Source: Octopus sinensis (Eukaryota). From it: a stretch of DNA of 64,000 nt. The position numbers and the translations under genes were made by a program. Numbering within the stretch: position 1 is the first letter of the stretch; each line of letters starts with the position of its first letter. Of the stretch, positions 1-64,000 are shown one piece after another. Where the stretch lies: positions 24,552,001 to 24,616,000 of the forward strand of contig NC_043006.1 of the NCBI RefSeq assembly GCF_006345805.1. The letters are read 5' to 3'. Below the pieces are notes generated by a model. It was not told the origin of the DNA and made no database searches. It saw only the letters and a list, made by a program, of their open reading frames with translations.

Positions 1-67
1 AGACAGAGGGTTAAATGAAATTCAAGCAATTCGATATTAACAGTATTTTCAATATTACCTTGACACT

Positions 68-257
68 TAAGCCAGTGAGTTGGAAGAATCTTTTGCATGT
101 CTGCCTAAATGCTTAGCTGCATTTTGTCAGACTTTATGTTCTGAGTTCAAATTCCGCTGAGTGGATAAAAATAAGTACCGGCTGAACTCTGGGATTAATG
201 CAATCCACATGCCCCTCCTCTGAAATTGCTGGCCTTGTGCCAAAATTTGAAGCCAAT
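68..257 (+). mobile_element. tRNA-derived SINE fragment (family with gagttcaaat...tttcatcc...aaaataagtacc core)
   Basis: B-box-like ctgagttcaaattcc, aaaataagtacc and the tail gaaattgctggccttgtgccaaaatttgaa recur at 10563-10735 and, reverse-complemented, at 11030-11230 and 12145-12365. Confidence 0.65.
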
Positions 258-1489
258 ATTACCTTGACATTTAAGGAATCTTAGTTTTCTACTTTCTTCC
301 CTTTCCTCTACTTGTATTTCATTTATTTGATCTTAATAGGTCAAAACAAAGAGCAACAAGCTTGATTATGGAGTGGAGAGTTAATGGTTTTTTTTTTTTT
401 ATCTTGTCACCTATTGAGAAATAGGTAATTCTGCTGCACCAAAGTTTAAATTCAATAGTTAACATTCCAGCAATTTGTTGAAATGCAGGGATAATCATGC
501 AAAAAAATAGATATTAAAAAAAAAGATGTCTGTAAATGGGGAAAAAATCATGTAAAGAATAACAAATGAACAAAGAACATGCATATTAAGTATGACAGAT
601 CTTAAACCATTAGTAGTAAAACAAAATAAAACAACACAATTTTTCTATTGGTGAACCGTTTCTCTGAAAGACATAAACAGGAGATATCTTGTTTTTCCCT
701 TTATAGCTAACACATTTCTAACAATAGCTAAAAGTTCAGTTTATCAAGTGAATGTAAATTATTTGGCAATGGCCTAATAGCTATGAGGCATAAACAAATG
801 TCTACAAAATCTTCTGAAGCAAAATTATTAAAGATTGTGAGGGAAAAGAGAAACTAGTAAAAAGAAGAAATTATAAAATAGCTGTTGAATTTTCATTGAA
901 ACCAGTTAGAATTCAGAGAAACAAAGCCTCTGTAATCCCAGAAGACTTAGACTTTCCTAATCCCATGTGTATCTTTGATTTGTTTGTTGGTTTATCCTAC
1001 TCTTCCACAAACTACTAACTCTGTTGACTGTTAGCAAGAATCAATATCAAAGCTATTAAACTAGAATATAAACCATTTTTATCCCTTTTTTTTTTGAAAG
1101 AAAACCAATATTTTCAAATGACCAAAATCAAAACTAAAAGACAAAGTAAAAGTCTATCAGCTCATTTTCTAGTAGAGACAACTAACTGTTTACTGATAAG
1201 TAATATTTGGCGCAAAACCTAACACATTTGTAAATACCATATCAAAACTTCATAACAAACGATTATCATATTCCATTTTGGATTATGATATTCAATGCTT
1301 CTACAGTTTTCATTTTTTTGCTAGTTTGTTTTTTTATCTTTTTTTATTAACGTCTTGGGGTTGGAGGAAGGGGCAGCACCCATGGTCTTTGCAGATCCTC
1401 CCAAACCAGTGAGATTGATGCCATTAATGTACTTATTCTATTGGTTTCTTTTGCTGAATTGTTAAGTTACATAACCAAACCAACACCAG

Positions 1490-1668
1490 TTGTTATACAA
1501 TGGAAGGGGAGGGAGAACACTAGTGTGCATACAAACAGAGACACACAATACAATTCCACACAGTTTCTCTCTACTGAATTCGCTCCTAAGGCATAGAATG
1601 GGACTAAGTTCAAAACTAGTTGGTCACAAAGTGAGCTTCTTAACCACACAGCCATAGCTGCACCTATA
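1490..1668 (-). mobile_element. SINE 5' fragment (tRNA-like head family)
   Basis: Reverse complement of the head seen at 1850 and 60960 (ggctgtgtggttaagaagc...). Confidence 0.55.
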
Positions 1669-1849
1669 TACGAAGTTGGTGTTCTAAGATAGTATTGCAG
1701 AGTTGATCACTTCTGCTGTATCTGGGTAGTTTCTTAAAGCAAGTGCCTACCCCAATTACCACTACTATACTTATGAAAATGCCACAAAAGAAAGACAATC
1801 AATAGATTCACAGCATCCACAGAGCTGCAGCAGATGCCAGATATTGGTA

Positions 1850-2255
1850 TATACTGGCTATGTGGTAAGAAGAAGTTTGCTTCCCAGCCACATGGCTCCA
1901 GGTTCAATCCTACTGCATGGCACCTTGGGTAGGTGTCTTCTACCATAGCCCTGTCCCAACCAAAGCCTCTGAATGGATTTGGTAGATGGAAACTGAAAGA
2001 AGCCAGTCGTATGTGTGTGTTTGTCTCCTTGTCTTAACATTGCATGATAGTTGTAAATAAGTGCTACTGTCATACAAGCAATGTCATTCATTTCCAATAT
2101 TTTGCAAGAACATGTCTGGCCATGGGAAAATATTACTTTGCTTGGAAACAGGTGAGGGTTGGCAATAGGAAGAGCATCTAACTGCAGAAAATCTGCCTCA
2201 AATATACTCCATCCAACCCATGCAAGCATGGAAAAGTGGATGATAAATTATGATG
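1850..2255 (+). mobile_element. tRNA-derived SINE with CORE-like body and RTE-type 3' tail
   Basis: Head ggctatgtggtaagaag...ggttcaatcc; body gcaccttgggtaggtgtcttctaccatagcc; tail ggttggcaataggaagagcatc...ccaacccatgcaagcatggaaaagtgga...gatga matches the RTE 3' end at 39105-39246. Confidence 0.75.
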
Positions 2256-4735
2256 ACATGCATAAATATACAGAGACAGCAGAAAGATGTTCCAGCTCGA
2301 TCTGGTCAAGGAGGAACAAAAATGACTCCATACCATTTGAAGGCAATATTTTGGTATCTTAATGTTAAGGGAAGTAACTCTGAGTGATTCATTGTGAAAG
2401 TGTTGACAATTTATCGCTGCCATGATAACTGACATCATTTCTTCTCTAAGTATAACCATGAAAGCTGAATCAGAGAGGAGTTACAACTAGTTAAAATCTC
2501 TAAGCAGTTCAAATGCACGAATCTCTGATATCCAAGTGGCTAAAAGGTGTCAATAGAAGGGCACCCATGAGTTATGATCTGGATGCAGACTAGCCACCTT
2601 AGAATGTAATAAGTTAAGAGCCAAAACACTTGCCTGAAGTGGGTTTCTTCTCTGAATATCTTCTGCTGTGTAGTTCTGAGAATTTCTTACCACTATATAG
2701 AAGCACTAAATTCAAAGAATACTCAAAACACATATGTATGTGTGTGCACTCATGTCCATGCATACTTGTGGATGCAGACACCAAAGTCCAACTTCTGTTT
2801 ATAATTGTGAACAATAGAAACAAATTTTTTAATATGACTCACTCTCTGAACTTTTCATATAGCAACTCATTGCTTAATGTCATACTTGCTTGAAGAGGAA
2901 ATCCTCAAAAGGCTGGCATTCAACTTCAGCCATATTTTGTTCTGGTATTAAAAGCAGCTCACCCATGTATATGACTACTGGATGACAAAGGATACCCTGA
3001 AACTTAGAATACAATTTGTAAAGTAATGATATATATGATAGAAGCACTAGATTCATCTCATTACATTAATATAGGCTTAAGATGATAGAGTTGTGAAAGT
3101 ATTAGTATGCTCAAGCCTCCTGCACTCTGAGTTCAAACCCAGCCAAAGTCAATGTTGTTGCAATCTGTCTGGAATTAATAAATAAAAGGGCATGGAAGAA
3201 GGTACCTTGTGGTATTTGCTGCAGCTCTTTGCATTTTGAGTTCAAATCCTGCCATGGCCTACTTGGGTTCCTTTAGTGCAATCTACTCTGTTGCAAACAG
3301 TTTGAGGCTAACTTCTACCCCTCTCACTAGTCTTGGAAGCCCTATAATAGGTTATGGGTACTGTCCTTTCCCCCCCTTTAACCCCCCTCCTCCGTTCAAC
3401 AAAAGGAAGTTTCACAGTAAACACACATCCAGCCCATATCGTTATTGTGTTTAATAGAAAGAAAAACATCTCCTCAGTTAAATTTGCAAACAATACTATG
3501 TAGCTGGAAACATCACCAACCGAGTCAACAATAACATGCCAAGAGAGATTAAAGAAGACCTGGCCAAAGGTAGTCAGGTTCAACCTAAAAATATTGGATC
3601 ATCTCAGAGAAGAAATAATTTGGGAAGACTGGATTGCAAACCTACATATCTCATGCCAGAATGGGTTGAAATAAATAATCATATTGATTTTAAAAAATCT
3701 GATGATTGGGAATCCAAGTTAAACTATTTCCATGAATGAATATTTTTCTTAAAATACAAAGTGATTACAATGGTATAATGTGTTTGTAAACACATGCATC
3801 CACATACCATAAGCAATACATTTGGTCTCTTTTCCCAATTCCAACATAAATGCCCTCCAGTAAAAGAAAAAAAAATCCATTAAGTTAACTAAACTGGGAA
3901 ACCAAAAAGCCACACATTCAAGCAAACATTAGAAGTGAAATCCAAAAGAAATTTCAAAAGATATGCAGTTCTAGAAGGATTATGAAGTTTTAAAAAGGCA
4001 AGATTCTTTTAAAAAATTCACCTGACCTTTTGGCTTTATGCAGTGGTGTTTCTTCAAAGTTTGACTTTTTGTGGTTTCTGCCAGTTTGAATAAGGAAAAA
4101 AAATCAATATTTTTAAATAAGGAAAATAAAGAATAAATAAAAAATCACAAACAAAACAATCATAATGGCAACATCAATGCTTCAAGAAAAATGGTTCAAC
4201 AAAATCTATAAAAGTAAAAATGCTAAGATGGGCATATCTGTAATATATGGCAGCATGATACTAAAAACATCAAATTATTGAATTTGAGCAGAAATAACCA
4301 GAAATTAACTTGTTTTAAAACTTCTTCAGTTTATAGAAAATACTAAACTAGATAAATTCTAATGAAGTATGAAGAGCACTAATATACCACTAGAGTTGGT
4401 CACAGCGAATACATATAGAATTAGGGAAGGAGACAGGATTAACATTGCTTAATTTAATAAGATTGAAAATAGAACACTGAAGCAATTAGAGCAATAATGA
4501 TATATAGGTTCATCAGCTGAGATAAAGAAATAGGGTCATCCAGAAATAATATCTGATAGGTTTATCTTGGCTTTAAAAAACAAATCCTTTAAAAAATTGG
4601 CTTCATTTTTATTCCATTCTTTAGCTATTCTTACAAGTATGTTTTCTAGCTGTCTTTTACTCTCTGATATTGACTTCTTAAATATAGTTTCTGTTTTCTC
4701 CCACTTGAATGCCAGTGTTTAAACAGCACAACCAT

Positions 4736-4766
<31 letters not shown>

Positions 4767-4849
4767 GGGACTCCACATATGACATATCCCTGTAATTCAC
4801 ATATGCAAAACAAAAGGAATAAATAATGAAAACAAAGTCTAACGGTCAT

Positions 4850-4903
4850 TTGCGAACATGTTTCTAGATTAGAAATATAATTTCATATCTTTCATCAGCG
4901 CAA
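4850..4903 (-). ncRNA. Minimal type I hammerhead ribozyme motif, probably decayed
   Basis: Minus strand: ttgcg-CTGATGA-a-agat...atct-a-GAAA-catg-T-T-cgcaa. 5-bp stem I, palindromic stem III (acatgt). Position 10.1/11.1 is an A/A mismatch. Confidence 0.6.
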
Positions 4904-5053
4904 CTCTCCATAAAAATAGATACTGAACTTTACAGAAGTTCCTACCGTTAATGGTTATATTTACATGCCGAAATCTACCAGTAAATAATTGTTGGTTTTT
5001 TAAAAACCATTAAAGAAATTATTCACTCTTATTATTATTATAATAATAATAAT

Positions 5054-5086
<33 letters not shown>

Positions 5087-5090
<4 letters not shown>

Positions 5091-5330
5091 GTCATCCCAT
5101 AAATAATGCAGTTTTTTTATACTTCTTTTATTTTTAAAAATTATGATAAAGTTCTTTTTTAATCTAAAATATACTCTCCTTCATTTTCTACAATGCTCTT
5201 CCGTCTATCTGGTAGACTTGCAAGGCCCCTCTTCCAAAATTCACTTGACCATGACGAAAAATACTCATCCAGTACTGTTCTGACCTCATTTACACAACAT
5301 GTAAATCTCCACCGTTGAGATTTACTTCCT
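5087..5330 (-). mobile_element. mariner transposon 3' end
   Basis: Minus-strand translation ...VLDEYFSSWSSEFWKRGLASLPDR.KSIVENEGEYILD* resembles a mariner transposase C-terminus; the element ends in a TIR-like ttgggtcatcccataaataatgc next to TA. Confidence 0.7.
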
Positions 5331-8300
5331 ACGAAAGTTTAATATTTCTTCCATTTAGGCAACCATTCTGTTTGTTTCCTCTTTCTTGTGTATGCCTAAG
5401 TTTGACTTCTTGTGGTGTTTGAACAGGGTTTTCTAGAGCACTTCCATGGGTATCTTTTCTTTTTAATGTTTATCTAGTTTTTTAACTGGTAAATGACTTT
5501 TGTGTTCCCATTTTTCACCTCTTACTATACACATCATTTTGCCTATTCATTTTGTTACTATTCCATCTTCTCAACCCTCTCTTCCATTTTTGTATATTTT
5601 GAAAAACACCTTGGCACCGATATTAAAATACTTTGTCATATTTTTAGTGTTTCCCCTATTTGTTTTTCTTACTGGTCAACAATTGACTTTATTTTTCGAG
5701 CAAACATTAGTTCTGCAGGTGACTTACTTGAACAAGTGTTTGGGCTTTGAGATATCAATATTTTTTAACTTCCATCAAACACCTTTTGGCAATTTTCAGA
5801 CCAATTCCATTTCATATCTTTTTCAGCAAATTATTCAGTAGAGCCCTAGCCTTATACATATTTGGGATATAATTTTGCTAATAATTTGCCAATCCTAAAA
5901 ATACTTGTATGGTTCATATATTAGTCAGAGGTATATTTCTAATTAGGTTTGCCGTTGACAGGTCAGGTTGTCATCCATTTTTTGTCAATAATTTGTCCTA
6001 AATATCTTATTTCTGGTAAAAAAAAAAAAGTTCATACTCAAGGTAAAGCCATAATCCTTAATTTTTTCAAATACATATTTTACATGCTCTATGTGTTGAT
6101 CCTTGGATTTGCTTTTAATGATTAATCATGGAATTGCAAATTCAGTCTGCTAACATTGCTTCCATAATCTGTTGAAAAATTGCAGGTTACGATTTAAACC
6201 AAATCGTAACCTGTTGTACTTATACAGTCCTTTATTTGTGTTAACTGTTAGGTATTTCAACCATTCACTGTCTGCTCTAATTTGTAGGTATGCATCAGCG
6301 ATCCAATTTAGAAAATATCTTGCCACTGTTTAAACTTTGTAAAAATACCCTCCAGAGTAGGTAGTGGATAGTGGCACATTTTAAGACATTCGTTTAAACC
6401 AGTGGAAAAATCAGTGCACACTCTGATTTTATGATTCTTTTCCTTAATATACACAGTTGGTGTTGCCCATTTAGAATATTCCACTTTTTGGATAACTCCA
6501 ATTTTTTCTAGTCTCTCAGGAAAAATATTTTTTATTTTTTCTTTCAATTTGTCTGACGACTCGTTTTTACAGGAGGAAAAACCATTTATATTTTTATAGA
6601 ACAGATTTATGGGGAGGTCCCATAAATTAAACAATTCCATCCAGTCAGTACCAAGCAAGTTGTATTATTTAACACAAAAAGTTTTGTTTTCAAGGTTTTA
6701 CCCTGAAATGTAACCTCAGTTATCATTCTGCCCCAAAAATGTAATTTTTTTCCTGAGACACCTTTCACAATGTTTAACGTTTTCTTTAATGTAGGCTTTC
6801 TAATTTTTCTCCATATGTCAGTGTTAGTAATTGTAATAAAACTGCCTGTATCTAGCAATAACATCTATTTCACATTATTAATTTTTATGGAGACAAACTT
6901 TCTTTTGTGAGCTTCACCTAGACTTTCCGTTGAGAAAACCTTCCCTGAATTTTTTTTGTTTGAGCTTTTTTCTTACTCTGCAATGTGAGCTTTTATGTCT
7001 GATTTTTTGACAGTTAAAATATTAAAAATTTTTAAATGGACAGTTATTTTTAAAGTGTAGACCTCCACACCCATGGCATGGATTTGGTCTTGATCTTTGT
7101 TTTTCATTTTCTTTATCCATTACAGGTTGACACACATGTATGTGACGTTTACAGTCTCAGTTGCCGCAAACGGTACTTTAGTGTTTGCTTTAAATACAGG
7201 TACAGCATTTTCACTTACTTGGAAATAGGCTTCCATCTTTCTACACAGACCTAAATCCTCTGATAAAACTTGCAGGAACATTTTTTTCAATTATTTTCTT
7301 CAGTTCTTCCAAAAACTTGTTTTTAGCGGAACAGCCATTTGTGCTATTGCAGTAAAGATTTATGGAGAGAACCAATCTGTGCCAGATTGATTGTATTATC
7401 CACAACAAATAAATTTTGCTTTGCGTGTCTCTCCTTGAAATGTGACATCAATACATGCTTTGCCCATGAAATGTAATTTATCGCCTGTAACACGACACAG
7501 TATTTTCACTGTTTTATGTAATCTCGGTTTACCAATTTTTTTTCCAAGTATCCTCTTTTATAACCGAGATGTCACTACTTGTATCTAACTGTAATTTGGT
7601 ATTCACATCATTTATTTTTATGTCCACAAATGTTCTTGTTTTTCTGTCGCAATCACTCTCTGCTGAAAATACCTTAGAACTTTTTGAGTTTGAGTCTTGT
7701 AGTCTTGTTCTACAATGAGAACTCCTGTGCCCCAGCTTCTGACAACTATAGCACTTTTTGGTTTTAAACAGACAATCATTTTTGTAATGTAAGCCTCCAC
7801 AACCATAACATGGATTGGGACCTGGCACTTCTTTTTTTTATTATGCTTTCCAGGATGACACATTTGAATTTTTGCAGGCTTTATCTTGTATTTTTTTCAC
7901 ATCATGTTTAAGATTTACCATAGTTTGACAATCTTCTGTCATGGTGTGTAGAGATAAATCCTGGTTCACATGCTCCATTTTCAAGAGAATCCTTGCTCGA
8001 ATTTCTCAGGTGCTATGAGTCTTTGCACAAAGATAAATGATTTGAACATATCCTAGAGTTTGAAATTTTCACACATATGATTGACTACTCCAGTGTAAGT
8101 GATAAAATCCTCCTCCTCATTTTTTGTTAAGTTCCAATATTCCATTCTGGTGTTGAATAATGAACTTCTATCACAAAAAATTTTTAAAGCAGTTCCACAG
8201 TTTCTTGGAAACCAATCTCACAAAACTTTTTGGGGCAGAATAAAGTTACAGTAACGCTCATGTTTGGCAGGAGCTATATTGCATAGTAAAAGCCTTACTT

Positions 8301-8760
8301 TCTGCTGTCTTGTATTTCCTTGTATGAGAAACGTAATATTCTCCTCCAGATTATACATAAACTCAGAAACTGTGTTAGCCACACCATCAAATATAAACAA
8401 GCTTACTGGATTTTCAGACTTCGCCAACTGTAACTTAATTAATTGTTGTCGTTGTTATATTATTTGGTTTTGCAACCTTTGTAGTTGTTCTTGTTGCTTC
8501 TCTAGAAGCTGTACTACTGCAGCTAATAGGTTTTCCATGACAGAAATTATCAAATAACCAATTTGAGTTTCCTCACAGATGTTATATCCTTAGGAACAAA
8601 CAAATACACTGCGATAGTGTAATAACAATAAAATCGAAACAAATGGTAGTAACCACACGGAACATAACAGCAATCTTTTAAGAACCAACTATCCAACACA
8701 CTAACTCGAACTGTAAACTTTGAACTATTAACACACAAACTTTGGAACTAGCATGAACTA
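5330..8760 (-). mobile_element. Decayed Ty3/gypsy LTR retrotransposon: gag, two NC-protease modules, RT, integrase C-terminus (RNase H and integrase core deleted)
   Basis: Gag-like 8218-8540; CCHC knuckles CYGCGGLHYKNDC/CYSCQKLGHRSSHC; proteases LQLDTSSD and LLLDTGSF; RT LEKIGVI..WATP..IRVCTDFSTGLN..YPLP; FLGLANY; SPAELMFARKI; LTR/PBS-like junction near 8580. Confidence 0.85.
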
Positions 8761-8809
8761 CCTCACTTACTCAGACCACTACTATTTATATGTAGTAGTC
8801 CAATCCATT

Positions 8810-9490
8810 CTCACAAGGGAGCATCATACTCTCACACAAGTTTCCTTGAACATTTTCTAACCTAGGATGAGTGCTGGGTTTATTACTTTGAGCCAGAGAC
8901 AAAGAGACAATCCATGTAATGGAAACACCCCTCCTACCTGCTCCAAAGAAGGCTACGGTCATTTCATCTGCAGGGAAGGTGACAGCCTCAGTCTGTTGGG
9001 TTCCGAAAGGCATTGTGTTTATTGACTACGCTCAAAAGGGCCAGGAAAGTGCTATACCTACCTGCTGGGGCAGTTACAAGAAGCTATCAAGACCAAATGC
9101 CCAAGAAAACTGATGAAAGGGGATCTTGTTTCATGAGGACAACACTCAGGCACACAAGTCCTTGGTTTTAAAGGCTACTGTGTGTGATTGTGGCTTTGAA
9201 TTGGTTAATTACCCTCCTATCCCCCTGATGTAGCCCCATCTGACTATCATCTATTCCCCAACATGAAAAAACTCTTGACTGGGAACCAGTGTCTCAGTAA
9301 TGATGTCATATCTAACGTTGATGACCTTTGTGACTAACAGGATAGAAGCTCTGTCACTAATGTGATCCAAGTATTGCAACACTGGTAGAAGAAGTGTATG
9401 AACCACAAGGGGGATTATGTTGAAAAATAAATTTCATTTGGTCGCATTCCATTAAAGTATTTAAAGAATTTTTCAGCTGACCCTTGTATA
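8810..9490 (+). mobile_element. mariner (DD34D-type) transposase remnant with 3' end
   Basis: Across frames: DECWVYYFEPETKRQSM*WKH..PKKA..SAGKV.ASV.W..KGIVFIDY; FHEDN; P(D)VAPSDYHLFPNMKK; ..KCMNHKGDYVEK*; ends ...gctgacccttgta. Confidence 0.85.
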
Positions 9491-9514
9491 TGGTTGACCT
9501 AAAACTCTATTATA

Positions 9515-11030
9515 TACAGTGAAAGTATTCAGTGATGACATCAGGATGGAGTTTGGTCTTGATAGATGTGCCTTAGTCACTTTCCAGAAAGGGAAATTGA
9601 AGATCACAAATTCAGATGTGTTAGATGTTGACAATTATAAAAGAACTTGAGCAGGAACAAACTTATAAATACCTAGGGCGAAAAAAAAGTCTGACATTTA
9701 GCATGTAATCATGAAAGAGAAGATCATGAAGGAATGTCATAGGAGAGTTCAAACAGTTCTGAAATCTGAGCTAAATGCACATACCAAGATGTTATCCATA
9801 AATTCCTTAGCAGTTCCAGTTGTTACTAAGTGATTCAAAGTGATGAACTGGACTATCAGTGAAATAAAGAAAATTGACAGAAAAATATGTAAGCTGCTGA
9901 GTTAATAAGATACACCGCCCAAAGGCACTCATGGATTATCTTTACCTTCCTAGGTCATGGCTTAATCCACTTTGAACTTTCTCATAAAATCACCACAACT
10001 GGACTGGTCAGATACCTTGAAACAATTAATAACTGGATGCTAACACTTGTTGAAAATCACAACAGCTTCATACTGTCTTGAAGGAAAGCAAAACATTTGC
10101 TACTGGTTTCATGTCTGATACCAAGGCTGAACAGCCAGAGGGAAGTGCGGCAACTGTTGTTGCAAAGAAGGTGAAATTAAAGGCAAAGAAAAAAGTGTGT
10201 GAACAATTGGCTGGTAAATAGGAGCATAAACCTCTGTATAGCAAATATGTGGCCCATAGCAACATATGTTGAACAGATATGAAGCTTAGGATTAAAGGTA
10301 GTGAGTGAAGGCTTCTTCTTAGCTGTTCAAAATCAAAGCTTATTGACCCAGAACTACCAAGCCAGTGTGATGAAAACTGGAGTAGTTCTAAAGTGTAGAT
10401 TCTGCAACAATGAGATTAAAACAGTAGATCTCTGGATATAAAGTTTTAGTACCTGTAGAGTGTAAATCAAGACATGACAGAGCTGGCCAATATTTACACT
10501 GGTTAATATGTCAGCATTATAATGCATCAAGCTGACTGAATTATTACCACATCAAAATAAATGCTTTGCAGTATTTCTTCAGACTTTATGTTCTGAGTTC
10601 AAATACTGCCACGGTCAACTTTGCCTTTCATCCTTTTAGGGTCAATAAAATAAGTAACACTTGAACACTGGGGCTAATGTAATCAACTTAACCTACTCCT
10701 CTGAAATTGCTGGCCTTGTGCCAACATTTGAAACTGATATATCGATATTAAAAAAATCAAAACTGTTGACAAGTGGTATTAGCAGCACTCTGAGGATGTA
10801 ACTGAGGGAGAAAATTTAACTCTTTGGGAGTTTCCAGTACATATAGACAGAAGCATCAAAGTTAATAAACTGGGTATTGTTGTAAAAGACCAAAATAATA
10901 AATAAAGTTTGTTTACTGATCAATATGAGTTTTCCTTGTGATCATAATATGTTGGCAAAAGAATTTGACAAGCTCAAAAAATATAAAGATTTGCTCACTG
11001 AAATCGAAATAATGTCACAAGGCAGTTGTA
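9515..11030 (+). mobile_element. R4/Dong-like non-LTR retrotransposon fragment (RT C-terminus, zinc-knuckle remnant, restriction-like endonuclease)
   Basis: VFSDDIRMEFGLDRCA; YKYLG; KSELNA..INSLAVPV; KCRFCNNEIKTVD; RHDRAGQYLHWLICQHY; LWEFPVHIDRSIKVNK.GIVVKD..KEFDKLKKYKDL. Confidence 0.8.
10563..10735 (+). mobile_element. SINE nested in the R4-like LINE
   Basis: ctgagttcaaatactgccacggtcaactttgcctttcatccttttagggtcaataaaataag; interrupts the RLE coding region. Confidence 0.75.
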
Positions 11031-11230
11031 ATACCTATTTCTTTACTACCCACAAGGGGCTAAACACAGAGGAGACAAACGGATTAAGTCGATTATATCG
11101 ACACCAGTGCGTAACTGGTACTTAATTTATCGACCCTGAAAGGATGAAAGGCAAAGTTGACCTCGGTGCAATTTGAACTCAGAACGTAACGACAGACGAA
11201 ATGACGTGCTAACGTTCTGCCAGCTTGCTG
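11030..11230 (-). mobile_element. SINE (same family, opposite strand)
   Basis: ctggtacttaatttatcgaccctgaaaggatgaaaggcaaagttgacctcgg..tttgaactcag is the reverse complement of the 10563 core. Confidence 0.8.
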
Positions 11231-11573
11231 TGATTGTAGGAGCACTTGGAATGATTAAAAAAAAAGAATAGAATGGAAAATAGTTTGAAAATGATCCCTG
11301 GCTTAATAACCCTACAAAAATTACAAAAGATTATTTTAACAGGTATGTCGTACATATTGAGGAGAGCATTGTCGCTGTGAGAACAATTAGCACCCATGTA
11401 TTTTTTTTGTTTTTGCATAACTTCAAGTCTATTGATATACTAAACTGCCTGTGACCCGTTGGGTCACCAGAGTTTTGTTTCATGGGCTTTTTTTCATTTC
11501 CATGGTACTTTGCATGCTTTCAATGAATGTAACATCGAAATCACACATAAACAGCTCACTTTCCCAGAAGAGG

Positions 11574-11692
11574 AAAGATTTGGCTGCTATTTCTAGAACA
11601 CCCTGCTACCACGTAACAACTATTTGTGATAAAGGACTTGAAATACCTGTTACGTGGTAAGAGAGCGTTCTTGAAATAGCAGCCAAATCTTT
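11574..11692. repeat. 45-bp-arm inverted repeat (foldback/MITE-like hairpin)
   Basis: Arm 11574-11618 aaagatttggctgctatttctagaacaccctgctaccacgtaaca pairs with 11648-11692 with about 5 mismatches; 29-nt spacer. Confidence 0.9.
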
Positions 11693-12144
11693 GGAGGTGA
11701 GACAAGTTAAATGCACTCAAAAGAAACCTATGGATAAAAACTATTTCACACCAAGGTTATGAACAAGTCTTTTATGAAATATTCCATGTGTCTAATGGAA
11801 AGGTTAGAGTTTCTTCCCTTTCAGGGTTAAGTCATTTTCAGAGTATTTTCCCATTATGCAACATTTTGGGTATTTATACCCCAAAATCCCAAATATCTCA
11901 ACAACCACTGGTCCGATTTATGCAAAACTTGTTTTATTCTGTTTGTATTCACATTTCAGGGGCACTTTACTTTCAAAGTACTTTCCTATTATGCACTATT
12001 TTGGCCACGTAACATTGCAAGCAAGCAAGATTGAACTTCATTTTGAATGTATTATAGATGCAGGTGAGCTTCTTTGCCCTATAAGTCAGGAAGACACTTG
12101 ACAAGAAATGGAAACAAAATCAAACGAAAAATTAAATAATGATG

Positions 12145-12365
12145 ATGATGGTGTTTTCAAATTTTGACACAAGGCCAACAAGTTTGGGGGAGGGCATAAG
12201 TAGATTACATCGACTCCAGTGTCAACTAGTATTTATTTTATCGACCACCAAAAGGGATGAAAGGCAAAGTGAACCTTGGCAGAATTTGAACTCAGAATGT
12301 AAAAATGGACAAAATGTCACTAAGCATTTTGTTTGGCATGTTAATGATTCTGCTAGCTCACCAAA
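12145..12365 (-). mobile_element. SINE (same family as 11030)
   Basis: ggatgaaaggcaaagtgaaccttggcagaatttgaactcagaa core. Confidence 0.7.
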
Positions 12366-13539
12366 GGGTCATGCACAATTTATTTTGAAATGAAGTCACT
12401 ATGTCATGTACAGATGGATATGATGCATGTGCCTGGCGTACCCTTTTGAGACGGGTAGTCATGATGGGTATACTGGGCTTTGTATTTGTACCCCAGTGTC
12501 ACTTTGATGCCATCCATTGCTCTCTCTCAATAATAATAATAATAATAATAATAATAATCATAATCATAATTCTTTCAAATTCTGAGGGCATGGGACAAGT
12601 TGATTACATAAACTCCAATCCTTGACTGGTACTTTACTTTATCACCCCTGGAAGGATGAAAATGAAGTTGACAAAGGTGGTATTTGAACCCAAAATAGAA
12701 AGTATCAGGAAAAACACAAGAGATTTTGTCTGACACTAAATATTCTGTCATTTCACTATTGGTCTCTTTTGAAAAATAACAATAATTGACTTCAACTAAG
12801 TGGGTACAGTTGTGTGGTTAAGAAGTTTGCTTTACAATTACATAGTTAGTGGTTCAGTTCCCCTTCATAACACTTTGAACTCTCTTCTACCCTAGGGTGG
12901 TTTGCATTATACCTTATAAGTAATCTATCTATCTACCTAGGTCGTCCCTCAGGACGCCCCTAAGCAATGCTCATAGTAAATGTGTGTATGTGTGTGTGTG
13001 TTTTGTAAGATAAGAGGGTAATGCTGGATAGGTAAGGAGTAAGATGAAATAAAATAAAATAAAATAGAATACAATAAAATAAATAGGATAAGATACAATA
13101 AAATGGGGAAATGAAAGAGAATAAAAATAAGTAAAATGATAAAGAATACAATAAAGGTAGTAGAGTACAAGGAGGTTTAATTTTCTGTAATAGGTCAGTG
13201 GATATAATTTGTTTTTTTAAAGATCACAGATATAAAAGTTTTAAAAGCTGTAAAGGTTTTTTAAATTTTTCAAGTTTTGAAAGTTTAAGGATGTGTAAAA
13301 TGCTTGCAGATATAGAAGTAGGTATAAATTTAAAAAGGTAGATTGATTGATAGACAGATGGGGGAGGTGTGTGTGTGTGTGTGTTGTATCTAAGAGGATA
13401 CAGGCCACAATTTATAGAGAAAATCTATGAAATGCTAAGCAGATAAGCATAAGGACACCAGGAGAGGACCAGTCAATATCGAAGACCTCAGAGCTGCCTA
13501 CTATCAAATCATGGCACCATATGGACACACAGTAGCAGA

Positions 13540-14300
13540 ATCAGTACTGCAAACGACCTACAAACAGTGACAACAGCAACAACCACAGTGACAACACAAC
13601 TACTACAATAGCAATCACAGGGAGAACAACAGCAAAAGTGTTGACAGCGATAGCAATGACAAAAATTGAAATACCACCAGAGAGACTGGAACCATAAACA
13701 ACCAAAGGAGTAGCTGCATTAATGATCCACACAAAAAGAACAACAGAGAGAAGATCAACAGAAAGAAGAATAAACACTGGGTCTACATTGGCTTGCCCTA
13801 CTGTGTATGGAGAGACAGTGGAGAAAGAGCTTAAAAAAACAGCCTTAGGAGATCTGGCTTCCATGTCAGAATTCCAAGACAGGGCCACAAGCTCAAACAC
13901 CAACCACACATAAGATGCATGCTGCCTAGGCCAATGTCCAATCTGAACCAACGAACAGGGCCCAGCCATGTTTTGAATCCAACATGGTTTACCTTATGAT
14001 GCTTTCCTGCAAAGAAGCACACATTGGATCAACCAGGCGGAACCTTCACCTTAGAGTCAAGAAACATTTGTACAAGGCCACACTGCGATAGAATTTCACA
14101 TCCTGCATACTAGTGAGGAATGCAATTAGCCTCAGAATAACAGAGGCACACTTTGTTAGGGAGCAAGCTGGATGTAGAAAAACACTGCTGCCAGGATCTT
14201 TAATCGTCAAAGAGCAGAAAATATGAATTTAAAAGACAAAAGTTTGATGAAAAACCCTATGTTTCAAGGCGTGAACTAAATAAGCTACAACACCCAGCAA
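13540..14300 (+). mobile_element. Penelope-like element 3' part (GIY-YIG endonuclease remnant)
   Basis: WVYIGLPY..LRRSGFHVRI linker, then FESNMVYLMM.SCKEAHIGSTRRNLHLRVKKHL (VY..C..YIG.T.R.L..R..H GIY-YIG pattern). Confidence 0.7.
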
Positions 14301-14399
14301 CAAGGCTCACTCCAGCCACATGCCATATGCAGGGTAAAACTATCCTTCTATCTACCTACTGAACTATTTAGTAATCCACATATCAGTATCTCTACCTAT

Positions 14400-15792
14400 C
14401 AAACTATCTATCTACTACATATGTGGGAAACTCTGTCTGTGGGTGTGTTTGTTTGTGGAATTGTTAGCTAACTCCTCCTAAATCGTTTTATCAATTTTGA
14501 TGAAACTTGACACATGAGTAGAACTCATGTCTGGAAACCTCATGGTATACTCAGATTGTTGAAAAAGTTTGATAATAGGGTCCCTGGAATGGATCCTTAT
14601 ATATAACTAATATATATAATTTTAACAGCCAAGGGAAATAACCCATTTACTTTCCTATATTATTTGGTATAAATCAAATTGAGTATGCTTATTTCTTAGT
14701 ATTTGAACTGTTAAAGTTATTTTCGTAATTTATCCAGTACACCTTTAAATAAGTAAATAGTATTTTCCTAAACAATAAATCCACTTATTTAGGTTAGTGA
14801 CTTATTCACAAATGTACCATGAATGACAATGCCTTTCATGTCACTTCAGCCAATTGACACGCGCTGCATGAAGAACTGTTCTGCTTTTAGACAAATGCAT
14901 TGTCAACACAAAGGTCACACCCTATTTACATGTAGGAACACCTTCTCAAAATCTATCTGTAGATCTTGAAAATGCCCAGCGTGTATATTTCACAGAAGAC
15001 AATGCTTGAAACGTAGTTCTGAATCCATGAGGAACCACTTTGACAGCTTTCTTCAAATTATGCCAATGTAATTTGTTTGCCTGAAAATTGTTGTATGTAG
15101 AAGTCCCCATGTACTATACCTGGGCACACAATAGATGGAACAGACACAAGTAAGGCACACACTGAGAAGAAGATGCTATCTTCAGAAGTGGGGCCATCAA
15201 GAGGGTGTACACTAATCAGTAGGAGTGCTATTTTCTGCATCTACTACTACACACTGTCAGAGGTCCTACATCATTCACAGCCTTTCAAAGACACAATGGG
15301 AAGTCTGCATGACCTATAGAGAAGCCTGTGGCAAACAGGGACTACTGGAGGATGGTGCTCACTGGGACCAGACACAGGAGGAAGCAGCAGTCAGCATAAC
15401 ACTAAGTCAGCTGCGCCAGCTATTTTGTCATGTTGACGATATATGGTTTGCGTGCCTCACAAGCTTTGGGCAATTCACAAAACCAGCATGGCAGAGGACA
15501 TCTAGAAAGAATTCAAAGGAAAACCTCAGCAGAAATTGCCAAGTTCAATAACACCATTTACTTGACCTGGACACCCAAGTGCAAGGAGGTCAAGGCAATT
15601 CCACATTTGGTTATTATATAACTGACTTCACAATTTGGGTATTCATAACTTATTGAGAATTCTTAAAAACAAGATCCTGTAAATGCACAAAATCCGTTTT
15701 AAGAGCTACATACTTTGTTATTGGATTAGCAAAACAATTATGAGAACAGAACCAAGGGATAAGCCCTGCTTTTCCCGGGTACATCAGCTAAT
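14400..15792 (+). mobile_element. Internally deleted Helitron with RepHel fragment
   Basis: LENAQRVYFTEDNA; TTLTAFFKLCQ..LLYVEVP.YYTW; RVYT..ECYFLHLLLHTVRGPTSF; TYREACGKQGLLED.AHWDQT.EEAA; 3' end cccgggtacatcagctaat resembles a hairpin plus CTAG terminus. Confidence 0.8.
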
Positions 15793-15811
15793 CTATATGT
15801 GTGTGTGTGTG

Positions 15812-15847
<36 letters not shown>

Positions 15848-17269
15848 TATATATATATATATATATATATTCCAATCAATCTATCCATATGTTTGTCTAT
15901 CTAGCTCCTGACCCATTTATTTGTCTATCCATCGAGCTACCTATCTACTTTTATAGCTATTTTTGAAGATAAGTCTAACCAAAGTCAGTATATGAAAATA
16001 ACTGTTACAATGATAATGACAATAATAGCTATTGTGCATAAATATATCTGTGTGGAAAAGACTTTTGCTTTGCAATCAGCTGGTTCTAATTTTGATCCCT
16101 CTACCTTGGAAAAGCCTCTTCTGCAGCAATTTTTGATACACTAATACTTTGAGAGTGGAATTTAGTAGACAGAACTTGTGTGTGTGTGTATTCGGGCACG
16201 TGCACATATGTTAAATTTCTTGATGAAAATGAGTGGGGAAAAATTGGCGCTCTTCAACTGTGGAAGCTTGCCAAATTTCTTCTGAATTAAATTAGACGTT
16301 CCCTTGTTTCTCTTGCCACTTGAAATGCAGACACCCAGTGAAACAGTCATTGGAAACTGTAACTAATGACATTATTGGTAACAAATTATAATATAAAATG
16401 CAACAACATGAGTTTTCCAGGAGTGGCCAATAGCAGCAGCTATATAACAGCAATACAAAAGTAGTTTCAAAGTCAAGAGAAGAATGGTTTTAAACTGAGT
16501 TTTATTTGCGTATTATTGTTATAAAAAATATTATCTAATGAGTTACAATAACTTCGTAACTTCTCTAGTTTTTTTAATCGCTCCTCATTTTCATATTTAT
16601 TTAACATGTATTACTAATATGCTAATGCTCTTAAGTTAAAAAAACTTCATAACTTGTAATTCGTTACTTTCTCTAATAACTTCAAGAATTGTATCCCTTT
16701 AAATACTTGACATAATTCTCATGTGTTTTTATTGTTCTTTGCTTCACTATTGCCCTTTGCTGCTACTTCGATTTTCTTGTGGTGAAGCTAGCCATTTCTT
16801 GTTTGCGATGCACCTGCCCTTTCCTGCCCCACCACCAACACTGAAAATCCCTTCTCTCCTCTTATACAGGTAAGCTCTTCACTTATACTGATAACTCCCA
16901 CAGAGCTCTACCTCACATCTGCACCAGAAGACCTACATCTCTCCGTCCCTCCTTTCCAAACCATCTTCTCTCTCTCATTCTCTATCTCTCTTTATATATA
17001 GAATGGACTAATCTAACCAAATATCAGCCCATTTACTTACTTAATTTAGCATTGGTATATTTATATCTATATTTGCAGCAGCAGTAATACTTATATTTAC
17101 AATGCTTACCTTACTCTCACCCTCAGTAGGGGCAAGGATTTTAGCATGCTTGAATGACAATAGGTTAAAAATGAGAACAACTGTTGTGATATGTCTGTTA
17201 TCAAACGATCATGGAAATCTTTTCAGGTGCTGAATAACATCTCTCTTTCCCATGTTCCCTCCCACATGT

Positions 17270-18950
17270 CTTTCCAACTTTTCATATTTGGCACTGTAAA
17301 TGTTGGCACATTGACATGTAGGTCTAACAAGATTGTAGAGATGCTTGAATGGAGGTATTTTGGTGTATGTTGCATTCAAGAGGTAAGGTGGAGAGGAGCT
17401 TCAGTCGGATTCCTCACAGCTAAGAAACATAGGTACAAAATCTTCTGGGAAGGTAACAGTGAGGGACTAGGTGGTGTGGGCAGAGAAATGGGTAGAAAAG
17501 GTCATAGAGGTAGTCAGAGTGTGCAACAATATGCTTAAGCTCAGGCTAGATGTGCAGAATACAAGCTGCTGAGTTAATAAGATACACCACCCAAAGGCAG
17601 ACATGGATTATCTTTACCTTCCTAGAGCCCAAGGAGGTCATGGCTTAATCCATTTTGAACTTTCTTATAAAATCACCACAACTGGACTGGTCAAATACCT
17701 TGAAACAACTAATAACTGGATGCTAACACTTGTTCAAAATCACAACAGCTTCATACTGTCTTGAAGGAAAGCAAAACATTTGCTACTGACTTCATGTTTG
17801 ATACCAAGGCTGAACAGCCAGAGGGAAGTGCGGCAACTGTTGTTGCAAAGAAGGTGAAATTAAAGGCAAAGAAAAAAGTGCATGAACAATTGGCTGGTAA
17901 ATGGGAACATAAACCTCTGTATAGCAAATATGTGGCCCATAGCAACATATGTTGAACAGATATGAAGCTCAGGACTAAAGGTAGAGAGTGAAGGCTTCTT
18001 CTTAGCTGTTCAAAATCAAAGCTTATTGACCCAGAACTACCAAGCCAGTGTGATGAAAACTGGAGTAGTTCTAAAGTGTAGATTCTGCAACAATGAGATT
18101 AAAACAGTAGATCTCTGGATATAAAGTTTTAGTACCTGTAGAGTGTAAATCAAGACATGTCATAGCTGGCCAATATTTACACTGGTTAATATGTCAGCAT
18201 TATAATGCATCAAGCTGGCTGAATTATTACCACATCAAAATAAATGCTTTGCAGTATCTCTTCAGACTTTATGTTCTGAGTTCAAATACTGCCACGGTCA
18301 ACTTTGCCTTTCATCCTTTTAGGGTCAATAAAATAAGTAACACTTGAACACTGGGGCTAATGTAATCAGCAAGCATGTCGGACGGCAGATTGGTATCTTC
18401 CATAGTGTAAATGGGGGCCATGGAATTGGTTCCTGAAATGAAGCGGGAACAAGGCTACTGGAGTTTTATGATGCAAATAACCTTTTGATCAGCAACACAG
18501 CCAGCCACCTAATAACCTATCAATCACATGACTCTGCAGGCCAGATCGATTTCATTCTCACCAGACAGCAGGAAGCATGGGTTATGACAGCTGAGGACAT
18601 ACGTAGGCTTGAAAGAAATGAAGCCAGTATGCTTCGCTGGATGTGCAATGTTAGTGTGCATGTTTGACAGAGCGTAAGCATCTTGAGAGAAAAGTTAGGC
18701 AGCATAAGAGAACTAAGATGTGGTGTGCAAGAGAGACAACTGTGCTGGTATGGTCATGTGTTGAGTATGGATGAAGACAGCTAAGGAAGTGCTAATCTCG
18801 AACTGTGGAGGGAACCTACGGTAGAGGTAGACTCAGGAAGACATAGGACAAGGTAGTGAAGCATGATCTTCAAACTTTGAGCCTCACAGAAGCAATGACT
18901 TGTGACCGATACCTTTGGCAATGTGCTGTGCTTGAGAGGAACTATCAAGT
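17270..18950 (+). mobile_element. Broken RTE LINE (endonuclease start, internal deletion, C-terminus) interrupted by a copied segment
   Basis: GTVNVGTLTCRSNKIVEMLE..VCCIQEVRWRG (17270-17562); HVGRQ..GTRLLEFYDAN..QIDFILTRQQ joined directly to W.MTAEDIRRLERNEASMLRW (18369-18950). Confidence 0.85.
17563..18368 (+). repeat. Local direct duplication of 9891-10685
   Basis: Near-identical over about 800 bp, including the same LINE/SINE junction; copy 1 lacks a 12-nt stretch present in copy 2 (cctagagcccaaggaggtcatgg vs cctaggtcatgg). Confidence 0.95.
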
Positions 18951-20546
18951 CAAGTGCACCCCAGTTGGTGGCACATAAAGAACATCTGAACGTTGGGCCT
19001 CACAAAGACAAAGTGGCTGAGCTCCTTTCAAGTATTTGGCCTCATTGAGGCAAGGTGGCTGTGTTTTTTTTTCTTTGAATGTTGGGCCTCGTGGCAAAGT
19101 GGCCTCATGGCAAAGTGGCTGAGTTCCTTTCAAATGTTGGGCCTCACTGAGGCAATAACCAAGACCTTTGGCAACATGTTGCACTTGAGAAGAAGACTCA
19201 TCAAGCTGAGCAAAATCGCAGTCATGGCAGATACCAGTGTCATGCTAGTTGCACATAAACACACCCTGGTGTTACACAAATGGCACGTAAAAGTACCCAT
19301 TACACTCTTGGAGAGGTTGGTATTTGGAGGTGCATCCATCCATAGAAAACCATGCCAAATCAGGCTGGAGTCTGGGGCAGCCTTCCAGCATACCAGCCCA
19401 GTTAAACCATCCAACCCATGCCAGCATGAACAACAGGCGTTAAATGAAGATGATGGTGATCTTCATTTGAATAATGATGAAAAAGGTCCCAGTTACTGAA
19501 TTAAAACTTCCAAGATTTTAAGAGAAACAAAAGCAAAAGGCAGGAAGTTTAGGGATGCAATGAAAAATGCATCAACATATGAATTAAAAAAAAAGGTAAA
19601 AGAAAACAGAGACCACAATAAAAAAAATCTAATTGAATTAAAAGAGACATTAATATTGATATAAACTTATGAAGAAACATCAAGTGAAATGTTATTCACT
19701 TTTGTTAGAGAAAATTTTGTAAGTAAAATTTTGTATGATAAGCTAGTTTTGCTATAAGTTTTATTAACAAAGATTTCAGTTTACTGGTTTGTGATGCATC
19801 AGAAATGAAGATGAACAAATGGTCAATAATATTTAAATAGAATTTGGTAGAGTGAAAAGCATTAAATGTCTAAGTTGAGTTGTTAATAAGATTATAATCT
19901 TTCAGACTTTATGTTCACATTTATACCTTGTTGTAATTAGTCTGATCTCTAATCTTCTTTAGGTGTCTTATCCCTGGATACATTCACAGTACCAGACTGG
20001 ATTTGAACAAAGAACAATGGTTTCTAAATTAAGAGTAATAATGCTTTTATCCACTTGGCCAGTCTGGCACTATGGACACTCCCAGTAATATGACATGATC
20101 ATTATCATGATCATCATTATCATTATCATCATCATGGTGGTGATGATGATTGGAGATCAAATCAATTGAAATATGCTGAAAAAAAATTATTAAAAACATC
20201 TCCAAAACTGAGTTTAATGGACTGAAAAATTATAAATTAAAAAAAAAAAGTTTCCATGTAAACTGGTATGTCAGAAACCTCACAAGAAAGAAATATTCCT
20301 AGTTAATAAGTCCTTTAAATCCACCTACACACATAAGACTAAAAGGCATTGATATTTGTTTACAAAACATCTCAGAAAAAACAATATACCTCAGTTGGTG
20401 GAAAATTATTGATTAGAAATAAAAATGGAATTTATTTAAAAATTACCAAGTAAATTTTCAACGGCATAGGGAACAAGGAGCGATACAAAACAAACATCTG
20501 AGATTCCACTCAACTGAAAAATAGTCATTAACAAAAGACAACTCAC

Positions 20547-20600
20547 CACACAGCAACATGCAACAGGAACTTACCTAAAAAAAAAAACCATAAAAACTAT
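20547..20600 (-). promoter_or_regulatory. Candidate recursive splice site with 28-nt RS-exon
   Basis: Minus strand: tttttatggT11-AG|GTAAGT tcctgttgcatgttgctgtgtG|GTGAGT; acceptor AG at 20576-20575, second donor at 20546-20541. Confidence 0.6.
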
Positions 20601-21294
20601 AAAAATGCTTATTCAACAAACAAAAGTAAACATATTTACATAATTTCCAGGAATAAATATGATAAAGATTACTGTAATCTTTAGAAACAAAACTTCTACA
20701 ATTTCTCATTTAAAGACACAGAACCATTTATGTCATCTAAATCCAATCTGAATACAGAAGTTTTAGTTTTACCTTCTACAGAGTGCAAAACTACACTGAA
20801 TTGCAAAAGAAATGTGAGACATGTGTGACTGTGAAATATATTTAAATTTCATTATGTAAGAGATAAATTTTGATAAATCTAATAAAGTCAATTTCTTGGA
20901 TGCACTTTGACTACAGTCTATGGGTCGCTGTCATGTGTTCTGGTAGTGAGCGGATCCAACACATCGAGATTCTAGGGCGTGACACGTTCAATACCATATA
21001 TGCCCTCTCTGAGTGTTCAAAACAGCCATACACCGTCGGGATATGGAGTGCATAAGGTGGTTCACAAAAGCTACTGGCACCTGTTCCCACACCCTAAGGT
21101 AAGCTGCCTCATTTGTTGTAACATTTGCTGCTGCAATCCTTGTTGTTGTTCTCATTGTTCCTCGAGTTGTTGTTGCTGTTTTTGCAACTCAACTATCCCA
21201 GCTAACAAGTCTCCCATATTTTAGAACTTTCTTAAGATTTTTGTTTCTTTTTTGTTGAGGTATTTAATTTTCCCTGAGAATTATGGATGATATT

Positions 21295-23870
21295 TTTCAG
21301 ACGCAAGCACTCTCGTGGATTCCAGGGAGTGCATGGAGGGTATGGTTTTGGACCTAGAAATGAGGAGGGAACTAAACTGTGGGAGTTCTGCAATGCAAAT
21401 GATCTCATGATCTGCAACACTAACTTGAATAAACCAGCCAACCATTTAACTACTTATCAGTCTGGTGAGCACGTAAGTCAGTTTGCCTACCTTTTCACCA
21501 GGCAACAAGATAGATGGATGCTTAAAAATGCAAAGTCTTTTCCAGGTTAAAAGTATACAACCCAACACAGGTTATTAGTTAGTTACTTCAGAATTAGAGC
21601 TAGAAAGATTCGGAGAAGTAAACCAATCTGGAAAAGAAGACTATGGAAGCTCAAAGACCCAGCAGAGAAAAATTTAGATATTTACTTGTGGAAGCTTCTG
21701 ATGAAAGAGAGGAAGGGTTGGAGACATATAGCTTAGAGAATAACTGGAAGTTCTTGAGGGACAATCTACTGAGGGCTATGGACGAAATCTGTGGTTGGTG
21801 CAGAGTCCCAGCTAGATGAAGGGTGATATTTTAATGGAGCAAGGAGGTTGACAGTGTTATAAAAGCAAAAAGACAGGCCTGGAAAGACTGGAAAAACAGT
21901 AGAAGCAGAGAATTATATCAGGTAGCCAAAAGGCAGCTAGGCATCAGGTATATATAGCAAAAGGAGTAGCTGAAGGTAACAGAATTGCAAATGTCCTACA
22001 ACATGAGGATCAGAGGCATGAGGTGTTCAGGATTGCAAAGTAGTATATCAGAGAAAATAGAGATGTGGTAGGTGAGAAATGTGTGCAAATGGATAATGGT
22101 ATGCTTTCACTTAGTGACTCAGAGAAGAAAGATGCATGGAAGTGTCACTATGAAAGGTTACTGAATGTGGAAAATGAATGGGAGAAGGAGAGTTTACCAA
22201 ATATCAAACCAATTGAGGGAGAGGTGATAGTAGCATAATAGATAAGGCAGTTAAGGACATGAAGGCAGGGAAAGCTCCTGGGCCATCAAGAATCACTGCC
22301 AAGATGATTAAAATTTCTGGTTGCATAGGATACAGCTTAGTCCCCCGTATAGTTAATCAGGTTATTCAGGAAGGCACCATCCCCAGCGACTGGTGTAGTA
22401 GCATTATGGTTAGCTGCTACAAGGGCAAAGATGATGCCTTAGATGGAAACAACTACAAAGGTATTAAACTGCTAGACCAAGTCATGAAAATTACTGAGAA
22501 GGTCATAGCTCAATTGATTAGAAATAGAATTAAACTGGATGAAATGCAGTTTTGTTTTGTACCTGGAAAGAGTATCACAGATGCTATCTTCCTAGTGAGA
22601 CAGCTGCAGGAAAAGCACTTGGCCAAAAGTAAGCCATTGTAGTTAGCCTTCGTCAACCTGGAGAAAGCTTTTGACAGAGTTCCCTGCTCTGTTATATGGT
22701 GGTCTCTAAGGAAGTTAGGAGGAGAGGAGAGGCGTGTTAGTGTTGCCCAAGCCATGAATACAGTGATGAATTCAGTGTTCTGGTAGGGATTCACCAGGGC
22801 TCAGTTCTCAGCCCACTCTTATTCATTATAGTCCTCCAGGCTATAACAGAGGAATTCAAGACTTGGTGTCCATGGGAACTGCTATATGCTGATGACCTTG
22901 CTCTTATTACAGAATCTTTAACAAAGTGGAGAAGAAATCCCAGGTATGGAAACAAAACCTGGAATCAAAGGATAACTTTGCTAGGTTAACTTTAAGTTAA
23001 CCTAGCTAAGACAAAAGTGATTATTAGTAAGAAAGAAGATAAAACTTCCTTTCAGTCAAGCAAATGGCCTTGCTCCATATGTAGGAAAGGAGTTAGAAAA
23101 AATTCCATTTGCTGCACCCAGTGTAAACTATGGGTTTATAAGAAATGCAGTGGAATCACAAGGTAGATTAACAGATAAAGCAGTGTTTGTATGTGGCAGA
23201 TGTGCAGGAACAAAAAGCACTAAGAGCACACAGGATTTAGATTCTCTCAAATGCCTAGGAGACTCTCTTGAGGTTGTAGATAGTTTCTGTTACCTAGGTG
23301 ATCAAATTAGCAATGGTGGAGGATGCTCTGAAAGTATTGTTTCTAGAATAAGAATTGGGCGGAGGAAGTTCAGAGAACTATTACCTTTGATGGCAACAAA
23401 AGGACTCTCCCTCATAATGGAAGATAAACTATATGATGCTTGTGTATGAACGGCTATACGCCATGGTAATAAGACATGGGCTCTGAATGCAAAAGACATG
23501 CATAGACTGGAGAGAAATGAAGGTAGTATGCTCTGTTGGATGTGCAACATTTGTGCACATGTACAGCAAAGTGTAAATGTATTGAGAGAAAAGTTGGACA
23601 TAAGAGGAATCAAATGTAGCATACAAGAGAGAAGACTATGCAGGTTTGAACATGTGATGCATATGAATGAGGACAGATGCATAAAGAAGTGCTAATCACT
23701 AAAAGTGGATGGTACCTGTGGAAGATGGAGACCCAGGAAGGCATGGGATGAAGTGGTAAGGATCAATCTCAGGAAGTTGGGGTTCACAGAAGAAATGACA
23801 ATAGACCAAGATATCTGGCAATATGAAGTTCTTGAGAAGACCCGCTCATGTCAGGAAAACTGAGTTCTAG
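21295..23870 (+). mobile_element. Older decayed RTE LINE (EN, RT, PHD insert), sister subfamily of the 35433 element
   Basis: KAPGPSRITAKMIK; NNYKGIKLLDQVMK; AFVNLEKAFDRVP; GVHQGSVLSPLLFIIV; LLYADDL; WPCSICRKG..CTQCKLWV.KKC..CGRC; YLGD. Confidence 0.9.
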
Positions 23871-24299
23871 AAGCACTGTCCCACCCACACTTAACAAGAA
23901 AACTTCTCACACACTCTACCACAACAAACCAAACTACGTCTCTACATCTCTTCTCTTCCTCATATTTCTGCTTCATGTACTTTGATTACATCCCACTTCT
24001 TAATCCTATCCTCTTGACCCTGTACCACTGTATCATTGCTCTCCATTTGCCCCCCGACCTGTGTGTTCTACCCACATACCCTATCTCACTCTACCATCTA
24101 TCTGCTGTTCCACCCACATGTAACTCTTTCATACATTATGCCTGTCCTCACACCCCTGTTCCTCTGTATCATTGCTATCCGGTAGCCCCCCAACTCCATA
24201 CATACCTAGGTCTTTCGCCACTTCCTTCGCAATATCCTACCACTTGCCATTATGGCATTTGTCGTCTGGTGAGATAAAGTTTAGTTGAAGTTTGATCAT

Positions 24300-25800
24300 T
24301 GGTTGAAGTTTCTGTTATTTTAATTATTATTGTTTTGTGCTGCTTTGGCAGCAGTTTCAAGTTGTGCTTTCTCTCGATAAAGTCAAGAGATAGCTATGGC
24401 TAAAAGTTATTTTTATTCAGACCTTAGTGGTTCCAGATTCATGAGGATTTCTTTAATTCTTGTGAGGCAATCTTCAAACTTGCCTATGTGGTTTGGGGCA
24501 TCTGGTGGGCAATATGTATTGCATATGACTATATTCTGTTGTCTTATGTATACAATTAGAGTGTCACATACCAAATTTGAGTATGCCAGTAAGACCTGGG
24601 GTGTGAGGTCATCATGGATGTATACAGCAACTCCACCATGGCTCCTTTCCCTTCTGTCTGTTCGCAGTTTGGTACGTGTACTTCTGAGTCCTCTATATCA
24701 AGGCTGAGGTGAGTTTCCACGAGTGCTATGCATAGGGCTTGATTGCATGCAGTAAGATCTCTCAGGAAAGAAATTTTGTTATTTTGATGCAACAGACCCC
24801 CAATATTTAGTAAAAATATTGGGGTGACGGCTGTGCATGCATTAGGGGAGGCCACCCCGTGTCTGTTGACTGTGGTGGTTTTGCATAGTGGTGGGCAAGG
24901 TTCCTTCTTTGTGCTTGGTGTAGCCAGGTCAGCTGCTGGACAATCCTTTGCACCATGCACAAAAAAGACTCCTGCTTAGCTGCTGTGTTGCGCAGAACAT
25001 CTCAGGAGCATACTTCTTTTCTGAATGTTTTCCTGGGAGACAGTTCTTGTCTTTCCTCAGTAAAGCTTTTCCCTTTAAGGCCCCTGTAGTTCTGGCAGGG
25101 TGTCGGGTGGGAAAACTGGCAGTTTTTGCCATCCTCCCCATGCCAGCATTTGCCCTGCAGGTAAAATATACAGGTTCTTGGGTGCCTTCCAGATTTCTTC
25201 TTTCCTGTAGGGCTTTGGATGGTATTGGATCCTACATGGGATTTTCTGTTGTTTGTTTGGTGGGTTGGGGTTTCGGTTTTGGTTGTTTTGCCTTTTCCTT
25301 TTCCTTTCTTTCTTTATTTATTTTTGTTTTCCATCCTTCCTTTTTTCTTCTGTTTTTCTAATGGGGTGAGGTCTCCGTTCCTTTGTAGGACCACTGGCAC
25401 AGGGGGGCTTCCAGTTACTGCTCCCTAGGCTCCCCTATCCTTCTCTGCTTGGTCGTTCACCGGAGTAGGTGATCCATTTTCTTGAGGAACCTCTGGATTA
25501 CAGAGGCTTCCGGGTTTTGTTTCCTTTTCTTTTTCGTCTTCTCCATCCTTATTAGCCTTGCCACAATAATTTTTCATTATGTTATCCAAGGTGTTGATGT
25601 GTGGTCTTATAAGCATATAAGACCGGATAAATTCACTCTTCTTCTGCTCTATCTGGTCAATGGTTCTGTGAAAGCCATTGTTCTTTAGTACAGCAGTGAT
25701 GATGTTGTTTGGCAGATCGCCACTAGCAATCATCCATGCTCGTAGCAGAAGATTTAATTCTTTCTTCTCCCACTTTGGTGCCATCTTCGTTTTTTAAGCC
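24300..25800 (-). mobile_element. CR1-like LINE 5' half: ORF1 (Myb/SANT-like plus CCCH zinc finger) and AP endonuclease start
   Basis: ORF 25784-25425 W..KE..LLL.AW....GF.RT..QI..K; CIFYLQGKCWHGEDGKNCQFSH at about 25170-25105; EN LLNIGGL..ALVETHL..HGGVAVYIHDD. Confidence 0.75.
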
Positions 25801-26420
25801 CAGAGGGGGAGTAGAGGCTAGAGAGGTAATGAGAGATACAGGGAGGTAGAGATGGAGAAACACAGAGGGGGGAAATAGGGAAAGAAAGAGGGAGATATGA
25901 AGGAAAGAGAGAGGTGCTATGAAAGAAATAGAGAGGGTGATATGAGGAAAGCAAGGAAGTGTGGTGTGTTAAAGAGACAGAGGAATGTAGAGGAAAGGGA
26001 GAGAAAGAGAGACAATGTGAGGGAGAGGAGGGGAATAGAAAGAGAGACAGTGAAGGAGAAGAGGGGAAGAGAAAGAGAGGCAGAGTGAAGGAGAGGAGGG
26101 AAAGAGAAAGAGAGACAGAGGGAGGGAGAGGATAGCAAGAGAAAGAGAGACAGAGTGAGGGAGAAATGGAGTGAGAAGAATGGGCAAATGAGAAGTATAT
26201 GAGTGAGAGGGTGAGGTGATAGGAGGAGAGGTAGATGTGAGATGGAAAGGAAAGAGAAGTGAGAAAAGAGGAGGATATGAAAGGGAAGGAGAGGGATGAG
26301 AAAAAGAGTAAGATATGCAAGAGAGAGGGAAAGAGTAGGCGTAAAGAGAGATAAAAGAAGGGAGAGAGGAGCTGGAAATGGGGAGATATATGTAAGGAAA
26401 GAGAGAGGAAGACGCAGATA
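25800..26420. repeat. Purine-rich (GA/GGA) low-complexity tract
   Basis: About 600 bp of mainly G/A on the plus strand; source of several spurious ORFs. Confidence 0.9.
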
Positions 26421-27021
26421 TTAAGAAAGTGGGGAAACGAAAAAAATATATAATTCTAAACTAATTACGATTATATTTCTAAATAATTTTAAAGAGATAA
26501 AGTGAAAAATAGATTGAAAGCGAAGTGGATGCTGTAACAGAAGTTGAAAGAAAATTATTCTCAGAGAGTAAACAAAGATGAAGTCGTAACTCGGATGTTA
26601 CCTTAAATTAAAGGAAAATAAACAAACGAAAAAGATACTTATTCGCAAGAGGTAAAATTCCAAATCCTTGTTCTTGTACGAAGAAGTTTTCTTTCAAAAC
26701 AGAAAAGAAAACAATTCTTTTTGCTTCTTACATTCGGCTGGAAATAAGCATACGACTTGCCACCACGTGCATTTTCGACAAAAAATCTCACATGCATAAC
26801 TGACTTTAATGTATTATATTTGACTTGAAGCGAAATATATTACGGTTTTTAATTAATATATTTTTGTAGACCGTTTTGAGATAACAAGTTCTACGTTTTT
26901 GTCAGATTTAGTAGATTATTTCGTCGATTTATGCAACCATGCAACCCCTTTTTGGTGGTTTCAGAGAGCGAAAGAAAACAGGTCTTTCTTCTACAAAAGC
27001 GGAAGAATATATATATATATA

Positions 27022-27074
<53 letters not shown>

Positions 27075-27214
27075 AAAAAATATAAAAATACAAAATGGGA
27101 CAAGAAAGCAAAACATTCAAATAGACGACACAAAAAAACGGCCGGGTCATTCGAAGCCTCTAATCTTCAGTCAAGAACCGGATCATCCTCGCAAGTTCGG
27201 CCAATTATATATAT

Positions 27215-30200
27215 ATATATATATATGTCACCTTGACCAACCAGTCCGTCTTGGCGTCCATTTGACACCACTGGTCACAGCACACTGTCTACTCCTCTCC
27301 GGATCGCGCCTTTCTCATCCATATGATCCCAATCATCCTCCTGAAATAGTAACTCTACTGTCGTGGAGGCCTTCCGAGTGCTTGTATCTGCTCGTGTGGG
27401 TACCACTCAACAACTGTGCGGGTCCACCGATTATTGGTGAGCCGGGCGATATTTCCAGCCCATCTAAACTTGCTGCATGTATATTCTGCGATGACATCCC
27501 TCACGCCGGACTTCTCTCTGATGACCTTGCTACTGATGTGCTCTCTCAACGAGATTCCAAGCATTGACCTTTCCATGGCTGTTTGAACCATTACTAGTAT
27601 CTGCTCTTCTCACTTTGTTGTAGCCCATGTTTCACTACCATATAACATTGCAGGTAGAACTGTTGATGAGTTTGGCACAGGTGGTCCTGTCCAACCTTCC
27701 CTTGAGCACATCCCTTATGCCATTAAATGCCTTCCATCCGGCCCTTACTCTCCATGAGATCTCCTTTTCGATATCTCGGCACATTTTCACTTCCTGTCCC
27801 AGGTAGACATATTCCTTTACTTCCTCTATTTCATCACTGCCGATCACCATTCGACCTGTTGGTACATTGTCTGACCGCATGAACTTCGTTTTCATACGGT
27901 TCATCGAGACCTACTGCAGAGCTTTTGATGTTGATCTCCGTCAGCATGGTCTGAAGCTGATCCATGTTTCAGTGATGATTACGATGTTGTCAGCGAAACA
28001 GAGGTGGATGAGGAGCTCGCCATTGATGTTGACACCACCTTGCCAGTCGATGCCTCTGATGATCTGCTCGAGACATGCGGTGAAAAGTTTTGGAGAGATC
28101 GTATCTCTTTGCTTCACTCCCTTCTCGACCGGCACTTGTACGGGTGATAACAGCAGAGCTATGTCAGTGGTGCATCCGGAATTTGCCTCCCTGAGCAGTT
28201 GCACACATTGCGCCTCGACTCCTTGCCTCTGCAGCGAGTTCAGCACTGTGTTGGTTTTGATGCTGTCGAAGGCCTTCTCATAGTCTAAAAACGCAATGCA
28301 AAGAGGCAGCTTGTACTCATTCACTCGCTCAAGCAGTTGTGTTAGAGTAAATATATGGTCCATCGTGCTGTAGTTCTTCCGGAAGCCTGCTTGTTCCCTC
28401 GGTTGTTTGTCGAGATGTCATGATAACCTGTTCAGAATTATCTTTGTGAACAGCTTGTACACGTGAGACAGCAGGCATATGGGTCGGTAGTTCTTTAGAT
28501 CTTCTCTATCGCCCTTCTTATATAGCAGGATGGTATTTGACTCTTTCCGCTGCGAGGGAATTCTTCCCTCGTCTAGATAGTGCGTGAATCGCTCAGCGAG
28601 GATTTTCCAGAGCTGCTCTCTGCCTGACTTTAATACATCCGATGTTATACCGTCTTTCCCTGGCGCCTTTCTGTTTTTCATCAAGCCAATGGCTCTTTCA
28701 ACCTCACTGACAAGGATAGGTAGCACATTTTCTTCCTGTTGGAGTGGTGGTAACGGCTGGACATTTCTGGTAGATTTAAAGAGCTTGGTGTAGAAGTCTC
28801 TGCAAACTTTTTCCATCTCGCTCTTATCGTTGACTGGTATTCCATCTGTATTTTTCAAGGCCATCACCTCCGATCTATATAGTACCATGTCCCTCTTGAG
28901 GTTCTTCTTTTCCTCTGTGGCCTTCAAGAGCTTCTCCATCCAGTATGCCTCAAAGTCTCTCTTTAGTTGCTGACGAATCACTCTGCTGAGAAGGGAATAT
29001 TCAAGGTGATCTTCAATAGTCCTCTTCATATCTTTCCTCTTCTTGAGTAACTTAATAGTTTCTTCCGAGATTCTTCCCTTCTTCTCTCTTAAACATACTC
29101 CCTTACCCTTCCTTAAACACTCCTTCAGTTTCCCTATCAGTGAGATGTAGTCATTGTCTATGTCATCTCTTTGGCACCAGTTTTCCTGCATGATGGCTTC
29201 CTGCTGCTTCACCTCATTGTAGACTCGGACACGTTTTCCCTTCGAAGCAAATACAGCGCCACCTTCTCCCTCTTCTCGTTGATGACGACCCTCGTCCTCA
29301 CCAGACGATGATCGCTGCCGGTGTTGAATGGTGTCACGACGGAGACGTCATGTAATTTGAGTCGCTTATCAACCAGGATGTAGTCAATCTCACTTCGGTG
29401 CTTAGAGTTCGGCGATATCCAGGTCCATCTCTTCCTCTCCCTCAATAGGCTCTTTCCGATGTAGAGTCGCCTCGCCTCGGCCATGGTAGCCAAACGTTCT
29501 CCTCTCTCGTTTCTCTCTCCTATGCCGAATCTCCTGACGTACTCTTCCCCTTGTCATCCATGTCCAACATTTGCGTTGAAGTCTCCCATCATGACAGTGT
29601 AAGTGAACTTCACAGCCAGCCCTTCGTCTAGCTGTCGATAGAATTCTTCCACCTCGTCGTCATCACTGGCACTTGTGGAAGGTAACAAAATAATTTGATA
29701 AAAAATGTGAATTTTTAATTATTTTCTGAGATTTTACAAAAACACCAAAACACCAATCCATGATGATATGAACTGACAAGAAGCGACCCTCGAAGCCCAT
29801 TCCTTACTTACGATGAATCCGATACCTCCGACCAATCTAGTACCTTCTGCTCTCCCTAATCTCACAGTGCATCCATCTTGCCATCGTATACTCACTTCCT
29901 TCTTGCAACATGTCTCGCACAGCCCTAACACGTCGCACCTGATCTTCTTCCTCTCCTCCATTAGGTGGTTCAGTTCTTTCCACCCTGCCAAGGACCTGCA
30001 GTTGTAGGTGCATATGGCAAGGTTAGTCCTGTTCCATGACGGCCCTCGGGAACCTGTGATTCTTAGCAGCCTCACGTTGCTCGGGTTGTAATCCGCTGTC
30101 ATGGAGTGGCCCAATTGACGTGCAGGGAACTGAGGCCCTTTTCTTTTTCTCTTCATTCTTCATGCTGTTTTAGCCATAAGATGACGTCATCCCACTGGCT

Positions 30201-30375
30201 GGGCAGGCAGGCCGGCATTTTGTTGGATGGCTGTTGACTGTTCAGGAGTTCATCCAACCTTTGATGGGTCTCATTTTTCACTCCACAGGATGTCCAACAG
30301 CACCCTCCTCACCAAGTGAGCCTGGTGGGGTTGTCAGTTTAGTCACCGACATCCCGACCATGCAACAGGTTGTAC
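27215..30375 (-). mobile_element. Near-full-length RTE LINE of a second family (RTE-1-like, no PHD), frameshifted
   Basis: ICTYNCRSLA..DVLGLCET; MGDFNA; EIDYILV; GSDHRLV; KAPGKDGIT; NYRPICLLS; FLDYEKAFDS; GVKQ.DTISPKLF; LCFADNIV; 5' UTR at about 30150-30375; 3' end abuts (AT)n. Confidence 0.9.
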
Positions 30376-30419
30376 TCAATTACATGTTACCAGTCGCACT
30401 CTAGAGTAATCTGACATAA

Positions 30420-30424
<5 letters not shown>

Positions 30425-30451
<27 letters not shown>

Positions 30452-32090
30452 GTGTGTATATATATATATAAAGTGGAGAAGAGAAGGATAATGGTGTGGG
30501 AATCTCTCAACTGGAAGGTTCTGAGAATCCAGGAACACATTCTGCGGACCATGTCAACTTTATTGCTTATATGTGTAGCCCAGCTTATGTTGTTGTCCAC
30601 TGTTACTCCCAAGTCTGTGATGTTGTTAGATGCCATGAGAATTTCACCAGAAGGGAGTATGAGTGTTTCAGAGTGTCCTCCCTTCCAAAGTGGATCAGTT
30701 CGAATTTGTCTTCATTTAGCAACATGTTCTTTTCCGCCCATTGGACAACAGCCAGTAGTCTGACTGAAGGCTTATCCGGTCATCCACGCCATTGATGACC
30801 TTCTGGAGCTTGGAAGCATGAGCGAAGATTCTGATGTTACTGTGTTTGATGATATCAGTAATGTCATTTATGTAGATGATGAAGAGAAGTGGGCCCAACA
30901 CAGTGTCTTGTGGGACACCACTACTGACTTTGTCTGGGCTGGATTTGACTCCTTCGACTACAACATGTTGGGTTCTGTTTGACAGGAAGCATTTGATCCA
31001 CTGCAGCAGCTTTCCAGTGACACCAATATTGGACAACTTTCTCAAAAGGATCTTATGATCAACCCTGTCAAAGGCCTTGCTGAAATCAAGGTAGATAACA
31101 TCAGTGTTGGAACCCTCTCCCAAGGCTCTCAAAATGTCATCAAAATGATGATGCCTGTGCCAGGCAATCCCTTCCATTACGGAATCCATGCTGGTTGGAG
31201 TTCAGCATATTATGACTCTCAAGGAAGTGAGTCATTCGCGATCTCACCACTCTCTCAAATACTTTAATAATATAGGAGGTGAGTGAGATTGGACAGTAAT
31301 TCACAGCAAGGAATTTGTTTCCTTTTTTGAAAACTGGGACAGCAGACTGGGATAGGTTTTCTGGTATATATCCAGCATCCAGTGAGTTCCGCCACAGATT
31401 AACTAGAGTGGGTGCAAGTTGGTGTTGACACATCTTCAAGACACAAGCAGGGAACCTATCGGGACCTACTGCTGAATTATGCTTGATTTTCTTTATTGCT
31501 GCTAAGACATCAGGGGCGCCAAAGGTTATGTCCGATAAAGTATATTGGGGAGTAACATCAATGATACAGCCCAGATCAGTCATATCAGGATATCTGAAAA
31601 CAGAGCAGTATTGTTTCTGCAGCACCTTTCCCATGGTTTTGGCATTGTCTTGAAGAGTGCCATTTTCATCAAACAGAGGGCCAACAGTAGAGCCAGTGAC
31701 TTTGTGTTTTTTTGCAAATGAAAATAACACTTTGGGATTAAGTTTGATCTTCTCAATGGCCCAGGCCTCTTCGGCTCATCTCTGACTATTGATGATAGAC
31801 ATCATGCTGTTTTGGAGGTTATGTTTTTTTAGTCTCTAGTGACGTGATGGCAGTCAGGTTGGTGTGTTGCTGTTGAGAGTATTTCAGTTTGTTGATTTTT
31901 TTGTTAATTCTTTTGATTTTCCTGATGAGTGTTTTTCTATTTCTAGGGATTCTGCACTTAGATTTGTTTACAGATCTTAATGGGGTGTGTTTTGCACATA
32001 TGTTTGTAATAGTGTCTACAATGACTGCCAGGACTTTTTGATGTTAGTTGGTGTGTATGTGTGCGTGAAGGACCAATCGACTTGTGCAAG
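30425..32090 (-). mobile_element. CR1-clade LINE RT fragment
   Basis: SAVGPDRFP; VPVFKKG..NYCPISLTS; NQHGFRNGRDCL; DVIYLDFSKAFDRVDH; SGVPQDTVLGPLLFIIYIND. Confidence 0.9.
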
Positions 32091-32109
32091 ATCATTACTG
32101 ATCGCTATA

Positions 32110-33194
32110 TATATATATATATATATAATCTCTTATTATTGTGTTTTCTTATTTTGATATCTTTACCTCTTAACCTCTTATCTCTTACAAGTTATCAATG
32201 TTCTTAAAGAGAAATATAAGCTTTCTAGTTACTTAAGTCTAGTAGCGTTGATTACAACATACCCATAATAAAGTACAAATATTTGTGTATATTTGCATGT
32301 GTGCGCATAGTTAAATATGTGAATGTATCTGTGCTCAACTCCCCCCCCACCATTTTTTTTTATTCTTAGCTTATAACTAATATAAAGATAATATGATTTA
32401 TTGCCCCAGGATTCCGTAAGTAAATACCCAGAGCAATCTTTATAGAAAACACCTTATAAGTAAATAACTAAGCACAGGAATGAATATTAAACTAGTTCTA
32501 TGTAATCTTCCCTTTCTAATGTTGAAAATTGGTATATATGCACAGTTTATCTATTCTGGTTATAATATCACTTTTAGTAAACGTAAATTTTATCTTCATA
32601 CAACATAATATTGTTTATATACAATCATCCATTGTACCCCATGATAATTTCCTCTGTATTAACATCATAGGTTTTATTAGCATTTTGCCCCTTTAACCGG
32701 TAATTAACATCTTGATTTAGGGTCTTCCCTTACCCAGCCTCCTTTTATAGACAGTTACTTATACATTTTCTATATCCTGACAATATTTATGACCATACCC
32801 AGCTATAAACTGTCAACTCACTCTGTCTATCCATTCTAAACAGACACTGTCATCTAGCCTTAGATTTGGTAGCTGATAAAAAAAAGACTAATAAATTAAA
32901 AGTGAACCACAATCATTTACAAACTACCACCCTAACAAACTTCATACAGTTCTTAGAAGCATAGTATATTCTGAGTCATATTAGTAGCAACATGGACTTT
33001 CTCCCTCCTCTTGCTCTATTACAGAATTTGAGTAAAATTATATTAATGTGTCCAACTGATTAAAAAAATCTATTTATTTATGCAGCTGAGGATAGCCCTG
33101 CATTTAAATTGATGTAATGATTGTATTGTTCAAGTAAATGGAGCCACTTGAAACGGTTGCACTACATTACCTCTTGATATTCTGTTGCTTATTT

Positions 33195-33229
<35 letters not shown>

Positions 33230-34560
33230 GAAAATTACTAACTGGAACCCGGATATACATATATACCGCTCTGGATCCGAATGTAAGCGTTATTAATAAT
33301 ATTATGAATGATAATAATGATAACATTAATGGTATTGACAACGATAATGATGCTAACTTTAATGACACTTTAGAAATTATTATGAAGTAATATAATGTAC
33401 AATTGACTATGTATATTTGCATCTAGGTACTAATTTGTGTATGTTTATTATCACAATATTAAGTCGAAAAACTAAGACATTGAATGTGAAACACATATAT
33501 ATGTTTACTAATTTATATTATTTATTTATATCATTATGTATATGTATATTTTTATATGTATAGGAGTGTGAGTATATGCACTCATATGTATATGTTGTAT
33601 TATGGGTATGCACCCACACCAATGTGGGTATATATGTAGACTGAGTTATATTACATAATCTCCGAAGAGGCATTATGATATTTTTGTAAATGTCTCATTT
33701 ATATCTATATATTGACCAACCATAAAGGGCTAATATTGATAAAATGAGACATACTTATCTACATGGCCGAAACAGCTGTAAGATGCAATCTATACTTATA
33801 TTCTCTTTTATATATATTCCACTTATTATACAACATTACTCTTTTATGTACACTTTTTTATGTACATTCCTTTATGCACACTGATTTGTTCTGCTCTTTA
33901 TATTTAACCCTACAGTCTCTTATGTAGTGGTTTAATAAAGTATGTGATTGAGTATTATCTGGTAATTGATATTTGATTTAGATGCATTTCTCCATTTTCT
34001 TATCTTGTATATATATATAAAAGCAATTATAAGTGCCATACTTGAACTTGAAGGTGGAAATTAATTTTGGTGTCATATCCGCTATAAACCTACCCTCTCG
34101 CGTCAAATATAATAAAATCATGGGATATTATTGTATATGGTGAATTAAACTGCATTGTATATGTTATAAGCTATGTGTTATGGTATGTGGTGTGCTATAT
34201 GTAATTACTATCCCATGGTAATTCCTGCCTAGTTAGTTTGACTTCATCATAATTTTAGTGATTACACTATTTTTCCCCTACTGATCATATTATATTTGTA
34301 ATGACTTTATGTATGTAAGTCTCCTGACTAATTATATACCCCCTAGAAACTACAAAATCATATATACAATAGCACCTATAACATTACAACTTATAAAATG
34401 TATTTCGGTCTAAATATTTCTAACTAACCTCACTACATCCATACCGACTACCACCTCTTTTCTGGTCACCTTTATCTCTTCTATACCTCAAATTTTAATC
34501 CTGTCTTTTTAAATGTAGGTTATATGTAAACTTAATCATACAGCAATGCCTGCCACTCAT
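32110..34560 (+). mobile_element. Possible heavily decayed Penelope-like element or pLTR region
   Basis: Very AT-rich block with only faint PLE-like peptide traces; support comes mainly from the PLE-type hammerhead at 33658-33784. Confidence 0.35.
33658..33784 (+). ncRNA. Type I hammerhead motif with elongated stem II (U4-to-C substitution)
   Basis: atct-CCGAAGA-ggc..[atgtctcattt/aaatgagacat hairpin]..gcc-GAAA-cagctg-T-A-agat; palindromic stem III. Confidence 0.55.
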
Positions 34561-35519
34561 GTTTCCATATTAGTTACATCAGTTCATGTAGCAAGTGTTT
34601 TCAGAGAGATACAAATTTAGCTGAAATCATATTCTACATGTTGTGTACTTCAACTCTACACTAACGACTAGTAGAAATCAACAAGGAAACTTCTAGGATT
34701 ACTGACCTCACATCATATCCTACTATCCTAAAAAAAGGAAACATTAGATAATGTAGATCAAATGTAGACAAAATGTCCCAGAGAAAATAACAGGATGGCT
34801 CTGGTTACTATGAGTGGAATGTCTTTGATCATAAGTCTGCTTGTTCTACACAACATTTGTTCACTAATATTAAGTTCCTCTTGCAAATAAAATATTTTGC
34901 TGATGGTGAGGGCCTTGATAACCTAGTCCAGATAATATTTTAAATAGAACCAGGCTGGACTGGTTCAACCATATTAATGAAGTAACCTAAATAAATAAAC
35001 TCCAATGAGAATTCAATCCTCTGTAAGGCTTTCCTCACTGTAACCATTCACTCCACAATGGATGTAGTATATATCTCAACTATTTTAGCTTCAGTCCTAA
35101 GACTCACAAGCCACTGAACTTACAGTGGGGTTTCTGAATTACCAATAAGCTACATAATGTGCAAAACTTCCAAATTTTACTAAGGGAACAAATTAAAAAT
35201 ATGTTTTTTGTACTTTGATAGGTCATTTTCTTGCAATAGTTCATCAGATATAACAGTATATACTTAGCATTTGCAGACACAACTTTTTTGCTGCTTCAGT
35301 TTATTCTGATAAGCACACCTAATCTATAGTTTCAGTGCTTGTACATAGTAACAAGAACAAAACTAAAACAGTGAAATAACATTTACAAACTGACTTCACA
35401 CAAAATAGATATTTTTTTCACTTTCTTTTCAGGTACATGACACGGCTGCCCCTCATCCCAGGGTCTCAGATGCCCACACCTCCCACACCCTCAGAGTTGG
35501 CACACTCAATGTTGGCACA

Positions 35520-38510
35520 TTGAAAGGTAGGTCTGGAGAGATTGTAGAGCTGCTTGAACGGAGACGTGTGGATGTATGTTGTATCCAGGAAGTAAGGTGG
35601 AGAGGAGGTTCCGCTAGGCTCCTCACAGGCAAGGAACACAGGTACAAGATTTTCTGGGCAGGGAACACTGACGGGGTCGGGGGCGTGGGTATACTTCTTG
35701 CAGAGAAATGGGTAGGTAAGGTAATTGAGGTAGTCAGAGTAAGTGACAGAGTAATTAAAATTTGATTAGTCCTTCACCACAGGACAGTTACCATCATCTC
35801 AGCATATGCCCCTCAACCAGGGCTACCGGAAGGACAAAAAGACCAATTCTATGACACCCTATTGCGAACTACCTCGTTGACAAATGACAGTGACCTTCTC
35901 TTCGTGGCAGGTGATTTCAATGGACATGTCGGACGGCATGTCGGGGGCTTCCATGGAGGCTACGGTTTCGGCTCTCGTAATGAGGAGGGAACCAGGCTGC
36001 TGGAGTTCTGCGATGCAAATGACCTTATGGTCTGCAATACCAACTTCAGGAAACTCTACTCTCACCTAGTCACCTACCGTTCTGGCAGACACACCAGCCA
36101 GATTGACTACATCCTTGCCAGAAAAAGGGAAAGAGGGCTGATTATAAATGCCAAAACCTTTCCAGGCGAAGAATGCACTCCTCAACATAGATTAGTAGTT
36201 AGCGACTTCAGGATCAGAGCTAAATGGTTGCCCAGAAGAAGACCTGCTTGGAGGAGAAGGGTCTGGAAGCTTAAAGATCCTGCAAATGGACAGAGATTTA
36301 GAGACATACTACTCGAAGCCTTTGACGAAATAGAAGGGGATATAGCTTCACTTAATGTGGAAGACAACTGGAGATTTCTACGGGACAATCTGCTGACAGC
36401 CACTGACCAGATCTGTGGATGGAGCAAAGTACCATCTCAACCCAGAGTAACATGGTGGTGGAACACTGTGGTTGACAGGGCTATTAGACAAAAGAGACAG
36501 GCTTGGAAGGACTGGAAGAACGGTGGTAGCAGGGAATTGTATCAGACAGCCAGAAGGGAAGCTAGGAGACAGGTTTATTTAGCCAGAGGGGAAGCGGATA
36601 AGAAAAAATTTGCCAATGTTCTGCGCCATGAGGATGAAAGACTTGAGGTATTTCGTGTTGCAAGGCAGTGTGTGAGAGAGAATCGTGATGTGGTAGGAGA
36701 GAAGCATGTTCGCATGGATGATGGTTCACTTGCGCTAAATGAGGATGCAAAGAGAGAGGTTTGGAGATGCCACTATGAAAGGTTGCTGAATAAAGAAAAT
36801 GAATGGGATAAGGAGAGTCTGCCGAATGTTGACCCAACAGAGGGACCAGCTATCCGAGTTGATAGTTCCGTGGTAGCTAAGGCAATTAGAAGCATGAAGA
36901 CAGGGAAAGCCCCAGGCCCATCAGGAATTACTGCAGAGATGCTCAAAATATCTGGCAGTGTCGGCTAAAGCCTAGTCACCCGTATAGTCAACCAGGTGAT
37001 ACACGAAGGAGTCATACCCAATGACTGGTGTAGCAGCGTACTAGTCAACTGCTACAAAGGTAAAGGTGATGCCCTAGATACAAATAATTACAGAGGTATC
37101 AAGCTGTTGGATCAGGCAATGAAGGTTACGGAGAGGGTCATAGCCCAACTAATTAGAGAGAGAGTTAGTTTAGATGAGATGCAGTTTGGGTTTGTGCCAG
37201 GGAAAAGCACCACTGATGCTATATTCCTGGTAAGGCAGCTGCAGGAGAAATACCTAGCCAAAGATAAGCCCCTGTACCTGGCTTTCGTTGACATGGAGAA
37301 AGCCTTTGATAGGGTCCCCCGATCCCTCATCTGGTGGGCAATGAGGAAACTAGGGATAGATGAATGGCTGGTGAGGGCTGTGCAAGCTATGTACAGAGAT
37401 GCCGTAAGCAAGGTTAGGGTTGGCAACATGTACACAGAAGAATTCAAAGTAGAGGTTGGGGTCCACCAGGGTTCAGTACTCAGCCCCCTCCTATTTATCA
37501 TAGTCCTCCAGGCAATAACAGAGGAATTCAAGACAGGTTGCCCCTGGGAGCTCCTCTATGCTGACGACCTCGCTCTAATTGCTGAGTCACTATCAGAACT
37601 GGAGGAGAAGTTCCAGGTGTGGAAGGAGGGTTTAGAATCGAGGGGCCTTAGAGTCAACCTAGCTAAAACCAAAGTACTAATAAGTAGAAAGGTAGGCAAT
37701 CCACAAATGTCCTCAGGAAGATGGCCCTGCTCGATCCGTAGAAAAGGTGTAGGTAGAAACTCTATAAGATGTACCCAGTGTAAGCTATGGACACATAAGA
37801 GGCGCAGCAATGTCAAAGGTAGGCTAACTGGGAAGATAGTTTTTATATGTGGCAGATGCTCGGGAGCATTGACCTCCGAAAATCTGCAGAAAACAACTTC
37901 CGTCACTTTCCAGGGGAAAAAATTAGAAGTAGTTGATAGTTTCCGTTATCTAGGTGACCAAGTCAGTAGTGGGGGTGGGTGCGCTGAGAGTGTAACTGCT
38001 AGAATAAGAATAGCCTGGGCAAAGTTTAGGGAGCTCTTACCTCTGCTGGTGACTAAAGGCCTCTCGCTCAGAGTAAAGGGCAGACTGTATGATGCATGTG
38101 TTCGAACTGCCATGCTACATGGCAGTGAAACATGGGCCGTGACTGCTGAGGACATGCGTAAGCTCATGAGGAATGAAGCCAGTATGCTCCGATGGATGTG
38201 TAATGTCAGTGTACTTACTCGACAGAGCATTAATTCCCTAAGAGAAATGTGGTACCTAAGAAGCATCAGTTGTTGCGTGCAAGAGAGACGATTGCGCTGG
38301 TATGGTCATGTGGCGAGAATGGATGAAGATAGGTGTGTGAGAAAGTGCCAATCCCTAGCAGTTGAGGGAACCCATGGAAGAGGTAGACCCAGGAAAACCT
38401 GGGACGAGGTGGTGAAGCACGACCTTCGAACGTTAGGTCTCACCATGGAAATGACTAGAGACCGAGACCTATGGAAGTATGCTGTGCGTGTGAAGACCCG
38501 GCAAGACTAG
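35520..38510 (+). pseudogene. RTE ORF2 (AP endonuclease, RT, PHD insert) with two premature stops
   Basis: ORFs 35520-35765, 35862-36968 and 36996-38510 share one frame; stops TGA 35763 and TAA 36966; motifs IQEVRW, GDFNGH, IDYIL, QGSVLSP, YADD, YLGD. Confidence 0.92.
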
Positions 38511-38691
38511 TGAAGCCATAACCCGTGGCCCCTACCTGGGACGTAGTCAGTCCGCCTGTGCATACCTTCCTGCTTGTGACACTTGTGAAGACCTGTTGAG
38601 GCAAATCAAATCAAAGTCAAATCGAATCAAGTCAAACCAAATCAAAATAGATGAACATCAATGGAATTTGTATCCTTGTGGTACCAGTGCC

Positions 38692-39085
38692 GGTGGCACA
38701 TAAGAAAACCATCTGAACGGGACCGTAGCCAGTACCGCATCGACTGGCCTCCGTGCTGTGGGCACGTAACAAACACCGTCCGAGCGTGGCCGTCTGCCAG
38801 CCTCGTCTGGCACCTGTGTCGGTGGCACATAAAAACAGCATCCAAGCGTGGCCGTCTGCCAGCCTCGTCTGGCACCTGTGTCGGTGGCACATAAAAACAC
38901 CATCCGAGCGTGGCCGTCTGCCAGCCTCGTCTGGCACCTGTGTCGGTGGCACATAAAAACACCATCCAAGCGTGGCCGTCTGCCAGCCTCGTATGGCACC
39001 TGTGTCGGTGGCACATAAAAACACCATCCGAGCGTGGCCGTTCGCCAGCCTCGTCTGGCACCTGTGTCGGTGGCACATAAAATCA
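38692..39085 (+). repeat. 62-bp tandem repeat in the RTE 3' UTR (about 6.5 units)
   Basis: ggtggcacat recurs at 38821, 38883, 38945, 39007 and 39069 (62-bp period), with diverged units at 38692 and about 38758. Confidence 0.95.
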
Positions 39086-39344
39086 CCCACTACACTCTCG
39101 GAGTGGTTGGCGTTAGGAAGGGCATCCAGCTGTAGAAACACTGCCAGATCTGACTGGCCTGGTGCAGCCTTCGGGCTCCCCAGACCCCAGTTGAACCGTC
39201 CAACCCATGCTAGCATGGAAAGCGGACGTTAAACGATGATGATGATTTTTTCCCTTTCAAATAACGGAGTCTTATTTTTTGCAATTTTTAAAAAAAATTT
39301 TAACACAACACTAGGCCTAGAGAAATTTATACCTTTTTATAAAT

Positions 39345-39600
39345 ACCAAATAGGTACAGGCATGGCTATGAGATTAAGAAGTTTAATTCTCAACAATGTG
39401 GTTTTGGATTCAGTCTCAAAGTGTGGCACCTTGGGTAAGTGTCAAAATCCTCATGAGTGGCTTGGTAAACAGGAAATGAAAGATGATATTTGTATGTGTG
39501 TATGAGTCACATTGTCTCGTCATTGCATAATAGTTGTAAATAAGTGTCACCATCATACAAGTGGAGACATTTGTTTCTGATGCTAAATGCCAAAGTACAA
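39345..39600 (+). mobile_element. SINE fragment (family of 1850)
   Basis: aggcatggctatgagattaagaagttt...ggcaccttgggtaagtgtc...gatagttgtaaataagtgtcaccatcatacaag-like body. Confidence 0.6.
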
Positions 39601-40685
39601 GATTTTCGATTTCCTTCAACTAGATTTCTCTTTCCTACACACAGAGAAAAAAGATCTGTATTTCCATCATTGCTCCTTTTATTAGTTTTGAACTAATAGG
39701 TTCAGAGTTTAGATTATTTTGGAAAAAATTTAACCGAATTAATTAAAATTCTTCTTCCAGTATTAAGTGTACACAGTGATACGAGTTAATCATTTAACTA
39801 GTTAATTTGCTAAAAATTATTACATGCTATTGCAATGCACAAAACACTGTTTGTGCTATATATCCCTAACCCTATTTGAATAATAACCTTTCTACATAAA
39901 TTTCACCCATGCATGCAAGTGACGTAACAAAACTAACACTATTGGAATTTATTTTAAATTACAGAATTAACAGCTTTCAGTTTCAAGTTAACTCGTTCAC
40001 AACTTCAAGTACTTAGAGAAGAAAAATATTTCATAGTAAACCTTTAAAAATGAAAAACAATTCCATAGCATTTTTAAACAGAAAAGCTGGGCGGAGGAGT
40101 TCAACAAAAAAATAATAAAAACTATAATCATAATAATTTCATATTTGAGCACAAAACTAAGGAAATTCTCACAGAGAACATGTCCAATTAAATTGATAGC
40201 AAATTCTGACCCGTAATTATTTAAAAACGTCTGAAAGATGAACCGCAAAGAAAAGGCTTCACAGGATTTAAATTCATAAACAAAGGGACATAACTAAGTA
40301 CTTACTATAAGTGACTACTTCTCCGACCTATCAAATTAGTATCTACTATAATAATACTCGTGTATTTCCCCGTCACAACATATGAAAGAGAAAGGAAGGG
40401 GTAATAGATGAATAAGGAAGGGAGGGGTGATGTCAAACTTGGTAGTGGAATGATGGAAGTTCTATGGTGAAAAAAACAATCAAACAGCGTTTCAACTGCG
40501 TGAGTATATGTGTGTGTATGTAAGAGGGAGTCATGTGAATATTTGTGTGTGTGTGTGTGCACGCGTGCGCGCAATGGAAGAGGGATGGTGAACGTTCAAG
40601 ACTGAAAAGAAAAATCAGAGTTTCAACTCCATGTGAGTATGTGTGTGGGTGTACAAGGAAAGTATGTCAATGTTTGTATGTGTGA

Positions 40686-41295
40686 ACCAGCATTCTTTCA
40701 GTAACAAACGATGATTGACGTCACATCTCAAAAGACAGCCACAAGTGTATTAAGTTGATTTACTATCCATATTCTATCTGTTTTGTTAAAAATAATTATT
40801 ACAATCACACACACCTACACAAACATATACAAACTCATTAGTGAAAATAATTATTTCAAGATAATTATTTCAAGAATACAAAACGACTGCAGTTGAAAAG
40901 TATATTATAAATACACATCTTAATTTAACAGTTTATACATGTCCTTCATTTATTTATATTAAGAAATTTTATCCAGTGTTCTTTCAATAACTATTCATAA
41001 ACTAACCAGCATTCTTTCAGTAATTAATGATGATCTATGTCACATCTCAAAATACAACCACTAGATAACATTGGGAAGTGTATTAATTTGAATTACCATC
41101 CATTTTCTATTTGTTGTGTTACAAATAATTATGACAATCACACACATCTACACAAACATATACAAACTCATTAGAGAAAATAATTATTGCCTGAGTGTTT
41201 CAAGAATACAAAACGACTGCAATTGAAAAGTATATTATAAATACAGATTTAACAGTTCATACATGTGCCTAATATATTTATATTAAGAAATGTAT
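40686..41295 (+). repeat. Diverged tandem duplication, period about 318 bp
   Basis: aaccagcattctttcagtaa...cacacacctacacaaacatatacaaactcattag...gaatacaaaacgactgca.ttgaaaagtatattataaatac occurs at about 40686 and about 41004. Confidence 0.9.
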
Positions 41296-41879
41296 GTAAT
41301 AAATTTTGAATAGGGAGTTTTTACAACATCAACTATAAATCAAGGACTGCTTTTTATGGCTTTAAATCATATGAATTTAGGTTGGTTTCAGTAATGGAGA
41401 ACACAACAGAAAGGAAACATCACTTCGCAAAAGTTGGTATTTACTTGCCAGCTTCCATATTTAGTTATGGCCAGCTTTATGTCGTACAAGAAGGAAGGAA
41501 AACTTTAAAATTCTTTTGAAGGAAACAGGCAGTCAAGGGATGTTAGTTGCGAATAAATTTTTCTCCAAAAATTTGGTAATAAAAGAATTATTAAACTAAA
41601 AACTTGGTTTGGTACCTTATTTATATATAAAATACTACAATTAGCTGTCATTTTTGATGGCACGGGGCCAGCTAGATTGAATAATTATTGGGCACAAGAT
41701 GGTCCCTACCAGACAGTTGGAACTACCTTAGCAGGTTTAGGTTTTAGGTTTTACACTCCCTCTTATAAGTATTTCTGTACAATTTCAGCATTCATCTATA
41801 ATGAATGCTATTTCAATCACTCACTACCACTACTGACCATGATGTTTTCAAAATTGATGCTTGATGCCTTAATAAGTCT

Positions 41880-43400
41880 AAGACTCCTTACTTCATTTGG
41901 AGGAAAATCGCTACTAGTCTGAAGGGTCCACCTTCACTGATAATCACATGCAGGACCAACTTACCAAGAAGATTGTCTCCACCTTGAGATCCAAATCTTT
42001 CCAAAACAGCAATGTCACTCTCCCCAAACTGGGCTGATCAAAAGATGCATATATCTCATTGTTTGTTAAAAAGAAACACAACTGTGTGCAGGAAATCTTT
42101 CATCTTTTATTTGTGTTTTATCAATAAGTTGTTTTATGAATTCCAGCTCCTTCATGTAGCTTTTTCACAACAGTGAAATTGTGGAAGAGGGGTTGTTGTG
42201 TTGGCAGTTAGTGTTGCTTTTGCAGTTGTGGTTTCTTTTGATGATTTCACTGTGGTGGTGGTTTGTGTTTTGTGTGCTTTTCAGTTATTTTTGTTGTTGT
42301 GTTCCTGTTAGTGCTCTTTCTTTTGTTGTTTTCACTGTGGTTGTAATTTTTTATGAGCTTTCCTGTGATTGGCTATATTTTTATGACTGTGGGTTTTGTT
42401 ATTGTTGCTTGTGGTGGTGGTTGTGGTGGTAAGTGAATGGTTGGTGGCTTGTCTCATCAAACCTTCTGGCCATCAACATTGCACAACTGTTTTCTTCTCC
42501 TTCTTTGCCTTGCCATGTTGTTTACCATACAGTTCATTTGATAATTATTTGATAGAGTATCAAAGAGACAGAAGTCAGTGATGAAGAAGGGCTACAGTAC
42601 CGTTCATGTATATTTCTGTGTTGAGATGCATGGTTTGTGTTTGTATATTTTTGTATTGTAGTCACTGGGGTAGTCATTAATATCTTTTTGATCAGAGGTG
42701 AACACTAGTGTGACTGTCACTGATGAACTCAAATCATTATTACATTTATTGTTGTTGTTACTATCACTGCTTCCACTTTCAGTTTACAGAAGCTGGCAAT
42801 AGGTGGGGAGTGCATTTATTCTTCTCCTTCACCTAATGGCAGAAAATCCCTTAAGTGGTTCATGTTCCTACAGCTAAAGCATTTGGACCTCCTGCCTTCC
42901 ATATTTGAAGCCAATAATGTCAACCACACTCTCCATGTCTTGTCGGATAATCTCAAGCGTTTTCCTCCGGTCACACCACATTGAAGGTGGATCTGGAGTT
43001 CACTGCTCCATCAAATTCTCCATGGTTGTTCTAGGTCCAATCTCAGAGGCACCTCTAGTAGGCAGCATGATCCTGGATTTTTTCTAGTTTCATTTGGTAA
43101 TTTTGTTGTTTGTGCTCCCTGTTGTTAGTGTGGTTGCTGATTTTGTCATTTTTGTACCTGTTTTTGATAAGCTGTTTGTTATTGTGTTTTGGGATTTTCA
43201 TGCATTAGTTTGCCCTGGTATGGAATATTGCTGTAGTTGGAGCTTTTTGGAGATACACTTAAGTGATATTTCCTCTCTTCTCTGTTAGAAATGATATTAG
43301 ATCTGGACTCCACTTTATTCCTTTTATACTTCTTCCAATGCTGGCCTTTCAATTACCTAAGGGATTCTTTCAATCCCTGTTTTATAAGAGGATGTGCAGC
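41880..43400 (-). mobile_element. Possible Tx1/L1-like LINE remnant (ORF1 knuckle plus endonuclease start)
   Basis: EGRRSKCFSCRNMNHL at about 42900; NEIYASFDQPSLGRVTLLFWKDLDLKVETIF..GGPFRLVAI at about 42050-41920. Confidence 0.5.
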
Positions 43401-43501
43401 TACTAGTGCCAATCCTACCACAGTGCTTATTTTTATCATTTTTTTCAGCTACAAAATTCGTTTAACATCAGCTTTCTAATCTTAATAAACCAATTACTTA
43501 C

Positions 43502-43592
43502 CGAATATTTCATGAGAATTGAACTGAATGTAATTTTCAGGCGAACAATTATTCGAACTTACCTGAAACAAACAGGAATGAGAGAAATTAAG
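43502..43592 (-). promoter_or_regulatory. Candidate recursive splice site with 61-nt RS-exon
   Basis: Minus strand: CTTAAT branch-like, tttctctcattcctgtttgttt, CAG|GTAAGT (43565-43557), 61-nt segment ending TTCG, then a second GTAAGT (43501-43496). Confidence 0.7.
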
Positions 43593-45004
43593 CAAATGGT
43601 CTCATATATTTCAACATTTAAACATTAAAAAAGAACAGGAAATATTTTGTCTGAATACAAGAAACAAATTTTAATTTTAATTTTAAAAAATGTTTTTATA
43701 AAATTCAAAGATTTAAAGAAAATATTTTTTTTAGATATCTGTTGAAAGAACAAAATGTATCACTTGACAGTCATGGTTGTGTGGTTAAGGAATTCCCTTT
43801 ATAACCACATGTTCAATCTCTCTTTTAGTATTGTCTCAGGTTCACCATTGCTTTGTGAGAGAATTTGACAGACAGAAAACATACTAAGCCCATATTGTGT
43901 GTGTGTTGGGGGGGGGGGGGGTTGTGTGTAAATGTAAGTACATGCCTGTGATTGTTTGTTTGTAAATGTGCATGAATGTTGAGATTTGACATTTGAGTGA
44001 AGTGGTGTTGATGCTGATATTTCTAGTTGACATTATGACTGCTTGGTCTGCACTTGTGAAGACCTGTTGAATATGAAAATCCCTTACTTGAAAAACAGGT
44101 GAGAAAAACAAGAAGAGCATTTAGCTGTAAAATCTTGCCTCAAAATCAATTTACCATCCAAGCCATATTAGCAAGAAAAAAATGGGCATTAAACAAATAA
44201 TGAACACCTTTATTTAGATCACTTTCATTTTGATTTATTGCCTCACACAATTTCTGTTTAAAATAATTATATAACATTATTTTCTTTATACTTCACCATT
44301 TTCATTATGTTTTTTTATTTTATTCTATCTTATTTCTTTTTTCTTTCAGCAGCTACATCTTTTATTACCTCGAATCCTTTATCTTTTGCAAGGAATCTGT
44401 CTTCTATCTTAAGCCTGGCAGTTAAGCCTTAGAGAAGAGTAAAGAAATATCATGCAACAGCTCCATCATTATGAATAAAGTTATTTCACAAGCTGGTGGG
44501 AAATAATCATCAACAAATTGAATCATTGAGTCACCGTCAGACATGATGTGCTGCCTATGATTTACATTAGATCACAAAACAACTATTAGCATCTATCAAT
44601 CCATCATATCATTATCCTCATCATTTAACAGGAACCAGCAGTTAGAAGACTATCCTAAGCAACTGTGTCTGTTTTGGTATAGTATTTTACAACTGGATAC
44701 CCTTCCTAACACCAACCACCCTACAGAGTGGACCGAGTGCTTTTTATGTGACACCAACACAGGCAAAGTCAGTTTCACTATGTTTTTTACAGCTGGATGT
44801 TCTTCCAAATGCCAACCACTTCCCAGTGTGAACTGGATGCTCTTTACAAGACACCAGCACTGACAAGGTCACCAAGTAACTCGCAAGACAAGGAATTTTG
44901 AGAGGGGAGGAGGCATTAGAGGAGGTGATCTTGTCAGGCAATGAAAGGTTGGAATGTGACAAATAGACAGAGAAGCAGAAACAAATGTCTTACTATAGAG
45001 GAGG

Positions 45005-45830
45005 TACATGGTTCATGACCTGACATTTTGTCCAATGTCACTTTGTCCAATGTCACTTCATCTGATGATTTTTTTGTCCAATGACTTTTGTCCAATTTTA
45101 AATAAACTCTTTAGAAAACAAGGTGAACATTAAAACCAAATAATCATTGAGAATTTTAGTGATAGGTGTCAAGTAAAATACTGTGGGAAAATGTATTTTT
45201 AAAAAAGTCCATTTAAAAAAGTAATAAGACATAACTAATGATCTATTAGAATCACTTAAAACTGATGCAAATTATATGCCATACACTTAAAAAAAAATCA
45301 ACTTTTCTCATTGACCTATATTCAATGACCAATCTTTTGAGGGTTTTGGTTATTCTTCGATATCGTGTACATGAGTTTGACAGATCTTGAAGAATTTGAG
45401 TCATTTTACCTTGAATGAACCTTTCCTCTTCCTTCAGAGTTTTGATTAATTTTCAAATATTCAAATGTGCTCCACCCACTGAACGTTTTATCGCTAAATG
45501 AAACCCTTCCACAGCATTATTTGTTCTGGGAAGATTTTGAAGAATACGTTGATAAACATTCCAGAATTCAGAGTCTTTATTGTATTTTTCTTTGAGGCCT
45601 AAATCTGTAATTTTTTGAAATACCGATTGGCTAAAATGAAACAAATATGCCACGGTAGATGAATTAGGGAATGATGAATTAAATGCCTTGTGAACTGTAA
45701 CTTTGAAATCTGCCATGAGATCAAGTGGATACGCATTAGGTTGCATAATTTTCAATTTTCTTTTGTTTTTGGCCAATACTATGAACTTTGTCATTTCATG
45801 ATGGGTAAATTAAAAATGTGTGCACTAAAT
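45005..45830 (-). mobile_element. Mutator (MULE) transposon remnant with TIR
   Basis: P.DLMADF..AFNSSFP..FHFSQSVFQKI..LGLK..WNVY.R..LPRTNNAVEGFH; repeated ttgtccaatg motifs at 45025-45095. Confidence 0.8.
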
Positions 45831-46199
45831 TTGCAGCACTCTCTATACACGGCACCATGCTTAAGAGAGAGAAGAAGAAAAAAGAGAAAGTAAAACTGTT
45901 TACAGCAAAGGAAAAAGAACAATAATAACGATCCTATAACGAAGCTTGTTATAATTCTGTAAATATATCATTAGAGATATTTCAGGGCAAGGGAAGAGGG
46001 AATGAAGGCGGGAGAGAGAGAGAGAGAGAGAGAAGTAACAAGAAAGAGGGCAGAAACAGGTGTGCTGCTGTAGAGAAGATACATGGTTACCCAATCAGTG
46101 GGGTGGGGAAAGAGTGCAAGAGAGAAATGGTGGTGGAGTGCCTCACAAGGAACAGGGATCAGAGCATAGATGGGATGGTAGAGTAAGGAAGAGAGAAAT

Positions 46200-46990
46200 A
46201 AATATGGGACAAGAGATAAATATGGCAAGTGCCAGGGTATACCCTCAAGGTATAGAGGTCATAATGTATGTGGCCAGGTGTTGCCAAGACGGCATAAGTA
46301 GAGAGTGGGGGTGGGGGTTGCAGTGATTGGTGAGAACCTGAGTATAAAGAGTGAGTTGAGAAAGCAGTGATACAGTGGGACACAACAGTTCTAGCATTCA
46401 GTTTCACTGACATGGTCGAGTCTTCTCTAGAACCACACATCACCAGACATCCCTGTCCATTGTCATTTCCACCATAAGCCATAACATCCTGAGATTGATC
46501 TTCCCCACTTCATCCCATGTTTTCCTGGGTCTCCCCCTTCCACAAATACAATCCACTTTCAATAACCAGCACTTCTTTATACAGCTGTTTTCATTCATAC
46601 ACATCACATGTCCAAACAAATGTAGTATTCTCTCTTGCAGACCAGGTTTAATTCCTCTTATGCCCATCTTTACTCTCAACACAGTTGTGCTTTATTGTTC
46701 ATGCACACTGATGTTGCACATCTAATGGAGAATACATCATTCATCTCTAGTCTATGCATGTCCTCTGCATTCAGAGCCCATGTCTCACTACCATGTAGTA
46801 TAACCATTTGTACACAAGCATCATACAATCTACCTTTCCCTTTGAGAGTGAGTCCTTTTGTTGCCAACAGAGGTAGTAATTCTCTGAATTTCCTCCATCC
46901 TATTCTTACTCTAGAAACAATACTTTCAGAGCATTAACCACCATTGCTAATTTGGTCACCTAAGTAGCAGAAACTATCTACTATCTCAAG
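46200..46990 (-). mobile_element. RTE LINE 3' fragment
   Basis: YDACVQMVILHGSETWALNAEDMHRLE; CGRGRPRKTWDEV. Confidence 0.85.
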
Positions 46991-47545
46991 AGAGCTTCCT
47001 GGGTATTTGAGAAAGTTCTCTAACAAAATTTGGAAAAATTTTTTATCATGTGTGTGTGTGTAAGTAAGACAAAACATTTACTAACAGAAGAGTATGCTAT
47101 TAAAATAAATTATCTTTTACATACTTTTTTAAAAATCACTGTTGCCTTAATGACAAACACACACACACACTAAGCATAAGTAAAATTCTTTTAGAGAGAG
47201 TATGGTAAAAATGTATAGAGAGGGGGGACGTTTACCAAGAGCAAAGTGAAATGTCACAGATTTTGAAATTTTAAAATTAAGTTAAAATTTTTAATTTGGT
47301 ATATTGATGTACTTTTTCAAGCTGAATCTGAGTTTGGGATTCCAGTAAAATTTTAGAAAAATGTTACACGGGTTTAAAGTTTGATCATTTTTCCCCAATC
47401 AGAAAACAGGATTTGTGCATAACAGCAGTCATAAAATTAAAGTAAGTATAAAAGAAAAGATTTTAAACAAAATGAAAACAATGTGTGAAAGTTAATGCAA
47501 AGAGAGTGTGAGTAAGAGTGTGGTAAATATATATAGAAAGATAGA

Positions 47546-47773
47546 TTAAACCTTTAGTGTTCACATTAATCTATCGAATGCAATGCATATGTATTCATAC
47601 TGTTTTGAATTAACCATGCATTATCTCGTAGTTTTGGAATTTCGATGGTGTGAAAGTTTATTTTTCGAATTACATTGTACAATAAGCGTAAGAGGCTGGA
47701 TCTAGCCAATTTAAACACGAAACTGGTAGAATATATAGGCCAGATAAGGCTAGTTTAAATGCTAAAGGATTAA
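47546..47773. mobile_element. piggyBac-type MITE flanked by TTAA
   Basis: TTAA 47546-49, acctttagtgttca ... taaatgctaaagga, TTAA 47770-73. Confidence 0.7.
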
Positions 47774-48539
47774 TGGTGATAGACAGAAAGTGGGAGAGTT
47801 GTTGATTGAAAAGATAAGTTATTTCTTGTAGCAAATTATATTTTTTCATTATTTACGGACAACATTGGCTTTAGGATGCAGATATGTATTCTTTATGTTT
47901 ATTTTTCTATTTATTTATGTATTATTTACTAATATCTACTGTCATAAGCTAATTATTTAAATTGACCTTTCAATATATAACTTCCTAAATCTCACTCTCT
48001 CAGCCTTCGTTTCTTCTTAATTCTTCATGTAATTTTCTGAATGGAATATCTCCTTCCCCCCTATGTTCTCAAGTTGGCTACATATTTTTGTACCATCTCT
48101 CTAAATTTAACCTTTGCTTGTTCGCCCACCCATTCCCACACCCACCACCAATGCCAGATCTCTCTCTTCTCCCACCACCAACAACACCGGATATCTCTCT
48201 TCTCTCACCAGAAACCCTCTCCCTCATTGGTGGTATCTTCTGTCATACCTGCAATCTCTTCTCTCTCTCTCTCTCTCTCTCTCTGCCGAGACAAATGCAA
48301 CTAATTTAGCTGCCCACCTACTTAATCTAACATTGGCATATTGACATTCATAATCTCCTTTATCTATCTTTATTGATTTACTTACTTATATCTGCAACAC
48401 CAGTAATGCTTAAATTTATGATTTTACGATGTCCATAATGCTTATACTTACAATGCCGCTAACATCTACCTGTACCACCAGTAGGGGCAACAATCTTAAA
48501 ACGCTTGAATGTTTGAATGATGACAGGTCAAAAGTGAGA

Positions 48540-50080
48540 ACAGGCATAGCATGTTTATCAAAGGTATAAGTAGAAATTCCATAAGATGTACCCAGTGTAA
48601 GCTATGGACGCATATGAAGTGCAGCAACATCAAAGGAAGGTTAACTGAGAAGATAGCGTTTGTGTGCGGCCGATGCAAAGGGGCAATAAACACTGCAGAT
48701 GCTCAGAAAACAGATTCCATCACATACCAGGGGGAGAAACTAGAAGTAGTTGATAGCTTCCACTACCTAGGTGACCAAGTCTGTAGCGGAGGTAGATGCT
48801 CAGAGAGCGTTGCCACTAGAATAAGAAAGCTCCTACTTCTTCTGGTGTCAAAAGGGCAGAGTGAAAGGTAGAATGTATGATGTATTTGTGTGAACTGCCA
48901 TGTTACACAGCAGTGAAACATGGGCTGTGACTGCTGAAGACATGCGTAGGCTTGAAAGAAATGAAGATAGTATGATCTGCAGAATGTGTAATGTCAGTGT
49001 GCACATGTGACAGAGTGTAAGCACCCTGAAAGAAATGTTGGACACAAGAAGCATCAGATGTGGTGTGCAAGAGAGACAACTGTGCTGGTATGGTCATTTG
49101 CTATGTATGGATGAGGAGACAGTGAAGAAGTGTCACTCCTTAACAGTAGAAGGAACCTGTGAAAGAGGTAGACCCAGGAAGACATGGGATGAGGTGGTGA
49201 AGCATGACCCTTGAACATTGGGTTTCACAGAGACAATGACAAAAGACTGAGAGCTCTGGAGATATAGTGTGATTGAGAAGACCCAGCAAGGAAAGTGAGA
49301 TCACAGCTGTAGCCTACATCAGTGTCGCATAACCAGCCCATTAAAAAAAAGTACCTTTGAATCATTGGGTGACATGCCATGCTTGAGGAGGCCTATTGAG
49401 TCAAGTAAATCAAAATCAAATCAAATCACAATCAGTTCTATATTTAAGAGATGAGGATTTATGTACATTATTTATATTTGACAGATATTTGTCCTCATCT
49501 TGCTTGTTGTTAACACGTTTCGGCTGATATACCCTCCAGCCTCATCAGGTGTCTTGGGTGAAATTTTGAACCTGGGTTCTCATTCCTAAAGTTAACAACA
49601 AACAAGATGAGGACAAATATCCATCAAATGTAAATAATGTAAATCAAATCAAATGGAAATTGTAGCTGTGGCCGATACCGGTGCCGCCTGACTGGCTCCT
49701 GTGCTGGTGGTACACAATAAGCACCATTCATGCATGTATCATTGCCAACGCCACCTGACTGGCTCCCCATGCCAGTGGCACATAAAAAGCACTATCCAAA
49801 AGTGGTCACTACCAGCCCCCCCCCCTCCAGCCCCGACTGGCTTCTGTGCTAGTGGCATGTAAAAGCACCATCCAAACATGGCCGATGCCAGTGCTGCCTC
49901 ACTGGCTCTCGTGCTGGTGGCACGTAAAAAGCACCCACTAAACTATCAGAGTGGTTGGCATTAGGAAGGGCATCCAGCTGTAGAAACATTGCCAGATCAG
50001 ATTGGGGCCTGATGCAGCCTGTCTTGCAAGTCCCCAGTCAAACCGTTCAACTCATGCTAGCATAGAAAATGGATGCACCA
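48540..50080 (+). mobile_element. 5'-truncated RTE LINE (PHD region to 3' tail), with an insertion in its 3' UTR
   Basis: SIRCTQCKLWTHMKC..CGRC; YLGDQV; about 4 hairpin units at 49670-49930; standard RTE tail. Confidence 0.85.
49432..49644 (-). mobile_element. Short hammerhead-bearing (PLE pLTR-like) insertion with 54-bp inverted duplication
   Basis: Arms 49461-49514 and 49591-49644; minus strand gacac-CTGATGA-ggctg-gagggtatat-cagcc-GAAA-cgt at 49553-49515. Confidence 0.75.
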
Positions 50081-50349
50081 TTGAGGATGCACCATTTCTG
50101 AACCTTTTTGAGCTAAACGCACATACATAACCACATACACTCACATTGATATATGTACTACACACACACACAGCTACATAGCATGCTGTTAAGTGTCATT
50201 TCTTAAGTATGTGACACAATGGTTTCCAATTCTACTGAGCATATACACTATCAAGTTTTTGTTTTGAAGAAGGTATGGCTATAAAGTGACTTGTCCCCAC
50301 ATCCCATTTCCCACTGGAAAATTGTATTATATATATATTTTAAACAATA

Positions 50350-51363
50350 CCTATAAAGCTGAAATGTGAAAAATTTGTCTCATTTGGGGATTGGAACAGT
50401 TTAAGGGGCACTAAATGGGGTCGGATTGGCTCAAAAATTTACAGGGACATGTAAAAAGAGGCGAGGAAGTGAGTGGACAAGGTTAGAAACCCCTATCTCA
50501 AAAGCTGTGGTTACTAGGGCAATAAAACCCACACTTTAACAAGTGTTTCGCATATCACCCTATCTTCCTCCATCTCTCTCTTTCCTTCCTTCCCTCCAAC
50601 TTCTCTCAATAACGACGTTTGACAGCTTTATCTCTCTGTCACTCTTTCTTCCACCACCTCTCTCACTGTTCGTCTGTCTATATCTATAGAGAGAAAGTGG
50701 TGACAGCCGCAAAAGTTTAAATATTCCCGCTAATCTTAATATATTATCTTCATCAACCCCTAGACATTAGTGACGGTAATCAATATCTATAAAGCTGAAA
50801 TGCGAAAAAGTTGTTTGATTTCTTGGTTATTTGTCTCATTTTGGGATGGGAACAGTTTAAGGGGCGGTTTCTCATTTTTACGTATTTTTGCCTTTTATTT
50901 TTTATTGTTTACAATCTTCATTTTTTTCTGAAAGAAATTTACAGCTGCATGTAGCCCGTGTTTAGAGCTTTCATTTGCATGGTCAATCGCAGAAAAATTC
51001 CCAAAATAAGTACTAAATTTAACAAAGAAATTCCTTTTCTCCTTATTTTTAATCGCTCAAATAGTGGCACGGACAAAAGGCAAGAGTGCTTTCCGTTGTC
51101 ACTGTCTGATATTTATGATTGAGCTTTCAAAATATTTTCTTTCTCAACTTACTCAAGATCTTTTGTTTTTTATAAATGGGAGAGAGATAGACAGAGAAGG
51201 ATGGAGAGTAAGAGAAAGTGAGGGAGAGTCCAAGAGAAAAGAAGAGTAAGAGAGTGGGAAAGTGAGAGAGAAACAAAATGGGAGAATGTGGCGATAAGAA
51301 ACAGAAAGGAAGCAACAGAAAGTAACCTCAACCATGCGTAGAGTGGGTCACCTTAAGCTAGTT
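50350..51363 (+). mobile_element. Non-autonomous Helitron-like element (two related 5' heads)
   Basis: ctataaagctgaaatg...tttgtctcatttggggat.ggaacagtttaagggg at about 50350 and about 50785; 3' ...gggtcaccttaagctagt. Confidence 0.45.
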
Positions 51364-52169
51364 TGATAATAAAATTTTAATATAAACTTGAAAACAGTAA
51401 CAATTGTATCTATTTGGTGTTTACATATAAATATTAAACACTACCTTTAAAACACTAATAATATTCACTAAAATGGTATTACTAAATAAATTCAAATACT
51501 ACATTATTTGGGTAATTTAAACCTATGATATGAGTGACCAACAGTTTAATTTGACTATTTACAAACATATATATGGTGATAAACACATGTACAAGGCCAA
51601 AACTTTAGAGGGTGAAGCAAAGTTGATTATATTAACAAGTATTTGGCTAGTACTTATTTATTTAACCCTGAAAAATTTTAACCAAAGTTAACCTTGGAAA
51701 GATTTAAACTCAGAAATATTAAAAACTCATATCTAATAATGAAGAGAGTACTTGCCTATTAGATGTATAATATGACCACTAAAATAAAGCTTCTTGTCTT
51801 AAGAACAGTATGAAGCTACAAAATAGAAACTATAACCAGTTACTAGCAATAAAAATAAAGAGAAACTAATAGACATAATTCTTAGTCAAATAAACTTTAA
51901 AAACTTTTCGATAGCTCATACTCAATGTATGTGCTTTGTTTGTTTGCTGGATTTGCTGTGAGACAGTGCTTTGAGATAACTCCTTCAATAGGATGGATAT
52001 TCAGACACCAGAAAGTAATAGACAGGAGCCTCAGAATTCAGTAGATGGATATTGATATTTCCCCATTTTTGTGTCGTATCAATATCATGTTCCTGAATTG
52101 AAGTATGTGTGATCAATAATGTTTACAACACTAGCAGTGCTTTTAATTTGTTATTGAATATTATATATA

Positions 52170-52381
52170 TATACTCTTTTACTTGTTTCAGTCATTTGAC
52201 TGTGGCCATGCTGGAGCACTGCCTTTTAGTCAAGCAAATCGACCCCAGGACTTATTCTGTGTAAGCCTACTACTTATTCTACCAGTCTCTTTTGCCAAAC
52301 CGCTAAGTTACAGGGACACAAACACACAAGCAACGGTTGTCAAGCAATATTGGGGGGACAAACACAGACACACAAGCATAT

Positions 52382-52426
<45 letters not shown>

Positions 52427-52575
52427 AATACGACAGGCTTCTTTCAGTTTCCGTCTACCAAATCTACTCACAAGGCTTTGGTTGGCCCGAGGCTATAGTA
52501 GAAGACACTTGCCCAAGGTGCCATGCAGTGGGACTGAACCCGGAAGTAAGCAAGATACTTACCACACAGCCACTC
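52170..52575 (-). mobile_element. tRNA-derived SINE (1850 head/body, alternative tail)
   Basis: Reverse complement of the 60960-61350 element: tactt..tgtttcagtcatttgactgtggccatgctgg..; gaagacacttgcccaaggtgcc. Confidence 0.8.
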
Positions 52576-52585
52576 CTATATATAC

Positions 52586-52639
<54 letters not shown>

Positions 52640-52651
52640 TACACACACACA

Positions 52652-53645
52652 GTGTAGTTTGTTTTGTACTCTGTTTTTTTCGTTTAGGTCCGTTTCCACG
52701 TTTGTTTTTACGTTTTCGTTTCTCGTTGAGTTCTACGTCTATTTGTGGTGTCCTGTACTCACGTATATATATTTATATATGCATGTATATATACATGTAG
52801 ATGTAGGTACGTACATATATGTATGTATGTATGCATATATTTTATTTATAACACTATTGTATGACTGAGCGCCCTCGCGTCGATTCGATTCGTTTTCGTT
52901 TCATCTCCTCCAAGGAAGTTTTGTTATTTATAATTGTGACGCGAAACTCTACAACTCTTTGCTTGACCTTCTCTTCCTTCCCTATCTTCCTCTCACTCCT
53001 CCTCATCTCTCTCTCTCACAGCCGCTTGTCTTCCTCTATCTCTCTCACTCCTCCTCATCTCTTTCACAGCGGACGAGTTGCTTCCTTTCACCACTGGCAT
53101 TCTAACAGTGAACACTGTTCTTCTAGCGCTCTTAGAATCTTTCCTCATGTAGGCCAGCATTAAGGCCCTCATTGTCTGTTTTTTTGTTTGTTTTATTTCT
53201 TGTACTGTATTTTTCGTACTTGTAATTTTATTCTGTATTTTTATTTTGTATTTTATTTTGTAATTTTATTTGTATCGTTTTTTTGTCACCTGTTTAACTT
53301 TCCTTGTTTTTACCCCTCTGCGAAGCAATTTTATTTAATTCCTTCGCAGGAATGACTAGTTCCACGAGTCGTGTTCTGTCCAACCTTCGAAACACACTGG
53401 AGTTGAACTAGGGACAGCTGATGAAGGGGATTTTTCCTTGTGTAGTTTGTTTTGTACTGTTTTTTTTTCGTTTAGGTCCGTTTCCACGTTTGTTTTTACG
53501 TTTTCGTTTCTCGTTGAGTTCTATGTCTATTTGTGGTGCCCTGTACTCACGTATATATATTTATATATGCATGTATATATACATGTAGATGTAGGTACGT
53601 ACATATATGTATGTATGTATGCATATATTTTATTTATTACACTAT
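52652..53645 (+). mobile_element. Non-coding retrozyme-like or PLE pLTR-like element: 788-bp unit plus 206-bp terminal direct repeat
   Basis: 52652-52857 is nearly identical to 53440-53645; CpG-rich interior; flanked by (CA)n/(TA)n; carries the permuted hammerhead. Confidence 0.75.
53371..53429 (+). ncRNA. Non-circularly permuted hammerhead ribozyme candidate
   Basis: gtg-T-T-ctgtcc / aac / cttc-GAAA-cac / linker / ggacag-CTGATGA-a-gggg: all core nucleotides present; 6-bp stem I, 4-bp stem II, 4-bp stem III. Confidence 0.7.
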
Positions 53646-53760
53646 ATATAAATATATGTATATATATATATATATATATACAATTGCAGCGCAGAAGGTG
53701 TTTATAAGCCATTTAAGAAACAGACAAAACCGTTAGATTCACTTCAACACTTAAATTTAA

Positions 53761-53811
53761 TTTGTCAAAATATTTTCGTCACTTTGAGACCGCGACCTGT
53801 TCACTGACAAA
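53761..53811 (-). ncRNA. Type I hammerhead with G3:C8-swapped core
   Basis: Minus strand: tttgtca-GTGAACA-g-gtcgc-ggtctcaaa-gtgac-GAAA-atat-T-T-tgacaaa. Confidence 0.65.
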
Positions 53812-53839
53812 GCTTCGTGCTTTTATGTAGTTGTGATAC

Positions 53840-54365
53840 CCGTGCCGGTGGCATGTAGGGCCTCACAAAGGAAATGACGAAGACCGAGACCCCTGAGATA
53901 TGCTGTAACTGTGAAGACCCGACAAATGAAGTGAGTTCATGGCTTGCAGGACGGCCTGCTGTGCTAATCTTGGATCGTAGAGTGACCCATTGTTCTCCAC
54001 GAGACCTATTGAGTCAAGTACGTCAACACCAACATCAAAATAAAATCAAATGGAATTTTTAGTTAAGACACCTGTGCCGGTGACACATAAAAAGCACCGG
54101 CAGATGCCAGCGCTGCCTGACTGGGGTCCATGTCAGTGACACGTAAAAGCACCAACCGATCGTGGCTGTTTGCCAGCCTCCACTGGCCCCTGTGCTGGTG
54201 GCACATAAAAAACACCCACTACACTCAAGGAGTGGTTGGCAATAGGAAGGGCATCCAGCTGTAGAAACACTGCCAAACCAGAATGGAGCCTCCGTAGCTT
54301 ACCAGACCCTGGTCGAACCGTCCAACCCATGCTAGCATGGAAAACGGACATTAAATGATGATGAT
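53840..54365 (+). mobile_element. RTE-derived 3' UTR/tail fragment
   Basis: gtgccggtggca-type hairpin units followed by ggttggcaataggaagggcatccagc...gatgatgatga. Confidence 0.75.
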
Positions 54366-54634
54366 GATAAATATACTAGCTGGTGTAATTCTCGGGGGTA
54401 AAGATGTTCTATTGAAATGCCTTATTACTTTGATATAAAAGAAAGCAAAAGACCAGTGATGAGGTCACAGAAGTAAGGATTAATATAAAATAAAGCTGAA
54501 GCAAGTGAACACCAAATATATAGTGCATGTGTTTTTATTGGCTAAACTGGCAAAATAACCAGTCCCAAATGCAACAATATCTGTTTCAACACGCATTCAC
54601 ATCAAGAATCTTCCAAAACAAATATGTAAACGTA

Positions 54635-54691
54635 ACATCTATACATATCTATATATATATATATATATATATATACATCTATCTATCTATC

Positions 54692-54732
<41 letters not shown>

Positions 54733-54782
54733 TCTATCTATCTATATATATATATATATATACACACATCTATCTATCTATC

Positions 54783-54815
<33 letters not shown>

Positions 54816-55068
54816 CTATCTATCTATCTATATATATATATATATACACACATCTATCTATCTATCTATATATATATATATATACACACACATCTATCTA
54901 TATATATATACACACATATATCTATATATATATATACACACATCTATCTATCTATCTATATATACACACATCTATCTATCTATCTATATATACACACATC
55001 TATCTATCTATCTATATATACACACATCTATCTATCTATCTATATATACACACATCTATCTATCTATC

Positions 55069-55128
<60 letters not shown>

Positions 55129-55147
55129 TCTATCTATCTATATATAT

Positions 55148-55179
<32 letters not shown>

Positions 55180-55242
55180 CACACACATCTATCTATCTAT
55201 ATATATATATATATATTATACACACATCTATCTATCTATCTA

Positions 55243-55281
<39 letters not shown>

Positions 55282-55409
55282 CTATCTATCTAATATATAT
55301 ATATATACACAATCTATCTATCTATCTATATATATATATATATATATATATTACACACATCTATCTATATATATATATATATACACACATCTATCTATCT
55401 ATCTATCTA

Positions 55410-55480
<71 letters not shown>

Positions 55481-55600
55481 CACATCTATCTATCTATCTA
55501 TCTATATATATATATATACACATACATATATACACATATATATATATACATCTCTATATTTATATAGAGATATACATCTATATATGTGTAGAGTGTCAGG
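54635..55600. repeat. Compound microsatellite array (CACACA + (TCTA)n + (TA)n units)
   Basis: Recurrent cacacatctatctatctatatata unit with variable internal copy numbers. Confidence 0.95.
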
Positions 55601-56260
55601 TGTGATGTACAGGACTGAATATTGAGTAAAAGTCATCAGAATTTTGGAAAGAACTTTTTTTATTTTATTATATCTTCATTTTCATACTAGGGCTTGAACT
55701 TATTAAATATAATTGTGAACATACAGATATGTTGCTTATTTATATAAAATAGATGTTTTGGGGGGATTCTGTTTATAAGAGAACATTGTTTTTGTTTTTT
55801 GGGGGTGGGGGTGAGGCTTTGAAGACAATGGAAGATGGATAGACAGATAGAGAGAGATAGAGAGAGAGAAAGTCAGACAGAGAGAAAGATGGCTAGGGTA
55901 AAAGAGGGAGAGAAGGTCTATTCATTTTCCTATCCACCACATTTCATTGTATTGAAATGGTCTTTTTAAGGATTGTCAAAAAAATATATAAATAAATAAA
56001 AGTGAAAACTTGTTTACTACTTGCACTGTTGTTTTGAAATGGCTTTTAGGGATGGTAACAAAAGAAAAAAAGAAAAAGAAAAGAAAGAAAAAATAGAGAA
56101 TAAGAAATAAAAAATAGTAAAAAAATGTTTTCCTGTCCTTTCTGTGCTAGTGGTTTCTTTTAATATTTGAGTTATATTTAGAATATATTCCTGTCATACA
56201 TTTTTTTTTTTTTGGTAAGGTGTAGTTCTGTATGAAAATAACTATGTATATCATACCCAT

Positions 56261-56305
<45 letters not shown>

Positions 56306-56338
56306 CAAAACATACTCTTTGCTTTGCTTTTTTCTCTT

Positions 56339-56772
56339 TCAAACATTTAATTTCAGAGAGAATTTTTTTATGAAGTGTAGTTCCTTTACCTTTCGATATT
56401 GTGGATCGTCCCGTGCACATTTGTAAAAGGGAAAGCTTTGGAACTTTCCATCTCCGCATATTTCTAGATGCTTACTCAATGGAATCTTTTGTAGCTCTTC
56501 TTGCCGGATATGTTGCCTGTGAATTCATGCACGTTGGCAGAGGGAGTTATTTGTTTTGCCAATGTAATTTTCTTTACAGCTTGGGCAGGTAATGCAGTAT
56601 ACGAGATTTTGTGTTTTACAGTTCATATCTGCATATATTTTAAAAATGGATCCATTCTTGAACTTCACATGGGAACCACTTTCTATGTACTTGAAGTTGT
56701 TGGTATTGTTACATGTTCTACATCTATCTCCACATTCTTTTACTACGAACTCTGGTTTATTCTCTGGTTCAG
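56339..56772 (-). pseudogene. Penelope-like GIY-YIG endonuclease C-terminus (not in the ORF track)
   Basis: EFVVKECGDRCRTC..MNCKTQNLVYCITCPSCKENYIGKTNNSLCQRA*IHRQHI..HLEIC..KELHFIKKFSLKLNV*; one internal TGA. Confidence 0.85.
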
Positions 56773-56829
56773 ATCATATATACATATATACATATATATG
56801 TATACATACATACATATATATATATATAT

Positions 56830-57140
56830 TATGTGGAATGGCCCAGTGGTTAGGGCAGCGGACTCGCGGTTGTAGGATCGCAGTTTTGATTCCCAGAGTG
56901 AACGTTGTGAGTGTTTATTGAGCGAATACACCTGAAGCTCCACAAGGCTCCGGCAAGTGGTGGTGGCAATCCCTGCTGTACTCATTCGCCACAACTTTTT
57001 CTCACTCTTTCTTCTGCTGGCCTGCTTGCTTAGCCAGCAGGGTGGCATCATTTGAAAGCTAAAACAATGCAAAGCACATTGTGACCAGCGATGTGTAGCA
57101 ACATCTGATAGCCTGGTCGGTCAAGGTGGTGGTAACATAT
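56830..57140 (+). mobile_element. tRNA-derived SINE, third family (octopus OR-type-like)
   Basis: Head aatggcccagtggttagggcagcggactcgcggt..gattccc (A/B boxes); 3' end ...ctggtcggtcaaggtgg followed by (AT)n. Confidence 0.75.
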
Positions 57141-57154
57141 ATATATATATGTGT

Positions 57155-57210
<56 letters not shown>

Positions 57211-57279
57211 ATATATAGATAGCTATATATATATGTATGTATACATATATGTGTGTATTTATATATGTGTGCGTATATT

Positions 57280-57334
<55 letters not shown>

Positions 57335-57379
57335 ATTTATATATGTGTGCGTATGTTTGTATGTATATATATATATATA

Positions 57380-57775
57380 TGGCACATAAAAGCACCAGCC
57401 TCGCCTGGCCCCCGTGCCGGTAGCATGTAAAAGCACCATCCGTTCGTGGCCGTTGCCCGCCTCGTCTGGCTCCCGTGCCGGTGGCACGTAAAAAGCACCA
57501 TCCGATCATGGCCGTTGCCAGCCTCGCCTGGCCCCCGTGCCAGTGGCACGTAAAAAGCACCATCCATCCGTGGCCGTTTGCCAGCTCCGTCTGGTACCTG
57601 TGCGGGTGGCACATAAAAAGCACCCACTACACTCACGGAGTGGTTGGCATTAGGAAGGACATCCAGCCGTAGAAACACTGATGCAGCTTTCTGGCTTCAC
57701 AGACCCCAGTTGAACCGTCCAACCCATGCTAGCATGGAAAGCGGACGCTAAATGATGATGATGATGATGATATGT
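57380..57775 (+). mobile_element. RTE-derived 3' UTR/tail with about 4 hairpin units
   Basis: gtgccagtggcacgtaaaaagcacc units; tail aacccatgctagcatggaaagcggacgctaaatgatgatga. Confidence 0.8.
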
Positions 57776-57835
57776 GTGTGTGTGTGTGTGTGTATATGTA
57801 TATTTATATATGTGTGTGTGTATATATATATATCA

Positions 57836-58382
57836 GCAAAGTCATGGAACAGATAGTCAGAGGGAAACTAATTGCATTCCTTGAAGAAAATAACTTGCTG
57901 AGTGATACCCAGCATGGTTTTCGACCAGGTAGGAGCTGCCTGACCCAGCTCTTCCAACATTATGACGGGGTGTTGAAGCAGTTACTCAACAAATCAAATG
58001 TGGACGTAATATACCTTGATTTTGCAAAAGCTTTTGACAAGGTGGATCATGGTATGATATGCCACAAACTGCATGACCTTGGCATAGCTGGAAAACTTGG
58101 AGAGTGGTTACATGACTTCCTGAAAGAGGTCATTAGGCAGTAGTGGCTAATGGAGTCACCTCTATGAACACACAAATAGTGAGCGGTGTTCCAGAGGGCA
58201 CAGTCTTGGGACTACTGCTTTTTATAGTGGCATCTCAGATATGCCCTCAAATGCCTGGGTAGCCACTCTGGCAAGCTATGCAGATGATATGAAAGTCTTG
58301 CAGAAAATACAGAACCCCAGCGATGTTGCACACCTTCAGCAGAAGTTGGACTCAATTTACAGATGGGCTGAGGATAATAATA
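57836..58382 (+). mobile_element. CR1-clade LINE RT fragment
   Basis: SKVMEQIV..QHGFRPGRSCLTQL..DVIYLDFAKAFDKVDH..SGVPEGTVLG..SYADD. Confidence 0.9.
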
Positions 58383-58410
58383 TTAGACTCACTTCAACAT
58401 TTAAATTTAA

Positions 58411-58461
58411 TTTGTCAAAATATTTTCGTCGCTTTGAGACTGTGACCTGTTCACTGACAAA
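58411..58461 (-). ncRNA. Second G3:C8 hammerhead copy
   Basis: Minus strand: tttgtca-GTGAACA-g-gtcac-agtctcaaa-gcgac-GAAA-atat-T-T-tgacaaa; one stem II mismatch consistent with CpG decay. Confidence 0.6.
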
Positions 58462-60959
58462 ATTTCATGCTGCATCTCCAAAATAAAATTAAGTAAAATA
58501 AAATTCCACACACGCAAACAAAATAACTGTATATTAACTATACAAGTAGAAAAGAAAGTCTTCTCCACACACATGTATATGTGTTTGCACACACTCTCTT
58601 CACAGAGACCTATAAAACAAAGGAACTGATAGAATGGAAGAAAGGAAATACTGTTAGGTTCTGGTTACATTTCCTTTAAAACTTCCTTCTGAAAGTTGTT
58701 CACATTTTTGTTGTTCTACCAACCAACACATAATTGGACTAGGGGAATAAAGGGGTGTAAACTTCTGGTCAGGTCAATTCTGCAGACTAACCTACATTAC
58801 TTTCATTATATATGATAACTGAATAAGCAAACTAGAATGAGCTAATTGTAAAAGCCAAAAATAGTAAAAATCAACATCAAATGTAAGACAACTTTTTCAA
58901 CAGACATCCATCAAAATGCTAAATAGTAAGAAATTATATATCAAAATAAGAAGCATTGTTGAGGGAGAGAGAGACAATAACAGTTAGAATACAAATAAAT
59001 GTCAGGTAAATGTTTTGGCTTGTGTAGTTAAACTGAACCAAACAATAGAATACATAAATAAATAAAATAAACAAGCAAAGGTAAGAAGTAGGGACTAAAA
59101 AACTATGGAATGGACAGGGCAGCATATAATGTTAATCATAGATGAACAAGTTTAGCTATGTCATGATCAAATTTCAAACAAAATGAATTTCATGTTGTAT
59201 ATCTCTACTAATAATATCAACATAGTTGAGTGGTCTTTGTTCTTTAGTATAGTATAGAAGTCTTCAAAATAGAAGATCTCATATGACAATATTAGAGATG
59301 GGTGCAATGTGTCCTTAAATCACCTCTTTTATTTTGTACTCATGCCATGAGATGCTTTGAGCCCTCACAAGAAGACTGGTGAATGTACCATCAAGACAAT
59401 ATAATTTTAGTAAAATAAGATGTTTACTTGTATTTTAAACTCGTAATGAATGAACTACTAAACAATTTTAGACATTAGAAATACTAAAATACCATTATAT
59501 GCTTAAACTATCTAATAGTCTACTACATGGGTGTTTGGAAGATAATCTAACAAATATTCTTTTAAAGTAACTATTCCAATAATTACTTTATCAGTCAAAA
59601 ATTCTATTGTGGGTTTAACAATATTTCATTTGAGAGTTTTATTGAAATATGAATACATAATATTATCAGTTCTCCAGGTGAACCAAAGTTGTGCTCTGGA
59701 AGATTGGTATCAAAAAAGGGTTTAAGGTGTTAGGGTAGAGACAAAGCAAAATACTGTGATATGGTCATGTGATAAGAAAATCAGAAATTAGAACAATGCT
59801 TTCATATTAGGTAAAGAAGAGAAGAATGATGTTGTATAACAAATGACTTTCACCAAGGATTTACATGTTGAAACAAAATAATTCAGCTACAATGGAGAAT
59901 CAAACAGAATTATAAAAACTAGTAGGACCTGTGGAAATTCCACAGTGTAATTTAGCATATTTGAAAACATCAATATATTAAACACAAGGAATTTTTTTAA
60001 AATTCCCTTGAAATCCAGCCATTTAATTAAACACGTACTTATAAATATAATCAAATGAACTTAGAAAATATTGCTTATTTACTTTCTTTTAATATGTTTG
60101 GCAGATATAGTGTGTTTTATAGTGTAAGGAAAAGGAGAGAGAGTGAGACAGGCAGACAGATTAAGCTAGACTTTTCGCTGTCCAACCACCAAGGTTCAGT
60201 TAAAGTTATTTACCAACTGAGATTATTTTCATTTCAGTTACATATTTATTTGTTTATCTATTAATATATCTCTGTATCTGCATATCTGTTAACTTACCTA
60301 CGTACCTATCTAACTATGTAGCTAGCTAGCTAGCTAGACAGATAGATAGGTAAACCAAACTGCAAAAAAGAAAAATCAATAATGGTAATGCCCAAGCATG
60401 GTCGCAACCTTTGATCTGGAACATGTTAATGATAAAACTGTAACATCCACAGCTATTTGCTAAGATTATTTCACTCTGATTTAACCATCTATAAAAAATA
60501 TTTTAATGCATAAATTTATAGATAGATCTTTTACATTGTTTCACTATGTAAAACATTTCAACTGTGCCCACGATTTGTACATACAAATGCAGAATAATAG
60601 ACCTTCACCCTCTCTCTTAGTTTACTCTTCTCCCCAAGTATATATATATATATATACTTGTCCATTTGATTTAATACTTCCGCTGGTTTAAGTGTAACAT
60701 GTGAACAAAATAGATAGGAATGCAGGAACGCACAGAATAATATTATAGATGATAGTATGGCTATGTAATATGAATGGAAGGTAACAATTAAGAGAGAAAA
60801 AGTGCTGTATATTCTGAGTGGAGAACACATTTGGTTGAGGATGGTCAAAGTAGATTCATGATAGTGTGATGAAATCTCAGTGATAGTGAAGGACTAAATC
60901 AATGTTGATATAATATAGGGTCTAGCTCTCCAACCCATGCTAGCAGAGAATGTCAAATA

Positions 60960-61350
60960 GGCACAGGCGTAACTGTGTAGTAAAGAAGCTTGGTTATCAA
61001 CTTCATGGTTTGTGGTTCAGTCCCACTGTGTGGTACCTTGGGCAAGTGTCTTCTACTATAGACTCAGGCTGACCAAAGTCTTATGAGTAGATTTGGTAGT
61101 AGGAAACTGAAAGAAGCTCATCGTATATATGTGTGTGTCTTTGTGTCTGTGTTTGTCTTCCCCCACACCACTTGACAATCAGTGCTAATGTGTTTGTATC
61201 CCTATAACCTAGCAGTTTGTCAAAATAGACTGATAGAATAAGTACCAGGCTTTAAAAAGACTAAGGTCAATACACTCAACTAAAAATTCTCCAAGGCGAT
61301 ACCCAAGCATGGCTGCAGTCTATTGACTGAAACAAGTAAAAGATAAAAGA
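60960..61350 (+). mobile_element. tRNA-derived SINE (alternative-tail subfamily)
   Basis: ggcacaggcgtaactgtgtagtaaagaagc..ggttcagtcccactg..ccttgggcaagtgtcttctactatag..; tail gactgaaacaagtaaaagataaaaga. Confidence 0.8.
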
Positions 61351-62199
61351 TAAGAAAATAGCTAAACAAAGAAGAAAAGTAGTGAAACTTAGCCTACTTG
61401 TTATATTTTTATGAGAATAATTATTATGAACGATTATTTGCACATTTATTCTTAACATGTCTAGGTAGGTTCAGAAGCAAAATATGAAGGTCAATGTGAT
61501 TTACACCATAGGAGAATATCCTCTCACTTTTACAAAAGTGTGTTTAACACACTAGGCTCAGTGGACACCAGTGTTTTGATATGTTGTGTCTCATCAACCA
61601 GGATTTTGAGCTGAATGTGTTGAATACACTGTCTTCATAAAAGAGAGAACTTATTCTCCCATGATGTACACTACAGCAACCACCATATTTTGCATTTGAA
61701 TCTGCCAAGATGTGTTAAGAATAAATATGCAAATGATGGTTCCAGATCTTGCTGTACATGGTGCAAATAACGATTTTTTTAATGATTATAAAGATTATCA
61801 TTTACCAGGAAAATCTTTAAAAAATCAATATTAAATATATTTTCCCAAAATCTATCAATATCACCAATGTAGAACTTATAATCAATGCTTCATCAATTTC
61901 AAATAACACAAAATCACAAAATACTTCTAACCAATATATATATATATACAACATGATTTTAAAAAAAGTCTAACTGAAGATAACTTACAAAAAAATAAGT
62001 AGAAACATCAAACAAAACTATCAAGACTTTTAAATTACGCATAAAGGTTTCATAGGTTTAAAAGTTATATAAATTTCATTGAAATTTATTCTAAAAGATA
62101 TACAAATATCTTTATGGTTAAATTTATCATTTACTCTAATTCAACTATTTGTATGTCTGGGAGACCACAGCATTCCTACAGCTGATGCTGCTAATCCTT

Positions 62200-62575
62200 G
62201 TAATGACAGAGTGGTGAAGAAGTTTGTGAAACTTTGATCTTGTAGACTGACCATAGTACTGAGGCAAGAAGACCAGACATGATTACAGAGGACAAAATAA
62301 ACAGTGTAAGGTCAGATTTCACAATTCCTTATAATAGCGAGTCAATACAAAAAAAAATTGAAAAAAATTGAGAAATATCAGCATCTAACCAGAGAGCTGA
62401 GGAGACTGTGAAACACCAAGACAACAATTACTCCTATAGCAATTGGTACACCTAGCACAACACCTAGAAAGCAAGAAACACTGAAAGAAATTAGAATTGA
62501 AATTTGCATTGTCAACCTGTAAGAATCCTAAGAAAGATTCTTGAGATTTGAGGTGACTTGTTGTCACCTAGCCTC
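62200..62575 (+). mobile_element. R4-like LINE RLE 3' fragment
   Basis: TDH..EARRPDMI; DFTIP; KYQHLTRELRRL; PIAIG; ..KILEI*GDLL. Confidence 0.7.
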
Positions 62576-62769
62576 AAAATAAAATAACTGCTAACTAAAT
62601 TAAGACTAGAGAAATAATAATGATGATAATGATGATAGCAATAGCAATTATTGTTGTTGTTATTGCTAGCAATCAGAGTGTTTAGTAACATCTTTTCATG
62701 TTCTGGGTTCAAAAGAAAAATTGAGTTTTTGATTTTCATTCTTTAGGAGTTCATGAAATAAGTTCTGGT

Positions 62770-63225
62770 CAATCATCATCATCATCAACATCACTATTTT
62801 AATGTCCACTTTCTTTGTGCTTGCATGGGTTGGTTTGAAATTGCTGAGACAGATTTTCTACTGTCTGAAGCCCTTCCTGTTGCCAACACTCACCTGTTTC
62901 CAAGTAAAGTAATATTTCTTTGTGGGTAAACATTTTCTTAGAAGAATAGAAACAAAGTACACAGATTGTATTACAGTGTCACTCGTTTACAACCATTATG
63001 CAATGTCAAGATAAGGAAATACAAACCATTTCAGTTTCATGTAAAAAGTACCCATTTTGGCGACACATAAAAAGCACCCAGTACACTCTGAAAAGTGGTT
63101 AGCATTAGGAAGGGCATCCAGCTATGGAAACCATGCCAAAACAGACAAGTGGAGCCTGGGCAGCTCCTGTCAAACTGTCCAATCCATGCTAGCATGGAAA
63201 ACAGACTTTAAATGATGATGATGAC
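62770..63225. mobile_element. Two RTE-type tails in opposite orientation (minus 62770-62960, plus 63060-63225)
   Basis: atcatcatc..ccactt..gcttgcatgggttgg (minus-strand tail) and ggttagcattaggaagggcatccagc..gctagcatggaaaacagac..gatgatgatga (plus-strand tail). Confidence 0.7.
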
Positions 63226-64000
63226 AAGGAAAATACAGACATGGGCAGTGGACAACAGAATTAGCTTAGAAGTGAATAAAATGCACTAAAGTATTTCGTA
63301 ATATCTCTTAACACTGTGAGTTTAACTTCCAAGGTTGGCACTACCTTTATCTCTCCAGGAGTTAATAAAAAATAAGTATCAGTCTAGTATTGGAGTTGCT
63401 TTACTAACTAGCATTCCATATCACCCCACCAAATCATGGCTTGATGTGTATGTTATTTCACAGTAAACATTTGAGTACAATGCTACATTATGGACAGAGA
63501 ACTAAACATAAAAAAAAATAATATCTAAAGGACAGAGTGTAAAATGTATCGGTAATTAACAGAGATAGAGGTACCACTTAAATAAATAATGCAAAATAGG
63601 ATGTTATATCAAAGATATAATTGCGAATAGTGTTTTATAAAGAACAAAGTATAAAATGTGACATATTAATAAGCAGCTATGACATTAGTGAAATATTTAC
63701 AAGTATGATTTAAGTTATTTCTATTCATAAATAGTCACAATATTATAGATTATAATACCATGTTGACATGCTACTACAGATTTTTCAGCATTTTCATCAA
63801 CAAAAACCAGTTTTGAAATTAAATTTATAGTTGGTCAACCTAAATTGAATGTTTACATTTTTAAAAGCGAAATATAAATAGCCCTTCTTAGGAGAGAGAA
63901 TTAAGATGTTATGTTTTCATTTTTGAAAAAAACAAAACAAAACAAAGAAATACAAAAAGAAATACCACAATTGCATTGAAAAATATATTTCAGAAATATA

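What the first reader, a model, noticed from the sequence alone, without database searches (positions are those of the whole stretch)
20541..20600. Second minus-strand AG|GTAAGT site with 28-nt RS-exon, 23 kb from the first
Seen: T11-AG|GTAAGT (AG at 20576-75), then 28 nt, then TG|GTGAGT (20546-41). It shares strand, GTAAGTTC start and 3n+1 length with the 43562 site. My rough estimate is about one bare YAGGTAAGT by chance in 64 kb on both strands; two with pyrimidine tracts, downstream consensus donors and the same strand is much less likely. Caveat: there is another AG (ttttatag) about 22 nt upstream. Inference: a series of ratchet points subdividing one very long intron.
Basis: partly seen in the sequence, partly recalled or inferred. 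Interest (0 to 1): 0.7.

Follow-up and report, generated by a model that had tools for sequence, protein, structure and literature searches.

The report
Two candidate recursive splice sites
Two short minus-strand sequences 23 kb apart each have the full signature of a ratchet point, the internal site that flies and vertebrates use to remove very long introns in steps; chance is an unlikely explanation, but I had no expression, gene-annotation or cross-species data, so this remains a prediction.

Summary
On the minus strand, T11-AG(20576-75)|GTAAGTTC opens a 28-nt stretch that ends at TG|GTGAGT (20546-41). The companion site, CAG(43564-63)|GTAAGTTC, opens 61 nt that end at CG|GTAAGT.

The bare 9-mer YAGGTAAGT is not significant: 3 hits against 1.5 expected. 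The composite is. Of the six AG|GTRAGT sites on both strands, only these two have a pyrimidine tract of at least 80% and a consensus donor within 100 nt. I expected 0.001-0.09 such sites per window, giving P of about 4e-5 to 4e-3 for two. None of 179 composition-matched permuted motifs reproduces the pair.

Neither site lies in a repeat, and the two share only the motif. Their anatomy matches fly ratchet points with cryptic RS-exons: branch-point-like motifs, a strong regenerated donor, and short out-of-frame exons.

The defining tests could not be run. I found no cellular exon on either strand and no bulk asymmetry that indicates the transcribed strand. I had no RNA data and no related genome. 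I could not confirm that the window comes from an octopod.

Verdict: probably real recursive-splice elements in a long intron of a minus-strand gene (about 0.55). This would be a new member of a known kind, of moderate interest.

The parts
20577..20596 (-). Pyrimidine tract of site 1: TTTTT-A-T-GG-T11, with the T11 run at 20577-20587
   Evidence: pyrimidine fraction 0.84. Only 1.3-1.5% of all AGs in the window have a tract of 0.8 or more.
20591..20600 (-). Two branch-point-like TTTAT motifs (A at 20600 and at 20591, 25 and 16 nt before the acceptor G), plus the competing AG at 20598-20597
   Evidence: If the A at 20600 is the branch point, the AG at 20598-97 is only 2-3 nt away and would be skipped. 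That step is inference.
20575..20576 (-). AG of the candidate recursive acceptor, site 1
   Evidence: Crude acceptor PWM score 8.1; only 11 of 3861 minus-strand AGs score 8 or more.
20547..20574 (-). 28-nt candidate RS-exon. Its first six bases, GTAAGT (20574-20569), would be the donor regenerated after ligation to an upstream exon
   Evidence: Length is 3n+1; frame 2 starts with TAA.
20541..20546 (-). GTGAGT donor that closes the 28-nt RS-exon (context GTG|GTGAGT)
   Evidence: donor PWM 10.0. It is one of 12 minus-strand donors scoring 9 or more outside transposons.
43565..43591 (-). Site 2 upstream signals: TTAAT (A at 43588, 25 nt before the acceptor G), CTCAT (A at 43579, 16 nt before), and the pyrimidine tract tttctctcattcctgtttgtttc. 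No intervening AG
   Evidence: pyrimidine fraction 0.84.
43563..43564 (-). AG of the candidate recursive acceptor, site 2 (cAG)
   Evidence: acceptor PWM 8.4.
43502..43562 (-). 61-nt candidate RS-exon starting with GTAAGT (43562-43557)
   Evidence: Length is 3n+1; stops in frames 2 and 3, frame 1 open.
43496..43501 (-). GTAAGT donor that closes the 61-nt RS-exon (context TCG|GTAAGT)
   Evidence: donor PWM 9.0.
20575..43562 (-). Predicted recursive intron segment of 22,988 nt, removed in one step from the regenerated donor at 43562 to the acceptor at 20576-75
   Evidence: Inferred from the two sites. It contains LINE copies on both strands and no detected cellular exon.

Best explanation
Both sites are intronic recursive splice sites (ratchet points), each with a short cryptic RS-exon, inside a very long intron of a gene transcribed on the minus strand, that is from high to low window coordinates.

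The mechanism below is inferred from the fly and vertebrate systems; none of it is shown here.
1. As the polymerase passes 43.5 kb, U2AF and U2 recognise the branch point (TTAAT), the pyrimidine tract and CAG.
2. U1 binds the GTAAGT 61 nt downstream, so the 61-nt stretch is defined as an exon.
3. The upstream exon is ligated to position 43562. This removes the first intron segment as a lariat and recreates a consensus donor, exon|GTAAGTTC.
4. That regenerated donor out-competes the RS-exon's own donor. It is spliced to the next acceptor, the T11-AG at 20576, which removes a further 22,988 nt.
5. The same cycle repeats at the 28-nt RS-exon.

Neither RS-exon reaches the mRNA. If either were included, its 3n+1 length would shift the reading frame.
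For: Shown by sequence: the exact anatomy at both sites.

Of the six AG|GTRAGT sites on both strands, only these two have a pyrimidine tract (0.84) and a GTRAGT within 100 nt, and both are on the minus strand.

Chance expectation of such composites is 0.0008 per window in Markov simulations. Under an independent-feature null from real AGGT sites it is 0.009-0.09, giving P = 4e-5 to 4e-3 for two. None of 179 permuted motifs matches the true motif's two sites.

The density is 2 per 64 kb of strand, or 3.1 per 100 kb. Shepard et al. 2009 (PMC2773006, Table 2) report about 0.1 per 100 kb as background and 2.2 in long fly introns.

The sites are not repeat copies and share only an 18-nt motif.

The regenerated donors have all six intronic positions at consensus. 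By a crude PWM they are at least as strong as the RS-exon donors: 10.4 and 12.8 against 10.0 and 9.0. This fits the donor-competition model.

Joseph & Lai 2021 (PMC8605326) describe fly ratchet points as a splice acceptor|donor (SA|SD) junction with a cryptic RS-exon that is short, of variable length (about 50 nt), flanked by a downstream donor, and generally out of frame. The sites here match that description.
Against: There is no evidence that the minus strand is transcribed or that the window is intronic. I detected no cellular exon on either strand. Transposon orientation, poly(A)-signal counts, splice-motif counts and base skews show no significant strand bias.

The 28-nt RS-exon is short for exon definition. 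Site 1 also has another AG 22 nt upstream.

A plus-strand ratchet-like junction exists at 16868, though it has no downstream donor.

My thresholds were chosen after seeing the sites. A Gb-scale genome would hold hundreds to thousands of chance three-feature sites, so if very many windows were scanned, a chance pair in one window is conceivable.

Conservation could not be examined.
Confidence: 0.55

Rival explanations
1. Chance. In AT-rich, T-run-rich DNA, two AGGTAAGT octamers happen to follow pyrimidine runs and to have another GTRAGT nearby. Nothing is spliced there.
For: The bare motif is within expectation: 3 hits against 1.5, and 20 of 100 shuffles reach 3. A third bare hit at 60292 and a plus-strand ratchet-like site at 16868 show that partial versions arise without the full signature. 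With lenient thresholds the P value rises to 4e-3. Thresholds were set post hoc, and the number of windows screened upstream is unknown. No independent sign of transcription or of an intron was found.
Against: None of 3921 simulations gave two composites. None of 179 permuted control motifs gave two. Both sites share the strand, the same branch-point spacing (25 and 16 nt) and 3n+1 exon lengths.
Confidence: 0.2
2. They are real exons of a minus-strand transcript that are actually included in RNA: alternative cassette or poison exons, or exons of a UTR or non-coding RNA. In that case they act as regulatory or expressed RS-exons rather than as silent ratchet points that subdivide one intron.
For: The exon-definition anatomy is the same. 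Flies have a smaller set of expressed RS-exons (PMC8605326), and in vertebrates RS-exons are often annotated, included exons (PMC6224609 abstract). The downstream donors are strong, at 10.0 and 9.0. The 61-nt exon is open in frame 1.
Against: Both lengths are 3n+1, so inclusion would shift the frame. The regenerated donors are consensus GTAAGT, and under the competition model they should win. No neighbouring exons were found.
Confidence: 0.15
3. The motif belongs to something else: a by-product of a transposon end (the T11 would be an A11 tail on the plus strand), a U1-binding cluster that suppresses premature polyadenylation, a decoy exon, or a plus-strand feature.
For: On the plus strand, site 1 reads ...GGAACTTACCT-A11, which resembles the 3' end of a retroposon. 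The window is rich in LINE and SINE-like fragments.
Against: The region of either site has no other copy in the window. Apart from the motif, the two sites share no homology. No terminal inverted repeats or direct repeats flank them. Rfam and tRNA scans of the whole window found nothing. The site 2 tract is mixed C/T, not a poly-A tail.
Confidence: 0.1

Closest known systems
Drosophila intronic ratchet points with cryptic RS-exons (Ubx, kuz, Bx; Duff et al. 2015; Pai et al. 2018, PMC6110457; Joseph & Lai 2021, PMC8605326)
   Same: A long pyrimidine tract precedes a juxtaposed acceptor and donor, YAG|GTAAGT. A short cryptic exon (about 50 nt in flies; 28 and 61 nt here) is closed by a second donor and is out of frame. 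The regenerated donor is at least as strong as the exon's own donor. Sites are spaced tens of kilobases apart. The density per 100 kb is comparable to long fly introns.
   Different: No junction, sawtooth, lariat or conservation evidence exists here, and the host gene and its strand are unknown. The organism is not an insect. 28 nt is at the short end for an RS-exon.
Vertebrate RS-exons (Sibley et al. 2015; Blazquez et al. 2018, PMC6224609)
   Same: An RS-exon is defined first and spliced to the preceding exon. This creates a recursive 5' splice site that competes with the RS-exon's own donor.
   Different: Vertebrate RS-exons are often included or annotated, and their use depends on the exon junction complex and on the preceding exon. 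Vertebrate long introns show almost no sense-strand enrichment of ratchet-point motifs (ratio 0.9-1.5; PMC2773006). The density here is fly-like.
Pseudoexons and poison exons in long introns
   Same: An acceptor and a donor bracket a short, frame-disrupting stretch deep in non-coding DNA.
   Different: Ordinary pseudoexons do not begin with a consensus donor. Here both begin with GTAAGTTC directly after the AG, which is the feature specific to recursive sites.

Membership tests
Intronic recursive splice site (ratchet point) with RS-exon | [quoted passage not shown] | tested here: met
   tAG|GTAAGT at 20577-20569 and cAG|GTAAGT at 43565-43557 on the minus strand.
Intronic recursive splice site (ratchet point) with RS-exon | A functional-looking acceptor: pyrimidine tract and branch-point motif upstream of the AG | tested here: met
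   Pyrimidine fraction is 0.84 at both sites, against 1.3-1.5% of AGs reaching 0.8. yUnAy motifs lie 25 and 16 nt upstream at both sites. Caveat: site 1 has another AG 22 nt upstream.
Intronic recursive splice site (ratchet point) with RS-exon | A downstream donor that closes a short cryptic RS-exon (about 50 nt in flies) | tested here: met
   GTG|GTGAGT lies 28 nt downstream and TCG|GTAAGT 61 nt downstream. About 3.8% of random positions have a GTRAGT within 15-100 nt. 28 nt is short.
Intronic recursive splice site (ratchet point) with RS-exon | RS-exon generally out of frame or carrying stop codons | tested here: met
   Both lengths are 3n+1, and TAA is at position 2-4 of both. The host reading frame is unknown, so the consequence is inferred.
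Intronic recursive splice site (ratchet point) with RS-exon | The regenerated donor competes successfully with the RS-exon donor | tested here: inconclusive
   A crude PWM gives 10.4 and 12.8 against 10.0 and 9.0. However, the -3 to -1 positions of the regenerated donor depend on an unknown upstream exon, and no species-trained model was available.
Intronic recursive splice site (ratchet point) with RS-exon | Lies on the sense strand of a long intron of an expressed gene | tested here: inconclusive
   No cellular exon was detectable on either strand among 383 of the 450 candidate ORFs of 48 aa or more; 67 + strand ORFs were not scanned. No strand asymmetry appeared in transposon orientation, poly(A) signals, splice motifs or base skews. 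No annotation was available.
Intronic recursive splice site (ratchet point) with RS-exon | Splicing intermediates: exon-to-RS junction reads, sawtooth read density, segment lariats | not testable with these tools
   No RNA-seq data are reachable. These are the criteria used by Duff 2015 and Pai 2018.
Intronic recursive splice site (ratchet point) with RS-exon | Strong conservation of the acceptor|donor core with a poorly conserved exon body | not testable with these tools
   Exact look-ups of window ORFs are not on record. The best LINE relative is 73% identical and comes from a metagenome scaffold, so the source lineage is absent from the protein collection. Two metagenome DNA scans found nothing.

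The most novel reading that the evidence does not exclude
Their fly-like density and out-of-frame RS-exons would suggest that stepwise removal of giant introns through cryptic RS-exons is an ancestral bilaterian mechanism. They would also suggest that the very long genes of cephalopods depend on it. The paper library holds no study linking recursive splicing with cephalopods or molluscs.
Probability: 0.4. Interest if true: 0.6.

Novelty: new member of a known kind. Interest (0 to 1): 0.4.

Why it matters
Recursive splicing is documented experimentally only in flies and vertebrates. For other invertebrates there is only motif enrichment, in sea urchin, mosquito, bee and beetle (PMC2773006). Confirmed ratchet points in another phylum would show how widely long-intron genes rely on this mechanism. 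They would also give annotators a sequence signature for telling giant introns from intergenic DNA, and would mark positions where single-base changes could cause frame-shifting exon inclusion. On present evidence it is a testable prediction, not a discovery.

Tried and rejected
1. Bare-motif statistics are not significant, so the argument rests on the composite.
2. Repeat or transposon origin is rejected. BLAST of 1.6 kb around each site against the window found no other copy, and the two sites share only 18 nt. A self-BLAST repeat map and a direct/inverted repeat search agree.
3. Known RNA genes: an Rfam gathering scan and ARAGORN found nothing.
4. Host gene search. Pfam scans of 383 stop-to-stop ORFs of 48 aa or more on both strands gave only RVT_1, Exo_endo_phos, zf-CCHC, a mariner-type Transposase_1 and weak spurious hits. 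The last 50 plus-strand ORFs, beyond about 46 kb, were not scanned.
5. Inferring the transcribed strand. LINE orientation is 5 plus against 4 minus. Counts of AATAAA, GTAAGT, T-runs and branch motifs, and base skews, show nothing significant. Strong donor-like motifs are fewer on the minus strand (19 against 33, p = 0.07), which is only suggestive.
6. Organism and conservation. Exact look-ups of two window ORFs were not on record. The LINE reverse-transcriptase search gave at best 73% identity, to a metagenome scaffold, and 50-59% to Hydractinia, Branchiostoma and Mercenaria, with no cephalopod label. Two exact-match scans of metagenome contigs returned zero hits.
7. My first simulation script timed out and gave no output. 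It was repeated.

Full report
**The observation**

- A run of eleven T (20587-20577) is followed by AG (20576-75).
- GTAAGTTC then starts a 28-nt stretch (20574-20547), followed by GTGAGT (20546-41) in the context TG|GTGAGT.

The companion site is ...cctgtttgtttcAG (43564-63)|GTAAGTTC. A 61-nt stretch (43562-43502) follows, then CG|GTAAGT. Both stretches are 3n+1, and both start with the same eight bases. The two AGs are 22,988 nt apart.

**Is it more than chance?**

The bare 9-mer YAGGTAAGT is not. It occurs three times, all on the minus strand, against 1.5 +/- 1.2 in shuffles, and 20 of 100 shuffles reach three. The third copy (60292-60300) lies in TAGC/TAGA low-complexity sequence with no pyrimidine tract.

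The composite is different. Of the six AG|GTRAGT sites on both strands, only the two minus-strand sites have a pyrimidine-rich upstream 18 nt (0.84) and a second GTRAGT within 100 nt.
- In the real window, only 1.3-1.5% of AGs have such a tract, and only 3.8% of positions have a GTRAGT 15-100 nt downstream. In 3921 first-order Markov simulations built from 1-kb blocks, the mean composite count was 0.0008, and none had two.
- I built a more conservative null from the 481 real AGGT sites, multiplying the frequencies of the upstream-tract, donor-tail and next-donor features. It expects 0.009-0.09 three-feature sites. That gives P = 4e-5 to 4e-3 for two, depending on thresholds.
- As a control that keeps all real-sequence heterogeneity, I replaced GTRAGT with each of its 180 composition-matched permutations. 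Only the true motif yields two three-feature sites. The only other non-zero case is GTA[AG]GT, which overlaps the true motif and counts the same site.

Two caveats apply. Thresholds were set after seeing the sites. At these rates a Gb-scale genome would contain hundreds to thousands of chance three-feature sites. The weight therefore lies in the same-strand pair within one window, not in either site alone.

**Context**

The window is AT-rich (about 37% G+C) and full of transposon debris. It holds:
- a nearly intact LINE at 35430-38510 (+) and four further copies of that family;
- other LINEs on the minus strand at about 24.4-25.8 kb and 27.4-31.8 kb;
- gag-pol remnants at 6.3-8.5 kb;
- long (TA)n arrays.

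Neither candidate site lies in an intra-window repeat. The two sites share only an 18-nt match, which is the motif itself, and no terminal repeats flank them. The idea that the T11 is the tail of a plus-strand retroposon therefore has no support. Rfam and tRNA scans are empty.

**Anatomy in detail**

Both sites have yUnAy branch-point-like motifs at the same two distances, 25 and 16 nt before the acceptor G. Site 1 has TTTAT at both distances; site 2 has TTAAT and CTCAT.

At site 1, the worrying upstream AG sits 2-3 nt after the first of these adenosines. If that adenosine is the branch point, this AG is too close to be used, and the T11-AG is the first usable acceptor. This is inference.

By a crude PWM, the two acceptors are among only 11 minus-strand AGs (of 3861) scoring 8 or more. 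The regenerated donors score 10.4 and 12.8, and the RS-exon donors 10.0 and 9.0. Three of the 12 strong donor-like motifs outside transposons on the minus strand belong to these two sites.

**Comparison with what is known**

- Joseph & Lai 2021 (PMC8605326) describe fly ratchet points as juxtaposed splice acceptor|donor (SA|SD) sites. [quoted passage not shown] Every sequence-level item is met here.
- Pai et al. 2018 (PMC6110457) define recursive sites by the same AG/GT juxtaposition. They validate them by junction reads, sawtooth read density, lariats and conservation.
- Shepard et al. 2009 (PMC2773006) counted ratchet-point motifs per 100 kb. Complementary strands give about 0.1 in all animals. 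Long introns give 2.2 in fruit fly, 0.5-1.0 in sea urchin, mosquito, bee and beetle, and only about 0.1 in vertebrates. Two sites in 64 kb of one strand is 3.1 per 100 kb, which is fly-like.

**What could not be established**

I could not show that the minus strand is transcribed, or that the window is an intron.
- Pfam scans of 383 stop-to-stop ORFs of 48 aa or more on both strands returned only transposon domains and weak noise. This fits a giant intron and intergenic DNA equally well.
- Transposon orientation (5 plus, 4 minus), poly(A)-signal counts, T-runs, branch motifs and base skews show no significant strand bias.
- Strong donor-like motifs are somewhat rarer on the minus strand, 19 against 33 (p = 0.07). 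That is the direction expected for a sense strand, but it is only suggestive.
- A relaxed scan finds one plus-strand ratchet-like junction at 16868 (CT-rich tract, cAG|GTAAGC). It has no donor within 400 nt downstream. It lowers the significance of acceptor-donor juxtaposition alone (P of about 3e-3 to 4e-2 for the two-feature version), but it does not share the full signature.

Cross-species conservation was out of reach.
- Exact look-ups of window ORFs are not on record.
- The LINE reverse transcriptase finds at best 73% identity, on a metagenome scaffold, and 50-59% in Hydractinia, Branchiostoma and Mercenaria.
- Two DNA scans of metagenome contigs were empty.

**Verdict**

The most likely reading (about 0.55) is that these are genuine recursive-splice elements: two ratchet points with 61-nt and 28-nt cryptic RS-exons that divide a very long minus-strand intron into segments of about 23 kb. 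The rivals are:
- chance (about 0.2);
- real but included alternative or poison exons of a minus-strand transcript (about 0.15);
- an unrelated origin (about 0.1).

The paper library holds no study of recursive splicing in cephalopods or molluscs. If confirmed in such an animal, this would extend a known mechanism to a new phylum, making it a new member of a known kind. It is a well-supported, cheaply testable prediction rather than a demonstrated feature, so I score its interest as moderate.

Noticed in passing
window 16848-16877 (+): A plus-strand ratchet-like junction, tcccttctctcctcttatacAG|GTAAGC. Its pyrimidine tract is stronger than at the two minus-strand sites, but no donor-like motif follows within 400 nt. 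It may be chance or a cryptic site.
   Followed up: partly
window 60292-60300 (-): A third exact YAGGTAAGT on the minus strand. It is embedded in TAGC/TAGA low-complexity sequence, with no pyrimidine tract and no downstream donor, so it is best read as a chance hit.
   Followed up: yes
window 35430-38510 (+), with copies at 17260-18930 (+), 21314-23845 (+), 46416-47011 (-) and 48560-49289 (+): A nearly full-length LINE with endonuclease and reverse-transcriptase domains; its database relatives also carry a PHD finger. It has only two in-frame stops, so it is probably a young family, and four older or truncated copies lie in the same window. Closest database relatives are 73% identical (a metagenome scaffold) and 50-59% identical (cnidarian, amphioxus, bivalve).
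   Followed up: partly
window 38761-39087, 57395-57624; related copies at 1858-2271, 49678-50076, 54022-54376, 63057-63227: A G+C-rich 62-bp tandem repeat unit (GGCACATAAAAACACCATCCGAGCGTGGCCG...). It sits directly 3' of the LINE and recurs in both orientations across the window. It looks like a satellite-like tail or a SINE-like family.
   Followed up: no
window 54640-55585: A 946-bp (TA)n microsatellite (476 copies, 76% matches). Many shorter TA/TG arrays lie elsewhere in the window.
   Followed up: no
window 24416-25793 (-): A run of minus-strand ORFs: a Myb/SANT-like stretch, a CCCH zinc finger (weak Pfam zf-CCCH and Torus hits somewhere in this batch, which I assign to 25005-25313 by reading the sequence), and an endonuclease-like N-terminus. 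I read it as the 5' part of another LINE family, not as a cellular exon.
   Followed up: partly
window 6311-8454 (-) and 45456-45809 (-): Gag-pol remnants with a zinc knuckle and a protease-like motif at 6311-8454. At 45456-45809 there is a 118-aa ORF whose motif NNAVEGFH resembles MULE-type transposases. That resemblance is from memory; Pfam gave no hit at E <= 0.01.
   Followed up: no
window 20591-20600 and 43579-43588 (-): Both candidate sites carry branch-point-like yUnAy motifs at identical distances, 25 and 16 nt before the acceptor G. This regularity is unexplained and may be coincidence.
   Followed up: no

What the first reader, a model, noticed from the sequence alone, without database searches (positions are those of the whole stretch)
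43496..43592. Textbook recursive splice site with 61-nt RS-exon (minus strand)
Seen on the minus strand: branch-like CTTAAT, a 22-nt AG-free pyrimidine-rich tract, then CAG immediately followed by a perfect GTAAGT. A second perfect G|GTAAGT lies 61 nt later. The 61-nt segment retains 3 CpGs despite the CpG-poor background. It is 3n+1 long and has stops in two frames (the third reads VSSNNCSPENYIQFNSHEIF). It is not inside a recognisable TE. Knowledge: AG|GT ratchet points followed by a cryptic RS-exon donor are the architecture of recursive splicing in long Drosophila and vertebrate introns. Inference: the window is part of a giant intron of a minus-strand gene that is removed stepwise. I am not aware of recursive splicing being characterised in cephalopods.
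Basis: partly seen in the sequence, partly recalled or inferred. Interest (0 to 1): 0.78.

Follow-up and report, generated by a model that had tools for sequence, protein, structure and literature searches.

The report
Candidate recursive splice site, untested
The sequence really does carry a back-to-back "end-of-intron / start-of-intron" signal followed by a short throw-away exon, and a second such site lies 23 kb away on the same strand. This is the known design for removing a very long intron in steps, but no RNA data, host gene or species identity could be obtained to show that it is used.

Summary
On the minus strand there is TTAAT (branch-like A 25 nt upstream), a 21-nt tract that is 19/22 pyrimidine and AG-free, then CAG|GTAAGT (GT at 43562). 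A 61-nt segment follows and ends in G|GTAAGT (GT at 43501).

This is beyond chance. Only 3 AGGTAAGT octamers occur in the window, all on the minus strand. Two of them (43562, and a new site at 20574) have a strong pyrimidine tract plus a second consensus donor within 61 nt. The in-window empirical probability is 5e-6 to 3e-5, and Markov simulations expect 0.007-0.05 such sites per 128 kb.

Site 1 is not repeated in the window and no TE protein domain was detected next to it. Its open frame matches no protein among 5.8 billion clusters. It is the only exon-like unit on the minus strand.

Both strands otherwise show only TE-derived coding remnants, which fits a giant intron or intergenic DNA.

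The architecture meets all sequence-level criteria for a Drosophila-type ratchet point with a cryptic RS-exon. Usage, host gene, strand of transcription, conservation and the "octopus" origin remain untested.

Best reading: a genuine recursive splice site, confidence about 0.55. It would be a new member of a known kind. Interest is moderate.

The parts
43587..43592 (-). Branch-point-like CTTAAT. TTAAT fits yUnAy, with the branch A at 43588, 25 nt from the acceptor G. A second candidate, CTCAT (A at 43579), lies 16 nt from the AG.
43566..43586 (-). Polypyrimidine tract. 19 of the 22 bases before the AG are C/T, and the AG-free zone is 36 nt.
   Evidence: The acceptor score of 7.1 is reached by 0.35% of AGs in the window.
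43563..43565 (-). CAG acceptor of the ratchet point (splice after 43563).
43557..43562 (-). Ratchet-point donor GTAAGT, which would be regenerated after the upstream exon is joined to 43562. CAG|GTAAGT is the full 9-nt U1 consensus.
43502..43562 (-). 61-nt putative cryptic RS-exon. It is 3n+1 long, has stops in 2 frames, 31% GC and 3 CpG.
   Evidence: No protein in the database contains its open frame.
43496..43501 (-). RS-exon donor TCG|GTAAGTAA, used for exon definition. It would compete with the ratchet-point donor.
   Evidence: score 4.8; the only other donor scoring at least 4 within +-400 nt
20575..20600 (-). Second site, acceptor side: TTTAT branch-like motifs (A 16 and 25 nt upstream), a run of 11 T, then TAG.
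20569..20574 (-). Second ratchet-point donor, GTAAGT, directly after the AG. Normalised juxtaposed-motif score is 0.860, the highest in the window.
20547..20574 (-). 28-nt putative RS-exon of the second site, also 3n+1 long.
20541..20546 (-). Donor GTG|GTGAGT that closes the 28-nt segment (score 6.0).

Best explanation
Position 43563/43562 (minus strand) is a recursive splice site, also called a ratchet point. It sits inside a very long intron of a minus-strand gene whose exons lie outside the window.

Inferred mechanism:
1. As the polymerase passes, U2AF/U2 recognise the branch site, pyrimidine tract and CAG. U1 binds the G|GTAAGT 61 nt downstream. Together they define the 61-nt segment as a short exon.
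2. The upstream exon is spliced to 43562. This removes the 5' part of the intron as a lariat and places GTAAGT directly after the exon, which recreates a strong 5' splice site.
3. That regenerated donor outcompetes the RS-exon donor and is spliced to the next acceptor. The next acceptor is probably the second ratchet point at 20574, 23 kb on, and then the true downstream exon. The 61-nt segment therefore never appears in mRNA.
4. If the segment were included, it would shift the reading frame or introduce a stop, so it would act as a poison exon.

What is shown: the sequence signals, their joint improbability, and the second site on the same strand. What is inferred: transcription, strand, order of events and outcome.
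For: Sequence anatomy:
- Branch-like A at 25 nt, 19/22 pyrimidines, a 36-nt AG-free zone, CAG|GTAAGT, and a second GTAAGT donor at +61.
- These are the only strong acceptor and donors within +-400 nt.

Non-randomness:
- Two of the three AGGTAAGT octamers in the window carry at least 17/22 upstream pyrimidines plus a GTRAGT within 150 nt. P = 3e-5 (all-position null) or 5e-6 (AG-position null).
- Markov simulations expect 0.007-0.05 such sites per 128 kb, against 2 observed.
- Both sites are on the minus strand, 22,988 nt apart.

Fit to the described class (PMC8605326): a juxtaposed acceptor|donor, a short cryptic exon of about 50 nt closed by a downstream donor, exon content out of frame, several ratchet points per long intron, and location in long introns.

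Base rates (PMC2773006 Table 2):
- Chance RP-motif density is about 0.1 per 100 kb per strand in all animals studied.
- On the sense strand of >50-kb introns it is 0.5-2.2 per 100 kb in the five invertebrates tested, including sea urchin.
- The window has 2 per 64 kb on one strand.

Not an annotated coding exon: no protein in 5.8 billion clusters shares even three 5-mers with its open frame.

Context fits an intron: only TE-derived ORFs occur on either strand, and no other exon-like unit occurs on the minus strand.
Against: - There is no RNA evidence of any kind.
- No host exon was found, so the window could be intergenic.
- No compositional or poly(A)-signal strand asymmetry was seen.
- By juxtaposed motif alone, the plus strand also has one high-scoring site (16870, CAG|GTAAGC, score 0.839). 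It lacks a downstream donor and lies in a broadly CT-rich stretch next to a repeat. The strand bias is therefore 2:1 on motif alone and 2:0 only when the RS-exon donor is required.
- The 28-nt segment at the second site is short for exon definition.
- In vertebrates the motif alone predicts usage poorly: sense/antisense ratios are about 1.
- The organism is unverified. The CpG o/e of 0.34 shows heavy CpG depletion, so it is unclear which base rate applies.
- The negative peptide search is weakened because the species' proteome may not be in the database.
- Thresholds were chosen after seeing the site.
Confidence: 0.55

Rival explanations
1. It is an ordinary short exon that is not recursively spliced: a cassette, poison or UTR exon, or an exon of an unannotated minus-strand transcript or lncRNA. 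It just happens to begin with GTAAGT. Alternatively, CAG|GTAAGT is simply the consensus donor of an 88-nt non-coding exon starting at the weaker acceptor at 43650, and 43501 is an alternative donor.
For: - A strong acceptor plus a strong donor 61 nt apart is exactly what any internal exon looks like.
- One frame is open.
- A weaker acceptor (score 2.8) lies 88 nt upstream.
- Three CpGs are retained.
- Real exons are far more common in genomes than recursive sites.
Against: - An exon starting with GTAAGT by accident has a probability of about 1e-3 per exon (composition). Here two candidate exons on the same strand both start with GTAAGTTC.
- No database protein contains the peptide.
- The length is 3n+1 with stops in two frames.
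- The 88-nt alternative has stops in all three frames, and its 3' end would be a 19/22 pyrimidine tract, which is unusual for exon sequence.
- Even if the exon is expressed, an exon with a regenerated donor at its 5' end is the 'expressed RS-exon' class, as in Ubx m1/m2 (PMC8605326).
Confidence: 0.2
2. It is a chance juxtaposition of splice-like motifs in AT-rich, T-tract-rich non-coding DNA, possibly intergenic, with no function.
For: - The count of AGGTAAGT (3) is what base composition predicts.
- 4-5% of all positions have at least 17/22 upstream pyrimidines.
- A genome of gigabase size will contain some such compound sites by accident.
- The feature was picked post hoc by a reader looking for it.
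- A plus-strand site scores similarly on the juxtaposed motif.
- No sign of a host gene was found.
Against: - The joint probability for two compound sites among three octamers is 5e-6 to 3e-5 by in-window empirical nulls.
- Simulations expect at most 0.05 such sites, against 2 observed.
- The published chance density of about 0.1 per 100 kb per strand gives about 0.06 per strand of this window, even before a downstream donor is required.
Confidence: 0.15
3. It is part of an unrecognised non-autonomous repeat (SINE, MITE or satellite-derived) whose consensus happens to contain PPT-AGGTAAGT. In that case the signal is a property of a repeat family, not of this locus.
For: - The window is very TE-rich: three LINE-like elements, LTR-retroelement remnants, a mariner fragment and 62-nt tandem units.
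- Genome-wide copy number could not be checked.
- Both sites share AGGTAAGTTC.
Against: - Neither site has another copy in the 64-kb window, and the two sites show no similarity beyond the 10-mer.
- There are no terminal inverted or direct repeats around site 1.
- The 22-nt core found only two matches in the JGI metagenome collection. Both are one unrelated locus with different flanks.
Confidence: 0.07

Closest known systems
Drosophila intronic ratchet points with cryptic RS-exons (Ubx, kuz, Bx; more than 500 sites; summarised in PMC8605326 and PMC6110457)
   Same: - A juxtaposed (Y)n-CAG|GTAAGT motif.
- A short downstream cryptic exon (about 50 nt there; 61 and 28 nt here) closed by a second donor.
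- Exon content out of frame.
- More than one site per intron, spaced by kilobases to tens of kilobases.
- TE-rich, exon-free surroundings compatible with a long intron.
   Different: - No saw-tooth, junction-read, lariat or conservation evidence here.
- The host gene is unknown.
- The organism is apparently a CpG-depleted marine invertebrate, said to be an octopus but unverified, and not an insect.
- The ratchet-point donor and the RS-exon donor have identical GTAAGT cores. Which one wins cannot be predicted from the intronic part alone.
Vertebrate recursive splice sites with RS-exons (CADM2, ROBO2, etc.; Sibley et al. 2015, as reviewed in PMC5126111)
   Same: - A YAG|GT site plus a downstream competing donor.
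- An RS-exon that carries premature stops or a frameshift, so inclusion would trigger decay.
- Location in very long genes.
   Different: In vertebrates the motif is not enriched over the antisense strand (PMC2773006), so motif-only prediction is weak there. Here the motif is the perfect 9-nt consensus, and two sites occur in 64 kb.
Expressed RS-exons and poison/cassette microexons (e.g. Ubx m1/m2; EJC-repressed RS-exons, PMC6224609)
   Same: A short exon whose first six bases form a consensus donor. The length is not a multiple of three.
   Different: There is no evidence that the segment is ever in mRNA, and no protein in the database contains its translation.
Decoy exons and pseudoexons in long introns (PMC7373989, PMC7175933)
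   Same: An intronic pair of strong acceptor and donor that can engage the spliceosome without contributing to mRNA.
   Different: Decoy exons and pseudoexons do not need a donor fused to the acceptor. That fusion is the specific extra feature here.

Membership tests
Recursive splice site / ratchet point with RS-exon | [quoted passage not shown] | tested here: met
   TTAAT branch-like A at 25 nt, 19/22 Y, 36-nt AG-free zone, CAG|GTAAGT. Normalised motif scores are 0.824 (site 1) and 0.860 (site 2). Apart from the plus-strand site at 16870 (0.839), no other AGGT on either strand exceeds 0.79.
Recursive splice site / ratchet point with RS-exon | A downstream 5' splice site that defines a short cryptic exon (about 50 nt in flies) | tested here: met
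   G|GTAAGT at +61 for site 1 and G|GTGAGT at +28 for site 2.
Recursive splice site / ratchet point with RS-exon | RS-exon content that is out of frame or stop-containing, so it must be skipped | tested here: met
   61 nt and 28 nt are both 3n+1. Site 1 has stops in two of three frames.
Recursive splice site / ratchet point with RS-exon | Lies on the sense strand of a long intron (more than about 10 kb in flies; long genes in vertebrates) | tested here: inconclusive
   No host exon was found on either strand. Only TE-derived ORFs are present, and there is no strand skew. This is compatible with an intron longer than 64 kb, but equally with intergenic DNA.
Recursive splice site / ratchet point with RS-exon | Ratchet-point donor at least as strong as the RS-exon donor | tested here: inconclusive
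   Both donors have GTAAGT. The final strength of the ratchet-point donor depends on the last bases of the unknown upstream exon. The RS-exon donor has a poor exonic part (TCG), with a score of 4.8 against 8.6 for CAG|GTAAGT in the genomic context.
Recursive splice site / ratchet point with RS-exon | RNA intermediates: exon-to-RP junction reads, saw-tooth intron coverage, recursive lariats | not testable with these tools
   No RNA-seq access. Exact-protein look-ups of neighbouring ORFs in public assemblies found nothing.
Recursive splice site / ratchet point with RS-exon | Evolutionary conservation focused on the acceptor|donor core, with a poorly conserved RS-exon | not testable with these tools
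   No related eukaryotic genome is on hand. The metagenome scan with the 22-nt core returned only a non-homologous locus.
Ordinary protein-coding exon | Its translation is present in annotated or predicted proteins | tested here: not met
   No candidate in 5.8 billion clusters shares three 5-residue words with the open frame. Caveat: it is not shown that the database covers this species' proteome.
Interspersed repeat / transposable element | Multiple copies, terminal repeats, or a TE protein domain | tested here: not met
   Tested within the window only: no second copy, no TIRs, no TE domain in adjacent ORFs. Genome-wide copy number was not testable.

The most novel reading that the evidence does not exclude
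The window is part of an intron longer than 64 kb in a lophotrochozoan (reportedly cephalopod) gene. The intron would be removed in at least three steps through two Drosophila-style ratchet points (43562 and 20574), each with its own cryptic RS-exon. This would be the first case of RS-exon-dependent recursive splicing outside insects and vertebrates. Together with the motif enrichment reported for sea urchin, it would argue that the mechanism is ancestral to bilaterians and is re-used wherever introns become very long.
Probability: 0.4. Interest if true: 0.55.

Novelty: new member of a known kind. Interest (0 to 1): 0.42.

Why it matters
Recursive splicing has been demonstrated only in Drosophila and vertebrates. 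Motif enrichment alone has been reported for a few other insects and for sea urchin (PMC2773006). The held literature has nothing on molluscs or cephalopods.

Cephalopod genomes are large, repeat-rich and have long neuronal genes, so how their giant introns are removed accurately is a real question. A validated site here would extend the mechanism to a third bilaterian superphylum. It would also give concrete coordinates (two sites, 23 kb apart) for a cheap RNA-seq or RT-PCR test.

The mechanism itself is well known, and specialists would expect it in long invertebrate introns, so the surprise value is moderate.

Tried and rejected
1. Locating the window or its neighbourhood in public assemblies by exact ORF products (the RT ORF and two ORFs flanking the site): nothing on record.
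It was repeated as a 52-aa composite and returned no candidate.
3. Looking for host-gene exons:
   - PWM-based exon scans at two stringencies.
   - Pfam on all 276 stop-to-stop ORFs of at least 60 aa on both strands.
   - Only TE domains came up (RVT_1, Exo_endo_phos, zf-CCHC, Transposase_1, PHD inside the LINE, and a CCCH finger inside a LINE-like element).
4. Rfam and tRNA scans for strand-informative intronic RNAs: none found.
5. Strand asymmetry of base composition, poly(A) signals and branch-like motifs: none found. The minus strand has fewer donor-like motifs than the plus strand (23 vs 40 at score 4.8 or above). This is the direction reported for sense strands in PMC2773006 Table 3, but TE content confounds it and I give it no weight.
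6. Verifying the organism through the LINE RT:
   - Best hits are 73-74% identical, from an ENA metagenome contig and a mislabelled MAG.
   - Named relatives are Hydractinia, Branchiostoma and Mercenaria.
   - 'Octopus' stays unverified.
7. Metagenome scan for an orthologue: only a convergent, non-homologous site was found.
8. CpG retention as evidence of constraint: too weak.
9. One literature query was badly designed and uninformative. PMC4471124 is not held.

Full report
**1. The observation**

Reading the minus strand confirms every sequence statement in the finding:
- CTTAAT lies at 43592-43587.
- A tract at 43586-43566 follows. Together with the C of CAG it makes 22 bases, of which 19 are pyrimidines.
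- There is no AG for 36 nt upstream.
- CAG at 43565-43563 is followed at once by GTAAGT at 43562-43557.
- Exactly 61 nt after the first GT there is TCG|GTAAGT (GT at 43501-43500, hexamer ending at 43496).

The 61-nt segment (43562-43502) is 31% GC and has three CpGs. It has stops in two frames, and the third frame reads VSSNNCSPENYIQFNSHEIF. TTAAT fits the yUnAy branch consensus with its A 25 nt from the acceptor G, and CTCAT offers a second candidate at 16 nt.

**2. Is it more than chance?**

The window is 37% GC with CpG o/e 0.34. AGGTAAGT occurs three times, all on the minus strand (60299, 43564, 20576). That is about what composition predicts, so the octamer alone means nothing. The combination with flanking signals is different:
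- Only 0.35% of AG dinucleotides in the window have an acceptor score as high as this one.
- Only 4-8% of positions have a donor of score 4.8 or more within 20-150 nt downstream.
- This gives roughly 6e-4 such compound sites expected per window.
- Simulated sequences from Markov models of order 1, 3 and 5, trained on the window, gave 0, 0 and 0.007 sites of this quality per 128 kb. For a relaxed definition they gave 0.007-0.05.

**3. A second site**

One of the other two octamers has the same design. On the minus strand it reads ...tttttatagtttttatgg(T)11AG|GTAAGTTCCTGTTGCATGTTGCTGTGTG|GTGAGT.
- Its GT is at 20574.
- It has a 28-nt segment, again 3n+1, and a consensus donor at 20546.
- It lies 22,988 nt downstream of the first site in the direction of minus-strand transcription.

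The window itself gives a null that keeps its compositional patchiness. A fraction of 0.0034 of all positions (0.0013 of AG positions) has at least 17/22 upstream pyrimidines together with a GTRAGT within 10-150 nt. The probability that two or more of three octamers qualify is 3e-5 or 5e-6 respectively. The two sites share only AGGTAAGTTC. Neither has another copy in the window.

Scored with a normalised juxtaposed-motif PWM, the results are:

| Site | Strand | Score |
|---|---|---|
| 20574 | minus | 0.860 |
| 16870 (CAG\|GTAAGC) | plus | 0.839 |
| 43562 | minus | 0.824 |
| Next best AGGT site on either strand | plus | 0.79 |

The plus-strand site has no downstream donor. It sits in a stretch that is CT-rich on both sides and lies next to a repeat. 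I regard it as compositional, but it does weaken the strand argument to 2:1 on motif alone.

**4. Surroundings**

The window is eukaryotic and full of transposon remnants:
- A LINE with endonuclease, RT and a PHD finger on the plus strand at about 35.4-38.5 kb, with one in-frame stop.
- Further LINE-like elements on the minus strand at about 31.8-27.3 kb and 25.8-24.4 kb.
- A further LINE copy on the plus strand at about 21.3-23.7 kb.
- Gag/protease/RT remnants at about 7.9-6.1 kb on the minus strand.
- A mariner-type fragment.
- 62-nt tandem units and long (TA)n arrays.

Pfam scans of all 276 stop-to-stop ORFs of at least 60 aa on both strands gave only TE-type domains. PWM-based exon scans found no other convincing exon. 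On the minus strand, 43562-43502 is the only unit with a good acceptor, a good donor and an open frame. Rfam and tRNA scans were empty. There is no base-composition or poly(A)-signal asymmetry between the strands.

The window therefore looks like either a slice of a very long intron or intergenic DNA. I could not decide which.

**5. Is the segment a known exon or a repeat?**

A search with the open frame, embedded in its 33-aa ORF and repeated to reach the minimum length, found no protein among 5.8 billion clusters that shares even three 5-residue words. It is therefore not part of any predicted protein in that collection.

The weight of this negative is limited. A search with the window's LINE RT returned relatives of at most 73-74% identity. 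None of the best 120 is named after an octopus (the best hit sits on an ENA metagenome contig). I cannot show that the source species' proteome is in the database, nor confirm that the window is cephalopod.

Around site 1 there are no inverted or direct terminal repeats.

A scan of JGI metagenome contigs with the 22-nt core TCCTGTTTGTTTCAGGTAAGTT found two contigs of one locus:
- The flanks are unrelated to the window, and that genome is not CpG-depleted (o/e 0.92).
- The locus carries TACTAAC, a pyrimidine tract and CAG|GTAAGT.
- It is an independent site of the same design in another eukaryote, not an orthologue.

**6. Mechanism**

The best-supported explanation is recursive splicing, as worked out in Drosophila and vertebrates:
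1. The acceptor and the downstream donor define the 61-nt segment as an exon.
2. The upstream exon is ligated to 43562, which regenerates a GTAAGT donor at the junction.
3. That donor is then used in place of the RS-exon donor. The segment and the next stretch of intron are removed together.
4. The second site at 20574 would repeat the cycle.

This reading follows the description in PMC8605326: tandem acceptor|donor, a short cryptic exon of about 50 nt with its own donor, poorly conserved out-of-frame exon content, donor competition, and several ratchet points in one intron such as kuz. It also follows PMC6110457. The signals and their improbability are shown here. Transcription, strand, order and outcome are inferred.

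**7. Base rates**

Shepard et al. (PMC2773006, Table 2) counted high-scoring ratchet motifs in introns longer than 50 kb, per 100 kb:

| Group | Strand | Motifs per 100 kb |
|---|---|---|
| All animals studied | antisense | 0.07-0.12 |
| Vertebrates | sense | 0.08-0.14 (0.9-1.5x antisense) |
| Bee | sense | 0.48 |
| Sea urchin | sense | 0.54 |
| Beetle | sense | 0.81 |
| Mosquito | sense | 1.03 |
| Fruit fly | sense | 2.2 |

Two sites in 64 kb on one strand (3.1 per 100 kb) is fly-like. It is about 30 times the chance density. In invertebrates, most sense-strand motif matches therefore exceed background. No lophotrochozoan was in that study.

The main uncertainties are which regime the source species follows and whether the minus strand is transcribed here. 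I put the recursive-site reading at about 0.55.

**8. Rivals**

- *An ordinary short exon that merely begins with GTAAGT, or an 88-nt non-coding exon ending in the consensus CAG|GTAAGT with an alternative donor at 43501* (about 0.2). The accident would have to happen twice on one strand. The 88-nt alternative would end in a 19/22 pyrimidine tract and has stops in all frames. An expressed exon with a donor at its 5' end would still belong to the 'expressed RS-exon' class.
- *Pure chance* (about 0.15). This is argued against. It stays alive because the selection was post hoc, because of the plus-strand look-alike, and because no host gene is visible.
- *An unrecognised repeat family* (about 0.07). 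Nothing in the window supports it, but genome-wide copy number is untested.

**9. Comparison with what is known, and novelty**

The closest known systems are Drosophila intronic ratchet points with cryptic RS-exons and vertebrate RS-sites with RS-exons.
- All sequence-level membership criteria are met.
- The location criterion is inconclusive.
- The RNA and conservation criteria could not be tested.

The held literature contains no paper linking recursive splicing with octopus, and only unrelated papers for cephalopod or mollusc.

If validated, this would be a new member of a known kind in a new phylum. That is useful and easy to test, but not mechanistically new. Interest: 0.42.

Noticed in passing
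window 20541-20600 (minus strand): A second recursive-splice-like site: (T)11 AG|GTAAGT with GT at 20574, a 28-nt segment, then G|GTGAGT. It is on the same strand as the reported site and 22,988 nt downstream of it. It has the highest juxtaposed-motif score in the window (0.860).
   Followed up: yes
window 16845-16880 (plus strand): CT-rich tract followed by CAG|GTAAGC (GT at 16870), with normalised motif score 0.839. There is no donor within 150 nt downstream. The whole neighbourhood is pyrimidine-rich and adjoins a sequence repeated at about 48.2-48.5 kb. It is probably compositional, but it is a plus-strand look-alike.
   Followed up: partly
L002 1038-1059 (minus) and L003 1087-1108 (JGI metagenome contigs Ga0209629_10017943, Ga0209628_10310026): An unrelated eukaryotic locus shares the exact 22-nt core. 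It shows a canonical TACTAAC branch site, a pyrimidine tract and CAG|GTAAGT, so it is an independent ratchet-point-like site in a genome that is not CpG-depleted (CpG o/e 0.92). It is likely host DNA in a metagenome.
   Followed up: partly
window 35409-38510 (plus strand): A nearly full-length LINE with endonuclease, RT (RVT_1, E=4e-32) and a PHD-type finger. It is interrupted by one in-frame stop at 36966-36968. The closest database proteins are only 73-74% identical. Named relatives are from Hydractinia, Branchiostoma and Mercenaria, and none is named Octopus, so the source organism remains unverified.
   Followed up: partly
protein P0020 (hit): A 353-aa protein annotated as 'MAG: hypothetical protein [Herbaspirillum sp.]' is 74% identical to this animal LINE reverse transcriptase. 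It is probably eukaryotic contamination in a bacterial metagenome-assembled genome.
   Followed up: no
window about 27300-31800 and 24400-25800 (minus strand); 21300-23700 (plus strand): Further decayed LINE-like elements. There are RT and endonuclease ORF fragments on the minus strand at 27.3-31.8 kb. An element at 24.4-25.8 kb has a CCCH zinc-finger ORF upstream of its endonuclease. Another copy of the 35-38 kb LINE family lies at 21.3-23.7 kb.
   Followed up: partly
window about 6100-7900 (minus strand): Remnants of an LTR-type retroelement: a CCHC zinc knuckle, a DTGS-type protease motif and an RT fragment in successive ORFs.
   Followed up: no
window 38761-39087 and 57395-57624; related copies near 1.9-2.2, 19.1-19.5, 49.7-50.0 and 54.1-54.4 kb: GC-rich 62-nt units in tandem (5.3 and 3.7 copies, 85-94% matches). 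They recur across the window in both orientations and look like an abundant SINE- or satellite-like family of this genome.
   Followed up: no
window 54640-55585: A (TA)n array of about 950 bp (476 copies, 76% matches), plus many shorter TA/TG/AT microsatellites throughout the window.
   Followed up: no
window 10071-10415 vs 17754-18098; 52428-52870 vs 53360-53710: Pairs of near-identical segments within the window. The first pair gives nearly identical 115-aa ORF translations. They indicate recent duplications or young repeat copies.
   Followed up: no
window 45255-45809 (minus strand): A reading frame of about 185 aa, interrupted by one stop, with a MULE-transposase-like pattern (…AYLFHFSQSV…). 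It has no Pfam hit at E<=0.01 and lies 1.9 kb upstream of the reported site on the same strand. It is most likely a decayed DNA-transposon fragment rather than a host exon.
   Followed up: partly
window 56528-56773 (minus strand): An ORF with a GIY-YIG-like motif (…LVYCITCPSCKENYIGKT…), suggestive of a Penelope-like element remnant.
   Followed up: no
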